From positions 62,001 to 126,000 of the forward strand of contig NZ_LSUQ01000002.1 in the NCBI RefSeq assembly GCF_001642725.1: DNA of 64,000 nt, written 5' to 3'. The notes under the pieces are model-generated. The model was not told the DNA's origin. It ran no database searches and saw only the letters and a program-made list of their open reading frames with translations. Source of the DNA: Ferroacidibacillus organovorans (GTDB lineage: Bacteria; Bacillota; Bacilli; Alicyclobacillales; SLC66). Shown piece after piece: positions 1-64,000 of the stretch (the first letter of the stretch is position 1; each line of letters starts with the position of its first letter). Both the position numbers and the translations under genes were made by a program.

Positions 1-479
1 ATCAAAAGTTCCAGCGCTTCAGGTGTAAACGCGTCAATCCCTGAAGACGCGACATTAAGAATGCCGAGCGGCTTCCCTTTGCTGCGCAGCGGAATGCTCG
101 CGTGAAACAAAAGTCCCTGTGTATCCCCGACGGCGTCGCGCAATCGGCTACAGCGCACAAGGTTAATCGCCCGATCGAGTTCCCCTTGGATAAACTGATT
201 CTGACACTCGCACCAACCTGTTTTCAGCGCAGCCTCATCATCCCATGCCAAAGCAGGAGGTAAGCCGCTCGCACCAACCTCGACAAATGCGTGGTAGTTC
301 TCGTCATACCGAAAGACCCACGCCGTTTGCAATCCAAGTTCCTGCGCCAAGCGCGAAAGAATCGCCTCCATGGCGGATGGAATATCGCTCGTGTCATTCA
401 ATGCTTCTGCAGTATCTTTGAGCAGTTCAATCTGGGACGCTTTTTTTAGATACGCATCCCCGGCAAACGCGTTGTCCAT
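1..479 (-). CDS. GAF-domain sensor protein, YhcY-like histidine kinase N-terminus (partial, runs off window)
   Basis: Not in ORF track. Manual translation from ATG 479: MDNAFAGDAYLKKASQIELLKDTAEALND...GLQTAWVF...GLPPAL...WCECQ...INLVRCSRL...HASIPLRSKGKPLGILNVAS, open to the window edge. Confidence 0.8.
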   Translation of the reverse strand, partial: MDNAFAGDAYLKKASQIELLKDTAEALNDTSDIPSAMEAILSRLAQELGLQTAWVFRYDENYHAFVEVGASGLPPALAWDDEAALKTGWCECQNQFIQGELDRAINLVRCSRLRDAVGDTQGLLFHASIPLRSKGKPLGILNVASSGIDAFTPEALELL

Positions 480-650
480 TTCGCTCAAGCCCCGTTCGCA
501 GTTTCTTTTAAAAGTGTAGCAGAAATCACCGCGCAAGAGATACGTTTGCGCGAAGTCCTACGTCCAATGGCGTATGGAGAATCTGCGATTCCTGCGTTAT
601 GGTCAATGGAGAGAGACAAAACGAGAGTTAGAAAATGGAGGCTTTGAAAC

Positions 651-2024
651 ATGCATCAAACCTATCCGTGGAACCCAAAAACGCTTGAACGTCTGTGTGA
701 AATCGAAGACCTTTCTCCCCATTCCATCCTCCCGTGGATTCGCGCCATGCGGGCCGACGAATGGTCTGACAGCGACATCCACCGTTTGCTTGCGCTCGCC
801 TCTGCGCGCTCGATTGATCATCACGGTCCATTCATCGGTCACGGCACGTTTAACGGCGGCCCCGTGCTGCGCGCATCGTCCATCCTCTCCCCACACTTCA
901 AAGACTTGGCCCTCTTGCAAACGGCTGTCTACGTCGTTGAACTCTTCAATCACCCGAACTACGGCCCGTATCGACTGATGGCGATGAACCCTGTCATGGA
1001 AGAAACGCTCGATCGCTCAAAGCAGGCATGGATGGAAGATGTCGAATCTGGCCAAAGGCCCCTGCAATCTGAACATCGCGTGGTCGGCTTGTTCAAAGCC
1101 ATGGGAAAGCAGATTCGCTGGCTGTTGACAGAAGCCGCGCTTCGCCAATACCCTGAGAACGAACACCGCTTGCTCATGGTCCATCGCGCCTGTCAACTGC
1201 TTGACGACACCAACGGATGGAACGAAGCCGAACCACTTCTGCGCGCAGCCGTGCAGTATCTCGCCTCGCGCCCGAATACCCAGTTCACGTCTGAAAAACT
1301 CAGCTTCCTTCCACAGTGGCCAGAAGCAGGAAGGGCTGACGCGACGCTCGTGGCGCGCGCCATCGAACAACTCGCCGAGGTGGCGTACGGTCAAGAGGTG
1401 GATGTCCTTTTAGAACTGATCGCATCCGGCGCGAGTGGCACCTCTCTCCATGAAGCGATCGCTTTGACATCATCCGATTGGCTGCGGCGGACGCACTTTG
1501 ACGCACACGCTGTCACCGGTGTGCACTGTGCGCTTGATCTCTTGTCCGATAAGGAAACGCCGGCAAATCTGCGCGCATTGGCGGGAACCCTCGCCCTGTC
1601 GAGTTCACGCGCGCGACGACAAAAGGAAAACAGGGATGCGTGGCGCATACCCTTACCCGTAGAGGGAAAGGCGATCCTTCTCGACGAGGTCAGAACCATT
1701 GTGCTGAGTGACCCTGAGGGACAGCGGGCGGCACAGGCGGCAGGAAACTTTGTCCGCTCAGGCGGCGACGCCACTTCTCTCGCGCGCAGCCTGATGGAAA
1801 TCGCACTGACCACATCCGGGCCGTTTGACGCGATTCACAATGTAAAGATGCTCTGGGGGCTCCTCCTTGAGACACAGCGTTCAACACTGCCACAACAGGC
1901 GTGGGTGCATCTTGCGGCTGGCGCAAGAGTAGTGGCAGAGACAGCCGCTGCCGAAAAAGAGAAAGCCGCGCCGATTCTCACGCAGTGGAAGGAGTCATTG
2001 GACTGGAACACGCCCGACATCTAA
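651..2024 (+). CDS. Hypothetical all-helical protein with repeated His motifs
   Basis: 457-aa ORF with GGAGG RBS; motifs DHHGPFIGHG, NEHRLLMVHRA, HFDAHAVTGVH, FDAIHNVK. Confidence 0.75.
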   Translation: MHQTYPWNPKTLERLCEIEDLSPHSILPWIRAMRADEWSDSDIHRLLALASARSIDHHGPFIGHGTFNGGPVLRASSILSPHFKDLALLQTAVYVVELFNHPNYGPYRLMAMNPVMEETLDRSKQAWMEDVESGQRPLQSEHRVVGLFKAMGKQIRWLLTEAALRQYPENEHRLLMVHRACQLLDDTNGWNEAEPLLRAAVQYLASRPNTQFTSEKLSFLPQWPEAGRADATLVARAIEQLAEVAYGQEVDVLLELIASGASGTSLHEAIALTSSDWLRRTHFDAHAVTGVHCALDLLSDKETPANLRALAGTLALSSSRARRQKENRDAWRIPLPVEGKAILLDEVRTIVLSDPEGQRAAQAAGNFVRSGGDATSLARSLMEIALTTSGPFDAIHNVKMLWGLLLETQRSTLPQQAWVHLAAGARVVAETAAAEKEKAAPILTQWKESLDWNTPDI

Positions 2025-3220
2025 CATCACCTACTCGCATCGCATTCACGCTCGCCGTCAGCCGAGGCTTCTCTGCGCTCGGCGGGCAGATCGCGCTCAC
2101 CATTTTGCCTGTGATCGTCTATCTCATCAGCCACTCGCTGGCACAAGCCGGGCTGGTGCTTGGAGCTCGCCTGCTGATCTCTACGATCTCAACGCCGATT
2201 TCCGGCGTGTTCGCCGATCGCATGAACCAAAAAACGCTGATGCTCGCGTCAAACAGCGCGCGCATCGCGCTTTTTGCCTTGATGGCGCAGCTTCACTCGA
2301 TTCCCCTGCTCGCAATTCTCATCGCGATAACGGCCGTCGGCGGCATGCTTGAGGCTACATCCGTCGCGAGCCTTACGCCAAAGATTGTGCGTGCAGCCGA
2401 ACTTCCGCGCGCCAACGCCATCCTCAGTTCAGCGCTCAATCTCGCGTTTATTGGCGGGCCCCTGCTAAGCGGAGTCATTGTCGCGCGACTCTCTGCCCAT
2501 TGGGGATTTTACGCCGCGGCACTCACTCAGGTCATCGCGCTCCTCGCCACGATGACCCTGCCGACGCATCCGCGCGATGAGACCGTTTCTGCGCAAACAA
2601 AAAACGTCACCTCTCAACTGTTCGATGGGTTGACGTTTGTGTTTCAAGACCGCTTTCTCACGCTCATGCTCACGGTGTACAGCGTGTTTATCCTCGGATT
2701 GACGGCATTCAACGTTCTCGCCGTCGGTCTTTCCTACCACTTTCACATGAGCGGCTACGGTTACGGGATTCTCATCGCGGCGCAAGGGGCTGGCATGCTC
2801 ATCGTCACCTTTTTGTCCGCCAAGTGGATCAAGACGTCCTCGATCGTACCGCTGTTCTTGATCAACATGCCCATCCAGGGACTGTCGATTCTCGCCATCG
2901 CCTTATCCAAGTCGTTTCTGCTCTGCGCATTCTTCGCCTTTATCCAAGGCGTCGGCTGGGGCATGGAGCAGGCGAGTGTCATGACCGTGCTGCAACTGCG
3001 CATTCCCTTAGCGTTGCAGGGGCGCACCATCGGCCTCTTTTTCTCTGCGCTCAGCATCGCAGAAACGGTCGGCGTCATTCTTTTTGGCTGGCTCGGCGGC
3101 CAGATCGGAGATGCGGCGGCACTCGCGACCGCAGGCCTTCTCTCCACCGTTTTTGCGATTCTTGCGATCTTTTTGCTGCGACCACACTTGCGCGACGTAA
3201 ATGTTGACGCGGCGCACTAA
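2003..3220 (+). CDS. MFS transporter (DHA3/macrolide-efflux-like)
   Basis: About 12 hydrophobic segments, motif A GVFADRMNQK, GRTIG in the C-half. Start uncertain: CTG 2003 follows AAGGAG; the ORF-track start at 1901 lies deep inside the upstream gene. Confidence 0.85.
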   Translation: MEHARHLTSPTRIAFTLAVSRGFSALGGQIALTILPVIVYLISHSLAQAGLVLGARLLISTISTPISGVFADRMNQKTLMLASNSARIALFALMAQLHSIPLLAILIAITAVGGMLEATSVASLTPKIVRAAELPRANAILSSALNLAFIGGPLLSGVIVARLSAHWGFYAAALTQVIALLATMTLPTHPRDETVSAQTKNVTSQLFDGLTFVFQDRFLTLMLTVYSVFILGLTAFNVLAVGLSYHFHMSGYGYGILIAAQGAGMLIVTFLSAKWIKTSSIVPLFLINMPIQGLSILAIALSKSFLLCAFFAFIQGVGWGMEQASVMTVLQLRIPLALQGRTIGLFFSALSIAETVGVILFGWLGGQIGDAAALATAGLLSTVFAILAIFLLRPHLRDVNVDAAH

Positions 3221-3242
3221 ACCCGCGTGGGAAGCGAACGCA

Positions 3243-4130
3243 CTAGATCCGTGTCGATAGCGATCGCGCAAAAGAAACAGTCTCAGCATGCAAGTCAATC
3301 CCGGTGTGAATGCCCATTTTATCCAGCATGGCAAGCACGTCCTCCGTTGCGACATTGCCGGTCGCTCCCGGCGAAAAGGGGCAGCCCCCGAGGCCGCCTG
3401 TCGACGCGTCGAAACGGTCGATTCCCGCAAGCAGCGCCGCGTACACATTGGCGAGTGCGAGTTTTGACGTGTCGTGAAAGTGTCCGACAAACGGCATCTC
3501 CGGATAGGCTTCCTTCAGCGACTGACACCTCTCAAACACCTCTTGCGGATGTGCTTGGCCGTTTGTGTCTCCAAGATCGATCTCATCCGCGCCAAGATCG
3601 ACAAACCGCTTCACCACGTGATCGACCTCATCATAAGAAACCGATCCCTGATAAGGACAGTGCCACACCGTCGAGACGTACGCGCGGACGAACACCCCGC
3701 GCTGTTTGGCGCGCGCGAATAACGGTTCGCATTCGGCCAGGGATTCGTCCGTCGTGCGATTCACATTCTTTTGATTGAACGCGTTACTCGCGCCGATGAA
3801 CACGGCAATCTGCGGCACGTCCGCCGCGAGCGCGCGCTCCAATGCCTTAAGGTTTGGCGTGAGCGTGATATACGTGATGCCCAGTTGGTTGCAGTACGAA
3901 ACGATCGCTTCCGCATCCGCCATTTGCGGCACCCATTTCGGGTGAACGAAGGACGTCGTCTCGATGCGCCGAAAGCCGGCCTTTGACAGGCGCAAAATGA
4001 GCTCTTTCTTCTTATCCACCGAAACGAGCACCGGTTCGTTCTGAAGCCCGTCACGCGGCGACACATCGATCATCTCCACCTGACGCGGCAACGGCGTGCC
4101 ATTGTCACGCACGGGAATCGTTGGCCTCAT
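3243..4130 (-). CDS. Hydroxymethylglutaryl-CoA lyase
   Basis: SPRDGLQNE, SFVHPKWVPQMAD, HFHDT, GGLGGCPFSPGATGNVATED. Confidence 0.93.
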   Translation of the reverse strand: MRPTIPVRDNGTPLPRQVEMIDVSPRDGLQNEPVLVSVDKKKELILRLSKAGFRRIETTSFVHPKWVPQMADAEAIVSYCNQLGITYITLTPNLKALERALAADVPQIAVFIGASNAFNQKNVNRTTDESLAECEPLFARAKQRGVFVRAYVSTVWHCPYQGSVSYDEVDHVVKRFVDLGADEIDLGDTNGQAHPQEVFERCQSLKEAYPEMPFVGHFHDTSKLALANVYAALLAGIDRFDASTGGLGGCPFSPGATGNVATEDVLAMLDKMGIHTGIDLHAETVSFARSLSTRI

Positions 4131-4181
4131 GTTTTTTCACCTCTTCGCCGAAAGCTTGGACGTTTTTATGGCGGTTTCTCT

Positions 4182-5588
4182 TTAAACCCTCTTCGTCGTG
4201 AGCTGAATGAACGAGACGCTTGCGGCAAGCGGACCCTCGTAGATTTCAATGGAAGAATTCCCTTTGGGCAGCGTCACATCCATCTCGAGCACGCTGTATT
4301 GATTCGCAAGCGGTTGCGTCTTGTCCGTCTGTGGAAAGGAGAGCGGCAATTGCGGCTGACCGTTGATCACAAGGTTTTGCATTGTACTCGCACCTGTGAT
4401 GTTCCGATAGCGCACAAACATCCCATACGTTCCGGCGCTTGCCACATGCACACGGAATATGGCCGTCGTCTTTTTCTGCTTCACAGGCACATACGTCACT
4501 CGGTTCGGCTTTTCACCCTGCGGAAGCGCAAGCGCCGTACCGAGTGGATCTGGTTTTCCAAAGTCCGGTGTCCCATTTTTATTCCAGGTGAACGGCTGCG
4601 CGCGAATGGTTCGATCCCACCCTGATTGATCATAGCGCGCCGCATGGTAAATCATCCAATTCTGTTTTCCATTCTCACTCACAACAAACGAGGCGCGCCC
4701 GGGTCCGTATACACCGTTTGCAGAAGAAAACACAGGACTTGGATTTTTGACCCAATCCCTTGGATTCAGCGAATTGCTCCCGCGCAGTGTAAGCATCCCG
4801 AGGTTATACCCATTCTTCCAACTCGCATTTGCCGAGTAGATGATGAACGTCTTCCCGCCGTGTTGAAGGGACACGGGACCTTCATTAATCGGCGCGACAC
4901 TTTTTTCCCACGCATACGTCGGTGAAGAAATGACCACACCAGAGCCACTTATTTCCGTAGGTGATCGCATCGGTGCAATAAACAATCGCTGCACTTGATT
5001 CCTTGGATTCAGCCAACCAGACCACAAAAAATACAGCTTCCCGTGTAAATCCAGGATATTCGGATCAATCATCCACTGATTGGCCGGATCATGCACCTCA
5101 CCGACAAAGCGGTATGATCCAAGTGGGTTTGACGTATTACTCTCCAAAACGTAGTCCCTGTGTGTCGCGTTATTTCCTTGCACATCCGCCGCAAAATAAA
5201 TGTACCAGTGTCCCCCAAAGCGATACAACTCCGGCGACCAGATATCCGTTAAATTGCTTTGCGCCCCACTCGGCGACCAAACGATCGCTTGCGACCCAGC
5301 GGCAATGTTTGTGATGCTGCTCGATTTCCAAAGCGTCACATTGCTTCCCGTCGTTGCAGTTAGAATATAGGACCCTTCCCACTTCATCATGAAAGGATCC
5401 GCATTTCCATCCATGATCGGATTGTAAAATGATTTGGATAACACTCCTGAATGTAGCGCGTTTGCAGCAGAACCACGTCGCTGAACGCTTGCATCCACCC
5501 CGTTTGCGCCCATCGCGAATGTAGCCATCGTAATCAGCATTGCAGATCCGGCGATTCGAGAAACGTAGCGAGTAGAGATACGCAACAA
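4182..5588 (-). CDS. Secreted GH43 glycoside hydrolase (alpha-L-arabinofuranosidase-like) with C-terminal CBM6/35-like module
   Basis: ADPF, WSPEL, WMIDP, NEGP, YSA, GPG motifs; signal peptide; TTG 5588 after GGAGGTGG. Confidence 0.88.
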   Translation of the reverse strand: MLRISTRYVSRIAGSAMLITMATFAMGANGVDASVQRRGSAANALHSGVLSKSFYNPIMDGNADPFMMKWEGSYILTATTGSNVTLWKSSSITNIAAGSQAIVWSPSGAQSNLTDIWSPELYRFGGHWYIYFAADVQGNNATHRDYVLESNTSNPLGSYRFVGEVHDPANQWMIDPNILDLHGKLYFLWSGWLNPRNQVQRLFIAPMRSPTEISGSGVVISSPTYAWEKSVAPINEGPVSLQHGGKTFIIYSANASWKNGYNLGMLTLRGSNSLNPRDWVKNPSPVFSSANGVYGPGRASFVVSENGKQNWMIYHAARYDQSGWDRTIRAQPFTWNKNGTPDFGKPDPLGTALALPQGEKPNRVTYVPVKQKKTTAIFRVHVASAGTYGMFVRYRNITGASTMQNLVINGQPQLPLSFPQTDKTQPLANQYSVLEMDVTLPKGNSSIEIYEGPLAASVSFIQLTTKRV

Positions 5589-5628
5589 ATGTCCACCTCC
5601 AACTGCGTGCTTCAGATTCACCCTCTGC

Positions 5629-7446
5629 TCAAAGGTCCGCAGGGATACCTCGCCCTTCCGTGATCGCGCGGATCGTTTCAAGCGGCACCTTTGGCTTGCG
5701 ATCATACGTCAAAAGACCGTTGATCTCCTGCTCTACATCAGTCAACTGTGTATAGCAAAAACCTTGTATGACAGGAGACTCAATCATCGCAGAGACGACT
5801 GCCGCGTAACGCTGGATAAAATCATCGTCAGACTTGGCAGAGGAATAGCCCCAACCGTTCCAGTCGCTTTTTTTAAACGAAATGCCACCCATCTCCGTGA
5901 CCATGATCGGTTCACCGCGGTAGTGATACCCGGGAGAATACACCAACCGCTGTCCTGGCGTAGAGGACACGGCGACGTCAGACGATGCATAGCGCGTTTG
6001 CAGCACCTGTTTTTCACTCTCATAATCGTGAATCGTACAAAGATCTGAAACTGTGTGTTCCCAGCCATCGTTTGAGATGACCAACCGCGTCGTGTCAAGC
6101 GCTTTGGTCAGGTGATACAGCGATGTAAGATACGCCCGTTGTCGATGATCCGCAAGGAGTCCTGGTACGCCCCAGCTTTCATTCAACGGAACCCACGCAA
6201 CGATACACGGATGGTTGTAATCCCGCTCCACAGCCTGTTGCCACTCTGCAACGAGCCGCTTTACAGCCACCTCTGAATAAACGTACGTATTTGCCATTTC
6301 ACCCCATACGGTCAGACCCAACTTGTCACACCAGTAGAGGTAGCGGGGATCTTCAATCTTTTGGTGCTTTCGCGCGCCGTTAAATCCCATCGCCTTGGTC
6401 AATTCAATGTCCTGACGAATCGCCTCATCACTCGGTGGCGTCAATATACCATCGGGAAAGTACCCCTGATCGAGCACCATGCGCATGAAGTATGGCCGAT
6501 TATTGAGCATGACTTTCCCATTTTCGACCGCGATCTTGCGCAGTCCAAAGTATCCCTTGACTTGATCTACCACGCGTCCATCCGCGACAAGTGAGTAGGT
6601 GATATCATACAGGTGCGGCTGTTCAGGACTCCACGCGTGCACCGAATGATGAGCTCCCGCACTTAAACTGACACGCAAGGTGGAAGCCTCATTCGTCAGG
6701 AGGGAACGACCATGCGCGATCCGCTCTTCCCCAAAGTCAATCTCCACATGCAGTTCATAAGCAGATGTCGCAACAGTACCAAACCCTCCCAATGTCACGT
6801 TTAGGTCGATCGCCTTCTCATCGAGAAGTGGCGTGATCTTCACGCGCTCAAGATGCAGAATGGACCGTGCCTCAAGCCACACCGTTTGCCAGATGCCTGT
6901 CGTCCGTGTGTAAAAAATACTTGTCGAATGCTCTTCCCAATACTGTTTTCCGCGCGGTTGCGCGAGATCACGACTATTGTCATGCGCGCGCACGACAACT
7001 GCATTCTGCTCTGTGCGCAGCAATTCGGTGATATCCGCTGAAAATGGAGTGTGTCCACCTTCGTGCACCGCAGCGACCTCCCCATTCACCCAGACCGTCG
7101 CAGCATAATCGACCGCCCCAAAGTGCAGGATAATCCGCTTACCCGCAAAAGAGGAAGGCACCTCAACGCTTCGCCTGTACCAAACGATATCGTGAAATGA
7201 AGATTCACCGATGCCGCTTAAACGGCTTTGAAACGCAAACGGGACGGTGATTCTCTGAGAAAAAGTATGCTCGCGATGCCACCGTTCTTGTAGACCGCGA
7301 TTTTCATCATCAAACTCAAACTCCCACACGCCATTCAGATTGAGATACTCTTGTCTATAAAACTGAGGATTCGGATGTTCTGATCTTGGCATATCACTCT
7401 CAGTTAAATGCATTTCTGAGTTTCTCATCGTGGATGTCTCTGGCAT
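5629..7446 (-). CDS. GH2 glycoside hydrolase (cytoplasmic)
   Basis: LNGVWEF, LHFGAVDY, GIWQTVWLE, GFNGARKHQK, NHPCIVAWVPLNESWG, YTQLTDVEQEINGL. Confidence 0.92.
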   Translation of the reverse strand: MPETSTMRNSEMHLTESDMPRSEHPNPQFYRQEYLNLNGVWEFEFDDENRGLQERWHREHTFSQRITVPFAFQSRLSGIGESSFHDIVWYRRSVEVPSSFAGKRIILHFGAVDYAATVWVNGEVAAVHEGGHTPFSADITELLRTEQNAVVVRAHDNSRDLAQPRGKQYWEEHSTSIFYTRTTGIWQTVWLEARSILHLERVKITPLLDEKAIDLNVTLGGFGTVATSAYELHVEIDFGEERIAHGRSLLTNEASTLRVSLSAGAHHSVHAWSPEQPHLYDITYSLVADGRVVDQVKGYFGLRKIAVENGKVMLNNRPYFMRMVLDQGYFPDGILTPPSDEAIRQDIELTKAMGFNGARKHQKIEDPRYLYWCDKLGLTVWGEMANTYVYSEVAVKRLVAEWQQAVERDYNHPCIVAWVPLNESWGVPGLLADHRQRAYLTSLYHLTKALDTTRLVISNDGWEHTVSDLCTIHDYESEKQVLQTRYASSDVAVSSTPGQRLVYSPGYHYRGEPIMVTEMGGISFKKSDWNGWGYSSAKSDDDFIQRYAAVVSAMIESPVIQGFCYTQLTDVEQEINGLLTYDRKPKVPLETIRAITEGRGIPADL

Positions 7447-7498
7447 GATGCTTCTCTCCTCAATCCATCATTCTCATACAATACAGAATCACAAAGAC

Positions 7499-8332
7499 TC
7501 ACAAATTGATCCCTGTTGTTGCGATTCCCTGCGTCAGCTGTTTTTGAGCAAATAAAAATGCGAGCAACATCGGGATGACAGAGCATAGTGTCAGCGCCAT
7601 AAGTAAAGAGTAGTTCGTGTTGTATTGGCCGACCGCCATGAGTTGAACTCCGACCGTCATGGTTCGCATGTCCTGCGATGTTGTTGAGACCAGCGGCCAA
7701 AAGAAATCATTGTAGACATTCATAAACGTGAGCAAACCAAGCGTGGCGCTCGCCGGAATACTGAGTGGCACGGCAATGCGCCACCAAAGTTGAAACTTGT
7801 TTACCCCATCCATCACAGCCGCCTCTTCCAACTCTTTAGGAATGCTCAAAAAAAACTGGTAGAGAAGAAATACGCCGAACGCATTGGCTGTATAGGGAAG
7901 AATGAGCACCCAATACGTATCTAGCATGTTGGCGCCCGCAAACTCAAGATAGAGCGGAATCAGCAAGGCAATGAACGGTACAACGAGCGAAGCGACGACG
8001 ATGTAAAAGATCACACGGCGACCAAAAAATTTCAGCCTTGCCAATGCAAACGCCGCCATGGAATCGATGATCATGACCAATACAGCGACTGTGACGCCGA
8101 CAAACAGGGAGTTTACGAGCCAGCGCAAGACAGACGCGCCTGATCCAGATGAAAAGATCGCCGAAAAATTGGCCAACGTGATGTGCGTTGGAATGAGGTG
8201 CCCGTCGAATGCATCCACCTGAGGCTTAAACGCGGTCGATACCATCCACACCAGCGGAAAGAGCATGAAGAGTGCACCGACAGACAAGAGGATGACTGCC
8301 AGCCACCGCGTGATTCGAGTTTTTGGATTCAC
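7499..8332 (-). CDS. Carbohydrate ABC transporter permease (MalG-like)
   Basis: EAA motif ELEEAAVMDG; transmembrane helices. Confidence 0.93.
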   Translation of the reverse strand: MNPKTRITRWLAVILLSVGALFMLFPLVWMVSTAFKPQVDAFDGHLIPTHITLANFSAIFSSGSGASVLRWLVNSLFVGVTVAVLVMIIDSMAAFALARLKFFGRRVIFYIVVASLVVPFIALLIPLYLEFAGANMLDTYWVLILPYTANAFGVFLLYQFFLSIPKELEEAAVMDGVNKFQLWWRIAVPLSIPASATLGLLTFMNVYNDFFWPLVSTTSQDMRTMTVGVQLMAVGQYNTNYSLLMALTLCSVIPMLLAFLFAQKQLTQGIATTGINL

Positions 8333-9270
8333 GACGCTCGCTCCCTCGTCAAGTGGTATTGAACGAATGAGATCGCAGCCAAGATGATCGCCATGAGGTA
8401 CGCCATCGCAGCCGCAGACCCCATATGCATGGCGTTGAAGCTCTGGTTATAGATCACCATGGTCAAAGGTTCCGTTGAAGATCCTGGTCCGCCTCCCGTC
8501 ATTAAGAGGGACTGCGCGAAGAGGTTAAAGGAAGAGATGGTGCTTGTCACGATGATGAATGCCAGCACATGCCTAACCTGAGGCAATGCGATGGACAAAA
8601 ACGTTCGCACTGCTCCCGCCCCGTCAAGCGCCGCCGCTTCCAAGGTGCTCTGCGGCAACTGCGTAAACCCCGCATATACGATGATCAGATTAAATCCAAG
8701 CGTCCGCCACACGGTTGCCATATCAATCGATAACCACGCCCACGGTTGTTCCACCAGCCACGGAATATGCGCGTGAAGAAAGTTGTTGACAGCACCACCT
8801 TGCGTCTGCAGCAACCATGTCCATAGACTCGTCACTGCGGTTACGGACAATACCGTCGGCAAAAAGTAGATGGAGCGAAAGAGTGTTTTGAAAGGGGAGC
8901 GATAGATAAGATACGCAAGCACGGTTGGGAGGACCAACAAAACTGGGACACTGATGATCACAAAAGTCACTGTGTTTTTAAGGCCAAGCCAAAATTGCTG
9001 AGCCGCCAATGTGTTCATGTTGAATAACGTCGCATACTGACTCCACCCGGCAAATCCCAGCGGCCCCGCAAGTGGATTCCAGTGATTCAGACTGACGATA
9101 AATCCAAACACGATCGGATACCCGACAAAGAGGCAGAAGGCAATCAAAAATGGCACGACAAAGAGAAATGAAGTGAATTGATCCACGATGATGCGAACCA
9201 TGGATCCCGACCTTCTTGATTTTCCCCTTTGCACCACCTTCTCAGGAGCCGTTTGCACTCTGAGTGCCAT
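8329..9270 (-). CDS. Carbohydrate ABC transporter permease (MalF-like)
   Basis: LEAAALDGA, MTGGGPG; 4-nt overlap with downstream permease. Confidence 0.93.
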   Translation of the reverse strand: MALRVQTAPEKVVQRGKSRRSGSMVRIIVDQFTSFLFVVPFLIAFCLFVGYPIVFGFIVSLNHWNPLAGPLGFAGWSQYATLFNMNTLAAQQFWLGLKNTVTFVIISVPVLLVLPTVLAYLIYRSPFKTLFRSIYFLPTVLSVTAVTSLWTWLLQTQGGAVNNFLHAHIPWLVEQPWAWLSIDMATVWRTLGFNLIIVYAGFTQLPQSTLEAAALDGAGAVRTFLSIALPQVRHVLAFIIVTSTISSFNLFAQSLLMTGGGPGSSTEPLTMVIYNQSFNAMHMGSAAAMAYLMAIILAAISFVQYHLTRERAS

Positions 9271-9344
9271 CGTACAACCTCCTTTTTGCTCTGATGCATA
9301 GGAGAAGGCGTCTCAGAACTGAGGAGACGCCCCTGAGTCGTTGA

Positions 9345-10625
9345 TTAACCGAGAAGCGTTGCCATTTCCTGTTGCATCTTTTGTGCTGCGTCTTTCAATG
9401 CTGCCACAGGTGTCATCTTGTGAAGAAGCGCCAAATCAATGTCCTGATACAGATAGGTGCTTGACGTCGTTCCCCAGTTTGGAATCAACGGATTGAGAAC
9501 GCCACTGTTGAGCGCGAGCGATTCTTGATACATCGCCGGAAGCTTCTTCAATGCTGCACTCTTCAACGTCGGCTCCCAAGTGGGAAGAATTCCGGCGCGG
9601 GCAATCTCCATACTATGGCCATAATAGAATTTCAGGAATAATCCAATTCCTCTTTCCTTTGCTGTTGTCATGCTGGGATTGCGAAAAACCCATACGTAGT
9701 TTTGTCCGAGAAAATTCGCCTCTTTATTCCCAATGACAGGCAGCAGAGAAACGCCCAAGTTTTTTCCAAACCTTTGAAGGAAGGGTGGATATTGATACGC
9801 CCCATCCATCACCATCGCATTTTTTCCAGACATAAAAAGGTTGTAGTTCTCATTCGCTGATGCATTCACGGGCGAGATCTTCCATTTGTAGATTGTGTTA
9901 TACTCAAACGTAAGTGCATTCACGCCTGCTTGTGTATCGAAGAGTACCTTTCTTGTCGCTGGATTTGCCTCTTTTCCCCCGAATTGAGCCAAAAGCGATG
10001 GATATACGAAAGGATTCGGCCAAGCAGGCTCTTGTACATAACCCCACTGACCTTGTTTTGCGTTAGTTAAAACCTGCGCGTCGTGAACAAACTGCGCCTG
10101 CGTGTGCGGCGGCATGTTTGGATTTAATCCAGCCTTTTTAAACAGTGCTTTATTCCAGAAAAACAGAGTAGGAAGACCTGCTACCGGTACAACATAGTGA
10201 ACGCCCTGTACTTTTGTTCCATGCCACATGGAGGCAGGAAATTCCGTATTCGGATTGATTCCTCCCATTTGCAAGATCGGTTGAATCGGCATTTCCAGAT
10301 GTTCAAAGGCGTATGGCGCCGAAGGTGTCAACGACTCTTCCAACATATCTGGGCCTTTATGCGCGGCAAGCGCGGAGTTTACAATTTCCGTTTCGTTGTT
10401 ATACGGAAATGTGCGAAATACGACGTTGTACTTTCCTTGGTACATCTTGTTGAACTGGCTGATCACCGCTGTCATGCCCTGCGTTGGACCAGAACTCCAG
10501 AAGTTGATGACAATACCAGCAGATGCAGTGCGCTTTGCAGACGCGGCAGCAAACGACGGTGCAACAAGACTTGCAGAAAGCGTCAGTGCGACAGCGAGAG
10601 CCGCGGATTTTTGCAGATTATTCAT
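9345..10625 (-). CDS. Sugar ABC transporter substrate-binding protein
   Basis: Signal peptide, FWNKALFKKAGL, FMSGKNAMVMDG. Confidence 0.9.
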   Translation of the reverse strand: MNNLQKSAALAVALTLSASLVAPSFAAASAKRTASAGIVINFWSSGPTQGMTAVISQFNKMYQGKYNVVFRTFPYNNETEIVNSALAAHKGPDMLEESLTPSAPYAFEHLEMPIQPILQMGGINPNTEFPASMWHGTKVQGVHYVVPVAGLPTLFFWNKALFKKAGLNPNMPPHTQAQFVHDAQVLTNAKQGQWGYVQEPAWPNPFVYPSLLAQFGGKEANPATRKVLFDTQAGVNALTFEYNTIYKWKISPVNASANENYNLFMSGKNAMVMDGAYQYPPFLQRFGKNLGVSLLPVIGNKEANFLGQNYVWVFRNPSMTTAKERGIGLFLKFYYGHSMEIARAGILPTWEPTLKSAALKKLPAMYQESLALNSGVLNPLIPNWGTTSSTYLYQDIDLALLHKMTPVAALKDAAQKMQQEMATLLG

Positions 10626-10707
10626 TCTGAGTTACCCCCTTTAGTGATTCAATGTGATGCAATACGCCAATGCTTCCATTTTCTTTTGCAGGCATTCCCC
10701 CTTTAAC

Positions 10708-10721
10708 GTAAAGCGTTTTCA
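10708..10721 (-). promoter_or_regulatory. cre (CcpA-binding) site
   Basis: TGAAAACGCTTTAC on the minus strand, close to the cre consensus; upstream of the sugar-binding protein gene. Confidence 0.6.
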
Positions 10722-11711
10722 ACCGCGCTCCATATAACCGATACGCATCATCAAATCCGTTTCATAGTTGCCAAACTGCCGACCAAAAAGGTTAATACCT
10801 CCCTCATTGAGCGCACCGGGCTTAACACCGATCCGCACTGGGATAAACGGAGATTTGTTTAAGTTCAAATCGGAGAGTGTGACTTCAGAGATTTGCCGAC
10901 CGTCAATAAATGAGCCTGTTTCTGCGACACGCCAAGTCTTCAAAAGGCCAAACTGAGTGTGGTGAACCCCCCACCAGTCAGGCGTCAAGTACCCACGCTC
11001 ACCACCAAAATCCCCAGGACTGGTCCACGTGCCAATCTCGCAATCATTGATCCAGACGGTAATATCGGATGGCCAATCATTATTGAATAGGGGGGCCTCA
11101 GAACAAATTTCCATCGTCAGCTCAATGCTTTGTAATTTTGCGTTGCCGGGTATGCGATTCGGGAATCGATACTCGACATACCCTGTTTTAAACCACAAAA
11201 GCTGTGCTGAACTGCGCTCCGGTTCATAGAATGACGCTGGATGATCCAGTTCTCCTATGATTCCAGTCGCACTCACCATTCCGCAGGTAGGGGTTACACT
11301 GCAATCCACAAACTGTCCCACAGGCATGAGAATCTCAATGCAATTCGCGTCCGTTTTGACGGGTTCCCCCGCATCCAAGATGATCCGGTTAATCACCGCG
11401 GCGCATAACTTTTGAGTTCCGCGCGTTCCCGGTACCATCTCCGTGATGATCAAGCCAGCATCTTCTAGTTTTTTGATATTGACAGCCGCCGTCGACACAG
11501 GCAGTTCAAAACGTTCCGCGATTTCTGCAACATTCATTGGCCCTTGAAGGAGTTGGCGAAACATATCCATGCGCAACTGGGTAGAAAGCGCGCGAGCAAT
11601 GATCAAGAAATCATCAAAACTAGCGCTCAAAACGCGGTTTACAGACAGTTTATCAGAGCGGTCCAGCATCATCTGCGCGATGGATTGCTCACTCCTATTC
11701 CTATAACACAT
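10719..11711 (-). CDS. ArsR-like HTH transcriptional regulator of the sugar locus
   Basis: ARALSTQLR...MNVAEIAERFELPVST HTH; C-terminal WTSPGDFG..RG.LTP.WW; true start possibly about 11672. Confidence 0.85.
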   Translation of the reverse strand: MCYRNRSEQSIAQMMLDRSDKLSVNRVLSASFDDFLIIARALSTQLRMDMFRQLLQGPMNVAEIAERFELPVSTAAVNIKKLEDAGLIITEMVPGTRGTQKLCAAVINRIILDAGEPVKTDANCIEILMPVGQFVDCSVTPTCGMVSATGIIGELDHPASFYEPERSSAQLLWFKTGYVEYRFPNRIPGNAKLQSIELTMEICSEAPLFNNDWPSDITVWINDCEIGTWTSPGDFGGERGYLTPDWWGVHHTQFGLLKTWRVAETGSFIDGRQISEVTLSDLNLNKSPFIPVRIGVKPGALNEGGINLFGRQFGNYETDLMMRIGYMERG

Positions 11712-11736
11712 TTTATTTGTTACGATAAAAACGGTA

Positions 11737-11750
11737 TGAAAGCGACTTCA
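11737..11750. promoter_or_regulatory. cre-like site upstream of the regulator
   Basis: TGAAAGCGACTTCA. Confidence 0.45.
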
Positions 11751-12220
11751 TCCTAACATCGCAACAGAGAACAAGTCAATAGATTTGCACTAGTTTGCGT
11801 AAAATGTTTGTTGATCCTTCATCGCCTTGCAGAGGCAAGATAGAATTAGGTCGTATGTAAGATTTGACCCAACTTACAAACCTATATGAAGTTCGCGGAT
11901 GAACGGAAGAAGTCCTGACCCGATTGTGGAAATGAATGCGCGACGAAGAAATGGATGTATTGTGCTCTCTACGCGGGCGAACTTTTCGCGGCTAACTGGC
12001 GAACGCGATCATCCCATTGTCAATATATCGGAGTATGTCGTCAAATCAGAAGATACGATCCTCGTCAACGATCACGAGAATAAATTTCTGACACATACGG
12101 GACTATGAGCTAATCGGCATATCAAAGATCGTGGGGTGATCTATGAACGCCTTGAAATTCTCGCGTTAAATCCATGATTGTTTTTAGCATAGTCATCGAT
12201 ATTTTCAGGTTTATAAAAAT

Positions 12221-12252
12221 AAAAACCACGAGTAAACGATTTCGTGGTTTTT
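12221..12252. terminator. Intrinsic terminator (likely bidirectional)
   Basis: AAAAACCACGA...TCGTGGTTTTT inverted repeat. Confidence 0.7.
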
Positions 12253-12321
12253 CTGGGCCAGTGTGAATCGTAAAGTGCATATTTACAATTTTTCACTGCG
12301 AGATTCCCCTTCTACTTACCT

Positions 12322-13077
12322 TTATGCGAGTTGCGTAATAACGAGGTGTGCTGAAACAGGCCTTGTCCCTCCAGCGAGAGGAGTGATCGTTAGTGCCGTT
12401 GAATTGCCAGCAGGATTTCGTACAGTGAGTATTGAGTTGGTGACTGTCGTCTGCACAAGAGTCATTTCTACAATTTGAGAAGTACCCGTTGCTCGCCCAA
12501 CCACCGTATAGGCCAGATCAGCGCCATTGAGAGTTAGGATCAATTGCCCCGCTTCAGATACACTCACCTGAAATAAAATTTGATAAGTGCCAATCGCAGA
12601 CAAGTTAAATGTGCTAGGACCAGTGCGGGCAATCGTGGTTCCACTCGTGGGCCCATTTTGCGGAAAACTCACATCTGTACCAGGCGCAACGGTTGCTGCA
12701 TTATCCGGTGGCATCAATGCATAAAAGTCTGCGAAGCTTAACACTCTTCCTGTTGCTCCCGTAGCGCCTGTTGCTCCCGTAGCGCCTGTTGCTCCCCCAG
12801 AAGGCCCTGTTGCCCCCGTGGCGCCTGTTGCCCCCGTAGCGCCTGTTGCCCCCGTAGCGCCTGTCGCTCCAACTGGACCAACTGGTCCAGTTGGTCCTCT
12901 GATTCCTTTTACGATGACCTTAACTTCTTGCTTTACTACACACGGACAATTCCTATGTCCACAATGATACATACGTTCCTTTTTGCATCGGCAAATCCTG
13001 TATCCGCAACGATTGCAGCGTTCCTTTTTGCATCGGCAAATCCTGTATCCGCAACGATTGCAGCATTCAGAAGACAT
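12322..13077 (-). CDS. Collagen-like spore-surface protein (BclA/BclB-like) with Cys-rich N-terminus
   Basis: (GAT)n/GPT triplets; C-terminal beta domain [19 protein letters not shown]...SAHLVITQL. Confidence 0.85.
12750..12870. repeat. 18-bp tandem repeats encoding GATGAT collagen triplets
   Basis: Repeated TGTTGC(T/C)CCCGT(A/G)GCGCC units. Confidence 0.85.
12974..13063. repeat. Exact 45-bp tandem duplication encoding [15 protein letters not shown] twice
   Basis: CGTTCCTTTTTGCATCGGCAAATCCTGTATCCGCAACGATTGCAG at 12974 and 13019. Confidence 0.92.
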
Positions 13078-13263
13078 AAATCTACCCCTCTCATTTGAAT
13101 GCTATAGTGATATGGGGCATTTTCAAATGTGAAACGGCATTTGTCCTATGCGTATGTCTAGTGAAAATCGACATGGCTTGTGGATTGGCTCTATGAGTGA
13201 CATCTAAAAGGAGTATGGAATATGAAATAAGGAGATGAATATAAAGAATTGCGAGGTGCTCAG

Positions 13264-14337
13264 ATGATTACGATCAGCCTCTGTATGATTGTAAAGAACG
13301 AGTCACAAGTCATATGCCGATGCCTGGACTCTGCGAAGGACATCGTAGATGAAATCATACTTGTTGATACAGGTTCTACCGACCATACCAAAACAATTCT
13401 CATGCGATACACTCCCAACGTTTTCGATTTTGAATGGATAAATAACTTTGCATCTGCCCGAAATTTTGCATTCAGCCATGCAACGATGAACTACATCTTG
13501 TGGATCGATGCAGATGATGTATTGCTGGAACCAGACAGACAAAAATTCCTCCAGTTGAAACACACCCTTGATCCCTCTGTCGATGCAGTCTCTATGCATT
13601 ATCATCTAGCATTTGATGCAGATGGAGATGTCACTTCCAGTTTACGTCGTAATCGTTTGGTGAAACGACTTAAGGAATTTCAATGGCATGGCGCTGTACA
13701 CGAGTATTTAGCCGTGGATGGTCATATTCTCAACAGTGACATCGCCATCACTCACCAACCAATAAAACACGACTCCGAACGTAACCTTCGCATCTATGAA
13801 CAACGATTGGCCGCAGGTGAGACATTTACCCCGCGCGACCTTTTTTATTACGCAAATGAGTGTCTTGATCACCAAAACTATGTACAGGCTATAAAATATT
13901 ACTTAATTTTTCTAGATTCAAAACAAGGGTGGATTGAAGATTGCATTTCAGCGTGCGCAAAATTAGCAGATTGCTATACTCATTTAGGGGATTATGAACT
14001 AGCACAAAACTATACACTAAAATCATTCGAGTATGATCTTCCACGTGCAGAATTTTGCTGTCGACTTGGATATAGATTTATGCAGAAATCCGAATGGCAG
14101 AAAGCAATTTTCTGGTATAAACTCGCCACCCAGCTTAAAAAACCAAAAGACAGTTGGGGATTTTTCATCGAGTGCTGCTGGACGTGGCTCCCCCATTTAC
14201 AGCTCTGTGTTTGCTATGATCAACTAGGTGAATACAAACTCGCCTATGAACATAACGAAATCGCGCACAACTATCGACCAATGGATGAAAAAATGCTTTA
14301 CAACAAAACATATCTAGAGTCTGTGATCAACCAATAG
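13264..14337 (+). CDS. GT2 glycosyltransferase with C-terminal TPR repeats
   Basis: ISLCMIVKNE, VDTGSTD, FASARN, WIDADD, WHGAVHE; ATG 13264 after GAGGTG. Confidence 0.92.
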   Translation: MITISLCMIVKNESQVICRCLDSAKDIVDEIILVDTGSTDHTKTILMRYTPNVFDFEWINNFASARNFAFSHATMNYILWIDADDVLLEPDRQKFLQLKHTLDPSVDAVSMHYHLAFDADGDVTSSLRRNRLVKRLKEFQWHGAVHEYLAVDGHILNSDIAITHQPIKHDSERNLRIYEQRLAAGETFTPRDLFYYANECLDHQNYVQAIKYYLIFLDSKQGWIEDCISACAKLADCYTHLGDYELAQNYTLKSFEYDLPRAEFCCRLGYRFMQKSEWQKAIFWYKLATQLKKPKDSWGFFIECCWTWLPHLQLCVCYDQLGEYKLAYEHNEIAHNYRPMDEKMLYNKTYLESVINQ

Positions 14338-14425
14338 GCACCATTGATGTTCTCTTATTTATTTTTTGTATTGTTATGAATATAATTGATACAACACGCA
14401 AGCATAAACCAAAGGGGGGACGATA

Positions 14426-15775
14426 ATGCAAAAAATAAAACCAAACGGATTAAAGCAAGTACTTGGAATGAAGCAAGTGCTCGCCATCGCGATCGCAGCG
14501 ATTTCTCCAACAACCTCCATTTTCCTTGTCTATGGAGCGGGCCTCTCATCTGCTGGAACGGGTGTATTCTGGGCATTCTTAATCGGCGCGTGCATCGCGA
14601 TCTCCATGGCGTTTTGTTACGCTGAATTAGGCTCTGTGTTTCCTGGTGCGGGTGGAGCGTACACCATCGTATACCGTTCATTAGGGAAACCATTCGGTTT
14701 CATTACAGCACTTCTCTTTCTTGTTCTTGGAGTCGTCATTACGGCAAGTATACTCGTGGCTGCCGCAACCTATTTAAATTCACTGGTTCCCTCCATCCCT
14801 GTTAACTGGGCCGCTGTCGTCATGATGATTCTTGTGACGTGGTTCTCACTAGAACGAATAGGCGCAACGAGTTGGGTCGCTATGGTCATGCTGATCGTTG
14901 AACTCGTCGTCATCTTTGTCTTCATCATCATGACGTTCGTACATTCCCATCATCCTATTTCCTTCATTCTGACCCCTACTACGGTAAATGCCCACAATCA
15001 TTATGAAGGAGTCGGCATAACTGGACTGCTCGCGGCTGTTGTACCGGCACTCTTCGCATTCAACGGATATGACTGGCCGCTCTACTTCGCCGAAGAAACG
15101 CGAGAACCGCGCAGAGTTCTTCCGCGCGCCGTCATGACTGCAGTCCTTGCATCCATCGTGATCGAAGTGCTCGCCGTCACATCCGCAACTCTCGCCATTC
15201 CTAGTCTCCCATACGCCATCTCATCAAGCGCGCCACTCACATACATTGCCCAGTCAAGCGCTGGTCACATCGGCGCAACCATTCTCATCATCGGGGTCAT
15301 CATCGCCATGTTTGACACCGGGCTCAGCGGCAACCTCGCCTACGCCCGAATCTATCTCGACACAGCCCGAGACAAGAGTTGGCCGACTCCCATTAACCGT
15401 TTATTTTCAAGCATCAACCGTCACAATGTACCAAAATGGGGATTCGTTTTTCTTGGAGCAGGAAACGTCATCCTCTGCTACTTTACATCACTCAATAACC
15501 TCATCACCTTTACAGGAGTCATGATCGTCGTCATTTACCTGCTCATCGCTCTTTCCGCCATAGTCAATCGACTCAAGAATCGAGCTTCAAATCCGTCCTT
15601 TCGCATGCCATTGTGGCCGTTTCCACCGATCATCGCGATCGGTGGGGTCATCCTCGCTCTCACTCAGCAGGCAATGGGAGATTTGATCAAGACAGCTGCA
15701 ATTGTGCTCGTGGCCGTTGTATACTGGTTTGCTTACCTAAGAATGAAAAAAGTGGACGAATCCCCCTGTCCCTAG
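14426..15775 (+). CDS. APC-family amino acid/polyamine permease
   Basis: YAELGSVFPGAGGAY, FAEETREPRR; about 12 transmembrane helices. Confidence 0.9.
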   Translation: MQKIKPNGLKQVLGMKQVLAIAIAAISPTTSIFLVYGAGLSSAGTGVFWAFLIGACIAISMAFCYAELGSVFPGAGGAYTIVYRSLGKPFGFITALLFLVLGVVITASILVAAATYLNSLVPSIPVNWAAVVMMILVTWFSLERIGATSWVAMVMLIVELVVIFVFIIMTFVHSHHPISFILTPTTVNAHNHYEGVGITGLLAAVVPALFAFNGYDWPLYFAEETREPRRVLPRAVMTAVLASIVIEVLAVTSATLAIPSLPYAISSSAPLTYIAQSSAGHIGATILIIGVIIAMFDTGLSGNLAYARIYLDTARDKSWPTPINRLFSSINRHNVPKWGFVFLGAGNVILCYFTSLNNLITFTGVMIVVIYLLIALSAIVNRLKNRASNPSFRMPLWPFPPIIAIGGVILALTQQAMGDLIKTAAIVLVAVVYWFAYLRMKKVDESPCP

Positions 15776-15895
15776 TTCATAAACTATTTTTGTATGAGAT
15801 AGACGAACGGAGAGGATTCTTTTTTAGAAAACGCCTCATACATTGAATTTGGAATTCCTGCAGGAATCCGATCATTCAATGGGGAGTGTGTCGAT

Positions 15896-16693
15896 TTGAA
15901 GAAATTGGCTTTAGGTTCTCTGGCAGTTCTCGCAACCAGTTTGTGCTTGACATCCGTATCCTTCGCGAGCACAGCGGGCCCTACCCGTGCAATTTCCCAT
16001 GCACCGCGAATCTCGCTGCGGTTGCCAAAAGCTACAAAAAGCAGCACAACGAGCTTTGGATGGGCGTCAAGCAACTGGTCGGGCTACGCGATTACCGGCG
16101 GACCTTACAACAGCATCACGGGGTCCTGGACCGTTCCAACGGTTCAACCAAGTTCCAGATCAACGTACTCCTCAAGCTGGATTGGCATTGACGGCTTTAA
16201 CAACAGCAGCCTGATTCAAACAGGAACCGAGCAAGACTATTACAACGGGAAAGCTCACTACAACGCCTGGTGGGAAATCCTGCCTGCGGCGGAAACGGTG
16301 ATCACCCCATCCTCCTATCCCGTTAATCCGGGGGATCAAATGTACGCTGACATTCAAAATCTAGGCGGGGGAACCTGGTCGATCGAGATTCAAGACAAAA
16401 CCCAAGGGTGGACGTTTACGACAAATCAGGCGTATTCAGGTCCGCAAACGTCGGCGGAGTGGATTCAAGAAGCGCCAACGGTTGGTGGTACTGTGGCGAA
16501 ACTCGCCAACTATGGGCAGACCACGTTTAATCCAGGTACGGTAAACGGTGTCAATCCAGGTTTGGTAACAGCAGACGGCGGTGTCATGATTCAGCACAAC
16601 ATCCAAGTCTCAACACCATCCGTGCCCGACAGCGACACAGACGGTTTTAACGTTGCCTATGGGTCGACATCTCCAGCGGCGCCCGCTTCTTAA
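15896..16693 (+). CDS. Secreted G1 (eqolisin/scytalidoglutamic) peptidase, PepG1-like
   Basis: Signal and propeptide, SSNWSGY, WIGIDG, LIQTGT (catalytic Q), AEWIQEAP (catalytic E). Confidence 0.9.
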   Translation: MKKLALGSLAVLATSLCLTSVSFASTAGPTRAISHAPRISLRLPKATKSSTTSFGWASSNWSGYAITGGPYNSITGSWTVPTVQPSSRSTYSSSWIGIDGFNNSSLIQTGTEQDYYNGKAHYNAWWEILPAAETVITPSSYPVNPGDQMYADIQNLGGGTWSIEIQDKTQGWTFTTNQAYSGPQTSAEWIQEAPTVGGTVAKLANYGQTTFNPGTVNGVNPGLVTADGGVMIQHNIQVSTPSVPDSDTDGFNVAYGSTSPAAPAS

Positions 16694-16706
16694 ACGATTG
16701 AAAACG

Positions 16707-16749
16707 AAGACCACCTCGCCGCACACCGTTCGCGGGCGGGGTGGTCTTC
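16707..16749. terminator. Hairpin between convergent genes
   Basis: GAAGACCACC...GGTGGTCTTC inverted repeat. Confidence 0.6.
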
Positions 16750-16771
16750 CCGCTTCTGCTGCGCGCTGCCC

Positions 16772-17632
16772 TCAACCATTTACAATCACACCGCCGTTGA
16801 TGTGCAGCACCTGACCTGACATATACGATGAATCATCCGACGCCAAATACACATAGGCGGCCGCCAATTCATACGGCTGACCCGCACGCTTCATCGGCGT
16901 ATCTGTCCCAAACTGGGCGACATCCTGCTCCGTGAACGTTGACGGAATGAGTGGCGTCCAAATCGGGCCTGGCGCCACCGCATTCACGCGTATGCCAGCG
17001 CAAACGAGCGACTCCGAAAGCGAGCGCGTAAATGAGACGATCGCTCCTTTGGTCGATGAATAATCAAGAAGGTCCTTGTGGCCCTTATACGCAGTAATCG
17101 ATGTCGTGTTGATGATGGCGCTACCCGGTTTCAGGTGCGGAAGTGCCGCTTGCGTCATGAAAAAGAAGGAAAAAATGTTCGTGCGAAACGTGCGCTCCAA
17201 TTGCTTTTCTGTAATGTCCAAGATGCTCTTTTGAGGATGCTGCTCTGCAGAATTATTGACGAGAATATCGAGGCGGCCGAATGCTGTCACTGTATTTTCG
17301 ATCACCTTTTTGCAAAATTCTACGTCCCCAAGATCGCCTGCCATTAGAATGCAACGTCTCCCAAGCGATTCGACGCGCTCCTTTACAAATTTGGCGTCAT
17401 CGTTTTCATTAAAATAGACGATCACAAGATCCGCTTCCTCTTTGGCGTACGCCACCGCCACAGCGCGACCAATTCCGCTGTCACCACCTGTAATCAATGC
17501 GACTTTTCCTTGCAACTTTCCAGTTTGATGCCAAGCACGCTCAAACTGCGGAAGTGGCGTCATCTCCGACTCGATGCCAGGTTGCTGATTCTGATGTTGA
17601 GGGGGAAACGCGTTTTGTGATTGATTCTCCAT
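16772..17632 (-). CDS. SDR oxidoreductase (YhdF/YdaD general-stress type)
   Basis: PPQHQNQQPG, ITGGDSGIGRA, DYSSTKGA, PGPIWTPLIP. Confidence 0.92.
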   Translation of the reverse strand: MENQSQNAFPPQHQNQQPGIESEMTPLPQFERAWHQTGKLQGKVALITGGDSGIGRAVAVAYAKEEADLVIVYFNENDDAKFVKERVESLGRRCILMAGDLGDVEFCKKVIENTVTAFGRLDILVNNSAEQHPQKSILDITEKQLERTFRTNIFSFFFMTQAALPHLKPGSAIINTTSITAYKGHKDLLDYSSTKGAIVSFTRSLSESLVCAGIRVNAVAPGPIWTPLIPSTFTEQDVAQFGTDTPMKRAGQPYELAAAYVYLASDDSSYMSGQVLHINGGVIVNG

Positions 17633-17817
17633 AGGGACAAATCCAACTCCTCGTGACCATTTACAGGTAACTTAACCGAATGCGACATTCCACATCCCAT
17701 CTCTCCCCTTTTCTAAAGAAGGTCGCTACCGCAATCGATTGCTCGATCAAGTTGAGAGATTGCGCCGTATCCTGTATCGTGAACATGTAAATCGCATGAT
17801 ACAGGAAGGGATCCTTC

Positions 17818-18081
17818 ATGATTTTTGGATTCGGCTTTGGCAATCCGCTCGTCAGTTTGCTCATGCTCGTTGGAACCAGTTTGCTCAGCTATCTCATTTA
17901 TCGCGCCACGCAGAAAAACAACCGTGAGCGAAGTCGCCCCACGCGCGCCGAATTGCGCAATTTTTATTATGAGCAGCGAAGACGCGCCAGGGAGTTATCT
18001 ACAGAGTTCGACCTTACCGATGATGAGATCGAACAAAAATTGGATCGCGAGATTGGACCGCCCGCTCCCCCTCGCGGCTAG
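17818..18081 (+). CDS. Small hypothetical membrane-anchored protein
   Basis: GGAAGGGA RBS, N-terminal transmembrane helix, charged tail. Confidence 0.6.
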   Translation: MIFGFGFGNPLVSLLMLVGTSLLSYLIYRATQKNNRERSRPTRAELRNFYYEQRRRARELSTEFDLTDDEIEQKLDREIGPPAPPRG

Positions 18082-18159
18082 CCCTTTCCGCTAGACTCAT
18101 GTTCACACTCCCATCATGTAAACTTCACGGTTCGCGCAGGTCCGAAAGGAAGTCATCCC

Positions 18160-19596
18160 GTGTCCATGCTCACGCCCACAAGCGCTCCACAACAAGACAA
18201 AAAACGCTGGCTCATTCTGATTTCCGTCGGATTAGCCACGCTGCTCTCGAGCCTGAACAACAGCATCGTCAACACCATTCTCCCCTTGATCGGAAAAGAG
18301 CTTCACATCTCGCTCGGAGAATCGGAGTGGATCGTTCTCATCTATCTCCTTGTCCTCAGCTTGCTCTTATTGCCGATGGGTAGATTTTCGGATCTGCTCG
18401 GTCGCAGACGCATCTTCCTGTTCGGATTTGTCAGTTTCATCGTCGCATCCGCCATCTGCGGTCTCGCACCCTCTTACGGGCTCTTGGTTGTCGGACGCGG
18501 TCTGCTCGGCATCGCAGGCGCCATGCTGTTATCGGTTGGCCCGGCACTGCTCACCACGACATTCCCGCCCGAGCAAAGGGGCCAAGCGCTCGGACTTCAA
18601 GCCTTGATGACCTATCTCGGACTAGCGCTCGGCCCTGGCGTGGGAGGATGGCTCGCCGATACGCTCGGTTGGCATTCCGTATTCTACAGCGCCATTCCCG
18701 TTGCGCTCATCGCGCTCACACTTGCCCTTCTCTCCATCCCGCGACAGACGCGCGGCAATCAGGCCATCCCAGCGTGGCCAAACACACTCAGCTTCATGGT
18801 TTCGATCAGCGCGCTCGTCATCCTGCTCAATCCAGGTGTCATCCACGCACACAAGCTACTGTTCTTGATCGCTTTTTTCATCCTTCTCGTCATTGCGGGT
18901 GGTTTGTTCGTCATCCTGCAAAGAACATCCACTCGTCCACTGATCGATCTGCGACTGTTTCACGTCCGCAATTTCCGGTACGGAAACACGGCTACGATCC
19001 TCAACTATTTGTGCTTTTTTCTCGCACTCTTTTTGCTGCCATTCTATATGACCGAAGTACTCGCTTTCTCAGCCACACAAATTGGCCTGTGGTTAACCCT
19101 CATGCCCATTCTCATGATGATCAGCGCACCTCTCGCCGGCGCCTGGTCAGACAAAATCGGATCACGCGTACTCGCCTCCGCCGGAATGATCTGCAGCACA
19201 CTCGGACTGCTCGCATTCGCCCTACTCGGCATCCTAGCGCCGCATACCATGCTGAATCGAATCGATCTTGCGCTCGGTCTCACCCTCTCAGGACTTGGCA
19301 CAGGTCTGTTCGCCGCGCCTAACAATGCGGCGATTCTGCGCTCTGCCCCTCAGGCACAACAAGGCATGGCGTCAGGTACGCTCGCAACATGCCGCTATCT
19401 CGGCATGATGGGTGGAATCACCGTTGGCGGGTCGCTCTTTGACGCAATTGACCTGTACCTAAACGGCACAGGCCAATCGTTTGCGAATTCATTTTTGCAC
19501 GCTTTCATCATCGTCATGGGCATCGGCGCGCTCTTTGGCATTTTGGGCTGGATCGCAAGCATGATGATGCGTGAACCAACCGCGCAGCCTCGTTAA
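18160..19596 (+). CDS. MFS DHA2 (EmrB/QacA) efflux transporter
   Basis: GRFSDLLGRRR, LGPGVGGWL, PLIDLRLF, FAAPNN; about 14 transmembrane helices. Confidence 0.92.
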   Translation: MSMLTPTSAPQQDKKRWLILISVGLATLLSSLNNSIVNTILPLIGKELHISLGESEWIVLIYLLVLSLLLLPMGRFSDLLGRRRIFLFGFVSFIVASAICGLAPSYGLLVVGRGLLGIAGAMLLSVGPALLTTTFPPEQRGQALGLQALMTYLGLALGPGVGGWLADTLGWHSVFYSAIPVALIALTLALLSIPRQTRGNQAIPAWPNTLSFMVSISALVILLNPGVIHAHKLLFLIAFFILLVIAGGLFVILQRTSTRPLIDLRLFHVRNFRYGNTATILNYLCFFLALFLLPFYMTEVLAFSATQIGLWLTLMPILMMISAPLAGAWSDKIGSRVLASAGMICSTLGLLAFALLGILAPHTMLNRIDLALGLTLSGLGTGLFAAPNNAAILRSAPQAQQGMASGTLATCRYLGMMGGITVGGSLFDAIDLYLNGTGQSFANSFLHAFIIVMGIGALFGILGWIASMMMREPTAQPR

Positions 19597-20513
19597 CGCA
19601 GTGCGCCGTGCGCCAACATGGCGTGAACGCCCTTAACACCATTCACGATTTGTGTGACCTGCAAATCGACAACCAAGCTCGCCAGTGCCAAAGCTTCGGC
19701 GCGACTGTAGCCGAACTGCTCTTGCATCAGATCGAGCATCCCATCGAGTGCCATCATCGTCGCCTCGTTCAGATCTTCGTGAAACCCAAACGAGATCCAG
19801 TGCGTCGGCGTCTTTGCGCGCGGCATCGACAGTCGCATCTCATCATGCACGATAAACGTCAAATCAACCTCGTCCATCGGGCACTCCAGCGCCGGCACCG
19901 CCACCTCGCCATTCCCCTGCACGCCGTGCCCATCTCCGACGGAAAAGAGTCCTCCGGCGACCGCAATCGGGAGAAACAAAGAACTGCCCGCGATCAACTC
20001 CTTGCAATCGATATTTCCACCGCAAAAACGGGGCGGATGCGTTGGATGCTTCCCCACCTCTGCCGGTGGCATCCCCATAAGCCCCATAAAAGGGCGCAGC
20101 GCCACCCTGTGACCAAACTGACTTGTCGCCATCATCCGCTCCGGGTCAATCGTCCAGTTCAAGAGGCACGTCGCAGCGTCTACAAGCCCTAAGCGACGAT
20201 TGACAGGGTGATCAAATCCGCCAGCACGTGTATACCCCCACAGCCCCGGCCGGATATGATTGACGCGCACCTCAAGCGTTTTTCCAGGCTCAGCGCCCTC
20301 AATCGCCACAGGCCCGCACAGCGCGTGACCTAGTTCATTTGGTTCAAAGCGCCGACGCGTCCCATCTTCCGAAAATGGTTCAAGTCCGAAACCCGCATCA
20401 AGCGTCTTAAACCGTACCGTGTCGCCTGACGAAATCGTTAAAACAGGCGGAAGATCCACCGAAAAATGCCCGTGCACCGTGCCCTGCTTTGGTTCGAGCG
20501 TGTGAATGGTCAT
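19593..20513 (-). CDS. Acetamidase/formamidase family protein
   Basis: HALCGPVAIEGAEPG, GGNIDC, SVGDGHGVQGNGEV; ATG 20513 overlaps gabT stop (ATGA). Confidence 0.9.
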   Translation of the reverse strand: MTIHTLEPKQGTVHGHFSVDLPPVLTISSGDTVRFKTLDAGFGLEPFSEDGTRRRFEPNELGHALCGPVAIEGAEPGKTLEVRVNHIRPGLWGYTRAGGFDHPVNRRLGLVDAATCLLNWTIDPERMMATSQFGHRVALRPFMGLMGMPPAEVGKHPTHPPRFCGGNIDCKELIAGSSLFLPIAVAGGLFSVGDGHGVQGNGEVAVPALECPMDEVDLTFIVHDEMRLSMPRAKTPTHWISFGFHEDLNEATMMALDGMLDLMQEQFGYSRAEALALASLVVDLQVTQIVNGVKGVHAMLAHGALR

Positions 20514-21838
20514 CCGAGCTCCTCTTCCGTCTCTCGCACGGCGCGCGCAATCACCTGCAGTCCCTGTTGCAGCGTCTCGTCCGAGATCACCAGCGGGGAT
20601 AACAGGCGAATGATATTGCTGTACACACCAGCCTTCACCGTAATGAGTCCATATTCCAGGCACTTTTTCGTGACAAGCGCCGTCGCTTCCGCGTGCGGTT
20701 CTTTCGTCGCTCGATCCTTGACCAGCTCAATTGCGATCATCGCACCCTGACCGCGCACATCGCCGATAATCGTGCTCTTCTGCTGTAATTCGCGCAGAAA
20801 TGAAACACTCTTCTGCCCAATGTGTTCCGCGCGCGCGGGAAGCTGTTCGCGCTCCATCACTTCGATCACCTTGAGCGCGGCCGCGGCCGCCAGCGGATTT
20901 CCGCCATACGTTCCGCCTAGAGAGCCGACTTGCGGCGCATCCATCACGTCCGCTTTACCGACAACTGCCGCAATCGGAAGCCCCGCACCCAGCGACTTTG
21001 CCACGAGAATGAGATCCGGATCGAGCGCGTCGTAGTGCTCCGCGGCAAACATTTTTCCCGTTCGCGCGAAGCCAGACTGAACCTCATCAAGAATAAACAC
21101 GATTCCACGTTCGCGACAGACGTTTCGCAGCAGCGGAAGATAATTGGTGGGAGGCACAACAAAACCGCCCTCACCCTGCACAGGTTCAACGATGAGCGCC
21201 GCCACTTGATTGGCCTCCACATACGTTTCAAACGCTCGAACAACCGTCTCCACGGCTTGTTCCCCTAACGTCTCTTCATCCAGTTCGCTGCGATATGGAT
21301 TGGGAAAAGGCATGCGATAGATTTCCGGCACAAACGGTCCAAACCCTGTCTTATAGGGAGTCACCTTACTGGTCAGCGACATGCCGAGCATCGTGCGCCC
21401 GTGAAACGCTCCTTCAAACGCAATGACAGCTGGGCGACCCGTGAAACTACGCGCAATCTTGACCGCATTTTCAACCGCTTCGGCGCCCGTGTTGACAAGA
21501 AGCGCTTTCTTCTCTCCCACAATCGGAGCAATGCGGCAGAGTTGTTCCGCCAATTGAAGATAAGGCTCGTTCAGCGTCACGTGAATGCACGTGTGAAAGA
21601 GCTTATCTGCCTGCTCTTTCACAGCTGCGATCACCTCGGGATGGCTGTGTCCAACGTTCATGACACCAATGCCTCCGGCAAAGTCGATGTATTCCCTGCC
21701 CTCCTCATCCCACAGTTTCGCACCTTCTGCGCGCACGACCGCAATCGGGTTCTGCACTGAGACACTCTTTGTGACATAGCGCTCACGAAGCAACGCATTC
21801 GCTTCTCTCTTCGTTTTCATCATCGTCGGTTGTGTCAC
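20510..21838 (-). CDS. gabT: 4-aminobutyrate aminotransferase
   Basis: DFAGGIGV, GAEAVENAVKIAR, EPVQGEGG, DEVQSGFARTG, AKSLG, GGTYGGNP. Confidence 0.92.
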   Translation of the reverse strand: MTQPTMMKTKREANALLRERYVTKSVSVQNPIAVVRAEGAKLWDEEGREYIDFAGGIGVMNVGHSHPEVIAAVKEQADKLFHTCIHVTLNEPYLQLAEQLCRIAPIVGEKKALLVNTGAEAVENAVKIARSFTGRPAVIAFEGAFHGRTMLGMSLTSKVTPYKTGFGPFVPEIYRMPFPNPYRSELDEETLGEQAVETVVRAFETYVEANQVAALIVEPVQGEGGFVVPPTNYLPLLRNVCRERGIVFILDEVQSGFARTGKMFAAEHYDALDPDLILVAKSLGAGLPIAAVVGKADVMDAPQVGSLGGTYGGNPLAAAAALKVIEVMEREQLPARAEHIGQKSVSFLRELQQKSTIIGDVRGQGAMIAIELVKDRATKEPHAEATALVTKKCLEYGLITVKAGVYSNIIRLLSPLVISDETLQQGLQVIARAVRETEEELG

Positions 21839-22028
21839 TCACGATTCCCCCAAAGTTAATAAATTGTTGTCCTGAATTCCAATAATTTATATGAGTTTCA
21901 AGACATCTTGTATGCAATCTATCAGATAATTGATTATAAATAAACAGCCAACAACGGTGAGATGTTGAGAATAACCCATGAATATGCAACAATTCAGTAG
22001 AAACCAGGACAGACGGGAGACAGAAACC

Positions 22029-22946
22029 ATGAGAACCATGAAACTTAGCACCAGCACTTTAGAGGTTCCTGTCGTAGCGATAGGGTGCATGCGAATCAAC
22101 GCATTGGACAAGAAACAAGCGGAAACATTCGTGCAGACTTCACTCGAAGAGGGCGCAAATTTCTTCGATCACGCGGACATCTACGGCAGCGGAACATGCG
22201 AAGAGATTTTTGCCGATGCGATCCGAATGAGTGACGATGTGCGCGAAAAGATCATTCTCCAATCCAAAGTCGGCATTCGCAAAGGATCCTTCGACTTTTC
22301 AAAAGAACATATTCTCGAAGCGGTCAACGGCAGTCTGAAACGTCTCAAAACGGACTATTTGGATGTGTTACTCCTTCATCGACCGGATGCGTTAGTGGAA
22401 CCCGAAGAGGTGGCGGAGGCGTTCGATCTGCTCGAGCGCTCCGGCAAAGTGCGCCATTTTGGCGTCTCCAACCAAAAACCGATGCAAATCGAATTACTTA
22501 AGAAACATGTCAAGCAACCCCTCGTGGCGAACCAGTTACAACTGAGCATTACGAATGCGACGATGATTTCAAACGGAATCAATGTAAACATGGAGAATGA
22601 CGCCGCGCTCGACCGAGACGGCAGCATCCTCGACTATTGCAGGCTTCATGACATCACGGTTCAACCATGGTCGCCCTTCCAATACGGATTTTTCGAGGGC
22701 GTTTTCCTAGGTAGCGACAAGTTCCCAGAACTGAATCGCATCATCGATGCTGTCGCGGCAAAATACGGAGTCAGCAACACGACGATTGCCATCGCGTGGC
22801 TTCTCCGCCACCCGGCGAAAATGCAACCGATTACCGGCACGATGAATCTGGAGCGTTTAAAAGACTGCTGCAAAGCGAGCGATATTACGCTTACGCGCGA
22901 AGATTGGTACGAGATTTACCGCGCGGCTGGCAACATTCTTCCCTAA
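22029..22946 (+). CDS. Aldo/keto reductase (YcsN/YdhF-like)
   Basis: FDHADIYG, LLLHRPD, FGVSN, WLLRHPA. Confidence 0.92.
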   Translation: MRTMKLSTSTLEVPVVAIGCMRINALDKKQAETFVQTSLEEGANFFDHADIYGSGTCEEIFADAIRMSDDVREKIILQSKVGIRKGSFDFSKEHILEAVNGSLKRLKTDYLDVLLLHRPDALVEPEEVAEAFDLLERSGKVRHFGVSNQKPMQIELLKKHVKQPLVANQLQLSITNATMISNGINVNMENDAALDRDGSILDYCRLHDITVQPWSPFQYGFFEGVFLGSDKFPELNRIIDAVAAKYGVSNTTIAIAWLLRHPAKMQPITGTMNLERLKDCCKASDITLTREDWYEIYRAAGNILP

Positions 22947-22960
22947 GCAAGCTGGTCTGC

Positions 22961-23000
22961 AAAAACAGCCTCCCCCTGCCAAGAGGTTGAGGCTGTTTTT
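22961..23000. terminator. Bidirectional intrinsic terminator
   Basis: AAAAACAGCCTC...GAGGCTGTTTTT. Confidence 0.8.
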
Positions 23001-23047
23001 CAATTTGCAAGAACCGGACGGGTCACACTTTGGCGCGCATTATTCCT

Positions 23048-24481
23048 TCAATACGTCGCAGAAGAAACGGCCATGTGGAACGCCTGAAACGTATGTCGCA
23101 CGCTGTAAACGTTGTACACGTCACGACCAAACGTCCAATACAAATGGGAATACCGCCCCACAGGCGTATTTTTCACCCACATGTACCCGTTTGTTTCAGG
23201 TAACAGATGCGTATGCAAATAGGCGACCATTCGTTTCGCCAGCGCAAGATCAGATGATGCGGAACCCGCCTCCACATCAAACGTCCACAGCCCCTCGTGC
23301 CAGCGCACGATTCCGAGGTCACTGTAGATTTTTCCAACAATACCGTTGCCAAGCGATACAACGCGCGACGTCATTCCGACGAAATTCGGTGGCGCGGACA
23401 TTTGTTTGATGAACTGCAGCGCAGTCGGATTTCCCATAAAGCGCTGTACCCCAAATGACGCGATTGGATTTGCGTAACCGAGATGGGATGCGAAGGGAGA
23501 CAGAGTGATTGTATACTGATCCTTCTGTGCCTGTGTCTGCACCTGTGCTGCGGACATTTCCTTTGCTGTCATGAGAAAGTCAGTCGGCGCGAAAAGGGGG
23601 AGATTTACCGTCGGAGTTTGTTGTAGCGACGTTAACGCGCGCGAGATGGGGGCTGGAAAGACCGCTTCGGGTGCACCATGATAAGGCGTCATGCTCACCG
23701 CCATCCTCGCGGCGGACAGCGCGTGGTGGTAATCCCAGTCGTTGTAGACCACGTTGCCCACCGCATAAGAGAGGTACGTATGCTGTCCATCACCCGCATT
23801 GTCCATCATAAGCATGCCGTGCGTTTCGGGCAGTAGATGCGTATGCAAATAACGTACAAGTTGCATCGCTGCGCCTTTCGCGGAATTCATCTGCATATCA
23901 TGCACTTGAAAAAACCATTCCCCTTCACGCCAATCAATCAAAACCGTGTTACGGCCCGTATAGACGGAACTCCAGATACCAAGCCCCAGGTTCATGCGCG
24001 ATGATTTTAGATGTTGCGCTCTGGGATTAATGTAACCGAATCCATAAGAGGTTGTGGACTGTGGCGTCACCTCAACCTGCCTTAATGCCTGGGTAGCGGT
24101 TTTAAACTCCGTCGCGCCAAATCCTCCAATCACCGCGGCAAGGCCAGTATTTGACGGTTGATAGAGCACTGGGCTGTTGAGACCGGCTCGGGTTGTGGAC
24201 AATTGCAGACTGACATGATACTGATTTGCCGTCGCAGAGGCCGTCGCTGCGAGATAGGATCGGCCGAGAGCCCCGTTTCCGTTCCCCGCGAACAACGGCG
24301 CCACGAGGGGAATGTCGCTCCGTTTTTTCACGTATTGCATGGCTTGCGTAACGACCGGATTGAATGCGGGCCTGTTGATCGCTCGCTTCGACGCAGCGAA
24401 TGCGTCAGAACTCGGCATAAGTACGGAAGTACAAGCAAGCGTCGTGATGAGCAGTGAAGGTAGGATCCGCAAGAATTTCAT
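23048..24481 (-). CDS. Secreted hypothetical protein with internally duplicated domain
   Basis: Signal peptide; WREGEW...YLHTHLLPETHG repeated as WHEGLW...YLHTHLLPETNG. Confidence 0.8.
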   Translation of the reverse strand: MKFLRILPSLLITTLACTSVLMPSSDAFAASKRAINRPAFNPVVTQAMQYVKKRSDIPLVAPLFAGNGNGALGRSYLAATASATANQYHVSLQLSTTRAGLNSPVLYQPSNTGLAAVIGGFGATEFKTATQALRQVEVTPQSTTSYGFGYINPRAQHLKSSRMNLGLGIWSSVYTGRNTVLIDWREGEWFFQVHDMQMNSAKGAAMQLVRYLHTHLLPETHGMLMMDNAGDGQHTYLSYAVGNVVYNDWDYHHALSAARMAVSMTPYHGAPEAVFPAPISRALTSLQQTPTVNLPLFAPTDFLMTAKEMSAAQVQTQAQKDQYTITLSPFASHLGYANPIASFGVQRFMGNPTALQFIKQMSAPPNFVGMTSRVVSLGNGIVGKIYSDLGIVRWHEGLWTFDVEAGSASSDLALAKRMVAYLHTHLLPETNGYMWVKNTPVGRYSHLYWTFGRDVYNVYSVRHTFQAFHMAVSSATY

Positions 24482-24619
24482 GATTACAAATATCCCCCGT
24501 CATCTATTTTCTTCGTGCAAGTTATAGACGATCAGGAATATCTGCAGGTTTCATCCATAATTCTCCTTCGCCAGTCAAGCCTAAAACCAGATCGGCCACG
24601 GTTACTCCTTGAATCAAGG

Positions 24620-25951
24620 CTATACCCATCCATGCTTGATTCGATAAATTTTCCTTGGTCTCCCTTTCGCAGTCGGCGTCTCTTGCCCAATTACTTCAGC
24701 CAATTCACTGTGATGCAAGGAAGACAATATTTTCCTCGCATTCCGTTCTGACATCCCCAAAATCTCAGAAACAGAAGAAGCTGTGATGTATTTTTGTGCA
24801 GAAGCTTCCTGCGTAGAAAGCATTCTGTCATACGTTACGATGTTGATCTTTGCGTGATGGAGTTTATCCGAGAGTTCTTTGTCGTCGGTGCGAAACTTCA
24901 TTTTTCTCCCGCTCGACTCTCGAAGAGGACCGTGAATGACTCCCATTTCATCCACGAGGTAGATACCTATATCGTGAGCTATCTTTTCGGCGTGATTTAA
25001 AGCGAGCCGCGCGTTTTTTTCAGCTTCTAATGCTGTGGTTCCATAACCCATTCCGATATTTGCGGCAAGCTTTGTAAGTCACGTGATTTGATGCAAAAGA
25101 TGAATCGCGCGGTCGATTTGTTTTTCAACGATGCCACGTGTTGAAAAAATCATAAACCGACCATTACCGATCGAAACAAACGTCCCCAAAACCTGCTCCG
25201 TATAATCGAGAAGAAGCCCTTGTGTTTTTAAATAGGTGCGATAGATATCATAAAAAACATGATCTTGATCCATCAATGTATTGAAATTTGAAACCTGTAC
25301 AATCTGTATTGCAATTTGACTATGTTTGAACTGTTCTGATTTGATTTCACTCACAACGGAGATCATCATGCGACTCGTCGCTGTTTCGCGATAAGGCAAT
25401 AATAATGTCGGTATTTTTTGTCGCTGTAGCGATTCAAAGACGAGATGGTTCCCTGTGACGCATAGCTTCACACGACCTTCCTGATAGTGAACTTTATGAA
25501 AAGAGAGGAGATCTTCGAAAGCGTTCGATGCAATTTCCAAACGTCCTTGATAGCGATAGACGTTCTTGACGAAACGAAGTGCCACAATGGCGTCCTGCAC
25601 CTCTTCTTCACTCATGTTATCAATACTGAAATGATCCGCTAAACCATCGCTCTCTTGTTCAAACGGTGCAATCGCCCTTATCAACGCTAAAGCATCACGC
25701 GACACAACGCGGGATTTTTGAAACACTGCTTGCATTGTGGCAACATCGTGCGCCAATTGGTCCGAAAAAATCCAGGCATCTATTCTTTCTCGCGTTTCAC
25801 ACACCACATTTGCAATATCCTCAAGTCGATCATATTTATATTCATGCAGAATAAACTCATCCGTAGGTAGTCCATGCGAAAGCGTTCCCAATATCGTTTT
25901 AAGTAATACTAGAAAGTCGTTTGATCCAAGGACTGCAAGTTGAATCTTCAT
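24620..25951 (-). pseudogene. Transcriptional regulator (sensor, cyclase-like middle, C-terminal HTH) interrupted by in-frame TGA at 25079-25081
   Basis: ORFs 25079-25981 and 24620-25051 are in the same frame: HQIT*LTKLAANIGMGYGTTALEAEKNARLAL; C-terminal SERNARKIL...KGRPRKIY. Confidence 0.8.
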
Positions 25952-26071
25952 GATTTGCCTCCGCGTCCATCCATACTTCATCCATCAAGCAAATGTCAAA
26001 CGTTCACAACAACCACTATACCATTCACGATTCGTATTCATAGCATAAGCGGAATACATGCAAAAAATGGA

Positions 26072-26101
26072 TTGACAGATTACGCGACAAGGCTGTAGTT
26101 T
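26072..26101 (+). promoter_or_regulatory. Putative sigmaA promoter for the APC permease
   Basis: TTGACA-N18-TAGTTT. Confidence 0.4.
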
Positions 26102-26210
26102 TAATTAACGGGCGTATTACGGTATAATTCCGAAAATGACACTGGAATTGCCTTAACACACGTTCGTTTCTTGATAGCTACATAACCATCGATTTTGAAG
26201 GGGGATTTTA

Positions 26211-27782
26211 GTGAACGAAGACAGATTGTTAAAAAAGCGACTCGGTATTTGGTCGCTATCTGCCGCGTCACTTGGAGGCGTGATTGGATCCGGGTGGCTG
26301 TTTGGCGCAATGTACGCCGCCAAAGCGGCTGGACCGGAATCCATCGTGGCCTGGATTGTCGGAGCGATCGCCTTTGGCTTGGTTGCCCTCGTATTTAGCG
26401 AACTGGCCATCGTCAAACCCGAGTCGGGCGGATTGGTACGCTATCCGATGTACACCAATGGTTCACTTGTCGCATCCTTGGTCGGTTGGGGAATTTGGCT
26501 CGGATATGCAGGCAACCCGCCAACAGAAGCGTCCGGAATCGTGCAATACGTATCGACCTTTATCCCTGGAGTCTATAACGGTTCCACATTGACCCCTACC
26601 GGAATCTTGCTCGCTGTGGTATTAATGATTGTATTTGTGCTCGTAAACTACTTTGGCGTACACATTTTCGCAAAAGTGAATCTCGTTGTCACAATCATCA
26701 AGTTCGTCGTGCCAACGCTTACACTGATCGCGTTTTTTATGTCAGGATTCCATCCGCAAAACTTTACATCCTACGGTGGATTCGCGCCGTATGGTTGGTC
26801 CGCAGGTCTGAGTTCTATTGCCACAGCAGGTATTGTGTTTGCCTATACCGGATTTCGCGCTGCAGTCGATCTATCCGGTGAAGCTGTAAATCCGCGAAAA
26901 GATATCCCGCGGGCCGTTCTGCTCGCCATTTTCGTTGCAATGATCCTCTACATCGGTTTGCAAGTCGTGTTCATCGGGACCGTCCCCACATCTTCCCTCG
27001 CAACAGGGTGGCACGGTGTCAATTTTAATTCACCTTTTGCACAAATCGCGATGTCCTTAAACCTCATGTGGCTGTACTGGATGCTTATGGCGGACTCAAT
27101 GATCTCCCCAGCCGGTTCGAGTCTTGTCTATACTGCATCCAATTCCCGTGTCGTGTTTGGTCTTGCAAAGAATCGATTTTTCCCTCGCTACTTTGCAAAA
27201 ATCAATGAAAAATACGGCACTCCCACGCGAGCGCTCATCCTGAACTTCATCGTCGGACTATTGTACCTTTTCCCGCTCAAGAGTTGGCATAACATCATTT
27301 CAACAACAGGTGCGCTCGGCATTTTTACCTATTCAGCGGGCGCCGTTTCCGTCTTGGTGTTTCGCAGAATGGGGATCACACAAGCAGACCAACGCATGAA
27401 GGCGATGAACCTTGTTGCGCCACTCGGATTTGTCGTCGGATCTCTCATCATCTATTGGGCGAGTTGGGGTACGCTTCAGACGACGATCTCGCTCTTGTTC
27501 ATCGGCCTCGTTCTCTATGCCATCTCGTTTTTCATTAACAAGCAAGGAAAACGTGAACTGATCGGCGGAACTTGGCTCATCATTTATCTCATCGCGATCT
27601 TCACCCTCTCCAAATTGGGGAGTTTTGGCGGACTAAACGTAATTCCCGCCCCGCTTGATTCGGTTGTCGTCGCGATGGTTTCACTTCTCTGCTACTACTG
27701 GGCGGTTTCCTCCGGAACAAAATTCATGAATACAAAAGAGACGGGCATTTCCGATACGCAAGAATTCATTTCCGAAGTCTGA
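26211..27782 (+). CDS. APC permease (YveA/YbeC aspartate/glutamate-type)
   Basis: GGVIGSGWLFG, AGPES, SGGLVRYP, FAYTGFR. Confidence 0.9.
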   Translation: MNEDRLLKKRLGIWSLSAASLGGVIGSGWLFGAMYAAKAAGPESIVAWIVGAIAFGLVALVFSELAIVKPESGGLVRYPMYTNGSLVASLVGWGIWLGYAGNPPTEASGIVQYVSTFIPGVYNGSTLTPTGILLAVVLMIVFVLVNYFGVHIFAKVNLVVTIIKFVVPTLTLIAFFMSGFHPQNFTSYGGFAPYGWSAGLSSIATAGIVFAYTGFRAAVDLSGEAVNPRKDIPRAVLLAIFVAMILYIGLQVVFIGTVPTSSLATGWHGVNFNSPFAQIAMSLNLMWLYWMLMADSMISPAGSSLVYTASNSRVVFGLAKNRFFPRYFAKINEKYGTPTRALILNFIVGLLYLFPLKSWHNIISTTGALGIFTYSAGAVSVLVFRRMGITQADQRMKAMNLVAPLGFVVGSLIIYWASWGTLQTTISLLFIGLVLYAISFFINKQGKRELIGGTWLIIYLIAIFTLSKLGSFGGLNVIPAPLDSVVVAMVSLLCYYWAVSSGTKFMNTKETGISDTQEFISEV

Positions 27783-27794
27783 CCAGAATCGCAA

Positions 27795-27839
27795 AGAAGC
27801 CGTGGAGACACCTGCCTGACGGTAATCTCCACGGCTTCT
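27795..27839. terminator. Hairpin between convergent genes
   Basis: AGAAGCCGTGGAGA...TCTCCACGGCTTCT. Confidence 0.75.
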
Positions 27840-27847
27840 CTCTTGCC

Positions 27848-28120
27848 CTAGCCACCTGAAATTGCCTTTAAGATCCACACCTCGGATCCGTCCGCCACTT
27901 CTTCTGAGACGTGCGCACATGTCGGAAGTCGACGGCCAGAAACAAACACGCTGAGATGCACACGAAAACGTCCATCCGGCTCCGCCAACCACGATGCCAT
28001 TCCAGGATACTGAAGGTTGAGCATTTCCAGAATCCCTGCACATGATCGTGCCTGAACCGTCACCACAGAATCGGCGTGAAATTCGTCAGCGAGATCGAAC
28101 GGCAAGTGTACCGTAATCAT
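27848..28120 (-). CDS. MoaD/ThiS-family ubiquitin-like protein
   Basis: 90 aa from ATG 28120 (ATGA overlap), YPG motif, ends AISGG. Confidence 0.85.
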   Translation of the reverse strand: MITVHLPFDLADEFHADSVVTVQARSCAGILEMLNLQYPGMASWLAEPDGRFRVHLSVFVSGRRLPTCAHVSEEVADGSEVWILKAISGG

Positions 28121-29175
28121 TCTTCCTCGACCGCGACGACAGAATAAATTCGCGGCAAATGCTCCGCCAAAAGACGCCAATTCTCCCCTTCATCCATCGA
28201 ACCATAGACGGCTCCCGAAGTCGTTCCGAAGTACAGACCGAGCGGTTCTCTGCCATCTCCGGTAAATGCGTCCCTCAGAATCCCAGTGAATGCCTGTGGA
28301 AGTCCGCGCTGAAGCGACTCCCATTGTCGTCCGCCATCCCGGGTACGGTATACCGCAAGGGCGTGATCTGGTGACCAGCGCGGCCAGCGTTGAAGTGGCA
28401 AGACATAGGCGCGTTCAGGATCGAGTGGATGACCAACAATTGGAAAACCGAAATCAGAAGGTAATTGTGCACCGACAGACACCCAATGATCACCGCCATC
28501 GTCCGAGCGATAGACCCCTCCATGATTTTGCAGCCAAATCCGTCCCTCGAGGGTTGGTGAGAGCCAAAACTTGTGAACGCATTGTCCCGATTCGGGAAAC
28601 TGCTGATCTTCGGGCATAAATTCCGCCTGAATCCCCTGATTGATCGGTTGCCAATGCTCACCCTCATCATCCGAGCGATAGATTCCCCCTGAAGAACAGG
28701 CAATGTAGAGACGATGGGGCAGGAATGGATCTATGGCAATCGTGTGCAAACACTTTCCGCCATACCCAGGCCCCCATGTCTCGTGCGTCGGGTGTTGGCG
28801 CAGTGCGCGCACCTCGGTCCACGTGTCACCACCGTCTGTTGAGCGAAATAGACCGCTCGCCTCAACCCCCGCATACAAGGTTTTTTCTCCAACCCAGCGG
28901 ATAGACCAAACACGCGTCACGCGTTCCGGGTCCTCTGCGTCATATTGCAGCCCGCTGCCACCTGTATCCCATGTTTCACCCCAATCCAGCGATCTGCGGA
29001 TGGATGGGCCGTAAAACTCCGAATTTACACCTGCGTAAATCGTTCCAGTCTTCGGGTCAAACGCACTGGTATACACAGGATCACCCAACAACACCGGTTC
29101 AAGCGCGCGCCACTCTTCTCGATGATCCGTCTTGAATCGAAAGAGTCCTTTCGCGGTTCCCACCAAAAGATACAC
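28117..29175 (-). CDS. BNR/Asp-box beta-propeller protein (often auto-annotated as sialidase)
   Basis: LLVGTAKGLF; repeated Asp boxes (RSTDGGDTW, RSDDEGEHW, RSDDGGDHW, RTRDGGRQW); GTG 29175 after AAGGGA. Confidence 0.88.
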   Translation of the reverse strand: MYLLVGTAKGLFRFKTDHREEWRALEPVLLGDPVYTSAFDPKTGTIYAGVNSEFYGPSIRRSLDWGETWDTGGSGLQYDAEDPERVTRVWSIRWVGEKTLYAGVEASGLFRSTDGGDTWTEVRALRQHPTHETWGPGYGGKCLHTIAIDPFLPHRLYIACSSGGIYRSDDEGEHWQPINQGIQAEFMPEDQQFPESGQCVHKFWLSPTLEGRIWLQNHGGVYRSDDGGDHWVSVGAQLPSDFGFPIVGHPLDPERAYVLPLQRWPRWSPDHALAVYRTRDGGRQWESLQRGLPQAFTGILRDAFTGDGREPLGLYFGTTSGAVYGSMDEGENWRLLAEHLPRIYSVVAVEEE

Positions 29176-29290
29176 ACTGCCACATCCCTTCACTCTGCGT
29201 GTCGTGTCAATTCTACCAGATGATTTCGATACTTCCATTATCAATACTCGATGATTGCGGACAAATCCGATGGTTCATTGCAACAAGTCC

Positions 29291-30664
29291 TTATTCAAGA
29301 CGACTTGCAGGGAGCGTAAACCCAAACGTCGATCCTTCACCCTGAATGCTCTTTACAAAAACAGAACCGCCATGCTGCTCAACAATCTCTTTCACAATCG
29401 CCAGACCCAGACCAGATCCCCCGGTGTCCCTACAGCGCGAATGGTCCACGCGATAAAACCGTTCAAAGAGATAAGGCAAATGTTCTGCCGCGATTCCCAG
29501 CCCCTGATCCCGAATCGCGATCTGTATTCCGCCCCCTCTGTCACGATTTTTCCTCAAATGCCACTCAATTCGTCCACCATCCGGTGTGAATTTCATCGCA
29601 TTCGTCATCAAATTCACAAGAACCTGGGTCACCCTTCTGCGATCGATCAAAGACCATTCAGAATCCAACTCCGAATCAATCGTACAGGTAATTCCGCGCA
29701 CCTTGCAGTCCACTTGATAGATCTCCCTCATATTTACAAGGAGTTCAACAAGATCAACCCGTGAAACATTTAATTTGAGTACACCTGCCTGCGCATCACT
29801 CAACTGTTGCAAATCGCTTAACACCGTTCCCATGCGAATCATCTCATCATACAGCACTGTGAGCTGTTCATCCTTCAATTCACTGATCCCTAATTGCACA
29901 GATTCGATTTGATTCGCTATAATTGTGATAGGGGTTCTCAACTCATGCATGACATCCGCCAACAATCGTTCCCTCGCCTCTTGCACCATCGTTAAGTGAG
30001 TCTGCATCATGCGAAAAGCATTCAGCACCTCTGCAACTTCGCGATCTTCTCCAACTGGTATGGGAAGATCAAAGATGTGCTGCGTAATCCCTTTTGCGGC
30101 AACTGTCAATTGTTCCAAAGGTTGAAGAACGCGTCGGAGCACCTGGATGGCAATCAAGGTTGAGAGTGTGATGGCTACAATAATACAAAAACCCTGTAAC
30201 AGAGAGAAAAAACTGAATAATTGATGACTCAATTGCGCGAGAGGCGGCGAGACGGTCGGCCGGACAAAAAGCGTTCCGATCGATTGATCCATCACGACGA
30301 TCGGACTTGTTAACCAGGTAGACTGTGGTTTCACATTCTCGGGATAGGAGATCAACACCTTATGATTCGAGAGGATACGATACTGCGTATGTCCGAGTAC
30401 AAGTCCATCAATGGGGAAAAGGGATTTCGGCGAGCGAATCAACGCCAGAAATGTCCATGAGTCACCATGCTCCACATATAAGGCAGAAAGCACCCTTGCC
30501 CAATCATCAATCTGATCTTGGCGCACATGTTCCGTATAGACACTCAGTTCTTGCTGGATCACGAGTTGCGACCCAGCAAAATCGATAAGCCCAATAAAAA
30601 TTGCCAGCAATCCAAATAAAAAAAGCAACCGCCGACGCAGCGAATGGAATCCTATCCGCTGCAT
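29291..30664 (-). CDS. HAMP sensor histidine kinase (BaeS-like)
   Basis: Two transmembrane helices, HELRTP, NLMTNAMKF, DQGLGI, GGSGLGL. Confidence 0.93.
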   Translation of the reverse strand: MQRIGFHSLRRRLLFLFGLLAIFIGLIDFAGSQLVIQQELSVYTEHVRQDQIDDWARVLSALYVEHGDSWTFLALIRSPKSLFPIDGLVLGHTQYRILSNHKVLISYPENVKPQSTWLTSPIVVMDQSIGTLFVRPTVSPPLAQLSHQLFSFFSLLQGFCIIVAITLSTLIAIQVLRRVLQPLEQLTVAAKGITQHIFDLPIPVGEDREVAEVLNAFRMMQTHLTMVQEARERLLADVMHELRTPITIIANQIESVQLGISELKDEQLTVLYDEMIRMGTVLSDLQQLSDAQAGVLKLNVSRVDLVELLVNMREIYQVDCKVRGITCTIDSELDSEWSLIDRRRVTQVLVNLMTNAMKFTPDGGRIEWHLRKNRDRGGGIQIAIRDQGLGIAAEHLPYLFERFYRVDHSRCRDTGGSGLGLAIVKEIVEQHGGSVFVKSIQGEGSTFGFTLPASRLE

Positions 30665-31386
30665 TAGTTACGGTCCTCTGACGTAAGGCAAACGATTTTA
30701 TATCCCACACTGTGAATCGTTTTTAAAAAACATAAAGAATCGATTTGAGCTAACTTTTTCCGCAGATGGCTCATATGAGAGGTTACTTTATGCGACGTGG
30801 CATCATCCAAAGATTCCCCTGACGCGATCAGTCCAGCCGCATTAGCCAGTTCAACTTTGCTGCACACAGCCCCAAATCTTGAGAAGAGGAGCTCCAGCAT
30901 CTGACTCTCCGTTACGGTCAGGATCACCTCGTGAATCCCTGACCGTAAGGAAAGCGCTGACGTTTCGAGCAAACAGTTGCCGACGCGGATCAGCGAATTT
31001 ATATTTTCCGAAGTTTCACTACGTCTCTCTCGCTCCATGACCAATCGATTTACTCGAGCGAGCAGTTCACGCAAACTGAATGGCTTTACAACGTAATCAT
31101 CTGCGCCTCGCTCCAATCCGTCGATACGATCTTGTTCACCCGCTTTGGCTGTGATCAAAATGACATACACGACACGCTGTGACTTTACCGTTTGGCAAAT
31201 TTTCAAACCGTCAATGCCAGGTAACATTTGATCTAAAAGAAGGACGTCATAGGATTCCGTCAACGCTCTTCCAAGCCCGGCGTGACCATCGTGCGAGATG
31301 CTGCATGTGTGTCCATTCTGCTCCAAAAATAGTCTCAGGATCTCTGCAGTTTTTGGCTCATCTTCGACAATCAGCACATTCGCCAT
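30664..31386 (-). CDS. OmpR/PhoB-family response regulator
   Basis: VEDE, LDQMLPG, GADDYVVKPF, C-terminal TIHSVGY. Confidence 0.93.
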   Translation of the reverse strand: MANVLIVEDEPKTAEILRLFLEQNGHTCSISHDGHAGLGRALTESYDVLLLDQMLPGIDGLKICQTVKSQRVVYVILITAKAGEQDRIDGLERGADDYVVKPFSLRELLARVNRLVMERERRSETSENINSLIRVGNCLLETSALSLRSGIHEVILTVTESQMLELLFSRFGAVCSKVELANAAGLIASGESLDDATSHKVTSHMSHLRKKLAQIDSLCFLKTIHSVGYKIVCLTSEDRN

Positions 31387-31522
31387 GGAGGTCGCTCCTC
31401 ATTTACAGCCATGCAATTGAAGCATATGGAACAGTCTAATTAGAAGATTACCTTGTCAGTGTAAGCGTTTCGTGAATAATCGTAAAAGAAATGGTAATGA
31501 TCCCCTCGCACCACTGAACCGA

Positions 31523-32155
31523 TTAAACCCACAGCGTTTTTTTCTCCCAACTTGTTCGCCTTCGAGGCACCTGACGTTGTTCGGAATAGCCTAGATAAAT
31601 CGCCGCGACAAACGACGCCTCATCACCTACGTTCAAAAATGATTTTACGTGAGACCCTTCGAAATACTCTGCCGTGCGCCAGATCGCTCCCAGTCCTAGA
31701 TCATGCGCACAGAGAAGGAAATTTTGTACAGCCGCCGCTGTCGCAGAGAGATTTTCACGCGATACAACTGCGTCCTTTCCCTGATCTGAATAGACACAAA
31801 CGATCACAGGCGCGCTTAATAGCTTTTTACGTATCTTCTCGATCTCCATCGATTGGCGAACATCCCCGAACATCCTTCGTGGGTACGTTACGCGTTCCCG
31901 AATCAACTCCCTGCGTTCTTCGGGTGACGATTCATGAACGTAACCAGATGCCCCAGACATTTGCTCGGCAATCGCCTCTGACAAACGAATGCGAGACTCA
32001 CCAGCCAAAACACGAAATTGCCATGGTTCGGTCATGCGATGATTGGGCGCCCACGTCGCTGACTCCAAACACTTCTCTAATAACTCTCTAGCAACGATCG
32101 CATCAGAAAATTTCTTGATGCTTGACCGCGATTGAATGGCGAAAAATGTTTCCAT
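31523..32155 (-). CDS. Nitroreductase family protein
   Basis: SRSSIKKF, WAPNHRMTEPW, QNFLLCAHDLGLG. Confidence 0.9.
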   Translation of the reverse strand: METFFAIQSRSSIKKFSDAIVARELLEKCLESATWAPNHRMTEPWQFRVLAGESRIRLSEAIAEQMSGASGYVHESSPEERRELIRERVTYPRRMFGDVRQSMEIEKIRKKLLSAPVIVCVYSDQGKDAVVSRENLSATAAAVQNFLLCAHDLGLGAIWRTAEYFEGSHVKSFLNVGDEASFVAAIYLGYSEQRQVPRRRTSWEKKTLWV

Positions 32156-32280
32156 GCTACATCTCCCTCCGATAAAAATTCTTATTGCTGCTCAGCACGC
32201 AGACACAAACGCTCTCTTTCTCGCTGCGTCTGCGTGCAAGCGTCATAAAACACACCTAATTTGTAATGGACTCTAAAAGA

Positions 32281-33564
32281 TTAGAGTTGAGCACTTCCGC
32301 TTAAATAGGCATCGGCCTGCTGTTGAAGCTGAGTCAGCGCCATTTTTACGCTTGTTTGTCCTGTCACTGCCTTGTAGAAGTATGCGTCAAGCACAGACTG
32401 GACTTCATTGTAGGCCGTTGGAACGGGACGAGGGATGGTATACGGCGACGCCAATTCTGAAATCGCTACTCTCGTACCTGGATGAGTGGCCATGTAAGAG
32501 GATGGGATCCGCACGGAAGCAGATCTTGTTTCTGGCGGAAACCCAGAGTGCTCGCCCCAATAAATCTGCGGACCCTCACTAAACCACCATTTGATGAAGG
32601 TTGCGGCCCCAGCGTTCTGTGCTTTGGTGTGATCGATCATCATCACAAACCCAAGTCCTTGAACCAAATTTGCAGTATGGCCAGAAGACCCCTTGGGATA
32701 CGCGAAAACGCCCACTGGAAAGCGCCCATGAACTGCCTCGAGGATCTTTTCGTATCCTGCGGATGTCCCATCCGCCACAGCAATTTTCCCCGCGCCAAAA
32801 TCGGATCGGATATTCGCGCCATGCGCAAAAATCATCTCATGCTTGGCGTACAACGTTCGGAAGTAATTAAAGGTTTCATAAGCCGCAGGAGAAAGGAAGT
32901 CAGTTTTGTGCTGGTTTGAACCCGGTAGAAAAAGTTGGCCTCCGTTGGCGAGAAAAGGCGGAAGAATATGCGCAGAAGAATCTTTATAGGCTAAAGGAAC
33001 CACAGTAGGAAACTTTCTTTTAATAATCGCAAGATCTGCCGCTAATTGTGTCCACGTCTGTGGGACCGATTTAATCCCAGCTTGCTTAAACAATTTTATG
33101 TTGTACGTTAATTGCGAGACTTTAGCATCCGCCATGATGCGATAGTGCTGACTTCCCACTTCCCCGTTTGTCCACACACTTGGATAGGTCGCTCCCTCAC
33201 TCAAGCCACCCTTTCCCATCACATAGGGATTAAGGGATAACAGCGCATGAGCGTTTAAAAATGATCCGTCATAGTGACTGATTTCGGCCAATACCGGCGG
33301 GTTTCCCGCAGCCAATGCGCCTAAGGCCTTTGTGCTCGCTTTGGTGACGTCGATCGTCACATGAATACCTGGATGTGTCCGGTTAAACCAATTCACGAGA
33401 TACGTCATCGAGTCTGCAACAGGTCCCCCATTGTGTGATTCCCAAAGCGTAACTTGCTGAACAGGCTTTGTTTGTGCCTGTACGCCACCCGTCAGTAAAC
33501 TCGTAACACAATAAAGACCAACGGCTCCGGTTCCCATCAAGGCCATCCATTTCGCATTCATCAA
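32281..33564 (-). CDS. ABC substrate-binding protein (UgpB-like)
   Basis: FNRTHPGIHV, YNIKLFKQAGI, PQTW; signal peptide. Confidence 0.85.
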   Translation of the reverse strand: MMNAKWMALMGTGAVGLYCVTSLLTGGVQAQTKPVQQVTLWESHNGGPVADSMTYLVNWFNRTHPGIHVTIDVTKASTKALGALAAGNPPVLAEISHYDGSFLNAHALLSLNPYVMGKGGLSEGATYPSVWTNGEVGSQHYRIMADAKVSQLTYNIKLFKQAGIKSVPQTWTQLAADLAIIKRKFPTVVPLAYKDSSAHILPPFLANGGQLFLPGSNQHKTDFLSPAAYETFNYFRTLYAKHEMIFAHGANIRSDFGAGKIAVADGTSAGYEKILEAVHGRFPVGVFAYPKGSSGHTANLVQGLGFVMMIDHTKAQNAGAATFIKWWFSEGPQIYWGEHSGFPPETRSASVRIPSSYMATHPGTRVAISELASPYTIPRPVPTAYNEVQSVLDAYFYKAVTGQTSVKMALTQLQQQADAYLSGSAQL

Positions 33565-33664
33565 ATGCCACCTCCATCAATTTTAACAATCTACAAAAGC
33601 GCAATCCTTATCCATCCATCCTTTATTACAGTGATCCCCCCTCTCAAAACTCGGTTTTTCTGAC

Positions 33665-34477
33665 TCATTCTTTAGAACCTTGCTCACCTCCGGCAACCGC
33701 CGCAACGATGTGGTTTTGAGTAAACAGAAAAACGATAATAATCGGCACGAGCGCCAGCAGAGCGGCAGACGCGAGCTCTCTCCAATTCGCCTGGTACGTC
33801 TGCATATAACGGGTCAGAGCCAACTCGATTGGATCGATCGCTGTGGTATCCGTCATAATCAGCGGCCATTGAAATTGATTCCACGAGGATATGAATGTAA
33901 GCAATGTGACCGTGGCAACCGCAGGACGAGCAAGCGGAACCGCTACACGCCGTATGTACGTCCACGAGTTCACATTCTCCACACGCGCAATCTCTCGATA
34001 ACTGCGCGGAAGTTTCATGAAATACTGACGAAACAGGAAAATACCTGACGTATTCGCTGTAAATGGTAGAATCAACCCAGCGTACGAATTTAGTAGGTGT
34101 AAGTGAAACATGACCACATATTGCGGCACCAACAGCGCCTGCCCAGGAAGCATCATTACACCGAGAAACAGATAGAAAATCGCGTTTTTTCCAGGCATGT
34201 TTATTTCTGCGAGTGCGTAACCCGCAAGCGCACTACTCACAAGGACGCATCCGATGGTCAGAGACGTAATCAATATGCTATTGAGGAGATAGCGCATCCA
34301 ACTTGTTTGCGTCAATACCACCCATAGGGCGTGAAAGTGAAACGCGGGTAAGAAGACAGGCGGTAAACTGTACGCCGCACCGCGCGCGCCCGTGGCAATG
34401 ACAAGTGTCCAATAAATAGGCGCAATAAAGAGGATTGCGATGAAAATTCGAATGACCATAGGCCAACGATTCGACAT
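33665..34477 (-). CDS. ABC permease (UgpE/MalG-like)
   Basis: GIFLFRQYF, FISSWNQFQWPL; ATG 34477 after GAGGAGG. Confidence 0.9.
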   Translation of the reverse strand: MSNRWPMVIRIFIAILFIAPIYWTLVIATGARGAAYSLPPVFLPAFHFHALWVVLTQTSWMRYLLNSILITSLTIGCVLVSSALAGYALAEINMPGKNAIFYLFLGVMMLPGQALLVPQYVVMFHLHLLNSYAGLILPFTANTSGIFLFRQYFMKLPRSYREIARVENVNSWTYIRRVAVPLARPAVATVTLLTFISSWNQFQWPLIMTDTTAIDPIELALTRYMQTYQANWRELASAALLALVPIIIVFLFTQNHIVAAVAGGEQGSKE

Positions 34478-34490
34478 GATGTACCTCCTC

Positions 34491-35423
34491 TCACCGATAA
34501 AAAACGAGTCTATCGGCAATCCACTTCTGTAAAAGTGTTAACGCTAAAATGAGGATGAAGAGAATCAAACTCATTGCAGACGCGAGCGAGAAATGTTGGT
34601 AAATAAACGCGGTTTGATAAATCAGAATCGAATCTGTCGTTGTGGCAAACGCCGGCCCGCCTGCTCCACCGTGTGGACCACCGGTTAACGTATAGATCTG
34701 CGAGAAGGTCTGCAGCGCATTAATTGTGGCGAGTACGACCACAAAAAAGGTTACAGGGCTCACAAGTGGCCAGATGATTCGACGGAAGAGATACCAGGAT
34801 CTGGCGTTATCCAGTTGCGCCGCCTCCATGACCCCGCGCGGAAGCGTTGAGAGCGCCCCGAGAAACAGCACCGTATAGAGTCCTAAAGAGTGCCATAGAC
34901 TGAAGATCATCACTGCCGGCATAGCCCAGTGAGTACTCCCCAACCATCCCGGTTGCGGCAGATGGAAAAATCCCAAGACGGCGTTGATGAGTCCAAATTG
35001 TGGATCAAACAACCAGATCCAGATAATGGAGGTCGCTACAACCGGAGTCACATGCGGTAAAAACACCATGGATCGTATCGCAGACCCACCTTTTGATCGA
35101 ATTCCCCCACGCAAGAGTAGTGCGAGGCCGAGCGCTAGCATGGTCACCGATGGGACAATCACTGCTGTATAGTACAAACTGTTCGCCAGTGACTGCCAAA
35201 AGAGGGGCTGGTGAATGAGAATGATAAAGTTTTCAAATCCGACAAACGCACTCCGGGATGTGAAGATATTCCAGTGAAAAAAGGAGATGTACACCAGAAA
35301 CACTGCAGGAGCATAAAAAAACACAAGAAAGATGAGCATGCTTGGCAACAAGAGTCCAAACCCAAACAACGTTTCTACATGCCGGCGTAGGGTTAACCTG
35401 GAACGCTCAATCATCACTGACAT
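34491..35423 (-). CDS. ABC permease (UgpA/MalF-like)
   Basis: MEAAQLDNA, LVSPVTFF; start 35423 or 35444. Confidence 0.9.
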   Translation of the reverse strand: MSVMIERSRLTLRRHVETLFGFGLLLPSMLIFLVFFYAPAVFLVYISFFHWNIFTSRSAFVGFENFIILIHQPLFWQSLANSLYYTAVIVPSVTMLALGLALLLRGGIRSKGGSAIRSMVFLPHVTPVVATSIIWIWLFDPQFGLINAVLGFFHLPQPGWLGSTHWAMPAVMIFSLWHSLGLYTVLFLGALSTLPRGVMEAAQLDNARSWYLFRRIIWPLVSPVTFFVVVLATINALQTFSQIYTLTGGPHGGAGGPAFATTTDSILIYQTAFIYQHFSLASAMSLILFILILALTLLQKWIADRLVFYR

Positions 35424-35427
35424 TGGT

Positions 35428-36603
35428 TTACGCCTCCGAGCCATTCACGGCAGTCAGAATTCGCCTTGATCGTTGTGGAGACAGGTGCGTTTGCTCAGAG
35501 AGATCGATGTCGAGTCGTTGCTGATGTTCATCAAACCAGTGAAATGCTTCGTAAGGCACCGTAATCCATACCCGCTCATTGCGCTTTGGCGCACACTCAC
35601 CGTGTTCAATGAAATAGACAAGCGCATCCTTCCCCCACGTAGCATGAACATGCGTGCGTGCGCCGAGCGTTTCGAGGTGTGTTACCGTGACAAGGATTTG
35701 AATTCCTTCTCCCCGCAAAACTTTTATAACTTCTGGTCGAAATCCTAGCCAAAATGTGCTGCCGTTTTGCGGCAATCGATCGATTCCTAACTCCGTGGGC
35801 AGTAAAACCGGGATGGTATCATCGTGATTGATCGAACCTAATTCAACTCGGCCTGACCGAACAAGAATCGTGACATTCAAGACATTCATTGGGGGCGAAC
35901 CAAAAAAACGGCCTACAAAGAGTGTGGCCGGACGGTGGTACACCTCGTGTGGTGTACCGATTTGCTCGATTCTCCCTTTCTGCATAACGAGAATGCGGTC
36001 AGACATGGTCATCGCTTCGACTTGGTCATGTGTGACATAGATGGTTGCTACGCGCGACAATTCGTGCAAGTGGCGTAAATCCACACGCATTTTCTCACGC
36101 AGGACAGCATCAAGGTTTGAGAGCGGCTCATCCATTAAAAACAGATCGGGTTGTCGAACTAGCGCTCTTCCCAGAGCTACGCGTTGCTTTTGTCCGCCTG
36201 AAAGTGCACCAGGTCGTTTGGTGAGCATTTCCTCCAGTTCAAGAAGTTTTGCAACTTCTTCGACACGCTTGCGAATCAACATCTTTTGCATACGAGTGGC
36301 ACGCAACGGAAACGCTAGATTTTCAAACACGGTTAAGTGAGGATACAATGCGTAGTTCTGAAAGACCATTCCTATCTTTCTTTCACCAGGTGTTGTATCT
36401 TTGGCATTCAGACCTGCAATTTGAATGGTTCCTGATGTGGGTTGTTCTAATCCGGCGATCATGCGTAAAATGCTTGATTTCCCGCATCCGGACGGTCCAA
36501 CAATCACAAGGAATTCATTTGCTTGTACCGTGAAGGTAACCTCTTGAAGTGCCCACTGAGTACCATACTGTTTCGTTACATCATAAAAATGAACTGCATC
36601 CAC
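35428..36603 (-). CDS. ABC ATPase (UgpC/MalK-like)
   Basis: GPSGCGKS, LSGGQKQRVALGRA, DEPLSNLDA, YVTHDQVEAM. Confidence 0.94.
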   Translation of the reverse strand: MDAVHFYDVTKQYGTQWALQEVTFTVQANEFLVIVGPSGCGKSSILRMIAGLEQPTSGTIQIAGLNAKDTTPGERKIGMVFQNYALYPHLTVFENLAFPLRATRMQKMLIRKRVEEVAKLLELEEMLTKRPGALSGGQKQRVALGRALVRQPDLFLMDEPLSNLDAVLREKMRVDLRHLHELSRVATIYVTHDQVEAMTMSDRILVMQKGRIEQIGTPHEVYHRPATLFVGRFFGSPPMNVLNVTILVRSGRVELGSINHDDTIPVLLPTELGIDRLPQNGSTFWLGFRPEVIKVLRGEGIQILVTVTHLETLGARTHVHATWGKDALVYFIEHGECAPKRNERVWITVPYEAFHWFDEHQQRLDIDLSEQTHLSPQRSRRILTAVNGSEA

Positions 36604-36849
36604 CGCGTTTTTCCTCCCCCACATCACTCTTCATAGAGAGTCTACCAACGCGATGTTGCTGTTCCTCATACAAAGTATCCGATTTGAATTAAAGAATAGA
36701 AAATGATTTCCCCTAATTTATACGCGAATTGTAAATAAGATGAGAAGAAGTTAAAACGTTGTCGAACGAAGATAAAAAATAGCCGGCTGCTTAGAACGGC
36801 TCAGCACGGCTAGATCAAACACATGGTAGAACAAATCTATGAAAATGGA

Positions 36850-37059
36850 TCACTTCAATTTTTTCATTTTTAATTTTAGTTGATGCTCTACAGATACAAC
36901 CAGTGAAACAATCAAACCTCCCCATATGAGAACTGCCCCCAAGAAAAATTCTCGCAAAACAAGCGAAGAAATTGCGGATAAAAGGAGTGCGATCATAAGA
37001 ATAGATGCCAATCTTCGATCGTCGACAAGCAATCCCCATAACGTTTGCAAAACCCTCAC
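36850..37059 (-). CDS. Small two-helix membrane protein
   Basis: AGGAGTG RBS, LWGLLVDD followed by two hydrophobic helices; same strand directly after COG4280 gene. Confidence 0.7.
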   Translation of the reverse strand: MRVLQTLWGLLVDDRRLASILMIALLLSAISSLVLREFFLGAVLIWGGLIVSLVVSVEHQLKLKMKKLK

Positions 37060-37069
37060 AAAATCACTC

Positions 37070-37837
37070 CTAAGCTAATTTCTGAAAATCTGAGCCTTGA
37101 TTTGTGGATTTTAAAACGGATTTACAACGCTGTATAATAAAATAGGAGACAAGTAGCAGTGTTACAGCTAAATACAGAATAGAGACATCTTTTTGTGGCC
37201 AATGAACCCGCAAGCCCTCTCCCAGCCAAAATGAACCAAAACTAGTCAGCATAATTCCAACAACAAATTTCATGGTGTTCTCTGGCACCTTTGTCAATGG
37301 ATTCCGTAGAAGAACGCCAGCAAGGATTGTAACAACCGTGGCGATGACTGCGCCGTCAATCGAATACTGCATGTGATTCGTGCTTAGCCCAATGGTAATG
37401 ACAATAAAAATTGCCTCAAGACCTTCCAAAAATGTACCGCTAAACGCGGTGATAAATGCAAATTGGTCAATCCCGGATTTTACGTATCCAGCCTTGCGTT
37501 GACGATCCATCTCCTCATTGTAGCTTTCCGCCTCATCATGCAATGACTTTAATCCAGCGTATCGCAAAATGGCTTTACGCAACCAGCGAATGCCGAACAA
37601 CAACATGAATAACCCAATGATGAGTGCCACCCAAGGCGTCTGAATCACACGGACAAGCGGGGCACCAATGATGACGACAAGCGCAGCCAATACCAAAACT
37701 GCGGTTGCCGCTCCGTATAAGGCGCTTTTCCAGCCACGTATGACACCGACCGCTAAAACAATGGTTAACGCCTCTACAAATTCAACACCGGTACCAAGAA
37801 AGCTTGCGAACGAAGCATACAAATCAAACAGATTCAA
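37070..37837 (-). CDS. COG4280 / UPF0016 (GDT1-like) membrane protein
   Basis: VEFVEALTIVLAVG, WLRKAILR, LEGLEA, VPENTMKFVVG. Confidence 0.82.
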   Translation of the reverse strand: MNLFDLYASFASFLGTGVEFVEALTIVLAVGVIRGWKSALYGAATAVLVLAALVVIIGAPLVRVIQTPWVALIIGLFMLLFGIRWLRKAILRYAGLKSLHDEAESYNEEMDRQRKAGYVKSGIDQFAFITAFSGTFLEGLEAIFIVITIGLSTNHMQYSIDGAVIATVVTILAGVLLRNPLTKVPENTMKFVVGIMLTSFGSFWLGEGLRVHWPQKDVSILYLAVTLLLVSYFIIQRCKSVLKSTNQGSDFQKLA

Positions 37838-37900
37838 TGCTTTTTCACTCCTCGCAGATTAGATTTCCATCGGTATGTCTACAATTTTGTACGTTGCCAT

Positions 37901-38428
37901 TTAACCACTCAGGTTTATGTCCAGCCTTTCAGAAAGTAGGGATTCCAATTCCCTCAATTTATCTTCTGCATCGCTCCGATTGGAGCATTGAAAATAGTCC
38001 CGCGCAGTTAACTTTCGAAACCACTTTCGCAGTCGGTAAAATTTGATGACCCAATCTTCAATGGATCCATGCAGCGTGGGTTCCTTGTACGTGGACACTT
38101 CACGAATGAAGCGGACACATTCATCTCTGAATTCTATAAATTCAGCCGAACGCTCCAGGTTCATCAATTCGATCATATGGGTCTGGGTGTTCTCAGAAAA
38201 CTGGTCGACGTCAAGCCAATGAACATTGCCGCCAGCTTCTTCAATAAAGAACTTGAGTTTGTTCAATTTTTTAATCACTTCGGTTCTAGCCGGTACAATA
38301 TAGACAGACTGTTGTAGCGAAGCCGCACCAATTCTACGTAAAATACGCCAAGCTCTTACACGTAACGTAGATGTATCTGTTGTGACACGATACGTAAGAA
38401 TGATCCATCTAGATTGATCTTCGATCAG
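37901..38428 (-). CDS. ChrB N-terminal-domain protein (putative regulator)
   Basis: Frame open upstream of the ORF-track start: RWIILTYRV...STLRVRAWRILRRIGAASLQQSVYIVP; C-terminal LRKWFRKLTARDYF; probable CTG start. Confidence 0.78.
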   Translation of the reverse strand: MIEDQSRWIILTYRVTTDTSTLRVRAWRILRRIGAASLQQSVYIVPARTEVIKKLNKLKFFIEEAGGNVHWLDVDQFSENTQTHMIELMNLERSAEFIEFRDECVRFIREVSTYKEPTLHGSIEDWVIKFYRLRKWFRKLTARDYFQCSNRSDAEDKLRELESLLSERLDINLSG

Positions 38429-38646
38429 TATGGCATCACTCTCTCCATAGAACTTCTATTATCCCTACTCAACATATCACAAAATCATAAAAACGCAACC
38501 ATTGTTTCACTTTTTCGATCCGCTTCACTCGGAAACATTTTATCAGCCAAGTACACCAACTTTATGGTTTCTTTACATCATCTCCATCGCTGAATCACAT
38601 AGGTCAACTACAATGAAATCATCCCTCAACCATTGGGAGGCAGACC

Positions 38647-39504
38647 ATGACAGTCCCTTGGCTCATTGCAATCGACCTTGACGGCACTCTTTTGCACCCA
38701 GATCACACCATCAGCGCGATGAGCAAAGAAACCCTTTCTCACGCGATCGCAAGCGGTCACACCATCGTATTGGCAACAGGAAGACCCCCGCGTGCAGCGC
38801 TCCCGTATCACCGTGAACTTCTTCTTACGACACCGCTGATCGCGCTTAACGGCGCAATCCTGTGGGACGAAGCCCAGCAAGAAATCATCACAAAAAAGAC
38901 CATTTCAAAGTCATCGGCAAACGATCTTATTGACTTGTCGTACGCACTCGGCGGACGTATGGCAGTCGCTGAGATCGGGTTTGAATGCTACTTGCTTCAC
39001 AGTTTCGGAGAATTGGGATGGACGGACAGCATGACATCCTTTTTTCAGAAAGCCGTCCTTGGTTCCGATCCGAAACGCCAACCGAGGGAAATCCGTCGCG
39101 ACGATGGATTGCCCGACAGCCCCTGTTCACTTCTCCTGCATGTTCCCCGCAACCAACATGAACGATTTATAAAAGAAGCCAGCCAGCGTCCCACGCTCGA
39201 TGTACATTTCCGTTCGTGGCGAGACCCCTATGAAGTGATTGAGATCTCTCCATCCGGCGTATCAAAAGCGACTGCCGTCAGGGACGTTAAAAACCGACTA
39301 GGGCTTTCCCTTGCGAAAACGCTTGCGTTTGGCGACGAAATGAATGACGCCGATCTCTTGCGCTATGCCGACATCGGGATCGCAATGGCAAACGCCAATC
39401 CACAGTTGATTCCTTACGCCGACCAATTCACGGCCAGCAATGATCAGGATGGCGTAGCGCAATACCTCAACACATACCTCCTTGAAAAAACCCGTGAAGC
39501 TTAA
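38647..39504 (+). CDS. Cof-type HAD-IIB phosphatase
   Basis: DLDGTLL, ATGR, GVSK, FGDEMND. Confidence 0.92.
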   Translation: MTVPWLIAIDLDGTLLHPDHTISAMSKETLSHAIASGHTIVLATGRPPRAALPYHRELLLTTPLIALNGAILWDEAQQEIITKKTISKSSANDLIDLSYALGGRMAVAEIGFECYLLHSFGELGWTDSMTSFFQKAVLGSDPKRQPREIRRDDGLPDSPCSLLLHVPRNQHERFIKEASQRPTLDVHFRSWRDPYEVIEISPSGVSKATAVRDVKNRLGLSLAKTLAFGDEMNDADLLRYADIGIAMANANPQLIPYADQFTASNDQDGVAQYLNTYLLEKTREA

Positions 39505-39518
39505 AATCGCTTCACGGG
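39491..39518. terminator. Hairpin at HAD stop codon
   Basis: CCCGTGAAGC-N8-GCTTCACGGG. Confidence 0.7.
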
Positions 39519-39543
39519 ATTCTTTTGCAGTAAATCGCCCACA

Positions 39544-39654
39544 TCATACTGCATACCCCAGATCGAAAATCAACCGATATCCATCATGTGCGAGTTCAAT
39601 GATCGTGCCGCCGATCGTCGTACATCCGCCATAAAACGTTAACTTCGTACCCAC
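39544..39654 (-). pseudogene. N-terminal remnant of an MBL-fold (RNase J-like) metallohydrolase
   Basis: GGGAG RBS then GTG: MGTKLTFYGGCTTIGGTIIELAHDGYRLIFDLGYAV*; resembles the GG..IGG...IFD.G start of MBL hydrolases. Confidence 0.65.
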
Positions 39655-39690
39655 ACAGATCCGCTCCCACACACCTGATCGTAATAATGC

Positions 39691-40530
39691 TCAGCCTTGA
39701 ATGCCTTCGCCGCGAGAGATCCCGCGAATGATGTAGCGCTGGAGGAGAAGAAACAGAAGGATGACAGGCATCGTCGTGAAAAGCGAGGCCGCCGAAAGAC
39801 GCCGCCAATCCACCGAGTTGTTATCAAGAAAGTGGGCAAGCGCCACCTCGACGGGCTGCACATTGTGGCTCTGCGTGACCATGAGAGGCCACATGAGCGA
39901 ATTCCAGGAGCCGATGAAAATATACAGTGAGACCGTGAAGAGAATGGGCCTACTCAGCGGCAAGGCAACCGACCAGAGATAGCGCAGATGACCGCAGCCA
40001 TCGATGCGCGCCGCATCCCAGTAATCCTTGGGCAGTGAGAGAAAAAACTGGCGCAATAAAAAGATTCCAAAAACAGATGCGCCGTAAGGCAAGATCTGCG
40101 CCCAGTAGGTGTCTATCAAGTTCATCATCGCTAAAATTACGAAATTCGGAATCAGGTGCGCTTCACTCGGGATCATCATCACGACCAAGATCAGCGAAAA
40201 CACCCACTCGCGACCGCGAAACTCGATGAAACTGAGCGCATACGCAGCCAGCACGGATGTAGCTAGCGCAATCAAGATGGTCACAAAAGCAATAAAGAGC
40301 GTATTGCCGAAGTACATCATCCAAGGAAACATGTTCCACGCGCGCACATAGACACCGAGCCGACCATCGAGCGTGAGGTGCGGTGGAAACTGAAACACGT
40401 CCGCCTTTGTGTCCAACGAAGTGACGAGTGCGATATAGAGCGGGAATAAAAAGGAAAGCCCGATCCCGAGCGAAATCAACGCGCGTACGTATCGCCGACC
40501 TAACCGAAACATCTTGTCAGCCCCTGGCAT
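39691..40530 (-). CDS. ABC permease (UgpE/MalG-like)
   Basis: GIFLLRQFF, WDAARIDG. Confidence 0.92.
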   Translation of the reverse strand: MPGADKMFRLGRRYVRALISLGIGLSFLFPLYIALVTSLDTKADVFQFPPHLTLDGRLGVYVRAWNMFPWMMYFGNTLFIAFVTILIALATSVLAAYALSFIEFRGREWVFSLILVVMMIPSEAHLIPNFVILAMMNLIDTYWAQILPYGASVFGIFLLRQFFLSLPKDYWDAARIDGCGHLRYLWSVALPLSRPILFTVSLYIFIGSWNSLMWPLMVTQSHNVQPVEVALAHFLDNNSVDWRRLSAASLFTTMPVILLFLLLQRYIIRGISRGEGIQG

Positions 40531-40531
40531 T

Positions 40532-41482
40532 TTATTGATAAAACACAGATCGTTTTCCGATATAGCGTTGGATGAGCGTCAACACGAGGATGACAAAAAC
40601 GAGAATCACAGCCATAGCCGACGCATAAGAGTAGTGATTGTAAACAAATGCCGTCTCATAAATCAGGAAAAGACTCGTTGTCGTTGCGTACTCTGGCCCG
40701 CCGGTGCCACCCGTCAATGCATAGATCTGTGCAAAACTCTGCAGCGCGCCAAGCGTTGTGACGACGACAAGAAAGAAAATGGTGGGGGAAATCAGCGGCA
40801 AGGTGACTTGCCAGAATCTCCGCCACGCGCCTGCCCCATCCATCGCTGCCGCTTCAAGGACGGATTTTGGCAAACCAGCAATGGCTGACATGACAATCAC
40901 CACATCAAAACCGACACCGTGCCACAATGAATAGATGGCGATAGAAGGCATGGCCATACTTGGCGACTGCAGCCAACCGGACTCCGGCAATCCCAATCCG
41001 TGCAGCACACCGTTTGCCATCCCATACGTGGGATCAAAGATCCATAACCACCCGATCGCCGTCCCCACGGCTGGCGTTGCGTATGGCAGCAAAATGAGTG
41101 TGCGAATGACACCGTAATAGCGCGACGCTTTTTGGATTAACAAAGCGATGGACACGGACAGAATGAGGGTTCCCGGCACCATCAAAGCGGCAAAATAGAA
41201 TGTGTTCCACAGCGACTGCTGGAAAAGGTTAAACTGTAGCGCATCCGTAAAATTAGAAATTCCCGCCCATGTCGTATGAACACCCAGCAAATGATAGTGC
41301 CAAAACGCAAGACCAAACGCCATCACGGAAGGGACATACACAAAAACGGTCAAAAACAAGAGGGACGGGAGCAGAAACAAAACAGCCGTCCACAGATCTT
41401 TTCGCGTGCGACGACGTTTGGCTCGCCGCTTTGTTTCACCAGATCCGACGCGAGCCAAACGCATTTCATTGATCATCGCCAT
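40532..41482 (-). CDS. ABC permease (UgpA/MalF-like)
   Basis: LEAAAMDGA, LPLISPTIFF. Confidence 0.92.
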   Translation of the reverse strand: MAMINEMRLARVGSGETKRRAKRRRTRKDLWTAVLFLLPSLLFLTVFVYVPSVMAFGLAFWHYHLLGVHTTWAGISNFTDALQFNLFQQSLWNTFYFAALMVPGTLILSVSIALLIQKASRYYGVIRTLILLPYATPAVGTAIGWLWIFDPTYGMANGVLHGLGLPESGWLQSPSMAMPSIAIYSLWHGVGFDVVIVMSAIAGLPKSVLEAAAMDGAGAWRRFWQVTLPLISPTIFFLVVVTTLGALQSFAQIYALTGGTGGPEYATTTSLFLIYETAFVYNHYSYASAMAVILVFVILVLTLIQRYIGKRSVFYQ

Positions 41483-41485
41483 GCA

Positions 41486-42802
41486 CTACAGCCTCTGTTG
41501 GCCGTTCATGTATTGGTTGCCGCTGGCCGTCATATTTTTCAGCGCAGTGATTATCGATTCCTGTCCCAGCAGTCCTTTCATAAAGTCATTCATCATCGCC
41601 GATTTTGCGGCGCTGTACGTCGCATAGGGCGGCTTGATTACCCAGAACTTCGGATTGCTATAAGAAGCGTCCCAGGCAGGTTTCTTTGCGTAAAACTCTT
41701 TCATCTGTTCCAGGCCCGCAGGACCGAGTGGCAAATAATTCGTATGTTCGTTCCAGTACGTGTTATTTTGTGGGCTGGACATGAACTTTACAAACTCAAA
41801 AGAGGCTTGCTGCTGTGCTTTCGTCCCATCATTAAACATGGCAAGCGAAGCGCCATTGATGTAGTTGTAATTTCTCCCTGAAGGTCCAAAGGGAGCGGGC
41901 GCGGCCAGCATGGGAAACTTCCCGCCCACCGAGCTGAGATCGTAGGTGTATCCAGCGGATGCATCGATCAGCATGCCAACCTTGCCCGTTCCAAAATCCA
42001 ATTGGTAGTTGTAGCCTTGCGTTGGAATAAGGATCTTTTTCGCAACCATGTCACGCAACATCGATAAAGCCTTTTCAGCGCCCGGATTCACCAAATTGAA
42101 GTGATTACGCACAGGGTTGCTCCAGACCGTGCCGCCAAAATCCATCGTCATCGTAAAGAACTGGCGAACGGACGGAGTCCATTCAATTCCGTGATCATTT
42201 GGACTCAGTTTTGTAATCTTCGTGGCGTCTGCGACAACCTGCGCCCAAGTACGCGGTGCGCCAGACAAGTGAGCCTGTTTGAAAAGATCTGCATTATAGT
42301 AAAGAACGACGGCCGATTTTTTCTCGAGCGGCATAATGTACTGTTTTCCATTCGCGGATTGCATGTCTTTCCATACAGCCGGAAAATAATCATTCTTAAT
42401 TTGCGCAGGTGTCAATCCACTCTTGCTCAAAAGAAACGGCTTCAAGTTTAAAAGTGCGCCGGCATTGATGAAATTCTGTGCAGCGTCTGTTGCAATCATC
42501 GCCACATTCGGCGCCTTGCCTGCGAGAAAGGCGGCAACGCCTTTGCTGCTTGCGTGCACCACTTGCGCATCAACATGAATCCCAGGATGTGTCTCGTTGA
42601 ATCGCTTTACTTCCGCTTGATCCGCGAGAAGAAGCTGCCCAGAAGAGTGACCAAACCAAAACACGATGTGCACAACAGGTGAAGCAGGCGCATGTTTCTC
42701 CTTTGCGTAAGAAAGGCCTCCACTTGCGACCGATGCCAACAAAGCAATTGAAGCGGTAGTCACGAATGCTTTTTTCATACGAGAGCCAACATGGATTGAC
42801 AA
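41486..42802 (-). CDS. ABC substrate-binding protein (UgpB-like)
   Basis: FNETHPGIHV, LYYNADLF, PRTW, TNYLP; paralog-like to 32281-33564. Confidence 0.88.
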   Translation of the reverse strand: MSIHVGSRMKKAFVTTASIALLASVASGGLSYAKEKHAPASPVVHIVFWFGHSSGQLLLADQAEVKRFNETHPGIHVDAQVVHASSKGVAAFLAGKAPNVAMIATDAAQNFINAGALLNLKPFLLSKSGLTPAQIKNDYFPAVWKDMQSANGKQYIMPLEKKSAVVLYYNADLFKQAHLSGAPRTWAQVVADATKITKLSPNDHGIEWTPSVRQFFTMTMDFGGTVWSNPVRNHFNLVNPGAEKALSMLRDMVAKKILIPTQGYNYQLDFGTGKVGMLIDASAGYTYDLSSVGGKFPMLAAPAPFGPSGRNYNYINGASLAMFNDGTKAQQQASFEFVKFMSSPQNNTYWNEHTNYLPLGPAGLEQMKEFYAKKPAWDASYSNPKFWVIKPPYATYSAAKSAMMNDFMKGLLGQESIITALKNMTASGNQYMNGQQRL

Positions 42803-43047
42803 CCTTTTTACCCCCAGTCAGATTCAAATGATCTACCTGAAGTGTAAACAACGGTTGTAAAGTATTAATTTCGTAAGAGTATATGGATTGTTAATGTTTC
42901 GAAAAAATAACGTGCGACAAATCAACTTTTACGTTAGCCCGTACTAACAACATTTTATAGTCCGTTGTAACCTTTTTTGTCGCAATTGACTAACCGTAAA
43001 ATCATAGTGAATAATGTTCCCCAGAATCAAATTTCGGGGTGATTAAC

Positions 43048-43779
43048 ATGTCAACAGCTTCCGTAACATCAAGGCTAGACGATTTGCTCGGCAAACAAAA
43101 AAAGGTTTCTACGCCAGACTGGGTAGGGGACGCCGTCTATGGTGCTAATGATGGCCTTGGTGCAATCTTTGGCATCATCGCCGGGGTGGCAGGCTACACG
43201 GCAGCCGGACAAACGATTTTGATTTCCGGTCTATTCGGCGCGCTTGCAAGTACACTGTCCATGGCCGCCGGCGCATGGCTGGCGACAAAATCCGAGAACG
43301 AAATGATGGAGAGTGGATTTCGGAAGGCGAAAGAAGATATCACACGCAATCCACACAACGAACGTGAAATTCTTTCTCTCACGTATCAGTCAAAGGGCTT
43401 CGAGGAAGGATTGTCAGAGGCAATCATCTCAACCATTGTCGCAGATGAAACGAAATTCGTAGAGGCAGTTGCACAGGAAAAATATGGTGTTCACGAATCC
43501 CAGCGGGGAAATCCTTGGTCCTCGTCTCTGTATGGCGGCGTATCCACCTTGGTGGGTGGCATCATTCCATTAATTCCCTTCTTTTTTCTGCAAGGTCACC
43601 TCGCATTAATTGTCGCTGCCGTCATCAGCATTTTAGCGCATTTTCTCGTCGGCGCCGCAAAAAGTGTGGTCACTGTCCGCACTTGGTGGTCCAGTGGGCT
43701 GGAGATGACGGTTGTGGGCATCTTGGTGGGAACCGTTTCCTATGGATTGGGACTGCTCGGAAGTACCCTGATTGGGTAA
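43048..43779 (+). CDS. VIT1/CCC1 family Fe/Mn transporter
   Basis: DAVYGANDGL, SMAAGAWL, GGIIPLIPF. Confidence 0.9.
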   Translation: MSTASVTSRLDDLLGKQKKVSTPDWVGDAVYGANDGLGAIFGIIAGVAGYTAAGQTILISGLFGALASTLSMAAGAWLATKSENEMMESGFRKAKEDITRNPHNEREILSLTYQSKGFEEGLSEAIISTIVADETKFVEAVAQEKYGVHESQRGNPWSSSLYGGVSTLVGGIIPLIPFFFLQGHLALIVAAVISILAHFLVGAAKSVVTVRTWWSSGLEMTVVGILVGTVSYGLGLLGSTLIG

Positions 43780-43837
43780 TTCTCTCGCCGAAGCCAAATC
43801 CCCCCGATCTGCGGGGGGACTTCTTCAGTAAAAGAGA

Positions 43838-45208
43838 CTAGACACTCTTGAACAGCTTCCCAGGATTAAGGATTCCATTCGGATCAAACAGTTTTTTCAT
43901 CGCTTTCATATACGGTAACGTGTCTGCGTGTTCATCTGCGAGATAAGCCATCTTGCCAAGGCCAACCCCGTGTTCTCCCGTGCATGTCCCCCCGCGTTCG
44001 AGTGCGTAGCGGACAATCTGCCGATTGACTTCTTCGGCCACGCGCATCTCTTCTGCGTCTTCCGGGTTTACCATAAAGATCACATGGTAATTCCCGTCCC
44101 CGACATGCCCTAAAATGGCGCCATAGATCCCATACGCATCGATCGTCGCGCGCGCCGCGCGAATCGCCTGCGGCATTTCAGAAAGCGGGACACAAACGTC
44201 TGTGACCTTCATCTTTTTTTGCGGAGCGGTCTGAATCACGGCGAGCGCAGCGTCATGTCTGGCGTCCCACAATTGATTGCGCGCCTCAGTCTCTGTCTCA
44301 AACACAAAATCGACACACCCAAAATCATTACAAACCTCTTTGGCGATCGCCAGATCAGTCTGTACAGCTAAGGTACCCCCGTGAAATTCAAGAAACAATG
44401 TTGGATGCAAATCATAGCTTGTTCCTTTTGCTCGATTAACTGCGTCCATCGTAAGTTCATCCACAAGCTCGATTCGCCCAATGACAACTCCTGAGTTCAT
44501 CATGTGAAACGCCGCGTCACTCGCCGCCAAAAGATGGGGAAAGACAGCTCTCACCGCAACCGTCGTCTCCGGGATGGCGTACACGCGCAGCGTAAGCTCA
44601 GTAATGACACAAAGCGTTCCCTCGCTGCCTACAAAAAGACCCGTCAAGTGATACCCTGCCGACGACTTGAGTGAGAGACCACCGGTGCGGATGATCTCAC
44701 CATTTGCGAGCACCACCTCAAGATCTAGCACCTGAGATCGCATCACACCGTAGCGCACGGCAGTCGTCCCGCTCGCGTTGGTCGCAGCCATGCCGCCAAG
44801 CGTTGCGTCAGCACCAGGATCAAGCGGAAACTGCAAGCCATGGGATTTTAGTGCTTTATTCAATTGCGTACGTGTAACACCCGGTTGAACGCGCACCAAA
44901 AAATCCCGCGGACGAATCTCAAGAATCTGGTTCATCTGCGTCAAATCGAGGCTCACACCGCCCTCAACAGGAATGACGTGACCTTCGAGGCTCGTTCGCA
45001 CACCGCACGGCGTGACGGGTAGACGGTGCGAATCTGCAAACATCAACACCCGTCTCACATCTTCTCTCGATCTGGCGAAAACGACGACATCCGGTGATTG
45101 TGGCGCGGAGCAACTCAAATCTCGCCCGTAATGATCACGAATCGAGGCTCCCACGCTCACCTGTTCGGGATCTGAAACGAGTGCTGACAACGCGGATTGC
45201 AGTTCCAA
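43838..45208 (-). CDS. FAD-linked oxidase (GlcD / D-lactate dehydrogenase-like)
   Basis: DPGADATLGGM, GSEGTL, GHVGDGNYH, GEHGVG, DPNGILNPGK. Confidence 0.92.
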   Translation of the reverse strand: MELQSALSALVSDPEQVSVGASIRDHYGRDLSCSAPQSPDVVVFARSREDVRRVLMFADSHRLPVTPCGVRTSLEGHVIPVEGGVSLDLTQMNQILEIRPRDFLVRVQPGVTRTQLNKALKSHGLQFPLDPGADATLGGMAATNASGTTAVRYGVMRSQVLDLEVVLANGEIIRTGGLSLKSSAGYHLTGLFVGSEGTLCVITELTLRVYAIPETTVAVRAVFPHLLAASDAAFHMMNSGVVIGRIELVDELTMDAVNRAKGTSYDLHPTLFLEFHGGTLAVQTDLAIAKEVCNDFGCVDFVFETETEARNQLWDARHDAALAVIQTAPQKKMKVTDVCVPLSEMPQAIRAARATIDAYGIYGAILGHVGDGNYHVIFMVNPEDAEEMRVAEEVNRQIVRYALERGGTCTGEHGVGLGKMAYLADEHADTLPYMKAMKKLFDPNGILNPGKLFKSV

Positions 45209-45272
45209 GTGGAAACCTCCATTCTCACTTCCCGAATAACCCACTAGATATCGCAGACAATGTCGAAGTCAT

Positions 45273-46883
45273 TCAACTACGGGCATGCTCACTCTCACTT
45301 AAGCCCTGATAGGTATCGCGAAGTTCTCGCTTGAGGATCTTGCCACTCGGATTTTTCGGCAGCGCCTCCGCCAGAACGACATGCTTGGGAACTTTGAACT
45401 TGGACAAGTTGTCTTTGCAGGCCCCGAAGATCGCGTCCGTGTCCAGGAACGCGCCCGTCTTTGGTACAATGACCGCAGTCACCGCCTCAATCCAGTACGG
45501 GTCTGGAACCCCAATGACGGCCACCTCGGACACCCCTTCGATGGTGTACAGAAACTCTTCCACTTCCCGGCTTGAAACGTTGACGCCGCCGGTCTTGATC
45601 ATGTCCTTTTTGCGATCGACGACCGTGATATACCCTTCTTCATCCATCACTCCGAGATCCCCGCTATGAAACCAACCACCTTGAAACGCCTCCTCGGTTT
45701 TCTCCGGATTGTAGAGATACCCAAGCATCGCGTGACTTGTTCGATGGACGATTTCCCCTATCGTTCCGCGTGGCACCTCTTTCCCCCCTTCATCGACAAT
45801 TCGGGTCTCCACGTTCAAGGCTGGTTTCCCAGCAGACCCAAGCTTTCGCATTTGGTCTTCGGGTTGCAATACGGTGGCAAGCGGAGCTACTTCCGTCTGT
45901 CCATAAAAATTCCAGAATTTTGCCTGTGGCAAGCGGATGGACAACTCTTTCATAACCTCTCTCGGCATCATGGCGGCGCCGTAATAGCACTTTTCCAGGG
46001 AGGACAAATCGCGTTTCGCAAAATCGGGGTGACGCAACAAGGCAATCCATACCGTTGGTGGGCAAAATAACTGAGTCACCTTCTCTTGCTCTATCGTTTC
46101 CAATATGACGTCAGGTGCTGCTCCAGGCAGAATTACACCGGATGATCCGATATAAACCCCTGGCCCCAGAAAACAGTGTAACTGTGCACTGTGATACAAC
46201 GGCAATGCATGAATGGCAACATCACGTGCCTCCATCCCCCCATCAATTAGCGTACTTACGTATTCCCCCACCAAGTTGGCGTGCGTCAACATAACCCCTT
46301 TGGGCTTCGATTCTGTTCCGCTTGTGTAAAGGATGTGTGCAACATCTTCGTCTGACACATTTGATTCAAACAAGTCAGTTGGCATTTGCTCTCGACGGGC
46401 ACCCAAGGAGTTCCAATGGGACAAGTTGGAAGGTGCAATTTGTGTATCCATCAAGTAACGATTTGAAATGGAGATATCCGCAAGTTGACTGGCTTGATCG
46501 AGTAACTCAGCAAACTCAGTCGAAGCCAAGGAAACCTGTACTTTTGAGTGCTGAAGAATAAAAGCCAGATCGGGCACCGTGAGCATGTAGTTCATGGGAA
46601 CCATGACCGCGCCAAGCCGTGCTAAAGCGAAGTTGACTACGGCAAAATCCATACTATTGCGAGATAGCACGGCTGTCACTGTTCTGTATCCCACCCCATC
46701 CTCAGACAATGCCCATGCAGTCTGGTTCACCCGGTCGTCAAACTCTACATAAGACAGTCTTTCGCCCTTATACACCAAGGCTAAGCGATCAGGCGCCCTC
46801 ATTCGACTACGACGAAGCAAATCTGATAGGGTGTTGCGGCGCGCCCTGCGAATAGATGCGGTTACGTCATTCGTTAAACTCAT
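45273..46883 (-). CDS. Fatty acyl-CoA synthetase
   Basis: YTSGTESKPKG, YGQTE, SGDLG, DRKKDMIKTGG, PKNPSGKILK. Confidence 0.93.
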   Translation of the reverse strand: MSLTNDVTASIRRARRNTLSDLLRRSRMRAPDRLALVYKGERLSYVEFDDRVNQTAWALSEDGVGYRTVTAVLSRNSMDFAVVNFALARLGAVMVPMNYMLTVPDLAFILQHSKVQVSLASTEFAELLDQASQLADISISNRYLMDTQIAPSNLSHWNSLGARREQMPTDLFESNVSDEDVAHILYTSGTESKPKGVMLTHANLVGEYVSTLIDGGMEARDVAIHALPLYHSAQLHCFLGPGVYIGSSGVILPGAAPDVILETIEQEKVTQLFCPPTVWIALLRHPDFAKRDLSSLEKCYYGAAMMPREVMKELSIRLPQAKFWNFYGQTEVAPLATVLQPEDQMRKLGSAGKPALNVETRIVDEGGKEVPRGTIGEIVHRTSHAMLGYLYNPEKTEEAFQGGWFHSGDLGVMDEEGYITVVDRKKDMIKTGGVNVSSREVEEFLYTIEGVSEVAVIGVPDPYWIEAVTAVIVPKTGAFLDTDAIFGACKDNLSKFKVPKHVVLAEALPKNPSGKILKRELRDTYQGLSESEHARS

Positions 46884-47100
46884 GGTGTGCACCCTCCCCC
46901 GGTTCTATTTCTACCATTACTTTACATACTATTTCTTCTATTACATCGATTATAATCGGTATTTGCAATCGTCGAAATGCCCCGTTTCTACCATCACGGG
47001 TCCATATCAAGAGTCTGTACGACGCCCTCGAACAATGGGCGGCAGACGAGTTGCGCAGCGTCAATGCGATCTGTCAATCAAGCAGGTGCCAGTCTTCGTA

Positions 47101-47136
47101 AAAAAGGAAAGGCTGCCGAGATTTTCTCGACAGCCT
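47101..47136 (-). terminator. Intrinsic terminator
   Basis: AGGCTGTCGAGA-AAA-TCTCGGCAGCCT followed by TTCCTTTTT on the minus strand. Confidence 0.7.
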
Positions 47137-47207
47137 GAAGGCTCAGACAAACTCTACCGGAACCTGGTTTGAGTTAGTCTTTACGATGCGCGCAAACGAA
47201 ATGGTTG

Positions 47208-47609
47208 TTACTGAAGATGGTGACTGAGCAGCGTGATGATGGTAGTAAATAAGTTACTCATTTGCGCTCTAAGGTGAGAGAGTGAATTGGAAATCTCTGT
47301 AAGCATTTGACTGATCACATCCAGGTGCGACTGCTGTTGTGACAATATTCCGCCGTTTTGAGTCACTGTCGATTGAACATGGGACAAAGCGCCGCTGACG
47401 CTAGTCATCCATGTTGCCACGATCATCACCACACAGACGATCAGGGCAGAAATCAACCAAAAAAGGGTGTGACGTTTGCGAACAGCGTTCGTGCCGCGCA
47501 CGATGATAATCTGTGACGATGCTGGTGACCCCTTCCCTCGAGTCACCTTTTGCGTAGACACGGGGTCTTGTTCTGTCTTTTGAGTTGATTGGAACATGGA
47601 CTCATCCAT
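47208..47609 (-). CDS. Hypothetical single-pass membrane protein with coiled-coil tail
   Basis: GGAGG/AAAGG RBS, one hydrophobic helix, Gln/Ser-rich helical tail. Confidence 0.65.
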   Translation of the reverse strand: MDESMFQSTQKTEQDPVSTQKVTRGKGSPASSQIIIVRGTNAVRKRHTLFWLISALIVCVVMIVATWMTSVSGALSHVQSTVTQNGGILSQQQSHLDVISQMLTEISNSLSHLRAQMSNLFTTIITLLSHHLQ

Positions 47610-47779
47610 CTTTCCTTTCCCTCCTCCAGAAGACATAGTCAAAGTATTCGATGGAGTCGGCCATTTTGTGTCCGTCAGTATCGATATCCTCAAGCGCGGT
47701 GGACGAACACCTATTTCTTGTGCTTAGATGGAAGTATAGAAGACCATGAGTTTATGAAGATGGAGAGAGGGCGGACGAC

Positions 47780-48157
47780 ATGCGGTTGTGGCATCAGAAA
47801 TTGATTGGTGTCCTACCGCGTCAGCAACTGCTCGGTCAGCACCGTGAGTGCTGCGCGTTGCGTGGGGCAGGATGGATGAGACCCCACGCGACGGTTAACT
47901 ATGTGTTTGCACACCCGATCACGGATTTGGTGAGATATCATTGGTTGGTCATCGATGAGATGGAACACCGTGGCTATCACGTGGAGACCAGGTGGCGAGA
48001 AGTGGGATATCGCGGACAAAAGGTTCCCCCGGAGACTTTGGAAGTCGCTCTCCTCGCGTCGGATCAAATGATTTACCCGGAACATGACGAGGCGTATCTA
48101 CAGGAGTGCTTAGAGAATCTAGCGCGTAAAGGCGTTTTTCTATCCTCTCGATTTTGA
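47780..48157 (+). CDS. TIGR02328 family protein (pyrimidine-dimer glycosylase-like fold)
   Basis: MRLWH..LI..LPRQQLLGQHRECCALRG.GW...HATVNYVF...IYPEH...YL.ECLENL. Confidence 0.88.
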   Translation: MRLWHQKLIGVLPRQQLLGQHRECCALRGAGWMRPHATVNYVFAHPITDLVRYHWLVIDEMEHRGYHVETRWREVGYRGQKVPPETLEVALLASDQMIYPEHDEAYLQECLENLARKGVFLSSRF

Positions 48158-48422
48158 AATGTGCTAAGGTACGCCATGGAGTAAGGTTCGCTCCATGGCC
48201 ACCAGGTCCCTTTTTTCCAGATGTGTACTGTCGGACACGTCAAGCACACTTCATGAAGGTGTGATCACACAGACTGTGACAGCTTTTGTAAGCAAAATAG
48301 TCGACGCTCCCTTTGCCATCGATATTTTTCGGCTCTTTTCAACGGAATATGCGTGTTATTCTCCATAAAACTACAACACCTTACTCCCTACTTATGAACG
48401 TCTTATTATAGGGGTGATCCAT

Positions 48423-50399
48423 ATGGCTTCTCTCTCTTCGATGATTACATTTAAACGGTTGTCTGTAGAGAAACGCATTCTGAGTCTGATTACAACCATC
48501 ATCCTCGTCTTGCTTGTGATAGGTGCTTCCGTTTTTTATCGTAGCGTACAAGTTGTCGCAGCGCAAAAGGAAGTTTCAAACGATACCCATGTCATCGTGG
48601 ACCTAGACCAGGTGCTGATTAGTTTACTTGACATGGAGACAGGGCAACGTGGATTCCTTCTCACAGGGAATCCGGATTATCTTGCCCCATACCTTAGCGG
48701 TAAGCGCGTCATCGCAAAGAATATCGCCAATTTACGATTACGCCTCCAACAAAACAGCACATCTCCATCCCTTCTTACATCGTTGAATCAACACATCGCC
48801 AACAAAGAACGCGAACTAAAAACAACGATTCTTCTGCGGAAAAAACACGGGTTTTCGTCTTCCATACGGATTGTTGACACAAACTATGGTATCCAACAAA
48901 TGAATGAAATCCGTAAGGATCTCTCCATTTTAAGATCGATCTACTTACAACGCGTAACACAGGCACAAACCATAAGTCGTCAAGAAATGCACATTACGCT
49001 CTGGCTCATGATCATTGGAACTGTCGTATTCACATTTTTTCTATGGTTTGCGTATCGCCAAATCATCCTTGATTTACGTGCAAAACGATTGTTAACGGAA
49101 CGACTGGAACTAGAATCTAGTCATGATTCCTTGACACAGCTTCCTAATCGACGTTTTTTTCTGGATCGACTTCGCTATAGTCTCGATCTAGCCAAACGCG
49201 AAGGAGACAAACTTGCTCTGCTTTATATCGATCTCGATGGATTTAAGCCACTCAACGATGTTTTAGGTCACGCCTTTGGTGATCAGGCGCTCGTACTGGT
49301 ATCCAAACTCTTCCTTGGAGTAAAACGAGAAGGGGATGTTTTATCGCGATTAGGAGGCGACGAGTTTGCTATTCTCGCTCCACACGTAAACGATGAAAGT
49401 GAGATCACGGTGTTCGCCCAACGCTTGCTTGACGCTTTTTCTGATCCAGATATTCAACGCCTTTCTGTACGTTTGGGTGCCAGCATCGGAATCTCCTTTT
49501 TCCCTTCTGACGCGCATCGCGTTGACGATCTACTCCATGCGGCGGATGAAGCGATGTACCGTGCAAAACGATCAGGCGGACGTCAGTTCCAATTTTATCG
49601 TACCCAACTGACAGAAGAGCTAACTCGTGAACAGCGGCTGCGAAACGACTTACCCTCTGCACTAGAAAAAGGGGAAATTCAGGTATGGTACCAACCCTTT
49701 GTCAAAGCTTCAAATCAATGCATTACAGGTGCGGAGGCTCTCATTCGATGGCAACACCCGGATTTCGGTTTACTTTTACCCGGTGATTTCCTCCCGCAGG
49801 CCGAGAAAGCGGGATTACTGCCACGCATTGCTCAAGAAGTGATTCGAGTAAGCATAGCGGAACTTAAAACCTGGATTACGCTCAATCCAGATCTAACTCT
49901 TTCAATAAATTTGAGTGCGCAGGATTGCCTCTCGCCTGGTGTCATTCTATCAGCGCTTGAAACAGCACTTATCGAACATCACATTTCAGCACACCATGTA
50001 GAAATTGAGTTAACTGAGAGTTCTTTGATACGTCCAGAAGCGGATTATGTCATCCATGAGTTGCATCGTTTTGGCGTGCGACTTGCTATCGATGATTTTG
50101 GAACTGGATACGCATCACTTGAGTATTTAAGTCGGTTCCCGGTACAGAAAATTAAAATTGATCGGAGCTTTGTAAAACACTTACCTGATGACCCGTATCA
50201 TCAAAAATTGGTGCCAGCTATGGTAACAATGGCACACAGCCTCGAACTTGACGTTACAGCGGAAGGTATCGAAACCTTCGATCAGGAACAGTTCATGCAA
50301 GAGATTCAATGCGACTACTTGCAAGGCTATCGCTATGGCCGCCCCATGCAATCGACTGACTTTGTGAAAATGATCCAAACTTATCTTCCGAAGTCGTAA
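48423..50399 (+). CDS. CHASE3-GGDEF-EAL protein
   Basis: DMETGQRGFLLTG (CHASE3), two transmembrane helices, REGD I-site, GGDEF, EAL, DDFGTG. Confidence 0.93.
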   Translation: MASLSSMITFKRLSVEKRILSLITTIILVLLVIGASVFYRSVQVVAAQKEVSNDTHVIVDLDQVLISLLDMETGQRGFLLTGNPDYLAPYLSGKRVIAKNIANLRLRLQQNSTSPSLLTSLNQHIANKERELKTTILLRKKHGFSSSIRIVDTNYGIQQMNEIRKDLSILRSIYLQRVTQAQTISRQEMHITLWLMIIGTVVFTFFLWFAYRQIILDLRAKRLLTERLELESSHDSLTQLPNRRFFLDRLRYSLDLAKREGDKLALLYIDLDGFKPLNDVLGHAFGDQALVLVSKLFLGVKREGDVLSRLGGDEFAILAPHVNDESEITVFAQRLLDAFSDPDIQRLSVRLGASIGISFFPSDAHRVDDLLHAADEAMYRAKRSGGRQFQFYRTQLTEELTREQRLRNDLPSALEKGEIQVWYQPFVKASNQCITGAEALIRWQHPDFGLLLPGDFLPQAEKAGLLPRIAQEVIRVSIAELKTWITLNPDLTLSINLSAQDCLSPGVILSALETALIEHHISAHHVEIELTESSLIRPEADYVIHELHRFGVRLAIDDFGTGYASLEYLSRFPVQKIKIDRSFVKHLPDDPYHQKLVPAMVTMAHSLELDVTAEGIETFDQEQFMQEIQCDYLQGYRYGRPMQSTDFVKMIQTYLPKS

Positions 50400-50632
50400 C
50401 TGTCTTTATCATTGAAATTCCAATCATCTCAAAAGTGCTGTATTCCATCACCCAAGATGATATTAAAGTTGCCACAATGGGTAGTTTAAAAAAATATTTT
50501 TATGTAAAGCGTTTTAGTATGACACAGACCTTAATTCGAAACGAAGCGTGAAGGAATGCTTTTATTACTAAATAAGCAGGAAAATTGTCGATTTATGGCG
50601 AATATAGTCGATATAAGAATGGAAACTATTCA

Positions 50633-50713
50633 TTGGTAAAACTACGGAAACGTAGTGGCGCAAAGCTAGAGAGGCTTCGGCAATCACGATTGTCATGCCA
50701 GCCAGTTGCCGAA
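50633..50713 (+). ncRNA. c-di-GMP-I (GEMM) riboswitch
   Basis: GGTAAA-ACTACG-GAAA-CGTAGT-GGCGCAAAGC...ATGCCAGCCAGTTGCC matches GEMM architecture; G at the Vc2 G20-equivalent position. Confidence 0.88.
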
Positions 50714-50719
50714 TATCTA

Positions 50720-50756
50720 GGCGCCTGTTCAGCAAATTAGACAGGTGACTTTTTCT
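50720..50756 (+). terminator. Putative riboswitch expression-platform terminator
   Basis: CGCCTGT...ACAGGTG stem followed by ACTTTTTCT. Confidence 0.55.
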
Positions 50757-50786
50757 ATCCTTGAAATTTAGGAGGATGCACAAGGT

Positions 50787-52547
50787 ATGCTTGATTTGAT
50801 CGTGACTGAACGTCTACGAAATGCTTCTTCCCAAATGCTTACTCTTTTGATTCAAACGGTCGATATGAACACACTGTTTGTGGCAATCAATGACACAAAA
50901 ATTAACCGAATCATCACGGTATACAATCGCTCAACAGAGCTTTTAAAAGAAGGATCGTCTCCTTTTATTGAAAGCTACTGCAGCCATGTATGCAAACAAG
51001 ATAAGAACGTTTTGATCATCCCTGATACAAAGGTCAATGCTTTAACAGCAAAAATGACCATCACGAAGGATCTTGGATCGACGACCTTTATTGGCGTACC
51101 AATTGCGTTGAAAGATGGTACTAAAGTGGGGACCGTATGTGGAATAACAAAGGAAATGCACCCGTTTAGTGACACAGAAATCAATGCTCTACACGTAGCG
51201 GCTACGTTTCTTGGATATGTTTTGGAATTAGAATATACAAATTATGTTGATGAGGTTACCGGTGCGTATACACGCAGATATTTACAAGTAGTATTTGACG
51301 AAAACGTCACTAAGCAGCCTTCGATCAGCCTCCTCTATTTCGATCTTGATAATTTCAAAATGATTAACGATCACTATGGACATGATTGGGGAGATGGTGT
51401 ATTACACTCCGTAGTCGCCCGGGTAAAGGGATTCCTCCAAAATAGGGGATTACTTTTTCGATTAGGCGGAGATGAATTTGCGGTTCTCTTGCTTGATTTT
51501 TCAACCTTTGAAGAGGTGATTCCATTTGCACACGATCTCCTTCATCAATTTGATTCTCCGTTCTCTGTCAGATCTTTAGAATTCTCGATAACTCCCAGTC
51601 TTGGTATTGCACAATATCCGTATTGCAGTAACAACCTAAAGGAACTTTTAGGGCATGCTGATCAGGCCATGTATGCTGCGAAAAAAGACGGGGGAAATAG
51701 GGTTCGGTGGTACAATCCTGAAGAAGAAACAAAGCTTCAGGAAAAACTGTTTTTGCAAACGCGTTTACGGGAAGCACTTGAAAATGATATGCTGGAACTT
51801 TTTTACCAACCGAAAATTCAGATTCAAAATGGATCGATTCGATCCATGGAAGCACTTGCAAGGTGGAAGGATCAAGACGGGCTATGGATTTCTCCGGAAC
51901 GTTTTATTCCAATTGCTGAAGAGAACGAACTAATCGGGATTTTGGGGAAATGGGTATTACGAACCGCTTGTCGGCAACAAATCGAGTGGATCAAAAAAGG
52001 GCATCCGCCAATTGTGGTCTCTGTAAATGTTTCTCCTAAGCAATTTCAAATCTGCAGTATGGTGCAGATTATTCGCGATGCCATTTCTGAAACAGGTATT
52101 GATCCGAGCCATTTAGCAATTGAAATTACCGAAGGTCTACTCGTAAAAAACTCCATAGACGTTGCCGAAGAACTTAGACAGATTCGATCCTTAGGTGTAA
52201 AGATCGCGATTGATGATTTTGGTAAGGGGTATTCCTCTTTGTCATACCTGCGGTTATTCGAACCAACACATTTGAAAATTGATCAGTCGTTCATCAAGGA
52301 TATGTTGGACGATACGGGACAAATGTGCATTGTATCCGGCATCATCAACCTTGCGCACAATTTGGGAATGAAAGTCGTTGCAGAAGGCGTGGAACGTTTG
52401 GAGCAATTGGTACGTCTCGCTGAGGAGGGTTGTGATTTAATCCAGGGATACCTTATATCTCCCCCTCTACCTGTACATGAAATCGAAAGAATATCGGAGT
52501 GGCACTGGCCGTTCCCTGAAAGCAAGTCACTCGGGAATGTAAGCTAA
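50787..52547 (+). CDS. GAF-GGDEF-EAL protein
   Basis: SYC, FIGVPI..GTVCG (GAF), RLGGDEF without RxxD, EALARW, DDFGKGYSS. Confidence 0.93.
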   Translation: MLDLIVTERLRNASSQMLTLLIQTVDMNTLFVAINDTKINRIITVYNRSTELLKEGSSPFIESYCSHVCKQDKNVLIIPDTKVNALTAKMTITKDLGSTTFIGVPIALKDGTKVGTVCGITKEMHPFSDTEINALHVAATFLGYVLELEYTNYVDEVTGAYTRRYLQVVFDENVTKQPSISLLYFDLDNFKMINDHYGHDWGDGVLHSVVARVKGFLQNRGLLFRLGGDEFAVLLLDFSTFEEVIPFAHDLLHQFDSPFSVRSLEFSITPSLGIAQYPYCSNNLKELLGHADQAMYAAKKDGGNRVRWYNPEEETKLQEKLFLQTRLREALENDMLELFYQPKIQIQNGSIRSMEALARWKDQDGLWISPERFIPIAEENELIGILGKWVLRTACRQQIEWIKKGHPPIVVSVNVSPKQFQICSMVQIIRDAISETGIDPSHLAIEITEGLLVKNSIDVAEELRQIRSLGVKIAIDDFGKGYSSLSYLRLFEPTHLKIDQSFIKDMLDDTGQMCIVSGIINLAHNLGMKVVAEGVERLEQLVRLAEEGCDLIQGYLISPPLPVHEIERISEWHWPFPESKSLGNVS

Positions 52548-52624
52548 TGCAATATTTTTAGCCACATTCGTAATAATCCGGTTTTTATACGGTATATCCT
52601 TTCGTCTTTTGCAAGTAATATCCG

Positions 52625-53186
52625 CAAATGTAAGGCTACCATAAACTCAAAGCATGATTATCCGATCCATGACAATCGGTTAATAAAACGTTTATTGTTG
52701 AACCTCCTGAACATGTGTACTTTTCAACGAAGGAAACTTGGTTATTTGTTGCGAGTGTGAGGAATTTGTACAGACGAAAAATTGTTGAATGATCTGCCGC
52801 GGATTAAGTGATGATAGAGCTTATGCTTCGGGCCCTCGATTAAGCGTATGCACAACAAAGTCCAAAAGAATCTGTTATGCACCCTTCGGAATGAGGAGCA
52901 GTACATGTAGAATATCAGAAAAGAATCGAGAAAATACAATATGTTGGGAAGCGTGAGATGCAAAGACACCAGATATGATAACGCGTGCATCGAATCATTT
53001 CATAACACACTAAAACACGAATGTGTATATTTAAACACAAGTCAAACCTGAAAAGTCGCCCATTAAATATTTTTAAAATACAAAAATATTTTTACAATCG
53101 TCAGTGAACATTTTCTACAATCGGCTATGCATTACCGAATTACGATGAGAAAGTAGACGCGTGACCATTGACCGTATTGAGATCCA
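52625..53186 (+). mobile_element. Degenerate IS3-family transposase remnant
   Basis: Fragments KATINSKHDYPIHDNRL, WLFVASVRNLYRRKIV, YDNACIESFHNTLKHECVY, FYNRQ*, STIGY with stops and frameshifts. Confidence 0.8.
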
Positions 53187-53362
53187 TCCATTTGTGCTCA
53201 TAATGAAGACTTTCGGATCGTAATTCATCGTGCAGAATCGGCAACACGAGCGATGATCCTCCGCTAGTGAGCATTAGATCTGGTGCGAAATCTTAAAGAT
53301 AACTATTGCAAGAGGTATGAATATTTAGTATTCTGTGATCAATAAATCAAAAAGTAAATCGA

Positions 53363-53427
53363 TTGGGCAACGGTGCCCAACACTCCCATTGTTCTCGGAT
53401 GATGGCTGTGTTGGGCGCTGTGCGTTG
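53363..53427 (+). promoter_or_regulatory. Candidate ANTAR-target hairpin overlapping an alternative terminator-like stem
   Basis: TTGGGC-AACGGT-GCCCAA (hexaloop with A1 and G4); 53371-53383 can instead pair with 53408-53420. Confidence 0.6.
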
Positions 53428-53554
53428 TATGGGAGTCTATTCGCACGCGCGATCGGTCGCGCAGTTCACACTCGCCTCGACTCTTCAATCATACCAGCGG
53501 CCGCTCAAGGCAACGACTCGGGACTCCGAATCTAACAGAAAGAGGGGAAAAAAC

Positions 53555-55105
53555 GTGGCGCGTGACTCAGTGGAGCAGTCGAGGCATGACGAGGAAATGC
53601 TTCACAAGCTCGGGTACAGGCAAGATCTGGCGCGGGCGATGGGTGGATTTTCGAACTTTGCGATCTCATTTACCATCATCAGTATTTTGTCAGGATGTCT
53701 CACACTATTTTCCTTCGGCCTGACCAGCTCTGGTACGACTGCCGCGTCCATCGGGTGGCCGATCGTAGCCCTATGTGTGATGCCGGTGGCCATATCTATG
53801 GCAGAAATCGCATCCGCCTACCCCACGGCCGGCGGCCTCTACTATTGGGCCAGTAAACTGGGTGGGCCGGCGTGGGGCTGGTTTACAGCTTGGTTCAACT
53901 TGATTGGGCAAGTGGCGATCACCGCCGGAATTGTCTACGGTCTCTCCATCTTCGTCGATGCGCTTATCAACCAGTTCGCACCCGGCTTCCCGGCCAGCGG
54001 CCATGCTGGTGCCATCGCTACACTCGTCATCTACGCCATCATTTTGCTCGTCGGTGCGTTCATCAACTTCGCAGGCGTCAACGTCGTCTCGACCCTAAAT
54101 TCCATTAGCGCCTGGTGGCATATGATTGGCGTGGTCATCATCGTTGCAGCCGTACTGTTCTTCGCACCGATCCATCCGCATCCTTGGCACTTCGCCTACG
54201 CGACGAATCAATCATCGAGCGGCTTCCCCAACTGGTATGGGTTCCTTATCGGTCTGTTACTCGCCCAATACACATTCACTGGCTATGACGCGTCGGCTCA
54301 CGTCTCCGAGGAGACCGTCGGTGCGGACAAGAATGCGCCCCGCGGAATCATCCTGTCGGTTGCCGTGTCTGCCATCGCAGGCTATGTACTCCTGATGGGT
54401 CTAGTCTTCGCGATACCGGACCTGACCAAAACCATGGCTTCTACGAATCCGGTTCTGTACATCTTGACCACGCGTCTTGGCGTGTCAATCGGAACCACAC
54501 TCTTTATCATCGCGCTGTGTGCCCAGTTCTTCTGCGGGACCGCATCGATTACCGCAAACTCTCGCATGATCTACGCCTTTGCGCGCGATCGCGGTATTCC
54601 CGGTTGGAAGAAGTGGAGCAAGATCAACAAGGAAAAACACGTCCCCACGAACGCCATTTGGCTCGCCGTCGTCTGCGCCTTCATTCTAGCCTTGCCAGCC
54701 CTGTTCAGTACCGTGATCTACGCAGCCGTCACTTCAATCGCCACGATTGGGCTCTACGTCGCCTACGTAACGCCGGTGTTTCTTCGCCGTATCCACCCGG
54801 AACGTATGCCCCAGGGTTCGTTTCAACTCGGCAAGTGGGGTGTGTTTCTGGGTTGGTGGTCTGTCGCTTGGGTCATCTTCATATGCATTCTATTCATGCT
54901 CCCAACCGTTGGACCGGTGACGCTGTCTAACTTCAACTTTACTCCGGTGGTTCTGCTCGTCGTATTTGCCTTCCTCGTCCCTTGGTGGTTCAGTAGCGTG
55001 AAAAACTGGTTCCACGGACCGATCCGAGAGATTGACGAGGAACCGACGGTCGCGACGAATCAGTTCCAATTGCGGATGGGTGACCCGTTGAAACTTGATG
55101 AATGA
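53555..55105 (+). CDS. Amino acid/amine permease (APC, ACT/GABA-permease-like)
   Basis: LGYRQDL, FSNFAISF, SAYPTAGGLYYW, GYDASAHVSEET; GTG 53555 after GAGGGG. Confidence 0.92.
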   Translation: MARDSVEQSRHDEEMLHKLGYRQDLARAMGGFSNFAISFTIISILSGCLTLFSFGLTSSGTTAASIGWPIVALCVMPVAISMAEIASAYPTAGGLYYWASKLGGPAWGWFTAWFNLIGQVAITAGIVYGLSIFVDALINQFAPGFPASGHAGAIATLVIYAIILLVGAFINFAGVNVVSTLNSISAWWHMIGVVIIVAAVLFFAPIHPHPWHFAYATNQSSSGFPNWYGFLIGLLLAQYTFTGYDASAHVSEETVGADKNAPRGIILSVAVSAIAGYVLLMGLVFAIPDLTKTMASTNPVLYILTTRLGVSIGTTLFIIALCAQFFCGTASITANSRMIYAFARDRGIPGWKKWSKINKEKHVPTNAIWLAVVCAFILALPALFSTVIYAAVTSIATIGLYVAYVTPVFLRRIHPERMPQGSFQLGKWGVFLGWWSVAWVIFICILFMLPTVGPVTLSNFNFTPVVLLVVFAFLVPWWFSSVKNWFHGPIREIDEEPTVATNQFQLRMGDPLKLDE

Positions 55106-55120
55106 GGAGGCAACGTAGAA

Positions 55121-56605
55121 ATGGGATCTATGCAACGGTCAACAAGTCCATTGAATCTATCGAATCTCGTAGATCGCAATGCGCATTTTATCGATGGAGA
55201 GTGGGTGACGTCGACAAGCGGCGCGCTCGACGTCATCAACCCCGCAAACGGTGAGATTGTTGGCCGCGTCCCGAACGGGGGCGCGGTGCAAGCCGGAAAA
55301 GCGATCGAAGCCGCCTATCGGGCACAGCGTGAATGGGCCGCCATGACACCTGCGGAACGGGCAGTCTACATGCATGCCTGGGCCGCGCGTATCCGTGACA
55401 ACGCTGTCGAACTCGCACGAATTCTCACAAGTGAGCAGGGCAAACCCCTGTCAGAGTCTCTCGAAGAGGCGGAAGGCGCGGCGCTGTTCATCGAGTGGTA
55501 TGCGGAGGAAGGCAAGCGAGCTTATGGGGAGACCATTCCAGCGCTCGCGCGTAATAAGCGAATTCTCGTGCTTCCGCAGCCCGTCGGCGTCACAGCCCTC
55601 ATCACGCCGTGGAATTACCCAGGAACGATGGTCGCGCGCAAGGGAGCTCCGGCGCTCGCCGCCGGCTGCACTGTCGTATTAAAGCCGGCCAGCCAGACGC
55701 CACTTACTGCCGTGGCACTCGTTGCACTTGCACAGGAGGCCGGCTTTCCTGCAGGGGTCATCAACCTGGTGACGGGAAAATCGAGCGAAATTGGTGAAGA
55801 ATTTATGACGAACGCGAAGGTGCGCAAGGTGTCGTTCACGGGATCAACCGAAATCGGCAAGCTGCTCATCCGCTCATCCGCAGAGCAGGTCAAGCGTCTG
55901 TCACTTGAACTCGGCGGAAACGCACCCTTCATCGTCTTTCCGGATGCCGACCTCGATGCTGCGGTTGCGGCCGCAGTCGGCAACAAGTTTGAAAACTGTG
56001 GACAGATGTGCAATGGAATCAATGTGATATACGTGCACAAGGATGTTGCGCAAAAATTCTCGAGGAAGGTGACGCAGAGAGTTGCTAACCTCAAGGTCGG
56101 TAGCGGTCTGGAAGAGGACGTGCAACTCGGACCCGTAATTGACCACCGAGCCGTGGCGTTCGTCGACGAATTGGTCCAAGATGCCGTGCAAAAGGGCGCC
56201 AAAGTAGAAATCGGAGGCGGCTGTCTGACCGAAACGCCGTACCAGAAAGGATCGTTTTACGCGCCCACAGTCCTGACTGGCGTGACGACGGAGATGCGGA
56301 TCGCGCAGGAGGAGGTATTCGGACCCGTCGCACCCATCGTCACTTTTTCGTCGGAGGAAGAAGTTCTCGCCATGGCAAATGCCACCCCGTTCGGACTCGC
56401 CGCCTATGTGTTCACCAAGGATGTCCGACGCGTATTCGAAGTATCTGAGCAGCTTGAATTCGGCATGGTCGGCGTCAACAGCGCCTCGCTTAGTGTACCT
56501 CAGGCGCCGTTCGGCGGAATCAAGCAGAGTGGTCAAGGCCGGGAAGGCGGCCATCACGGGCTCGAAGAGTTTATGGAGATTAAGTACATCTCGCTCACAC
56601 TTTGA
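55121..56605 (+). CDS. NAD(P)-dependent aldehyde dehydrogenase (GabD/SSADH-like)
   Basis: ITPWNYP, FTGSTEIG, LELGGNAP, GQMC, EEVFGP. Confidence 0.92.
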   Translation: MGSMQRSTSPLNLSNLVDRNAHFIDGEWVTSTSGALDVINPANGEIVGRVPNGGAVQAGKAIEAAYRAQREWAAMTPAERAVYMHAWAARIRDNAVELARILTSEQGKPLSESLEEAEGAALFIEWYAEEGKRAYGETIPALARNKRILVLPQPVGVTALITPWNYPGTMVARKGAPALAAGCTVVLKPASQTPLTAVALVALAQEAGFPAGVINLVTGKSSEIGEEFMTNAKVRKVSFTGSTEIGKLLIRSSAEQVKRLSLELGGNAPFIVFPDADLDAAVAAAVGNKFENCGQMCNGINVIYVHKDVAQKFSRKVTQRVANLKVGSGLEEDVQLGPVIDHRAVAFVDELVQDAVQKGAKVEIGGGCLTETPYQKGSFYAPTVLTGVTTEMRIAQEEVFGPVAPIVTFSSEEEVLAMANATPFGLAAYVFTKDVRRVFEVSEQLEFGMVGVNSASLSVPQAPFGGIKQSGQGREGGHHGLEEFMEIKYISLTL

Positions 56606-56628
56606 TAAATCGTGAAGGGGACGCAGCG

Positions 56629-58017
56629 ATGAGAACACAAAACAGCAGGAGCACCACAGCACTCGACCATCTCGTCGAGCAGATCCGCGCGGGCGCGATT
56701 GAAACGGTCATCGTCGCCTTCTGCGACATGCAAGGGAGACTTGTTGGAAAGCGCTTGACCGGGCAGTACACACTCGACCATGTCATTGAGGACGGTATAC
56801 ACTTCTGCGTGTACCTGCTTGGAACCGATATGGAGTTGAATACGCCGCCCGGTTTCCCGGACATGGGTTGGGGACAAGGATACGGCGACTGGACCGCACG
56901 CCCGGACTGGTCGACGGTACGCACGCTTCCGTGGCACGAAAAAACGGCACTTGTTCTATCAGACGTGACCGATCACGCAGGTAACCTCATCGCAGTCGCT
57001 CCTCGCACTGTTTTGCGGCGGCAACTTGAGCGTGCGGCGAATCTCGGCTTCACCGTGAAGATAGCGTCCGAACTCGAATTTTATTTATTGGATGAGTCGT
57101 ACGACGCGGCGCACGCGAAGAACTACCAAAGCCTTGCGCTCGCTGGCACCTATTACGAGGACTATCAGCTTCTGCAGGCATCGCGCAATGAACCATTCTA
57201 CGCAAAGCTCCGTAAGCAGCTCTCTTTGGCCGGGATTCCGATTGAAGGTACAAAGGGTGAAGCCGGAGTGGCCCAGCACGAGATCAACGCCTACTATACT
57301 GACGCGTTAGAGGCCGCCGATCGACATGTACTGCTCAAGCACGGCGCGAAGGAGATCGCGATTCAAAACGGCCGTGCCGTCTCCTTCATGGCTAAACCGG
57401 ATCACTCGTGGACGGGATCGAGCAGCCATATCCACTTGAGTCTGTGGGATCAAAAGGACGTCAACGCCTTCTTTGATTCATCGTCCGACCTGCACCAGAT
57501 GTCGGACATGATGCGTCACTTCCTCGCCGGCCTGATTGTTCATATTCGCGAACTATCGTTATTGTTCGCACCCTATGTGAATTCGTACAAGCGATTCATG
57601 ACAGCGAGTTGGGCTCCAACGCACATCGTCTGGGGCGTCGACAACCGCACCTGCGGGCTGCGCGTCGTCGGACACAGCAATGGCAAGCGCATCGAGAACC
57701 GCTTCCCGGGCGCGGACACGAACCCGTATCTCGCTACCGCCGCGATGTTGGTCGCTGGACTCGACGGAATCGAAAACCGAATCGCGTTGCCTCCAGAGTG
57801 GGTCGGCAACGGTTATGTGGCGCAAGATGTCCATGCCGAGTCTCTGCCGACCTCCCTGTACGAGGCCATCCGGGCGTTCGAAACGAGCGAGTTTGCGAAA
57901 AATGCACTCGGTGAGAACGTTTATCAACACTATCTAAATGCAGCACGCGTGGAACAACGTGCTTACGACCAGGTCGTCACGAACTGGGAGAAACGGCGCT
58001 ACTTTGAGCGGGTTTAG
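56629..58017 (+). CDS. Glutamine synthetase-like gamma-glutamyl-amine ligase (GlnA4-type)
   Basis: ETVIVAFCDMQGRLVGKR, GWGQGYGD, ELEFY, SFMAKP, HIHLSLW, DNRT, IENRFPGAD. Confidence 0.88.
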   Translation: MRTQNSRSTTALDHLVEQIRAGAIETVIVAFCDMQGRLVGKRLTGQYTLDHVIEDGIHFCVYLLGTDMELNTPPGFPDMGWGQGYGDWTARPDWSTVRTLPWHEKTALVLSDVTDHAGNLIAVAPRTVLRRQLERAANLGFTVKIASELEFYLLDESYDAAHAKNYQSLALAGTYYEDYQLLQASRNEPFYAKLRKQLSLAGIPIEGTKGEAGVAQHEINAYYTDALEAADRHVLLKHGAKEIAIQNGRAVSFMAKPDHSWTGSSSHIHLSLWDQKDVNAFFDSSSDLHQMSDMMRHFLAGLIVHIRELSLLFAPYVNSYKRFMTASWAPTHIVWGVDNRTCGLRVVGHSNGKRIENRFPGADTNPYLATAAMLVAGLDGIENRIALPPEWVGNGYVAQDVHAESLPTSLYEAIRAFETSEFAKNALGENVYQHYLNAARVEQRAYDQVVTNWEKRRYFERV

Positions 58018-58129
58018 TGTGCAGCAAAGAATATGGATGCGCTTCGACTGATTTGAATAGATGTCTTACAGCCAGCAGGCACTCTGAATTAAGAAGATCC
58101 TTTAAACAGAAAAAGGGAGGCAGCCGAAC

Positions 58130-58897
58130 ATGCGATTGAAAGATAAGGTATGTGTGATCACCGGTGCAGGTGGAGGCATGGGTCTCAAAGCCGCAGAGCG
58201 ATTCGCCGAGGAAGGGGGCCGGATCGCGATCTTCGAGATAAGCGAGGCGATCGGTCAGAAAGCGGAGGAGTCTATCCGCGCGCAGGGCGGCGACGCGAAG
58301 TTTTTCGCGTGTGACGTGTCGAATGAGGGGAGTGTTAAGGTCGCAGTCGCCGCCGCGGTCGAGACGTTTGGGCGACTGGACGTGCTTTATAACAATGCGG
58401 GAATCATGCCAGAAGCGGACCACTCCGTCCTCGATACGAGCGTCGAAATGTGGGATAAGGTCATGGCTGTCAACGTACGCAGCATCTTCCTGACCTGCAA
58501 GTACGTGATCCCGCACATGCTGGAGAAAAAATCAGGATCAATCATCAACATCGCATCCTTCGTCGCGATGGTCGGTTGCAGCGTGCCGCAAGACGCGTAC
58601 ACAGCATCGAAAGGCGCTGTGATCTCGCTGACCAAGTCACTCGCTATCCAATTCCGACCGCAGGGTGTGCGTTCGAACGCAATCTGCCCTGGCCCTATCG
58701 AGACACCTCTCATGACGGAGTGGCTGCTAAAGGACGAAGAGGCCAAGCGAATCCGTCTGAACCGCCAGCCAAGCGGGCGCTTTGGCCGACCGGAAGATAT
58801 CGTCAACTGCGCGCTTTACCTCGCATCGGACGAGTCGGATTGGACAAATGGCGCGGTCATGGTCGTCGACGGCGGCATCACGAGCAACTATTTCTAG
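58130..58897 (+). CDS. SDR oxidoreductase
   Basis: TGAGGGMG, NNAG, ASFVAMVG..PQDAYTASKGAV, CPGPIETPL. Confidence 0.92.
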   Translation: MRLKDKVCVITGAGGGMGLKAAERFAEEGGRIAIFEISEAIGQKAEESIRAQGGDAKFFACDVSNEGSVKVAVAAAVETFGRLDVLYNNAGIMPEADHSVLDTSVEMWDKVMAVNVRSIFLTCKYVIPHMLEKKSGSIINIASFVAMVGCSVPQDAYTASKGAVISLTKSLAIQFRPQGVRSNAICPGPIETPLMTEWLLKDEEAKRIRLNRQPSGRFGRPEDIVNCALYLASDESDWTNGAVMVVDGGITSNYF

Positions 58898-59094
58898 CAA
58901 AGCTGAAAAGTAGCGCCGTTGGCACTCTACGCTCCCGAAAAGTCAATAGGAACGCTTACACATTTGCCACTAAATTAAACTTCCGGACCTATGAGGCTGC
59001 TCTAACAAGAAACCGTCGAAATTCCGATTAATATATTCAAAATTAACAGCGATTTAATGCTGAGAGACGATCTAACTCTAAGGAGGATCGAGAG

Positions 59095-59796
59095 ATGAAC
59101 CCTAAAGCCCGTATCCTACTAGTGGATGACGAGTCGATCGTTCGCATGGATATGCGTGAAATGCTAATGCTTGAGGGCTACGACGTTGTTGCTGAGGCGT
59201 CGAATGGCGAAACTGCCATTGAGCAGACGCTGCGCCATCAGCCGGACCTCATTGTGATGGACATTAAGATGCCGAAAATGGACGGCATCACCGCTAGCCG
59301 CATCATCGATCAAACGTGGCGCATCCCCATCCTCTTGCTTACAGCATACAACCAGTCGCAGCTTATTGATGATGCAAAGGAAGCCGGGATTTTCGGATAC
59401 TTGGTCAAGCCGATCACAGAGTTGGACCTCGCCCCGGCGATTGAAATAGCCCTCGCCCAAGCTGAGCGCCTAAGGCGGCTCATTAATGAGAAGTCAGAAC
59501 TCGAGGAGCGATTGAAGGAGCGTAAGCTGATCGAGCGGGCGAAAGGTGTGCTGATGGATCACAGCGGGAGCACGGAGGCTGAAGCCTATCAATGCATGCG
59601 CTCTCAAGCGATGAATCGGCAGGCATCACTCGCAGTGGTTGCAAAAAAGATTCTCGCTGAACACCAGCGGACGGATGCACGACGCGCATCATCCGCGCCG
59701 ATGGCGACAATGTCAGTCCCTGCGAACCGAGAACCTTCAGGACTCAACACTTTCATCAATTCCATCTTGGAAGGTGAGTTCCATGGAGAGCGTTGA
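59095..59796 (+). CDS. ANTAR-domain response regulator (EutV/PdtaR-like)
   Basis: Receiver (VDDE, MDIKMP, YLVKP) plus ANTAR ERKLIERAKGVLM...EAEAY..MR..AM. Confidence 0.94.
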   Translation: MNPKARILLVDDESIVRMDMREMLMLEGYDVVAEASNGETAIEQTLRHQPDLIVMDIKMPKMDGITASRIIDQTWRIPILLLTAYNQSQLIDDAKEAGIFGYLVKPITELDLAPAIEIALAQAERLRRLINEKSELEERLKERKLIERAKGVLMDHSGSTEAEAYQCMRSQAMNRQASLAVVAKKILAEHQRTDARRASSAPMATMSVPANREPSGLNTFINSILEGEFHGER

Positions 59797-61348
59797 CGCC
59801 AACCCCACTGCCAGCCTCATCACGTCCGTGTGCCGGACAAAATCCGACCTGAACGAGGCTGAGATCAAGGAAATCGTCCGCGTCGCCGGCCACTTGCAGA
59901 TGATGGCTGATCTCAACGGATCCGACGTGTTTATCGACTGCCTCTGGAGAGGGCGTGAAGACCAAGCTGTCGTCGTCGCTCAGGCTAAACCGGCAACTGG
60001 AAAGAGCCTCTACTCTGAGTTCATCGTCGGGCAACGCATCCTGCGCGACAACGAGCCCGGCGTCTTTTACGCTTTCCAGACCGACAAGTATGTGACTGGC
60101 ACCCGCGCCATCACGAACGAGAATGTCACGATCCAGCAGAAAATCCTGCCGATTCATGGGCCAGGCAGGAAGTCCAGAGCGACAGGCGTACTCGGCACAG
60201 GTGTCCACGCCACATCCGACACCTATGTTGGCGACACCTCCTCTACACCTGCCACCGCCTCCCCCAGTCGACTCATCGGTGTCATAATCCTCGAACAGGA
60301 CATCTCTACGCAGGTCATTCAGGAGCAAGCGGCACGCTTGTTCCAACAGACAGCGGAGGACCTCGGTGAAACCCTGTGGGAAGTCGCCGTTGCCGAGATT
60401 AACCTGCCGAGCCTTATCCATGAGGGTGTCATCCTGTGCAATTCGGAACATCTATTTACTTACATCAACCCTACAGCACGCCAATGGTTCGAGAAATTAC
60501 GGCAGCCAAGGCCAGAGATGGGCTCGCCGCTCGCATCCGTGTTTTCCGGAGTGCTAGAACATGTGCTTCAGAATGCGCACGACCGTGGCGTAGAGGCGCG
60601 CGAGTTTACCTTTGGCGACAATACCGTACTCGTGAAGGCCATCTCCATTCAACGAAAAGGAACATTTAAAGGCGGTCTGATTCTCCTCTCGGACATTACG
60701 GAACTGCGTGACAAGGAGCGTCAGCTATCCATCAAGTCGGCGGTTATAAAGGAGATCCACCATCGCGTTAAGAACAACCTTCAGACCATCTCGAGCCTGC
60801 TACGGTTGCAGATGCGGAGGACGAAATCAGAGGAGATCCGTACCGCGTTTTATGACAGCATCCACCGCATCAAAACCATCGCGCTTGTGCACCAGACGCT
60901 TTCGCAAAGCGGGATTGAGTTCGTTGAACTCCGCCAGTTGATAGAGTCCATCGCGTCGATGTTGATCCAAACCGCTGGCCATCCTGACCGAATGGTGTCG
61001 TATCGTGTAGAGGCAGACGACATTTCGCTGCCGTCAGAAAAGGCGACGCCAGTGGCATTGATTCTGAACGAACTCATTCAAAACTGTCTCGATCACGCCT
61101 TTGAACACCAAACCGCTTGCCGAATCACAGTGTCCGTGGTATATGGTGATGGCGAACTCCGATTGGTCGTTCAAGACAACGGACAAGGCTGGGATCTGCT
61201 CAAGAGCGGCGAAGCGTTAGGGACTCGCATCGTCGAAACCCTGGTGACCGAAGATTTGAGCGGCCGTATCGACTACGCGAATTGTGATGGCATGCGCGTT
61301 ACCGTGTGTCTCCCCATTCGTTGGACGACTCCTGGAATTCCCAGCTGA
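59783..61348 (+). CDS. Soluble sensor histidine kinase (EutW/PdtaS-like, HisKA_2)
   Basis: MADL..SDVFIDC, VVAQAKP, EIHHRVKNNLQ, NELIQN, DNGQG; ATG 59783 overlaps the regulator's end. Confidence 0.92.
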   Translation: MESVDANPTASLITSVCRTKSDLNEAEIKEIVRVAGHLQMMADLNGSDVFIDCLWRGREDQAVVVAQAKPATGKSLYSEFIVGQRILRDNEPGVFYAFQTDKYVTGTRAITNENVTIQQKILPIHGPGRKSRATGVLGTGVHATSDTYVGDTSSTPATASPSRLIGVIILEQDISTQVIQEQAARLFQQTAEDLGETLWEVAVAEINLPSLIHEGVILCNSEHLFTYINPTARQWFEKLRQPRPEMGSPLASVFSGVLEHVLQNAHDRGVEAREFTFGDNTVLVKAISIQRKGTFKGGLILLSDITELRDKERQLSIKSAVIKEIHHRVKNNLQTISSLLRLQMRRTKSEEIRTAFYDSIHRIKTIALVHQTLSQSGIEFVELRQLIESIASMLIQTAGHPDRMVSYRVEADDISLPSEKATPVALILNELIQNCLDHAFEHQTACRITVSVVYGDGELRLVVQDNGQGWDLLKSGEALGTRIVETLVTEDLSGRIDYANCDGMRVTVCLPIRWTTPGIPS

Positions 61349-61511
61349 ATGTCGTTACTGTAGCAAATAATCCACGTGCTATAGGTATATTTGAAATTGT
61401 CCACATGGAGTTACCATTTCGACTTGAAAGTAGGTTTATTCGGAGAAACTTAACGGAATCTTAATGGACGAACTCGTCATAGCCAAGCTACCTTGGATAG
61501 GTACAACCTGT

Positions 61512-61919
61512 TTATAATCTGTTATAGATTTCATTCTCGACAGCTTCCAACCATTCCGGCGTACCTGCAGTGATTGCTATGTGTTCAAACCAGCTGTCTT
61601 TTGTGGCACCATGCCAGTGTTTTACACCATCCTGTGTGACAATCACATCACCAGCTTTTAAGCTTTGAGCAGGCTTTCCTTCTTCCTGGTACCAACCCTC
61701 GCCACCAGTCACTAATAAAAGTTGAAACCCGTTCCGATGAATATGCCAGTTGTTTCTGCAACCAGGCTCAAAGGTTACATTCCCAACGCCAACATTCACT
61801 TGCAGATCAGCAACTAATGTTTGGAGGTAACTTTGTCCCACAAAATATTGTGCATATGCCTCATTTTTCTCTCCCACTGGAAAAATGACACCATTTTTTA
61901 CTTCTTCATATTTTGCCAT
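61512..61919 (-). CDS. Cupin domain protein
   Basis: VTFEPGCRNNWHIH, KHWHGA. Confidence 0.9.
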   Translation of the reverse strand: MAKYEEVKNGVIFPVGEKNEAYAQYFVGQSYLQTLVADLQVNVGVGNVTFEPGCRNNWHIHRNGFQLLLVTGGEGWYQEEGKPAQSLKAGDVIVTQDGVKHWHGATKDSWFEHIAITAGTPEWLEAVENEIYNRL

Positions 61920-62220
61920 TGTAAAACACCCTTTCTTCGTTTTCTGGAATGACTTCATTGACGCAAGCGAGTGCGTTCAGCGTTCTCGGAAAGCCCATAT
62001 ACGGGAGGCTATGTATAATGGCAGCGATCATGGTTTCCTTGCTATTTCCCACATTGAGGTTGCCCTGCACATGTGCCTTTACTTGCCCTTCGCAGCCTCC
62101 TAAACTGCTTACGACGCACAGTGTCAGCAACTCCCGCGTTTTCAAATCGATAATTCCTATTCTGATGTCCGATGGTTCTTCAATGCAACAAGAAACAGGG
62201 CACGATTTAAGCTGGCCCAT
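61906..62220 (-). pseudogene. Carboxymuconolactone decarboxylase family, C-terminal fragment
   Basis: DLKTRELLTL...QVKAHVQGNLNVGN...PYMGFPRTLNA; the N-terminal part does not look homologous. Confidence 0.6.
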
Positions 62221-62229
62221 TTCTTGTGT

Positions 62230-63210
62230 TCAAATTGCACCAACAACTCGATGCGGCACATAGGGCTCTTCTAAATGTGCAATTTCTTCAGATGTTAACC
62301 GAAGCGAGAGTGCGGCAACCGCATCATCAAGGTGGGAGGATTTCGTAGCGCCGATAATTGCGGCGGTGACCGGCTGTTTCTGTAACAACCACGCAAGTGC
62401 GATGTGAGCGCGGGGAACTCCATGCTTAGAAGCCAGTTCAGCCACTCGGTCTATAATGACTTGATCAGCGTCCGCCATCGCATCGTATTTCCTCTTTTGA
62501 ACTTGATCCGTTTCAGCACGATGTGTTTTTTCCCCCTGGTCCCGCGTCAATCTTCCAGATGCAAGCGGGCTATATGGAATCACACCGATCTTCTCTTCCC
62601 TGCAAAGGGGTAGCATCTCCCGTTCCTCTTCACGGTAGATGAGGTTTAGATGGTTTTGCATCGATACAAACCGAGTCCACCCGTTTTCCTCGGCGACATT
62701 CAGTGCCTTTAAAAACTGCCACGCATACATCGCAGAAGCGCCAATGTATCTTACTTTTCCTGCCTTCACCACATCATGAAGGGCTTCCATGGTTTCTTCG
62801 ATAGGCGTATTGTAATCCCAGCGATGAATCTGGTACAAATCAACGTAATCGGTTCCGAGTCTCTTGAGACTGTTGTCAATCTCCGTCATGATTGCCTTTC
62901 TTGACAGCCCAGCCCCATTTGGACCTTCATGCATCTGGAAAAAGACTTTCGTTGCGATGACAACTTCGTCTCGCTTGGCATAGTCCTTGAGTGCCCTTCC
63001 GACAAATTCTTCGCTGGTCCCATCCGAGTATACGTTGGCTGTATCGAAAAAATTGATTCCCAGATCGAGCGCCTGTTTCATAATCTGACGGCTGGTCTCT
63101 TCATCGCGTACCCACGGATGCGTCCAACGCTCCGCTACACCAAAGCCCATGCACCCAAGACAGATGCGAGATACATCCAAGCCAGTGCCTCCGAGTTTCA
63201 CATATTCCAT
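62230..63210 (-). CDS. Aldo/keto reductase (YajO-like)
   Basis: LGCMGFG, FDTANVYS, YQIHRWD, PYSPLASG. Confidence 0.93.
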   Translation of the reverse strand: MEYVKLGGTGLDVSRICLGCMGFGVAERWTHPWVRDEETSRQIMKQALDLGINFFDTANVYSDGTSEEFVGRALKDYAKRDEVVIATKVFFQMHEGPNGAGLSRKAIMTEIDNSLKRLGTDYVDLYQIHRWDYNTPIEETMEALHDVVKAGKVRYIGASAMYAWQFLKALNVAEENGWTRFVSMQNHLNLIYREEEREMLPLCREEKIGVIPYSPLASGRLTRDQGEKTHRAETDQVQKRKYDAMADADQVIIDRVAELASKHGVPRAHIALAWLLQKQPVTAAIIGATKSSHLDDAVAALSLRLTSEEIAHLEEPYVPHRVVGAI

Positions 63211-63267
63211 TTTCGCACCCCTTCTCTCAGCTCATTTGGCTTGCACCATTAGACTGCCAGCTCCGAT

Positions 63268-63999
<732 letters not shown>

Positions 64000-64000
64000 A

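Follow-up and report, generated by a model that had tools for sequence, protein, structure and literature searches.

The operon described here consists of six genes behind an RNA leader, and we put at about 60% the probability that it is substrate-inducible, that it allows a small primary amino alcohol, ethanolamine being the likeliest, to be used with neither B12 nor a microcompartment, and that it is controlled by ANTAR antitermination. The degradative pathway is known from earlier work; the novelty lies in its conserved link to an ANTAR two-component switch belonging to the family that governs classical eut genes. A preliminary description had held this combination of pathway and regulator to be undescribed, and indeed no account of a gamma-glutamylation operon under ANTAR two-component control was found in the literature searched, while the pairing proved to be conserved in eight clusters. 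The window, that is, the whole stretch of 64,000 nucleotides analysed, carries the following genes within a block which is shared with a second genome of the same genus:

53222..61356, no strand assigned: block common to the same-genus genome G046 at 91% identity, with flanks that differ on both sides (blastn of locus L116 against the window)
53555..55105, + strand: APC-family permease, 516 aa [Pfam AA_permease_2, 3e-59]
55121..56605, + strand: aldehyde dehydrogenase, GabD/SSADH-like by sequence [Pfam Aldedh, 3e-171]
56602..58017, + strand: GS-like ATP-dependent gamma-glutamyl ligase, putatively of the Csal_0679/GlnA4 type [Pfam Gln-synt_C, 1e-102]
58130..58897, + strand: short-chain dehydrogenase (SDR), presumed gamma-glutamyl-amino-alcohol dehydrogenase [Pfam adh_short_C2, 4e-68]
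59095..59796, + strand: response regulator with an ANTAR RNA-binding domain [Pfam Response_reg and ANTAR, 9e-29 and 6e-17]
59783..61348, + strand: soluble histidine kinase of the EutW/PdtaS family, with GAF_PdtaS, a PAS-like region, HisKA_2 and HATPase [Pfam GAF_PdtaS, HisKA_2 and HATPase_c, 8e-29, 2e-24 and 1e-9]

The host is an acid-loving soil bacterium with a genome of 3.03 Mb (96.8% complete). The preliminary description had placed six open reading frames on one strand, and all are found there, on the + strand, at the coordinates that it gave and in the families that Pfam assigns. The permease begins at GTG 53555, preceded by AAGAGGGG, as had been proposed, and the sequence motifs quoted at that time are present (DMQGRLVGKR and GWGQGYGD in the ligase, PQDAYTASKG in the SDR). 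The start codon of the ligase is uncertain by about nine codons; that of the kinase is more likely ATG 59783 with ribosome-binding site GGAAGGTGAG, which gives a protein of 521 aa whose gene overlaps that of the regulator by 14 nt. The unit drawn earlier (53555..61348) holds for the genes and fails at its left border, since the functional unit reaches upstream of the permease to include a promoter-like site and a leader at about 53306–53427. A foreign origin of the block is not indicated by GC content. The absence of eutBC and shell genes, noted before for the window, extends to the host genome, in which EutB, EutC and BMC shell proteins had no match; EutB is also missing from five of five cluster-bearing relatives, and the kinase has no linkage to eutBC.

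We propose that the amine would be imported by the permease and coupled to glutamate by the GS-like ligase with the expenditure of ATP. The SDR would convert the hydroxyl group to an aldehyde, the aldehyde dehydrogenase would yield the gamma-glutamyl acid, which for ethanolamine would be gamma-glutamylglycine, and an unlinked hydrolase would free glutamate and glycine. A primary amino alcohol would call for both an alcohol and an aldehyde dehydrogenase, and ethanolamine is the commonest such compound. The same enzyme logic is described for Chromohalobacter/Agrobacterium, Phaeobacter and Streptomyces (PMC10132767, PMC6529630).

In the source annotations the ligase is named "glutamine synthetase," so that the pathway is hidden. 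Its closest matches are a Brucella GS-like protein [6e-122, 11zs] and Csal_0679, named in the PDB title of a Chromohalobacter structure [5e-121, 5dm3], while the best true glutamine synthetase [6e-58], GmaS [4e-47] and PA5508-type proteins [3e-20] match more weakly. The fold agrees with that of 5dm3 (Z 43.1, rmsd 2.1 over 366 residues, 44% identity), and identity to Csal_0679 lies at 44–50%. Judged by sequence, the enzyme is of the gamma-glutamyl-ethanolamide synthetase type (Csal_0679/GlnA4), closer to Csal_0679 than to glutamine synthetase, GmaS or PuuA, with GlnA4 likened to it by description only; as in that type, its gene sits together with those for a transporter and for an alcohol and an aldehyde dehydrogenase. 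A gamma-glutamylputrescine synthetase of the PuuA type was rejected (31% identity to E. coli PuuA; 229 bits against the cut-off of 650 for the NCBIfam PuuA equivalog NF045547), and the grouping of the ligase with Csal_0679 and not with PuuA supports the type proposed earlier. In Chromohalobacter the Csal_0679 gene presumably adjoins a gene for an ethanolamine-binding protein and is part of an ethanolamine cluster.

In genome G212 a homolog of the permease, with 42.5% identity over 510 residues (the full length), is encoded between an ANTAR gene and eutB. An Eat-type permease was rejected [TIGR00908, 52 bits against 381.75]. The aldehyde dehydrogenase is GabD-like [2e-158, 3jz4] with 34% identity to PuuC, and from its genomic context its substrate is presumed to be a gamma-glutamyl-amino-aldehyde. 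No gamma-glutamyl hydrolase is present in the window's cluster, and no FGase-family protein was found in the host genome. The one strong PuuD-like protein of the host, encoded beside adenosylhomocysteinase, is 34% identical to that of the G034 cluster; only in G034 and G018 does a PuuD-like gene lie inside the cluster. Of the gamma-glutamylation pathway first proposed, the ligase, SDR, aldehyde dehydrogenase and transporter fit the published ethanolamine route, and the last enzyme, the hydrolase, is missing from the cluster.

At 80 distant ligase loci an SDR at least 62% identical (62–74%) stands beside the ligase in 45, while a permease is present in 44 and an aldehyde dehydrogenase in 30. 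These aldehyde dehydrogenases are only 32–40% identical, which suggests that different enzymes serve at this step. Loci with the ligase-SDR-permease core are common across Chloroflexota and further phyla, and the first description came from Proteobacteria, so "actinobacterial-style," as the route had been called, is too narrow a term.

The regulator is the only ANTAR protein of the host genome. Its alignments with EutV [1.4e-42] and with PdtaR [1.5e-46, 1s8n] span the whole protein, PdtaR being the best match among solved structures. When the RNA-contact residues reported for EutV (PMC8934654) were mapped by manual count, all six hexaloop-contact residues and the acceptor Asp were found to be kept: R143, K144, K150, E161, Y165, M173 and D56 correspond to EutV R142, K143, K149, E160, Y164, M172 and D54. 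The domain architecture of the kinase is that of all ten eut-linked kinases scanned; its match to the PdtaS sensor structure 2ykf covers 70 residues only [2.4e-8]. In a midpoint-rooted tree the ligase-linked kinases form a clade (100/100) whose sister is a Paenibacillus/Brevibacillus-type clade (100/98), and the eut-linked kinases fall outside that pair with unresolved branching. Among relatives of known genomic context the closest are eut-linked. The EutVW-like control suggested earlier is supported by an architecture of kinase and regulator equal to that found beside eutB, and qualified by a kinase clade distinct from the eut-linked kinases; because the ligase-linked kinases stand apart in this way, their signal could differ.

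We infer ethanolamine both as the substrate and as the signal of the kinase. That the same pathway logic and switch serve some other small amine in both roles is rather unlikely, though it is the strongest of the alternatives; other amino alcohols, for example 3-aminopropanol, 4-aminobutanol, alaninol or serinol, could be candidates. The case for ethanolamine is built from sequence comparison, and an enzyme set adapted to another amine would accord with a GabD-like rather than PuuC-like dehydrogenase, with the modest identity of the ligase to Csal_0679, with the divergent aldehyde dehydrogenases of the distant loci and with the separate kinase clade. Ethanolamine is nevertheless favored by the ligase's nearest solved relative, which we take to come from the Chromohalobacter ethanolamine cluster, by the permease homolog within the G212 eut operon, by the eut-linked context of the nearest kinase relatives, and by the paired dehydrogenases, which fit a primary amino alcohol.

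Upstream of the permease the leader contains these elements:

53306..53334, + strand: promoter-like site TTGCAA, 17 nt, TATTCT, read from the sequence, its consensus match being too weak for listing by the scan
53352..53359, + strand: conserved unpaired block AAGTAAAT (AAGTGAAT in most relatives), 5–7 nt upstream of the GGGC/GAGC stem
53363..53380, + strand: hexaloop hairpin TTGGGC-AACGGT-GCCCAA with loop A1 and G4, present in all eight ANTAR-bearing clusters; candidate antiterminator and ANTAR site, corresponding to P2 in EutV targets
53370..53421, + strand: long terminator-like hairpin, −34.2 kcal/mol, z −6.4 by folding; outer stem 95% paired across eight sequences
53447..53462, + strand: second hexaloop hairpin GCGCG-ATCGGT-CGCGC, downstream of the terminator, in this genome only because G046 has a closing-pair mismatch

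The hexaloop and terminator-like hairpins are mutually exclusive: the 5' arm of the latter covers five of the six hexaloop bases (53370–53374) together with the 3' arm of the small hairpin, so that an A1/G4 hexaloop overlaps a terminator-like structure in the EutV manner. In consensus form the small hairpin reads GGGC-AAYGGY-GCCC, its 3' arm doubling as the 5' arm of the larger one. Transcription would begin at the promoter-like site, which is kept in G046, G034 (TTGCCA/TATCCT) and G021 (TTGTCA/TATCAT), and would normally be stopped by the very stable hairpin. On sensing its signal the soluble kinase would phosphorylate the ANTAR regulator, which may then bind the hexaloop hairpin; since the terminator needs the 3' arm of that hairpin, the bound form would let the polymerase read through.

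Across the eight sequences, 100% of cells in the hexaloop hairpin and 95% in the outer stem of the terminator are paired; sliding the partners lowers these figures to 75% and 54% at most. All seven distinct sequences fold into the terminator (−25.7 to −41.4 kcal/mol, z −5.9 to −8.2), none of 200 shuffles doing as well, and the sequences of their inner stems show no relation to one another. G040 has a base pair that is changed concertedly in the three strands. A single lineage supplies the covariation, and 65 of 500 shuffles reach the same level. G034, G056/57/58 and G040 have a good U-tract, G000, G046 and G021 a weak one; in the window the tail at 53422–53427 (TGTGCGTTG) is weakly U-rich, a poor U-tract, and the terminator scan called no + strand terminator at this leader. 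A second A1/G4 hexaloop (stem of at least 3 bp) within 25 nt was found in none of the seven distinct leaders by a scanner that had no working positive control. The two-hexaloop arrangement of EutV targets (linker 2–25 nt) was not seen in them; the 5' leader is short, A-rich and unpaired, and AAGTAAAT/AAGTGAAT occupies the position where the canonical first ANTAR hairpin (P1) would stand. EutV is reported to require P1 in vivo (PMC3369931), and a single hexaloop has been presented as the minimal ANTAR site (PMC8934654).

ANTAR proteins occur in exactly eight of 64 Alicyclobacillales genomes, always inside this cluster, and the same eight are those having the kinase and ligase together; Alicyclobacillus cycloheptanicus is a carrier that has been cultured. 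The six gene families stay together through four different gene orders, with some decay (the G021 aldehyde dehydrogenase is only a remnant, and the G046 kinase has a 1-nt deletion). One leader motif precedes the first catabolic gene in each of the eight clusters. None was found in the two Alicyclobacillales clusters without ANTAR, at the 80 distant ligase loci or at 109 distant kinase loci. In six genomes examined for both, there was one ANTAR gene apiece, and a whole-genome pattern search gave a single non-coding copy of the leader motif; the further well-paired copies seen in G034 and G021 fall within coding sequence.

It is improbable, on this evidence, that the leader is a constitutive or otherwise controlled attenuator, with the ANTAR pair acting elsewhere or at translation and the co-occurrence due to common inheritance of one mobile block. 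The single hexaloop without P1, the statistically weak covariation and a U-tract weak in three of five lineages (G000/G046, G021) would agree with such an attenuator, and as all eight clusters are related their co-occurrence counts are not independent. Yet the motif travels with the first catabolic gene through the four gene orders and is missing from the two related clusters that lack ANTAR; one ANTAR protein is matched by one non-coding motif in each of the six genomes; A1 and G4 are retained in the loop, and so are, in the regulator, the residues by which EutV contacts them; and the single hexaloop agrees with the minimal site. A Puu-like pathway for polyamines (putrescine) can scarcely be entertained. 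The combination of APC permease, GS-like ligase and aldehyde dehydrogenase does recall E. coli puuP-puuA-puuC, and a PuuD-like hydrolase is encoded in the G034 cluster; against this, the ligase shares 31% identity with PuuA and scores far below the cut-off of its model, the dehydrogenase is 34% identical to PuuC, and the cluster lacks a PuuB-type oxidase or aminotransferase and includes an SDR, needless in a diamine route.

Returning to the ethanolamine operon with its ANTAR switch, we might tentatively suggest, as a less probable extension, that an EutW/EutV-type ethanolamine-sensing module was re-targeted in evolution from a B12-dependent microcompartment eut operon to the gamma-glutamylation route, which is unrelated to it. 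The leader would be a natural single-hexaloop antiterminator in which the conserved unpaired AAGUGAAU block, not P1, helps to recruit the regulator dimer, and, if so, the first natural minimal single-hexaloop ANTAR site acting during transcription. If the kinase senses ethanolamine, the same nutrient is handled in two biochemically unrelated ways under one sensor family, and the ligase-linked clade becomes a comparison set for locating the ligand site of EutW-type kinases. The leader also offers a compact natural test of the minimal-site proposal, and one regulator, one site and one operon per genome make for simple genetics and in vitro transcription.

The Eto-type pathway of Chromohalobacter salexigens/Agrobacterium tumefaciens and Phaeobacter sp. 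MED193 (Eto cluster, Csal_0679, PDB 5DM3) is, like the window's operon, independent of B12 and of a shell, and shares the GS-like ligase followed by alcohol and aldehyde dehydrogenases. As described in PMC10132767, the Eto cluster has a TRAP transporter, an RpiR-type regulator and a linked gamma-glutamylglycine amidohydrolase, whereas the window has an APC permease and an ANTAR two-component switch and lacks a linked hydrolase. The GlnA4 (gamma-glutamylethanolamide synthetase) cluster SCO1610–SCO1615 of Streptomyces coelicolor, compared by description, has the same predicted route with its own DNA-binding repressor, EpuRI, and a linked FGase-type amidohydrolase, SCO1615; other Streptomyces are described with an amino-acid-type permease beside the ligase, as in the window (PMC6529630). 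E. coli Puu (PuuP-PuuA-PuuD-PuuC-PuuB) likewise activates its amine by gamma-glutamylation, followed by oxidation and hydrolysis, and differs in its low enzyme identities, in the PuuB oxidase where an SDR stands here, and in its repressor PuuR.

On the regulatory side, the Mycobacterium tuberculosis PdtaS/PdtaR pair provides the regulator's best solved match and the GAF_PdtaS domain seen in the window's kinase; unlike here, its genes are unlinked and its targets act at translation. Its reported signals are c-di-GMP, copper, NO and iron. Enterococcus faecalis EutW/EutV has the same kinase architecture, REC-ANTAR regulator and hexaloop-contact residues as the window, and EutV targets are likewise described as having the A1/G4 hexaloop embedded in the left arm of the terminator. 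E. faecalis is reported to use dual-hexaloop antitermination of eutBC/microcompartment genes at four terminators, with AdoCbl as an input, whereas the window has one leader before one operon of a different pathway, the unpaired AAGTGAAT block in place of P1, and a kinase of a separate clade.

The six co-directional open reading frames placed on the + strand by the preliminary description were all recovered at their positions, and Pfam assigns them in order to an APC permease, an aldehyde dehydrogenase (ALDH), a protein with a glutamine-synthetase (GS) catalytic domain, an SDR, a receiver-ANTAR regulator and a GAF_PdtaS/HisKA_2/HATPase_c kinase. The start codon of the permease is GTG 53555, preceded by a good ribosome-binding site, and that of the kinase most likely ATG 59783, giving a 14-nt overlap with the end of the regulator gene. 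The host genome (3.03 Mb, 98 contigs, 96.8% complete) contains one ANTAR protein and three GS-family genes; it was also searched for eutBC as had been proposed, and nothing matching EutB, EutC or BMC shell proteins was found. We favour, at a probability of about 0.6, an operon for the B12-free gamma-glutamylation of ethanolamine or a close amino alcohol, controlled by a EutV/EutW-family pair that acts on a single-hexaloop antiterminator. The observation made in the preliminary description is confirmed, and its interpretation, an actinobacterial-style route wired to a Bacillota ethanolamine sensor, is supported in part.

The ligase and SDR motifs quoted in the preliminary description are present in the sequences, and the SDR carries TGxxxGxG and YxxxK. 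By sequence the solved proteins closest to the ligase are 11zs, a GS-like protein of Brucella melitensis [6e-122], and 5dm3 [5e-121], whereas true glutamine synthetases score 6e-58 or worse, GmaS 4e-47 and the PA5508 type 3e-20. Entry 5dm3, which has the PDB title [quoted passage not shown], is also the top fold match of an AlphaFold model of the ligase (pLDDT 77.6): Z is 43.1, the rmsd over 366 residues is 2.1, and the identity is 44%. All NCBIfam equivalog models remain under their cut-offs on this protein (type III GS 272/470, GlnA 240/429, PuuA 229/650), and it shares 31% identity with E. coli PuuA from the annotated K-12 record. The Csal_0679 gene adjoins that of the ethanolamine-binding TRAP protein. 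A route leading from ethanolamine through gamma-glutamylethanolamide, the aldehyde and gamma-glutamylglycine to glycine and glutamate is reported from Chromohalobacter/Agrobacterium, Phaeobacter MED193 and Streptomyces (PMC10132767, PMC6529630).

The dehydrogenase is GabD-like (8s33 [5e-162]; E. coli GabD, 3jz4 [2e-158]), scores 608 bits with the SSADH model against a cut-off of 646 and is 34% identical to PuuC; it is therefore from context only that we would give it a gamma-glutamyl-aldehyde role. The permease falls in the TIGR00907 subfamily (361 bits, under cut-off) and does not belong to the Eat ethanolamine permeases, whose model gives it 52 bits versus a cut-off of 381.75. In another of the genomes compared, G212, a homologue with 42.5% identity over 510 residues is encoded between an ANTAR gene and eutB, behind a EutW-type kinase:

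L243 (contig C57 of G212), 10-4456: compact eut-type locus with, in this order, EutW-type kinase, ANTAR regulator, small membrane-peptide ORF, APC permease and EutB

This one locus offers independent support for ethanolamine as the substrate of this permease type. In it the window's permease subfamily serves the classical pathway.

No hydrolase gene occurs in the window's cluster, and no FGase-family protein was found in the host genome. The latter does encode one strong PuuD-like protein, on a different contig and adjoining adenosylhomocysteinase, which is 34% identical to the PuuD-like gene product inside the G034 cluster. Among the relatives a PuuD-like hydrolase is found in the cluster solely in G034 and G018, and it recurs in 6 of 80 distant ligase loci:

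L117 (contig C1 of G034), 5909-6664, - strand: PuuD-like Peptidase_C26 hydrolase between the SDR and ANTAR genes
L124 (G018), about 5138-5830: PuuD-like Peptidase_C26 hydrolase upstream of the ALDH gene

These two enzymes probably supply the hydrolytic step for which the window has no linked gene. In A. cycloheptanicus the gene set is complete, hydrolase included.

The 80 distant loci come from a scan with the ligase alignment of 12 of the 64 parts of a collection holding one genome per species; they are mostly from Chloroflexota, many are short, and the closest relatives are absent from the yield. Within 9 kb of the ligase an SDR at 62–74% identity occurs in 45 of them (any SDR match in 57), a permease in 44 and an ALDH of 32–40% identity in 30. 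The kinase was found within that distance in none of the 80, and the four regulator matches are all no longer than a receiver domain. The enzyme core thus occurs widely, elsewhere without this regulator.

Few relatives of the kinase reach 50% identity (A. cycloheptanicus, A. curvatus, Thermoflavifilum, Melghirimyces and further Bacilli); the next, at about 39%, include many named “PdtaS” and belong to Paenibacillus, Brevibacillus, Cohnella and Parageobacillus. In a sample of 401 genomes from the phylum, balanced by family, 29 other genomes have a kinase match (E ≤ 1e-40). EutB is present in 20 of these 29, in every case with the kinase 0.8–4.3 kb from the EutB gene on the same contig (coordinates read by hand). 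Since all ten eut-linked kinases scanned carry GAF_PdtaS, HisKA_2 and HATPase_c, the EutW and PdtaS types are one family; the earlier label “EutVW-like” is thus right at family level, and the opposite argument, that the kinase is PdtaS-like and hence not EutW-like, was dropped.

A maximum-likelihood tree of 46 rows, with a midpoint root only, comprised 15 of the 16 matches of at least 50% identity (the truncated protein P0138 was left out), 17 hand-picked named members at about 39%, 10 of the 20 eut-linked kinases and 4 of the 9 non-eut kinases. The ligase-linked clade, in which ligase linkage was verified for members from the eight ANTAR genomes only, is supported at 100/100 and joins a Paenibacillus/Brevibacillus-type clade at 100/98; the eut-linked rows lie outside this pair under the midpoint root, where branching is poorly supported. 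None of the sister clade's members is among the sampled genomes. One of them, P0173, matches 17 sampled genomes (E ≤ 1e-75), and all 17 matches are eut-linked and full-length, at 37–48% identity. Over the same 112 residues the N-terminal sensor of the window's kinase shares 39% identity with a eut-linked kinase and 41% with P0173. Metagenomes scanned with the kinase alignment (2 of 64 parts) yielded relatives of at most 43% identity only, with EutB in 3 of 80 loci, and the ligase was near none of the 109 more distant kinase loci (80 metagenome plus 29 phylum-survey loci). A Gly/Ser/Thr/Pro-rich stretch at about 60160–60275 (residues about 126–163) separates the GAF and PAS-like regions of the kinase, and lies within the part of the query left unaligned in the matches from G034, G021, G056–58 and G040.

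Across 64 genomes of the window's order, its own (G000) included, the ligase (E ≤ 1e-100) is present in 10, the kinase (E ≤ 1e-20) in 9, the match in G036 covering the C-terminal 145 residues only, and the ANTAR regulator in 8. Those eight (G000, G046, G056, G057, G058, G021, G034 and G040) are exactly the genomes with both kinase and ligase, and each ANTAR match shares a contig with the cluster's kinase, except for a second, partial match on contig C278 of G056, a genome in which the ANTAR gene is cut by a contig end. G044 and G018 have the ligase and lack both regulator and kinase. EutB was found in none of five relatives tested. The gene orders are:

G000 and G046: permease-ALDH-ligase-SDR-ANTAR-kinase
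G034: the same, with an inserted hydrolase
G021: the same, the ALDH being a frameshifted remnant
G056–58: ANTAR-ALDH-ligase-SDR-kinase-permease
G040: ANTAR-kinase-permease-ALDH-ligase-SDR

The cluster-bearing genomes are related, so that these counts are not independent events; despite that kinship, the keeping of the gene set through rearrangement argues for a functional tie. The remnant in G021 (Alicyclobacillus curvatus-type) corresponds to ALDH residues 408–494 at the C-terminus and lies between permease and ligase (L118, G021:C1, 8412–8673, - strand). In G046 a 1-nt deletion in the invariant NEPGVF of the sensor domain (L116, G046:C2, about 11490) leaves the kinase gene in two frames, and it is either a pseudogene or an assembly error.

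The block held in common with G046, of the same genus, extends from 53222 to 61356 at 91% identity, and the flanks differ on both sides. Its patchy occurrence in the order suggests transfer or loss. Features of the window's flanks are:

48414-50399 and 50787-52547, + strand: tandem GGDEF-EAL genes, the one encoding CHASE3 and the other a weak GAF, absent from the corresponding place in G046
52911-53051, + strand: weak rve_3 (integrase core) match in a 46-residue frame ending ...DNACIESFHNTLKHECVYLNTSQT (E 4.9e-4, 20.2 bits versus a threshold of 26.5)
61512-61958, - strand: cupin protein (112.9 bits versus a cut-off of 140 for NCBIfam (R)-mandelonitrile lyase), followed on the same strand by two aldo-keto reductases

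The rve_3 fragment, immediately upstream of the block shared with G046, may be what is left of an IS. GC content was rejected as evidence of horizontal transfer: the genome has 52.0% GC and the block 55.2%, a value equalled or exceeded in 334 of 2296 8-kb windows. Locally GC does jump, from 0.41–0.47 in the flanks to about 0.56 inside the block, a contrast stemming from the AT-rich GGDEF-EAL genes upstream (GC3 0.40–0.41 versus 0.62–0.71 in the cluster); it is these genes, not the amine cluster, which seem to be the outliers in composition. A recent acquisition finds no support in base composition. DNA nearly identical to 53222–58000 occurs in metagenome runs labelled mine drainage, sediment and “metagenome” (shares 0.83–0.90 in three studies besides the likely source); no RNA run was among those listed.

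Over its whole length the regulator can be aligned both with M. tuberculosis PdtaR [1s8n, 1.5e-46] and with E. faecalis EutV [6wsh, 1.4e-42]. The residues of EutV named for hexaloop contact in PMC8934654 (Tyr164, Arg142, Lys149, Glu160, Lys143, Met172), together with the acceptor Asp54, all have conserved equivalents, which a hand count on the alignment places at Y165, R143, K150, E161, K144, M173 and D56.

A candidate target for this regulator lies upstream of the first catabolic gene in all eight clusters as the same four-part element. It consists of an unpaired AAGTGAAT-like block (the AAGUGAAU block; AAGTAAAT in the window), a spacer of 5–7 nt, a 4–6 bp hairpin GGGC-AAYGGY-GCCC with A as the first and G as the fourth base of its hexaloop, and a long, terminator-like hairpin. 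The latter takes its 5' arm from the 3' bases of the loop and the 3' arm of the small hairpin, and closes on GT(T)GGGCGC before a T-rich tail. In the window these are:

53306-53334: promoter-like TTGCAA-17-TATTCT, kept in four genomes and too weak for the scan tool
53352-53359: unpaired block
53363-53380: small hexaloop hairpin
53370-53421: long hairpin

Pairing holds in 100% of cells for the small hairpin and 95% for the outer stem of the long one; with the partners slid out of register, the values do not exceed 75% and 54%. In G040 one G-C pair has become A-U with all three strands involved altered, a true covariation confined to that lineage and statistically weak, as the same level is attained in 65 of 500 shuffles. 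Lower in the long stem, G056 and G057 differ in one compensatory pair, C-G to U-A; the inner part of that stem is unrelated in sequence across lineages and always paired. For all seven distinct sequences the folding energy of the long hairpin lies between -25.7 and -41.4 kcal/mol (z -5.9 to -8.2), equalled by none of 200 shuffles. The T-tract behind them is good in G034, G056–58 and G040 and poor (TGTGCGTTG) in G000, G046 and G021; the scan tool called no + strand terminator at the window's leader. An Rfam scan of 52000–62500 at E up to 1 gave as its sole match a chance CRISPR-DR47 (E 0.26).

The motif is found once per cluster in the seven relatives and once in the window, which is its one occurrence in that genome, and in none of 2 related clusters without ANTAR, 80 distant ligase loci and 109 distant kinase loci. 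A larger regulon was rejected, matches with one mismatch in the window's genome numbering 9 and 7 where the reversed control gave 6 and 6. Further exact copies in G034 and G021 were discounted, as they lie within coding sequence and lack a terminator.

The catabolic route is already known, while its regulation is a new variant built of known parts. Within the literature searched, to which subscription journals and bioRxiv supplements did not belong, we found no combination of ANTAR with GlnA4 or gamma-glutamylation among the papers listed. The supplementary tables of PMC3369931 list 25 “glutamine synthetase” rows, among them Alkaliphilus, in which an ANTAR regulator gene neighbours the GS gene, and Caldicellulosiruptor; those tables show no Alicyclobacillus, aldehyde dehydrogenase or amino acid permease. 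The single mention of “gamma-glutamyl” in PMC8164766 is a reference cited for putrescine catabolism.

Published ANTAR targets, as set out in PMC3369931 and PMC8164766, have two A1/G4 hexaloop hairpins 2–25 nt apart, the second of which (P2) lies within the left arm of the terminator, and deletion of the first (P1) abolished induction by EutV. Compared with EutV-type targets, the hexaloop hairpin of the window is the counterpart of P2. No P1 was detected: none of the seven distinct leaders scanned contains, within 25 nt, another A1/G4 hexaloop on a stem of at least 3 bp; the RNA upstream of the small hairpin is short and A-rich. The eut loci of G348 and G212, the intended positive control, gave no clean canonical hexaloop pair with the scanner or by eye, and the absence of P1 therefore rests on direct reading. 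A second hexaloop at 53447–53462 was rejected as the partner hairpin, being downstream of the terminator and not conserved. No description of such a single-hexaloop antiterminator with an unpaired block was found in the literature searched. The minimal ANTAR site has been redefined, in PMC8934654, as a single hexaloop, with successive binding to P1 and then P2 proposed, and a conserved single-hexaloop antiterminator accompanied by an unpaired block at a fixed distance fits that revision.
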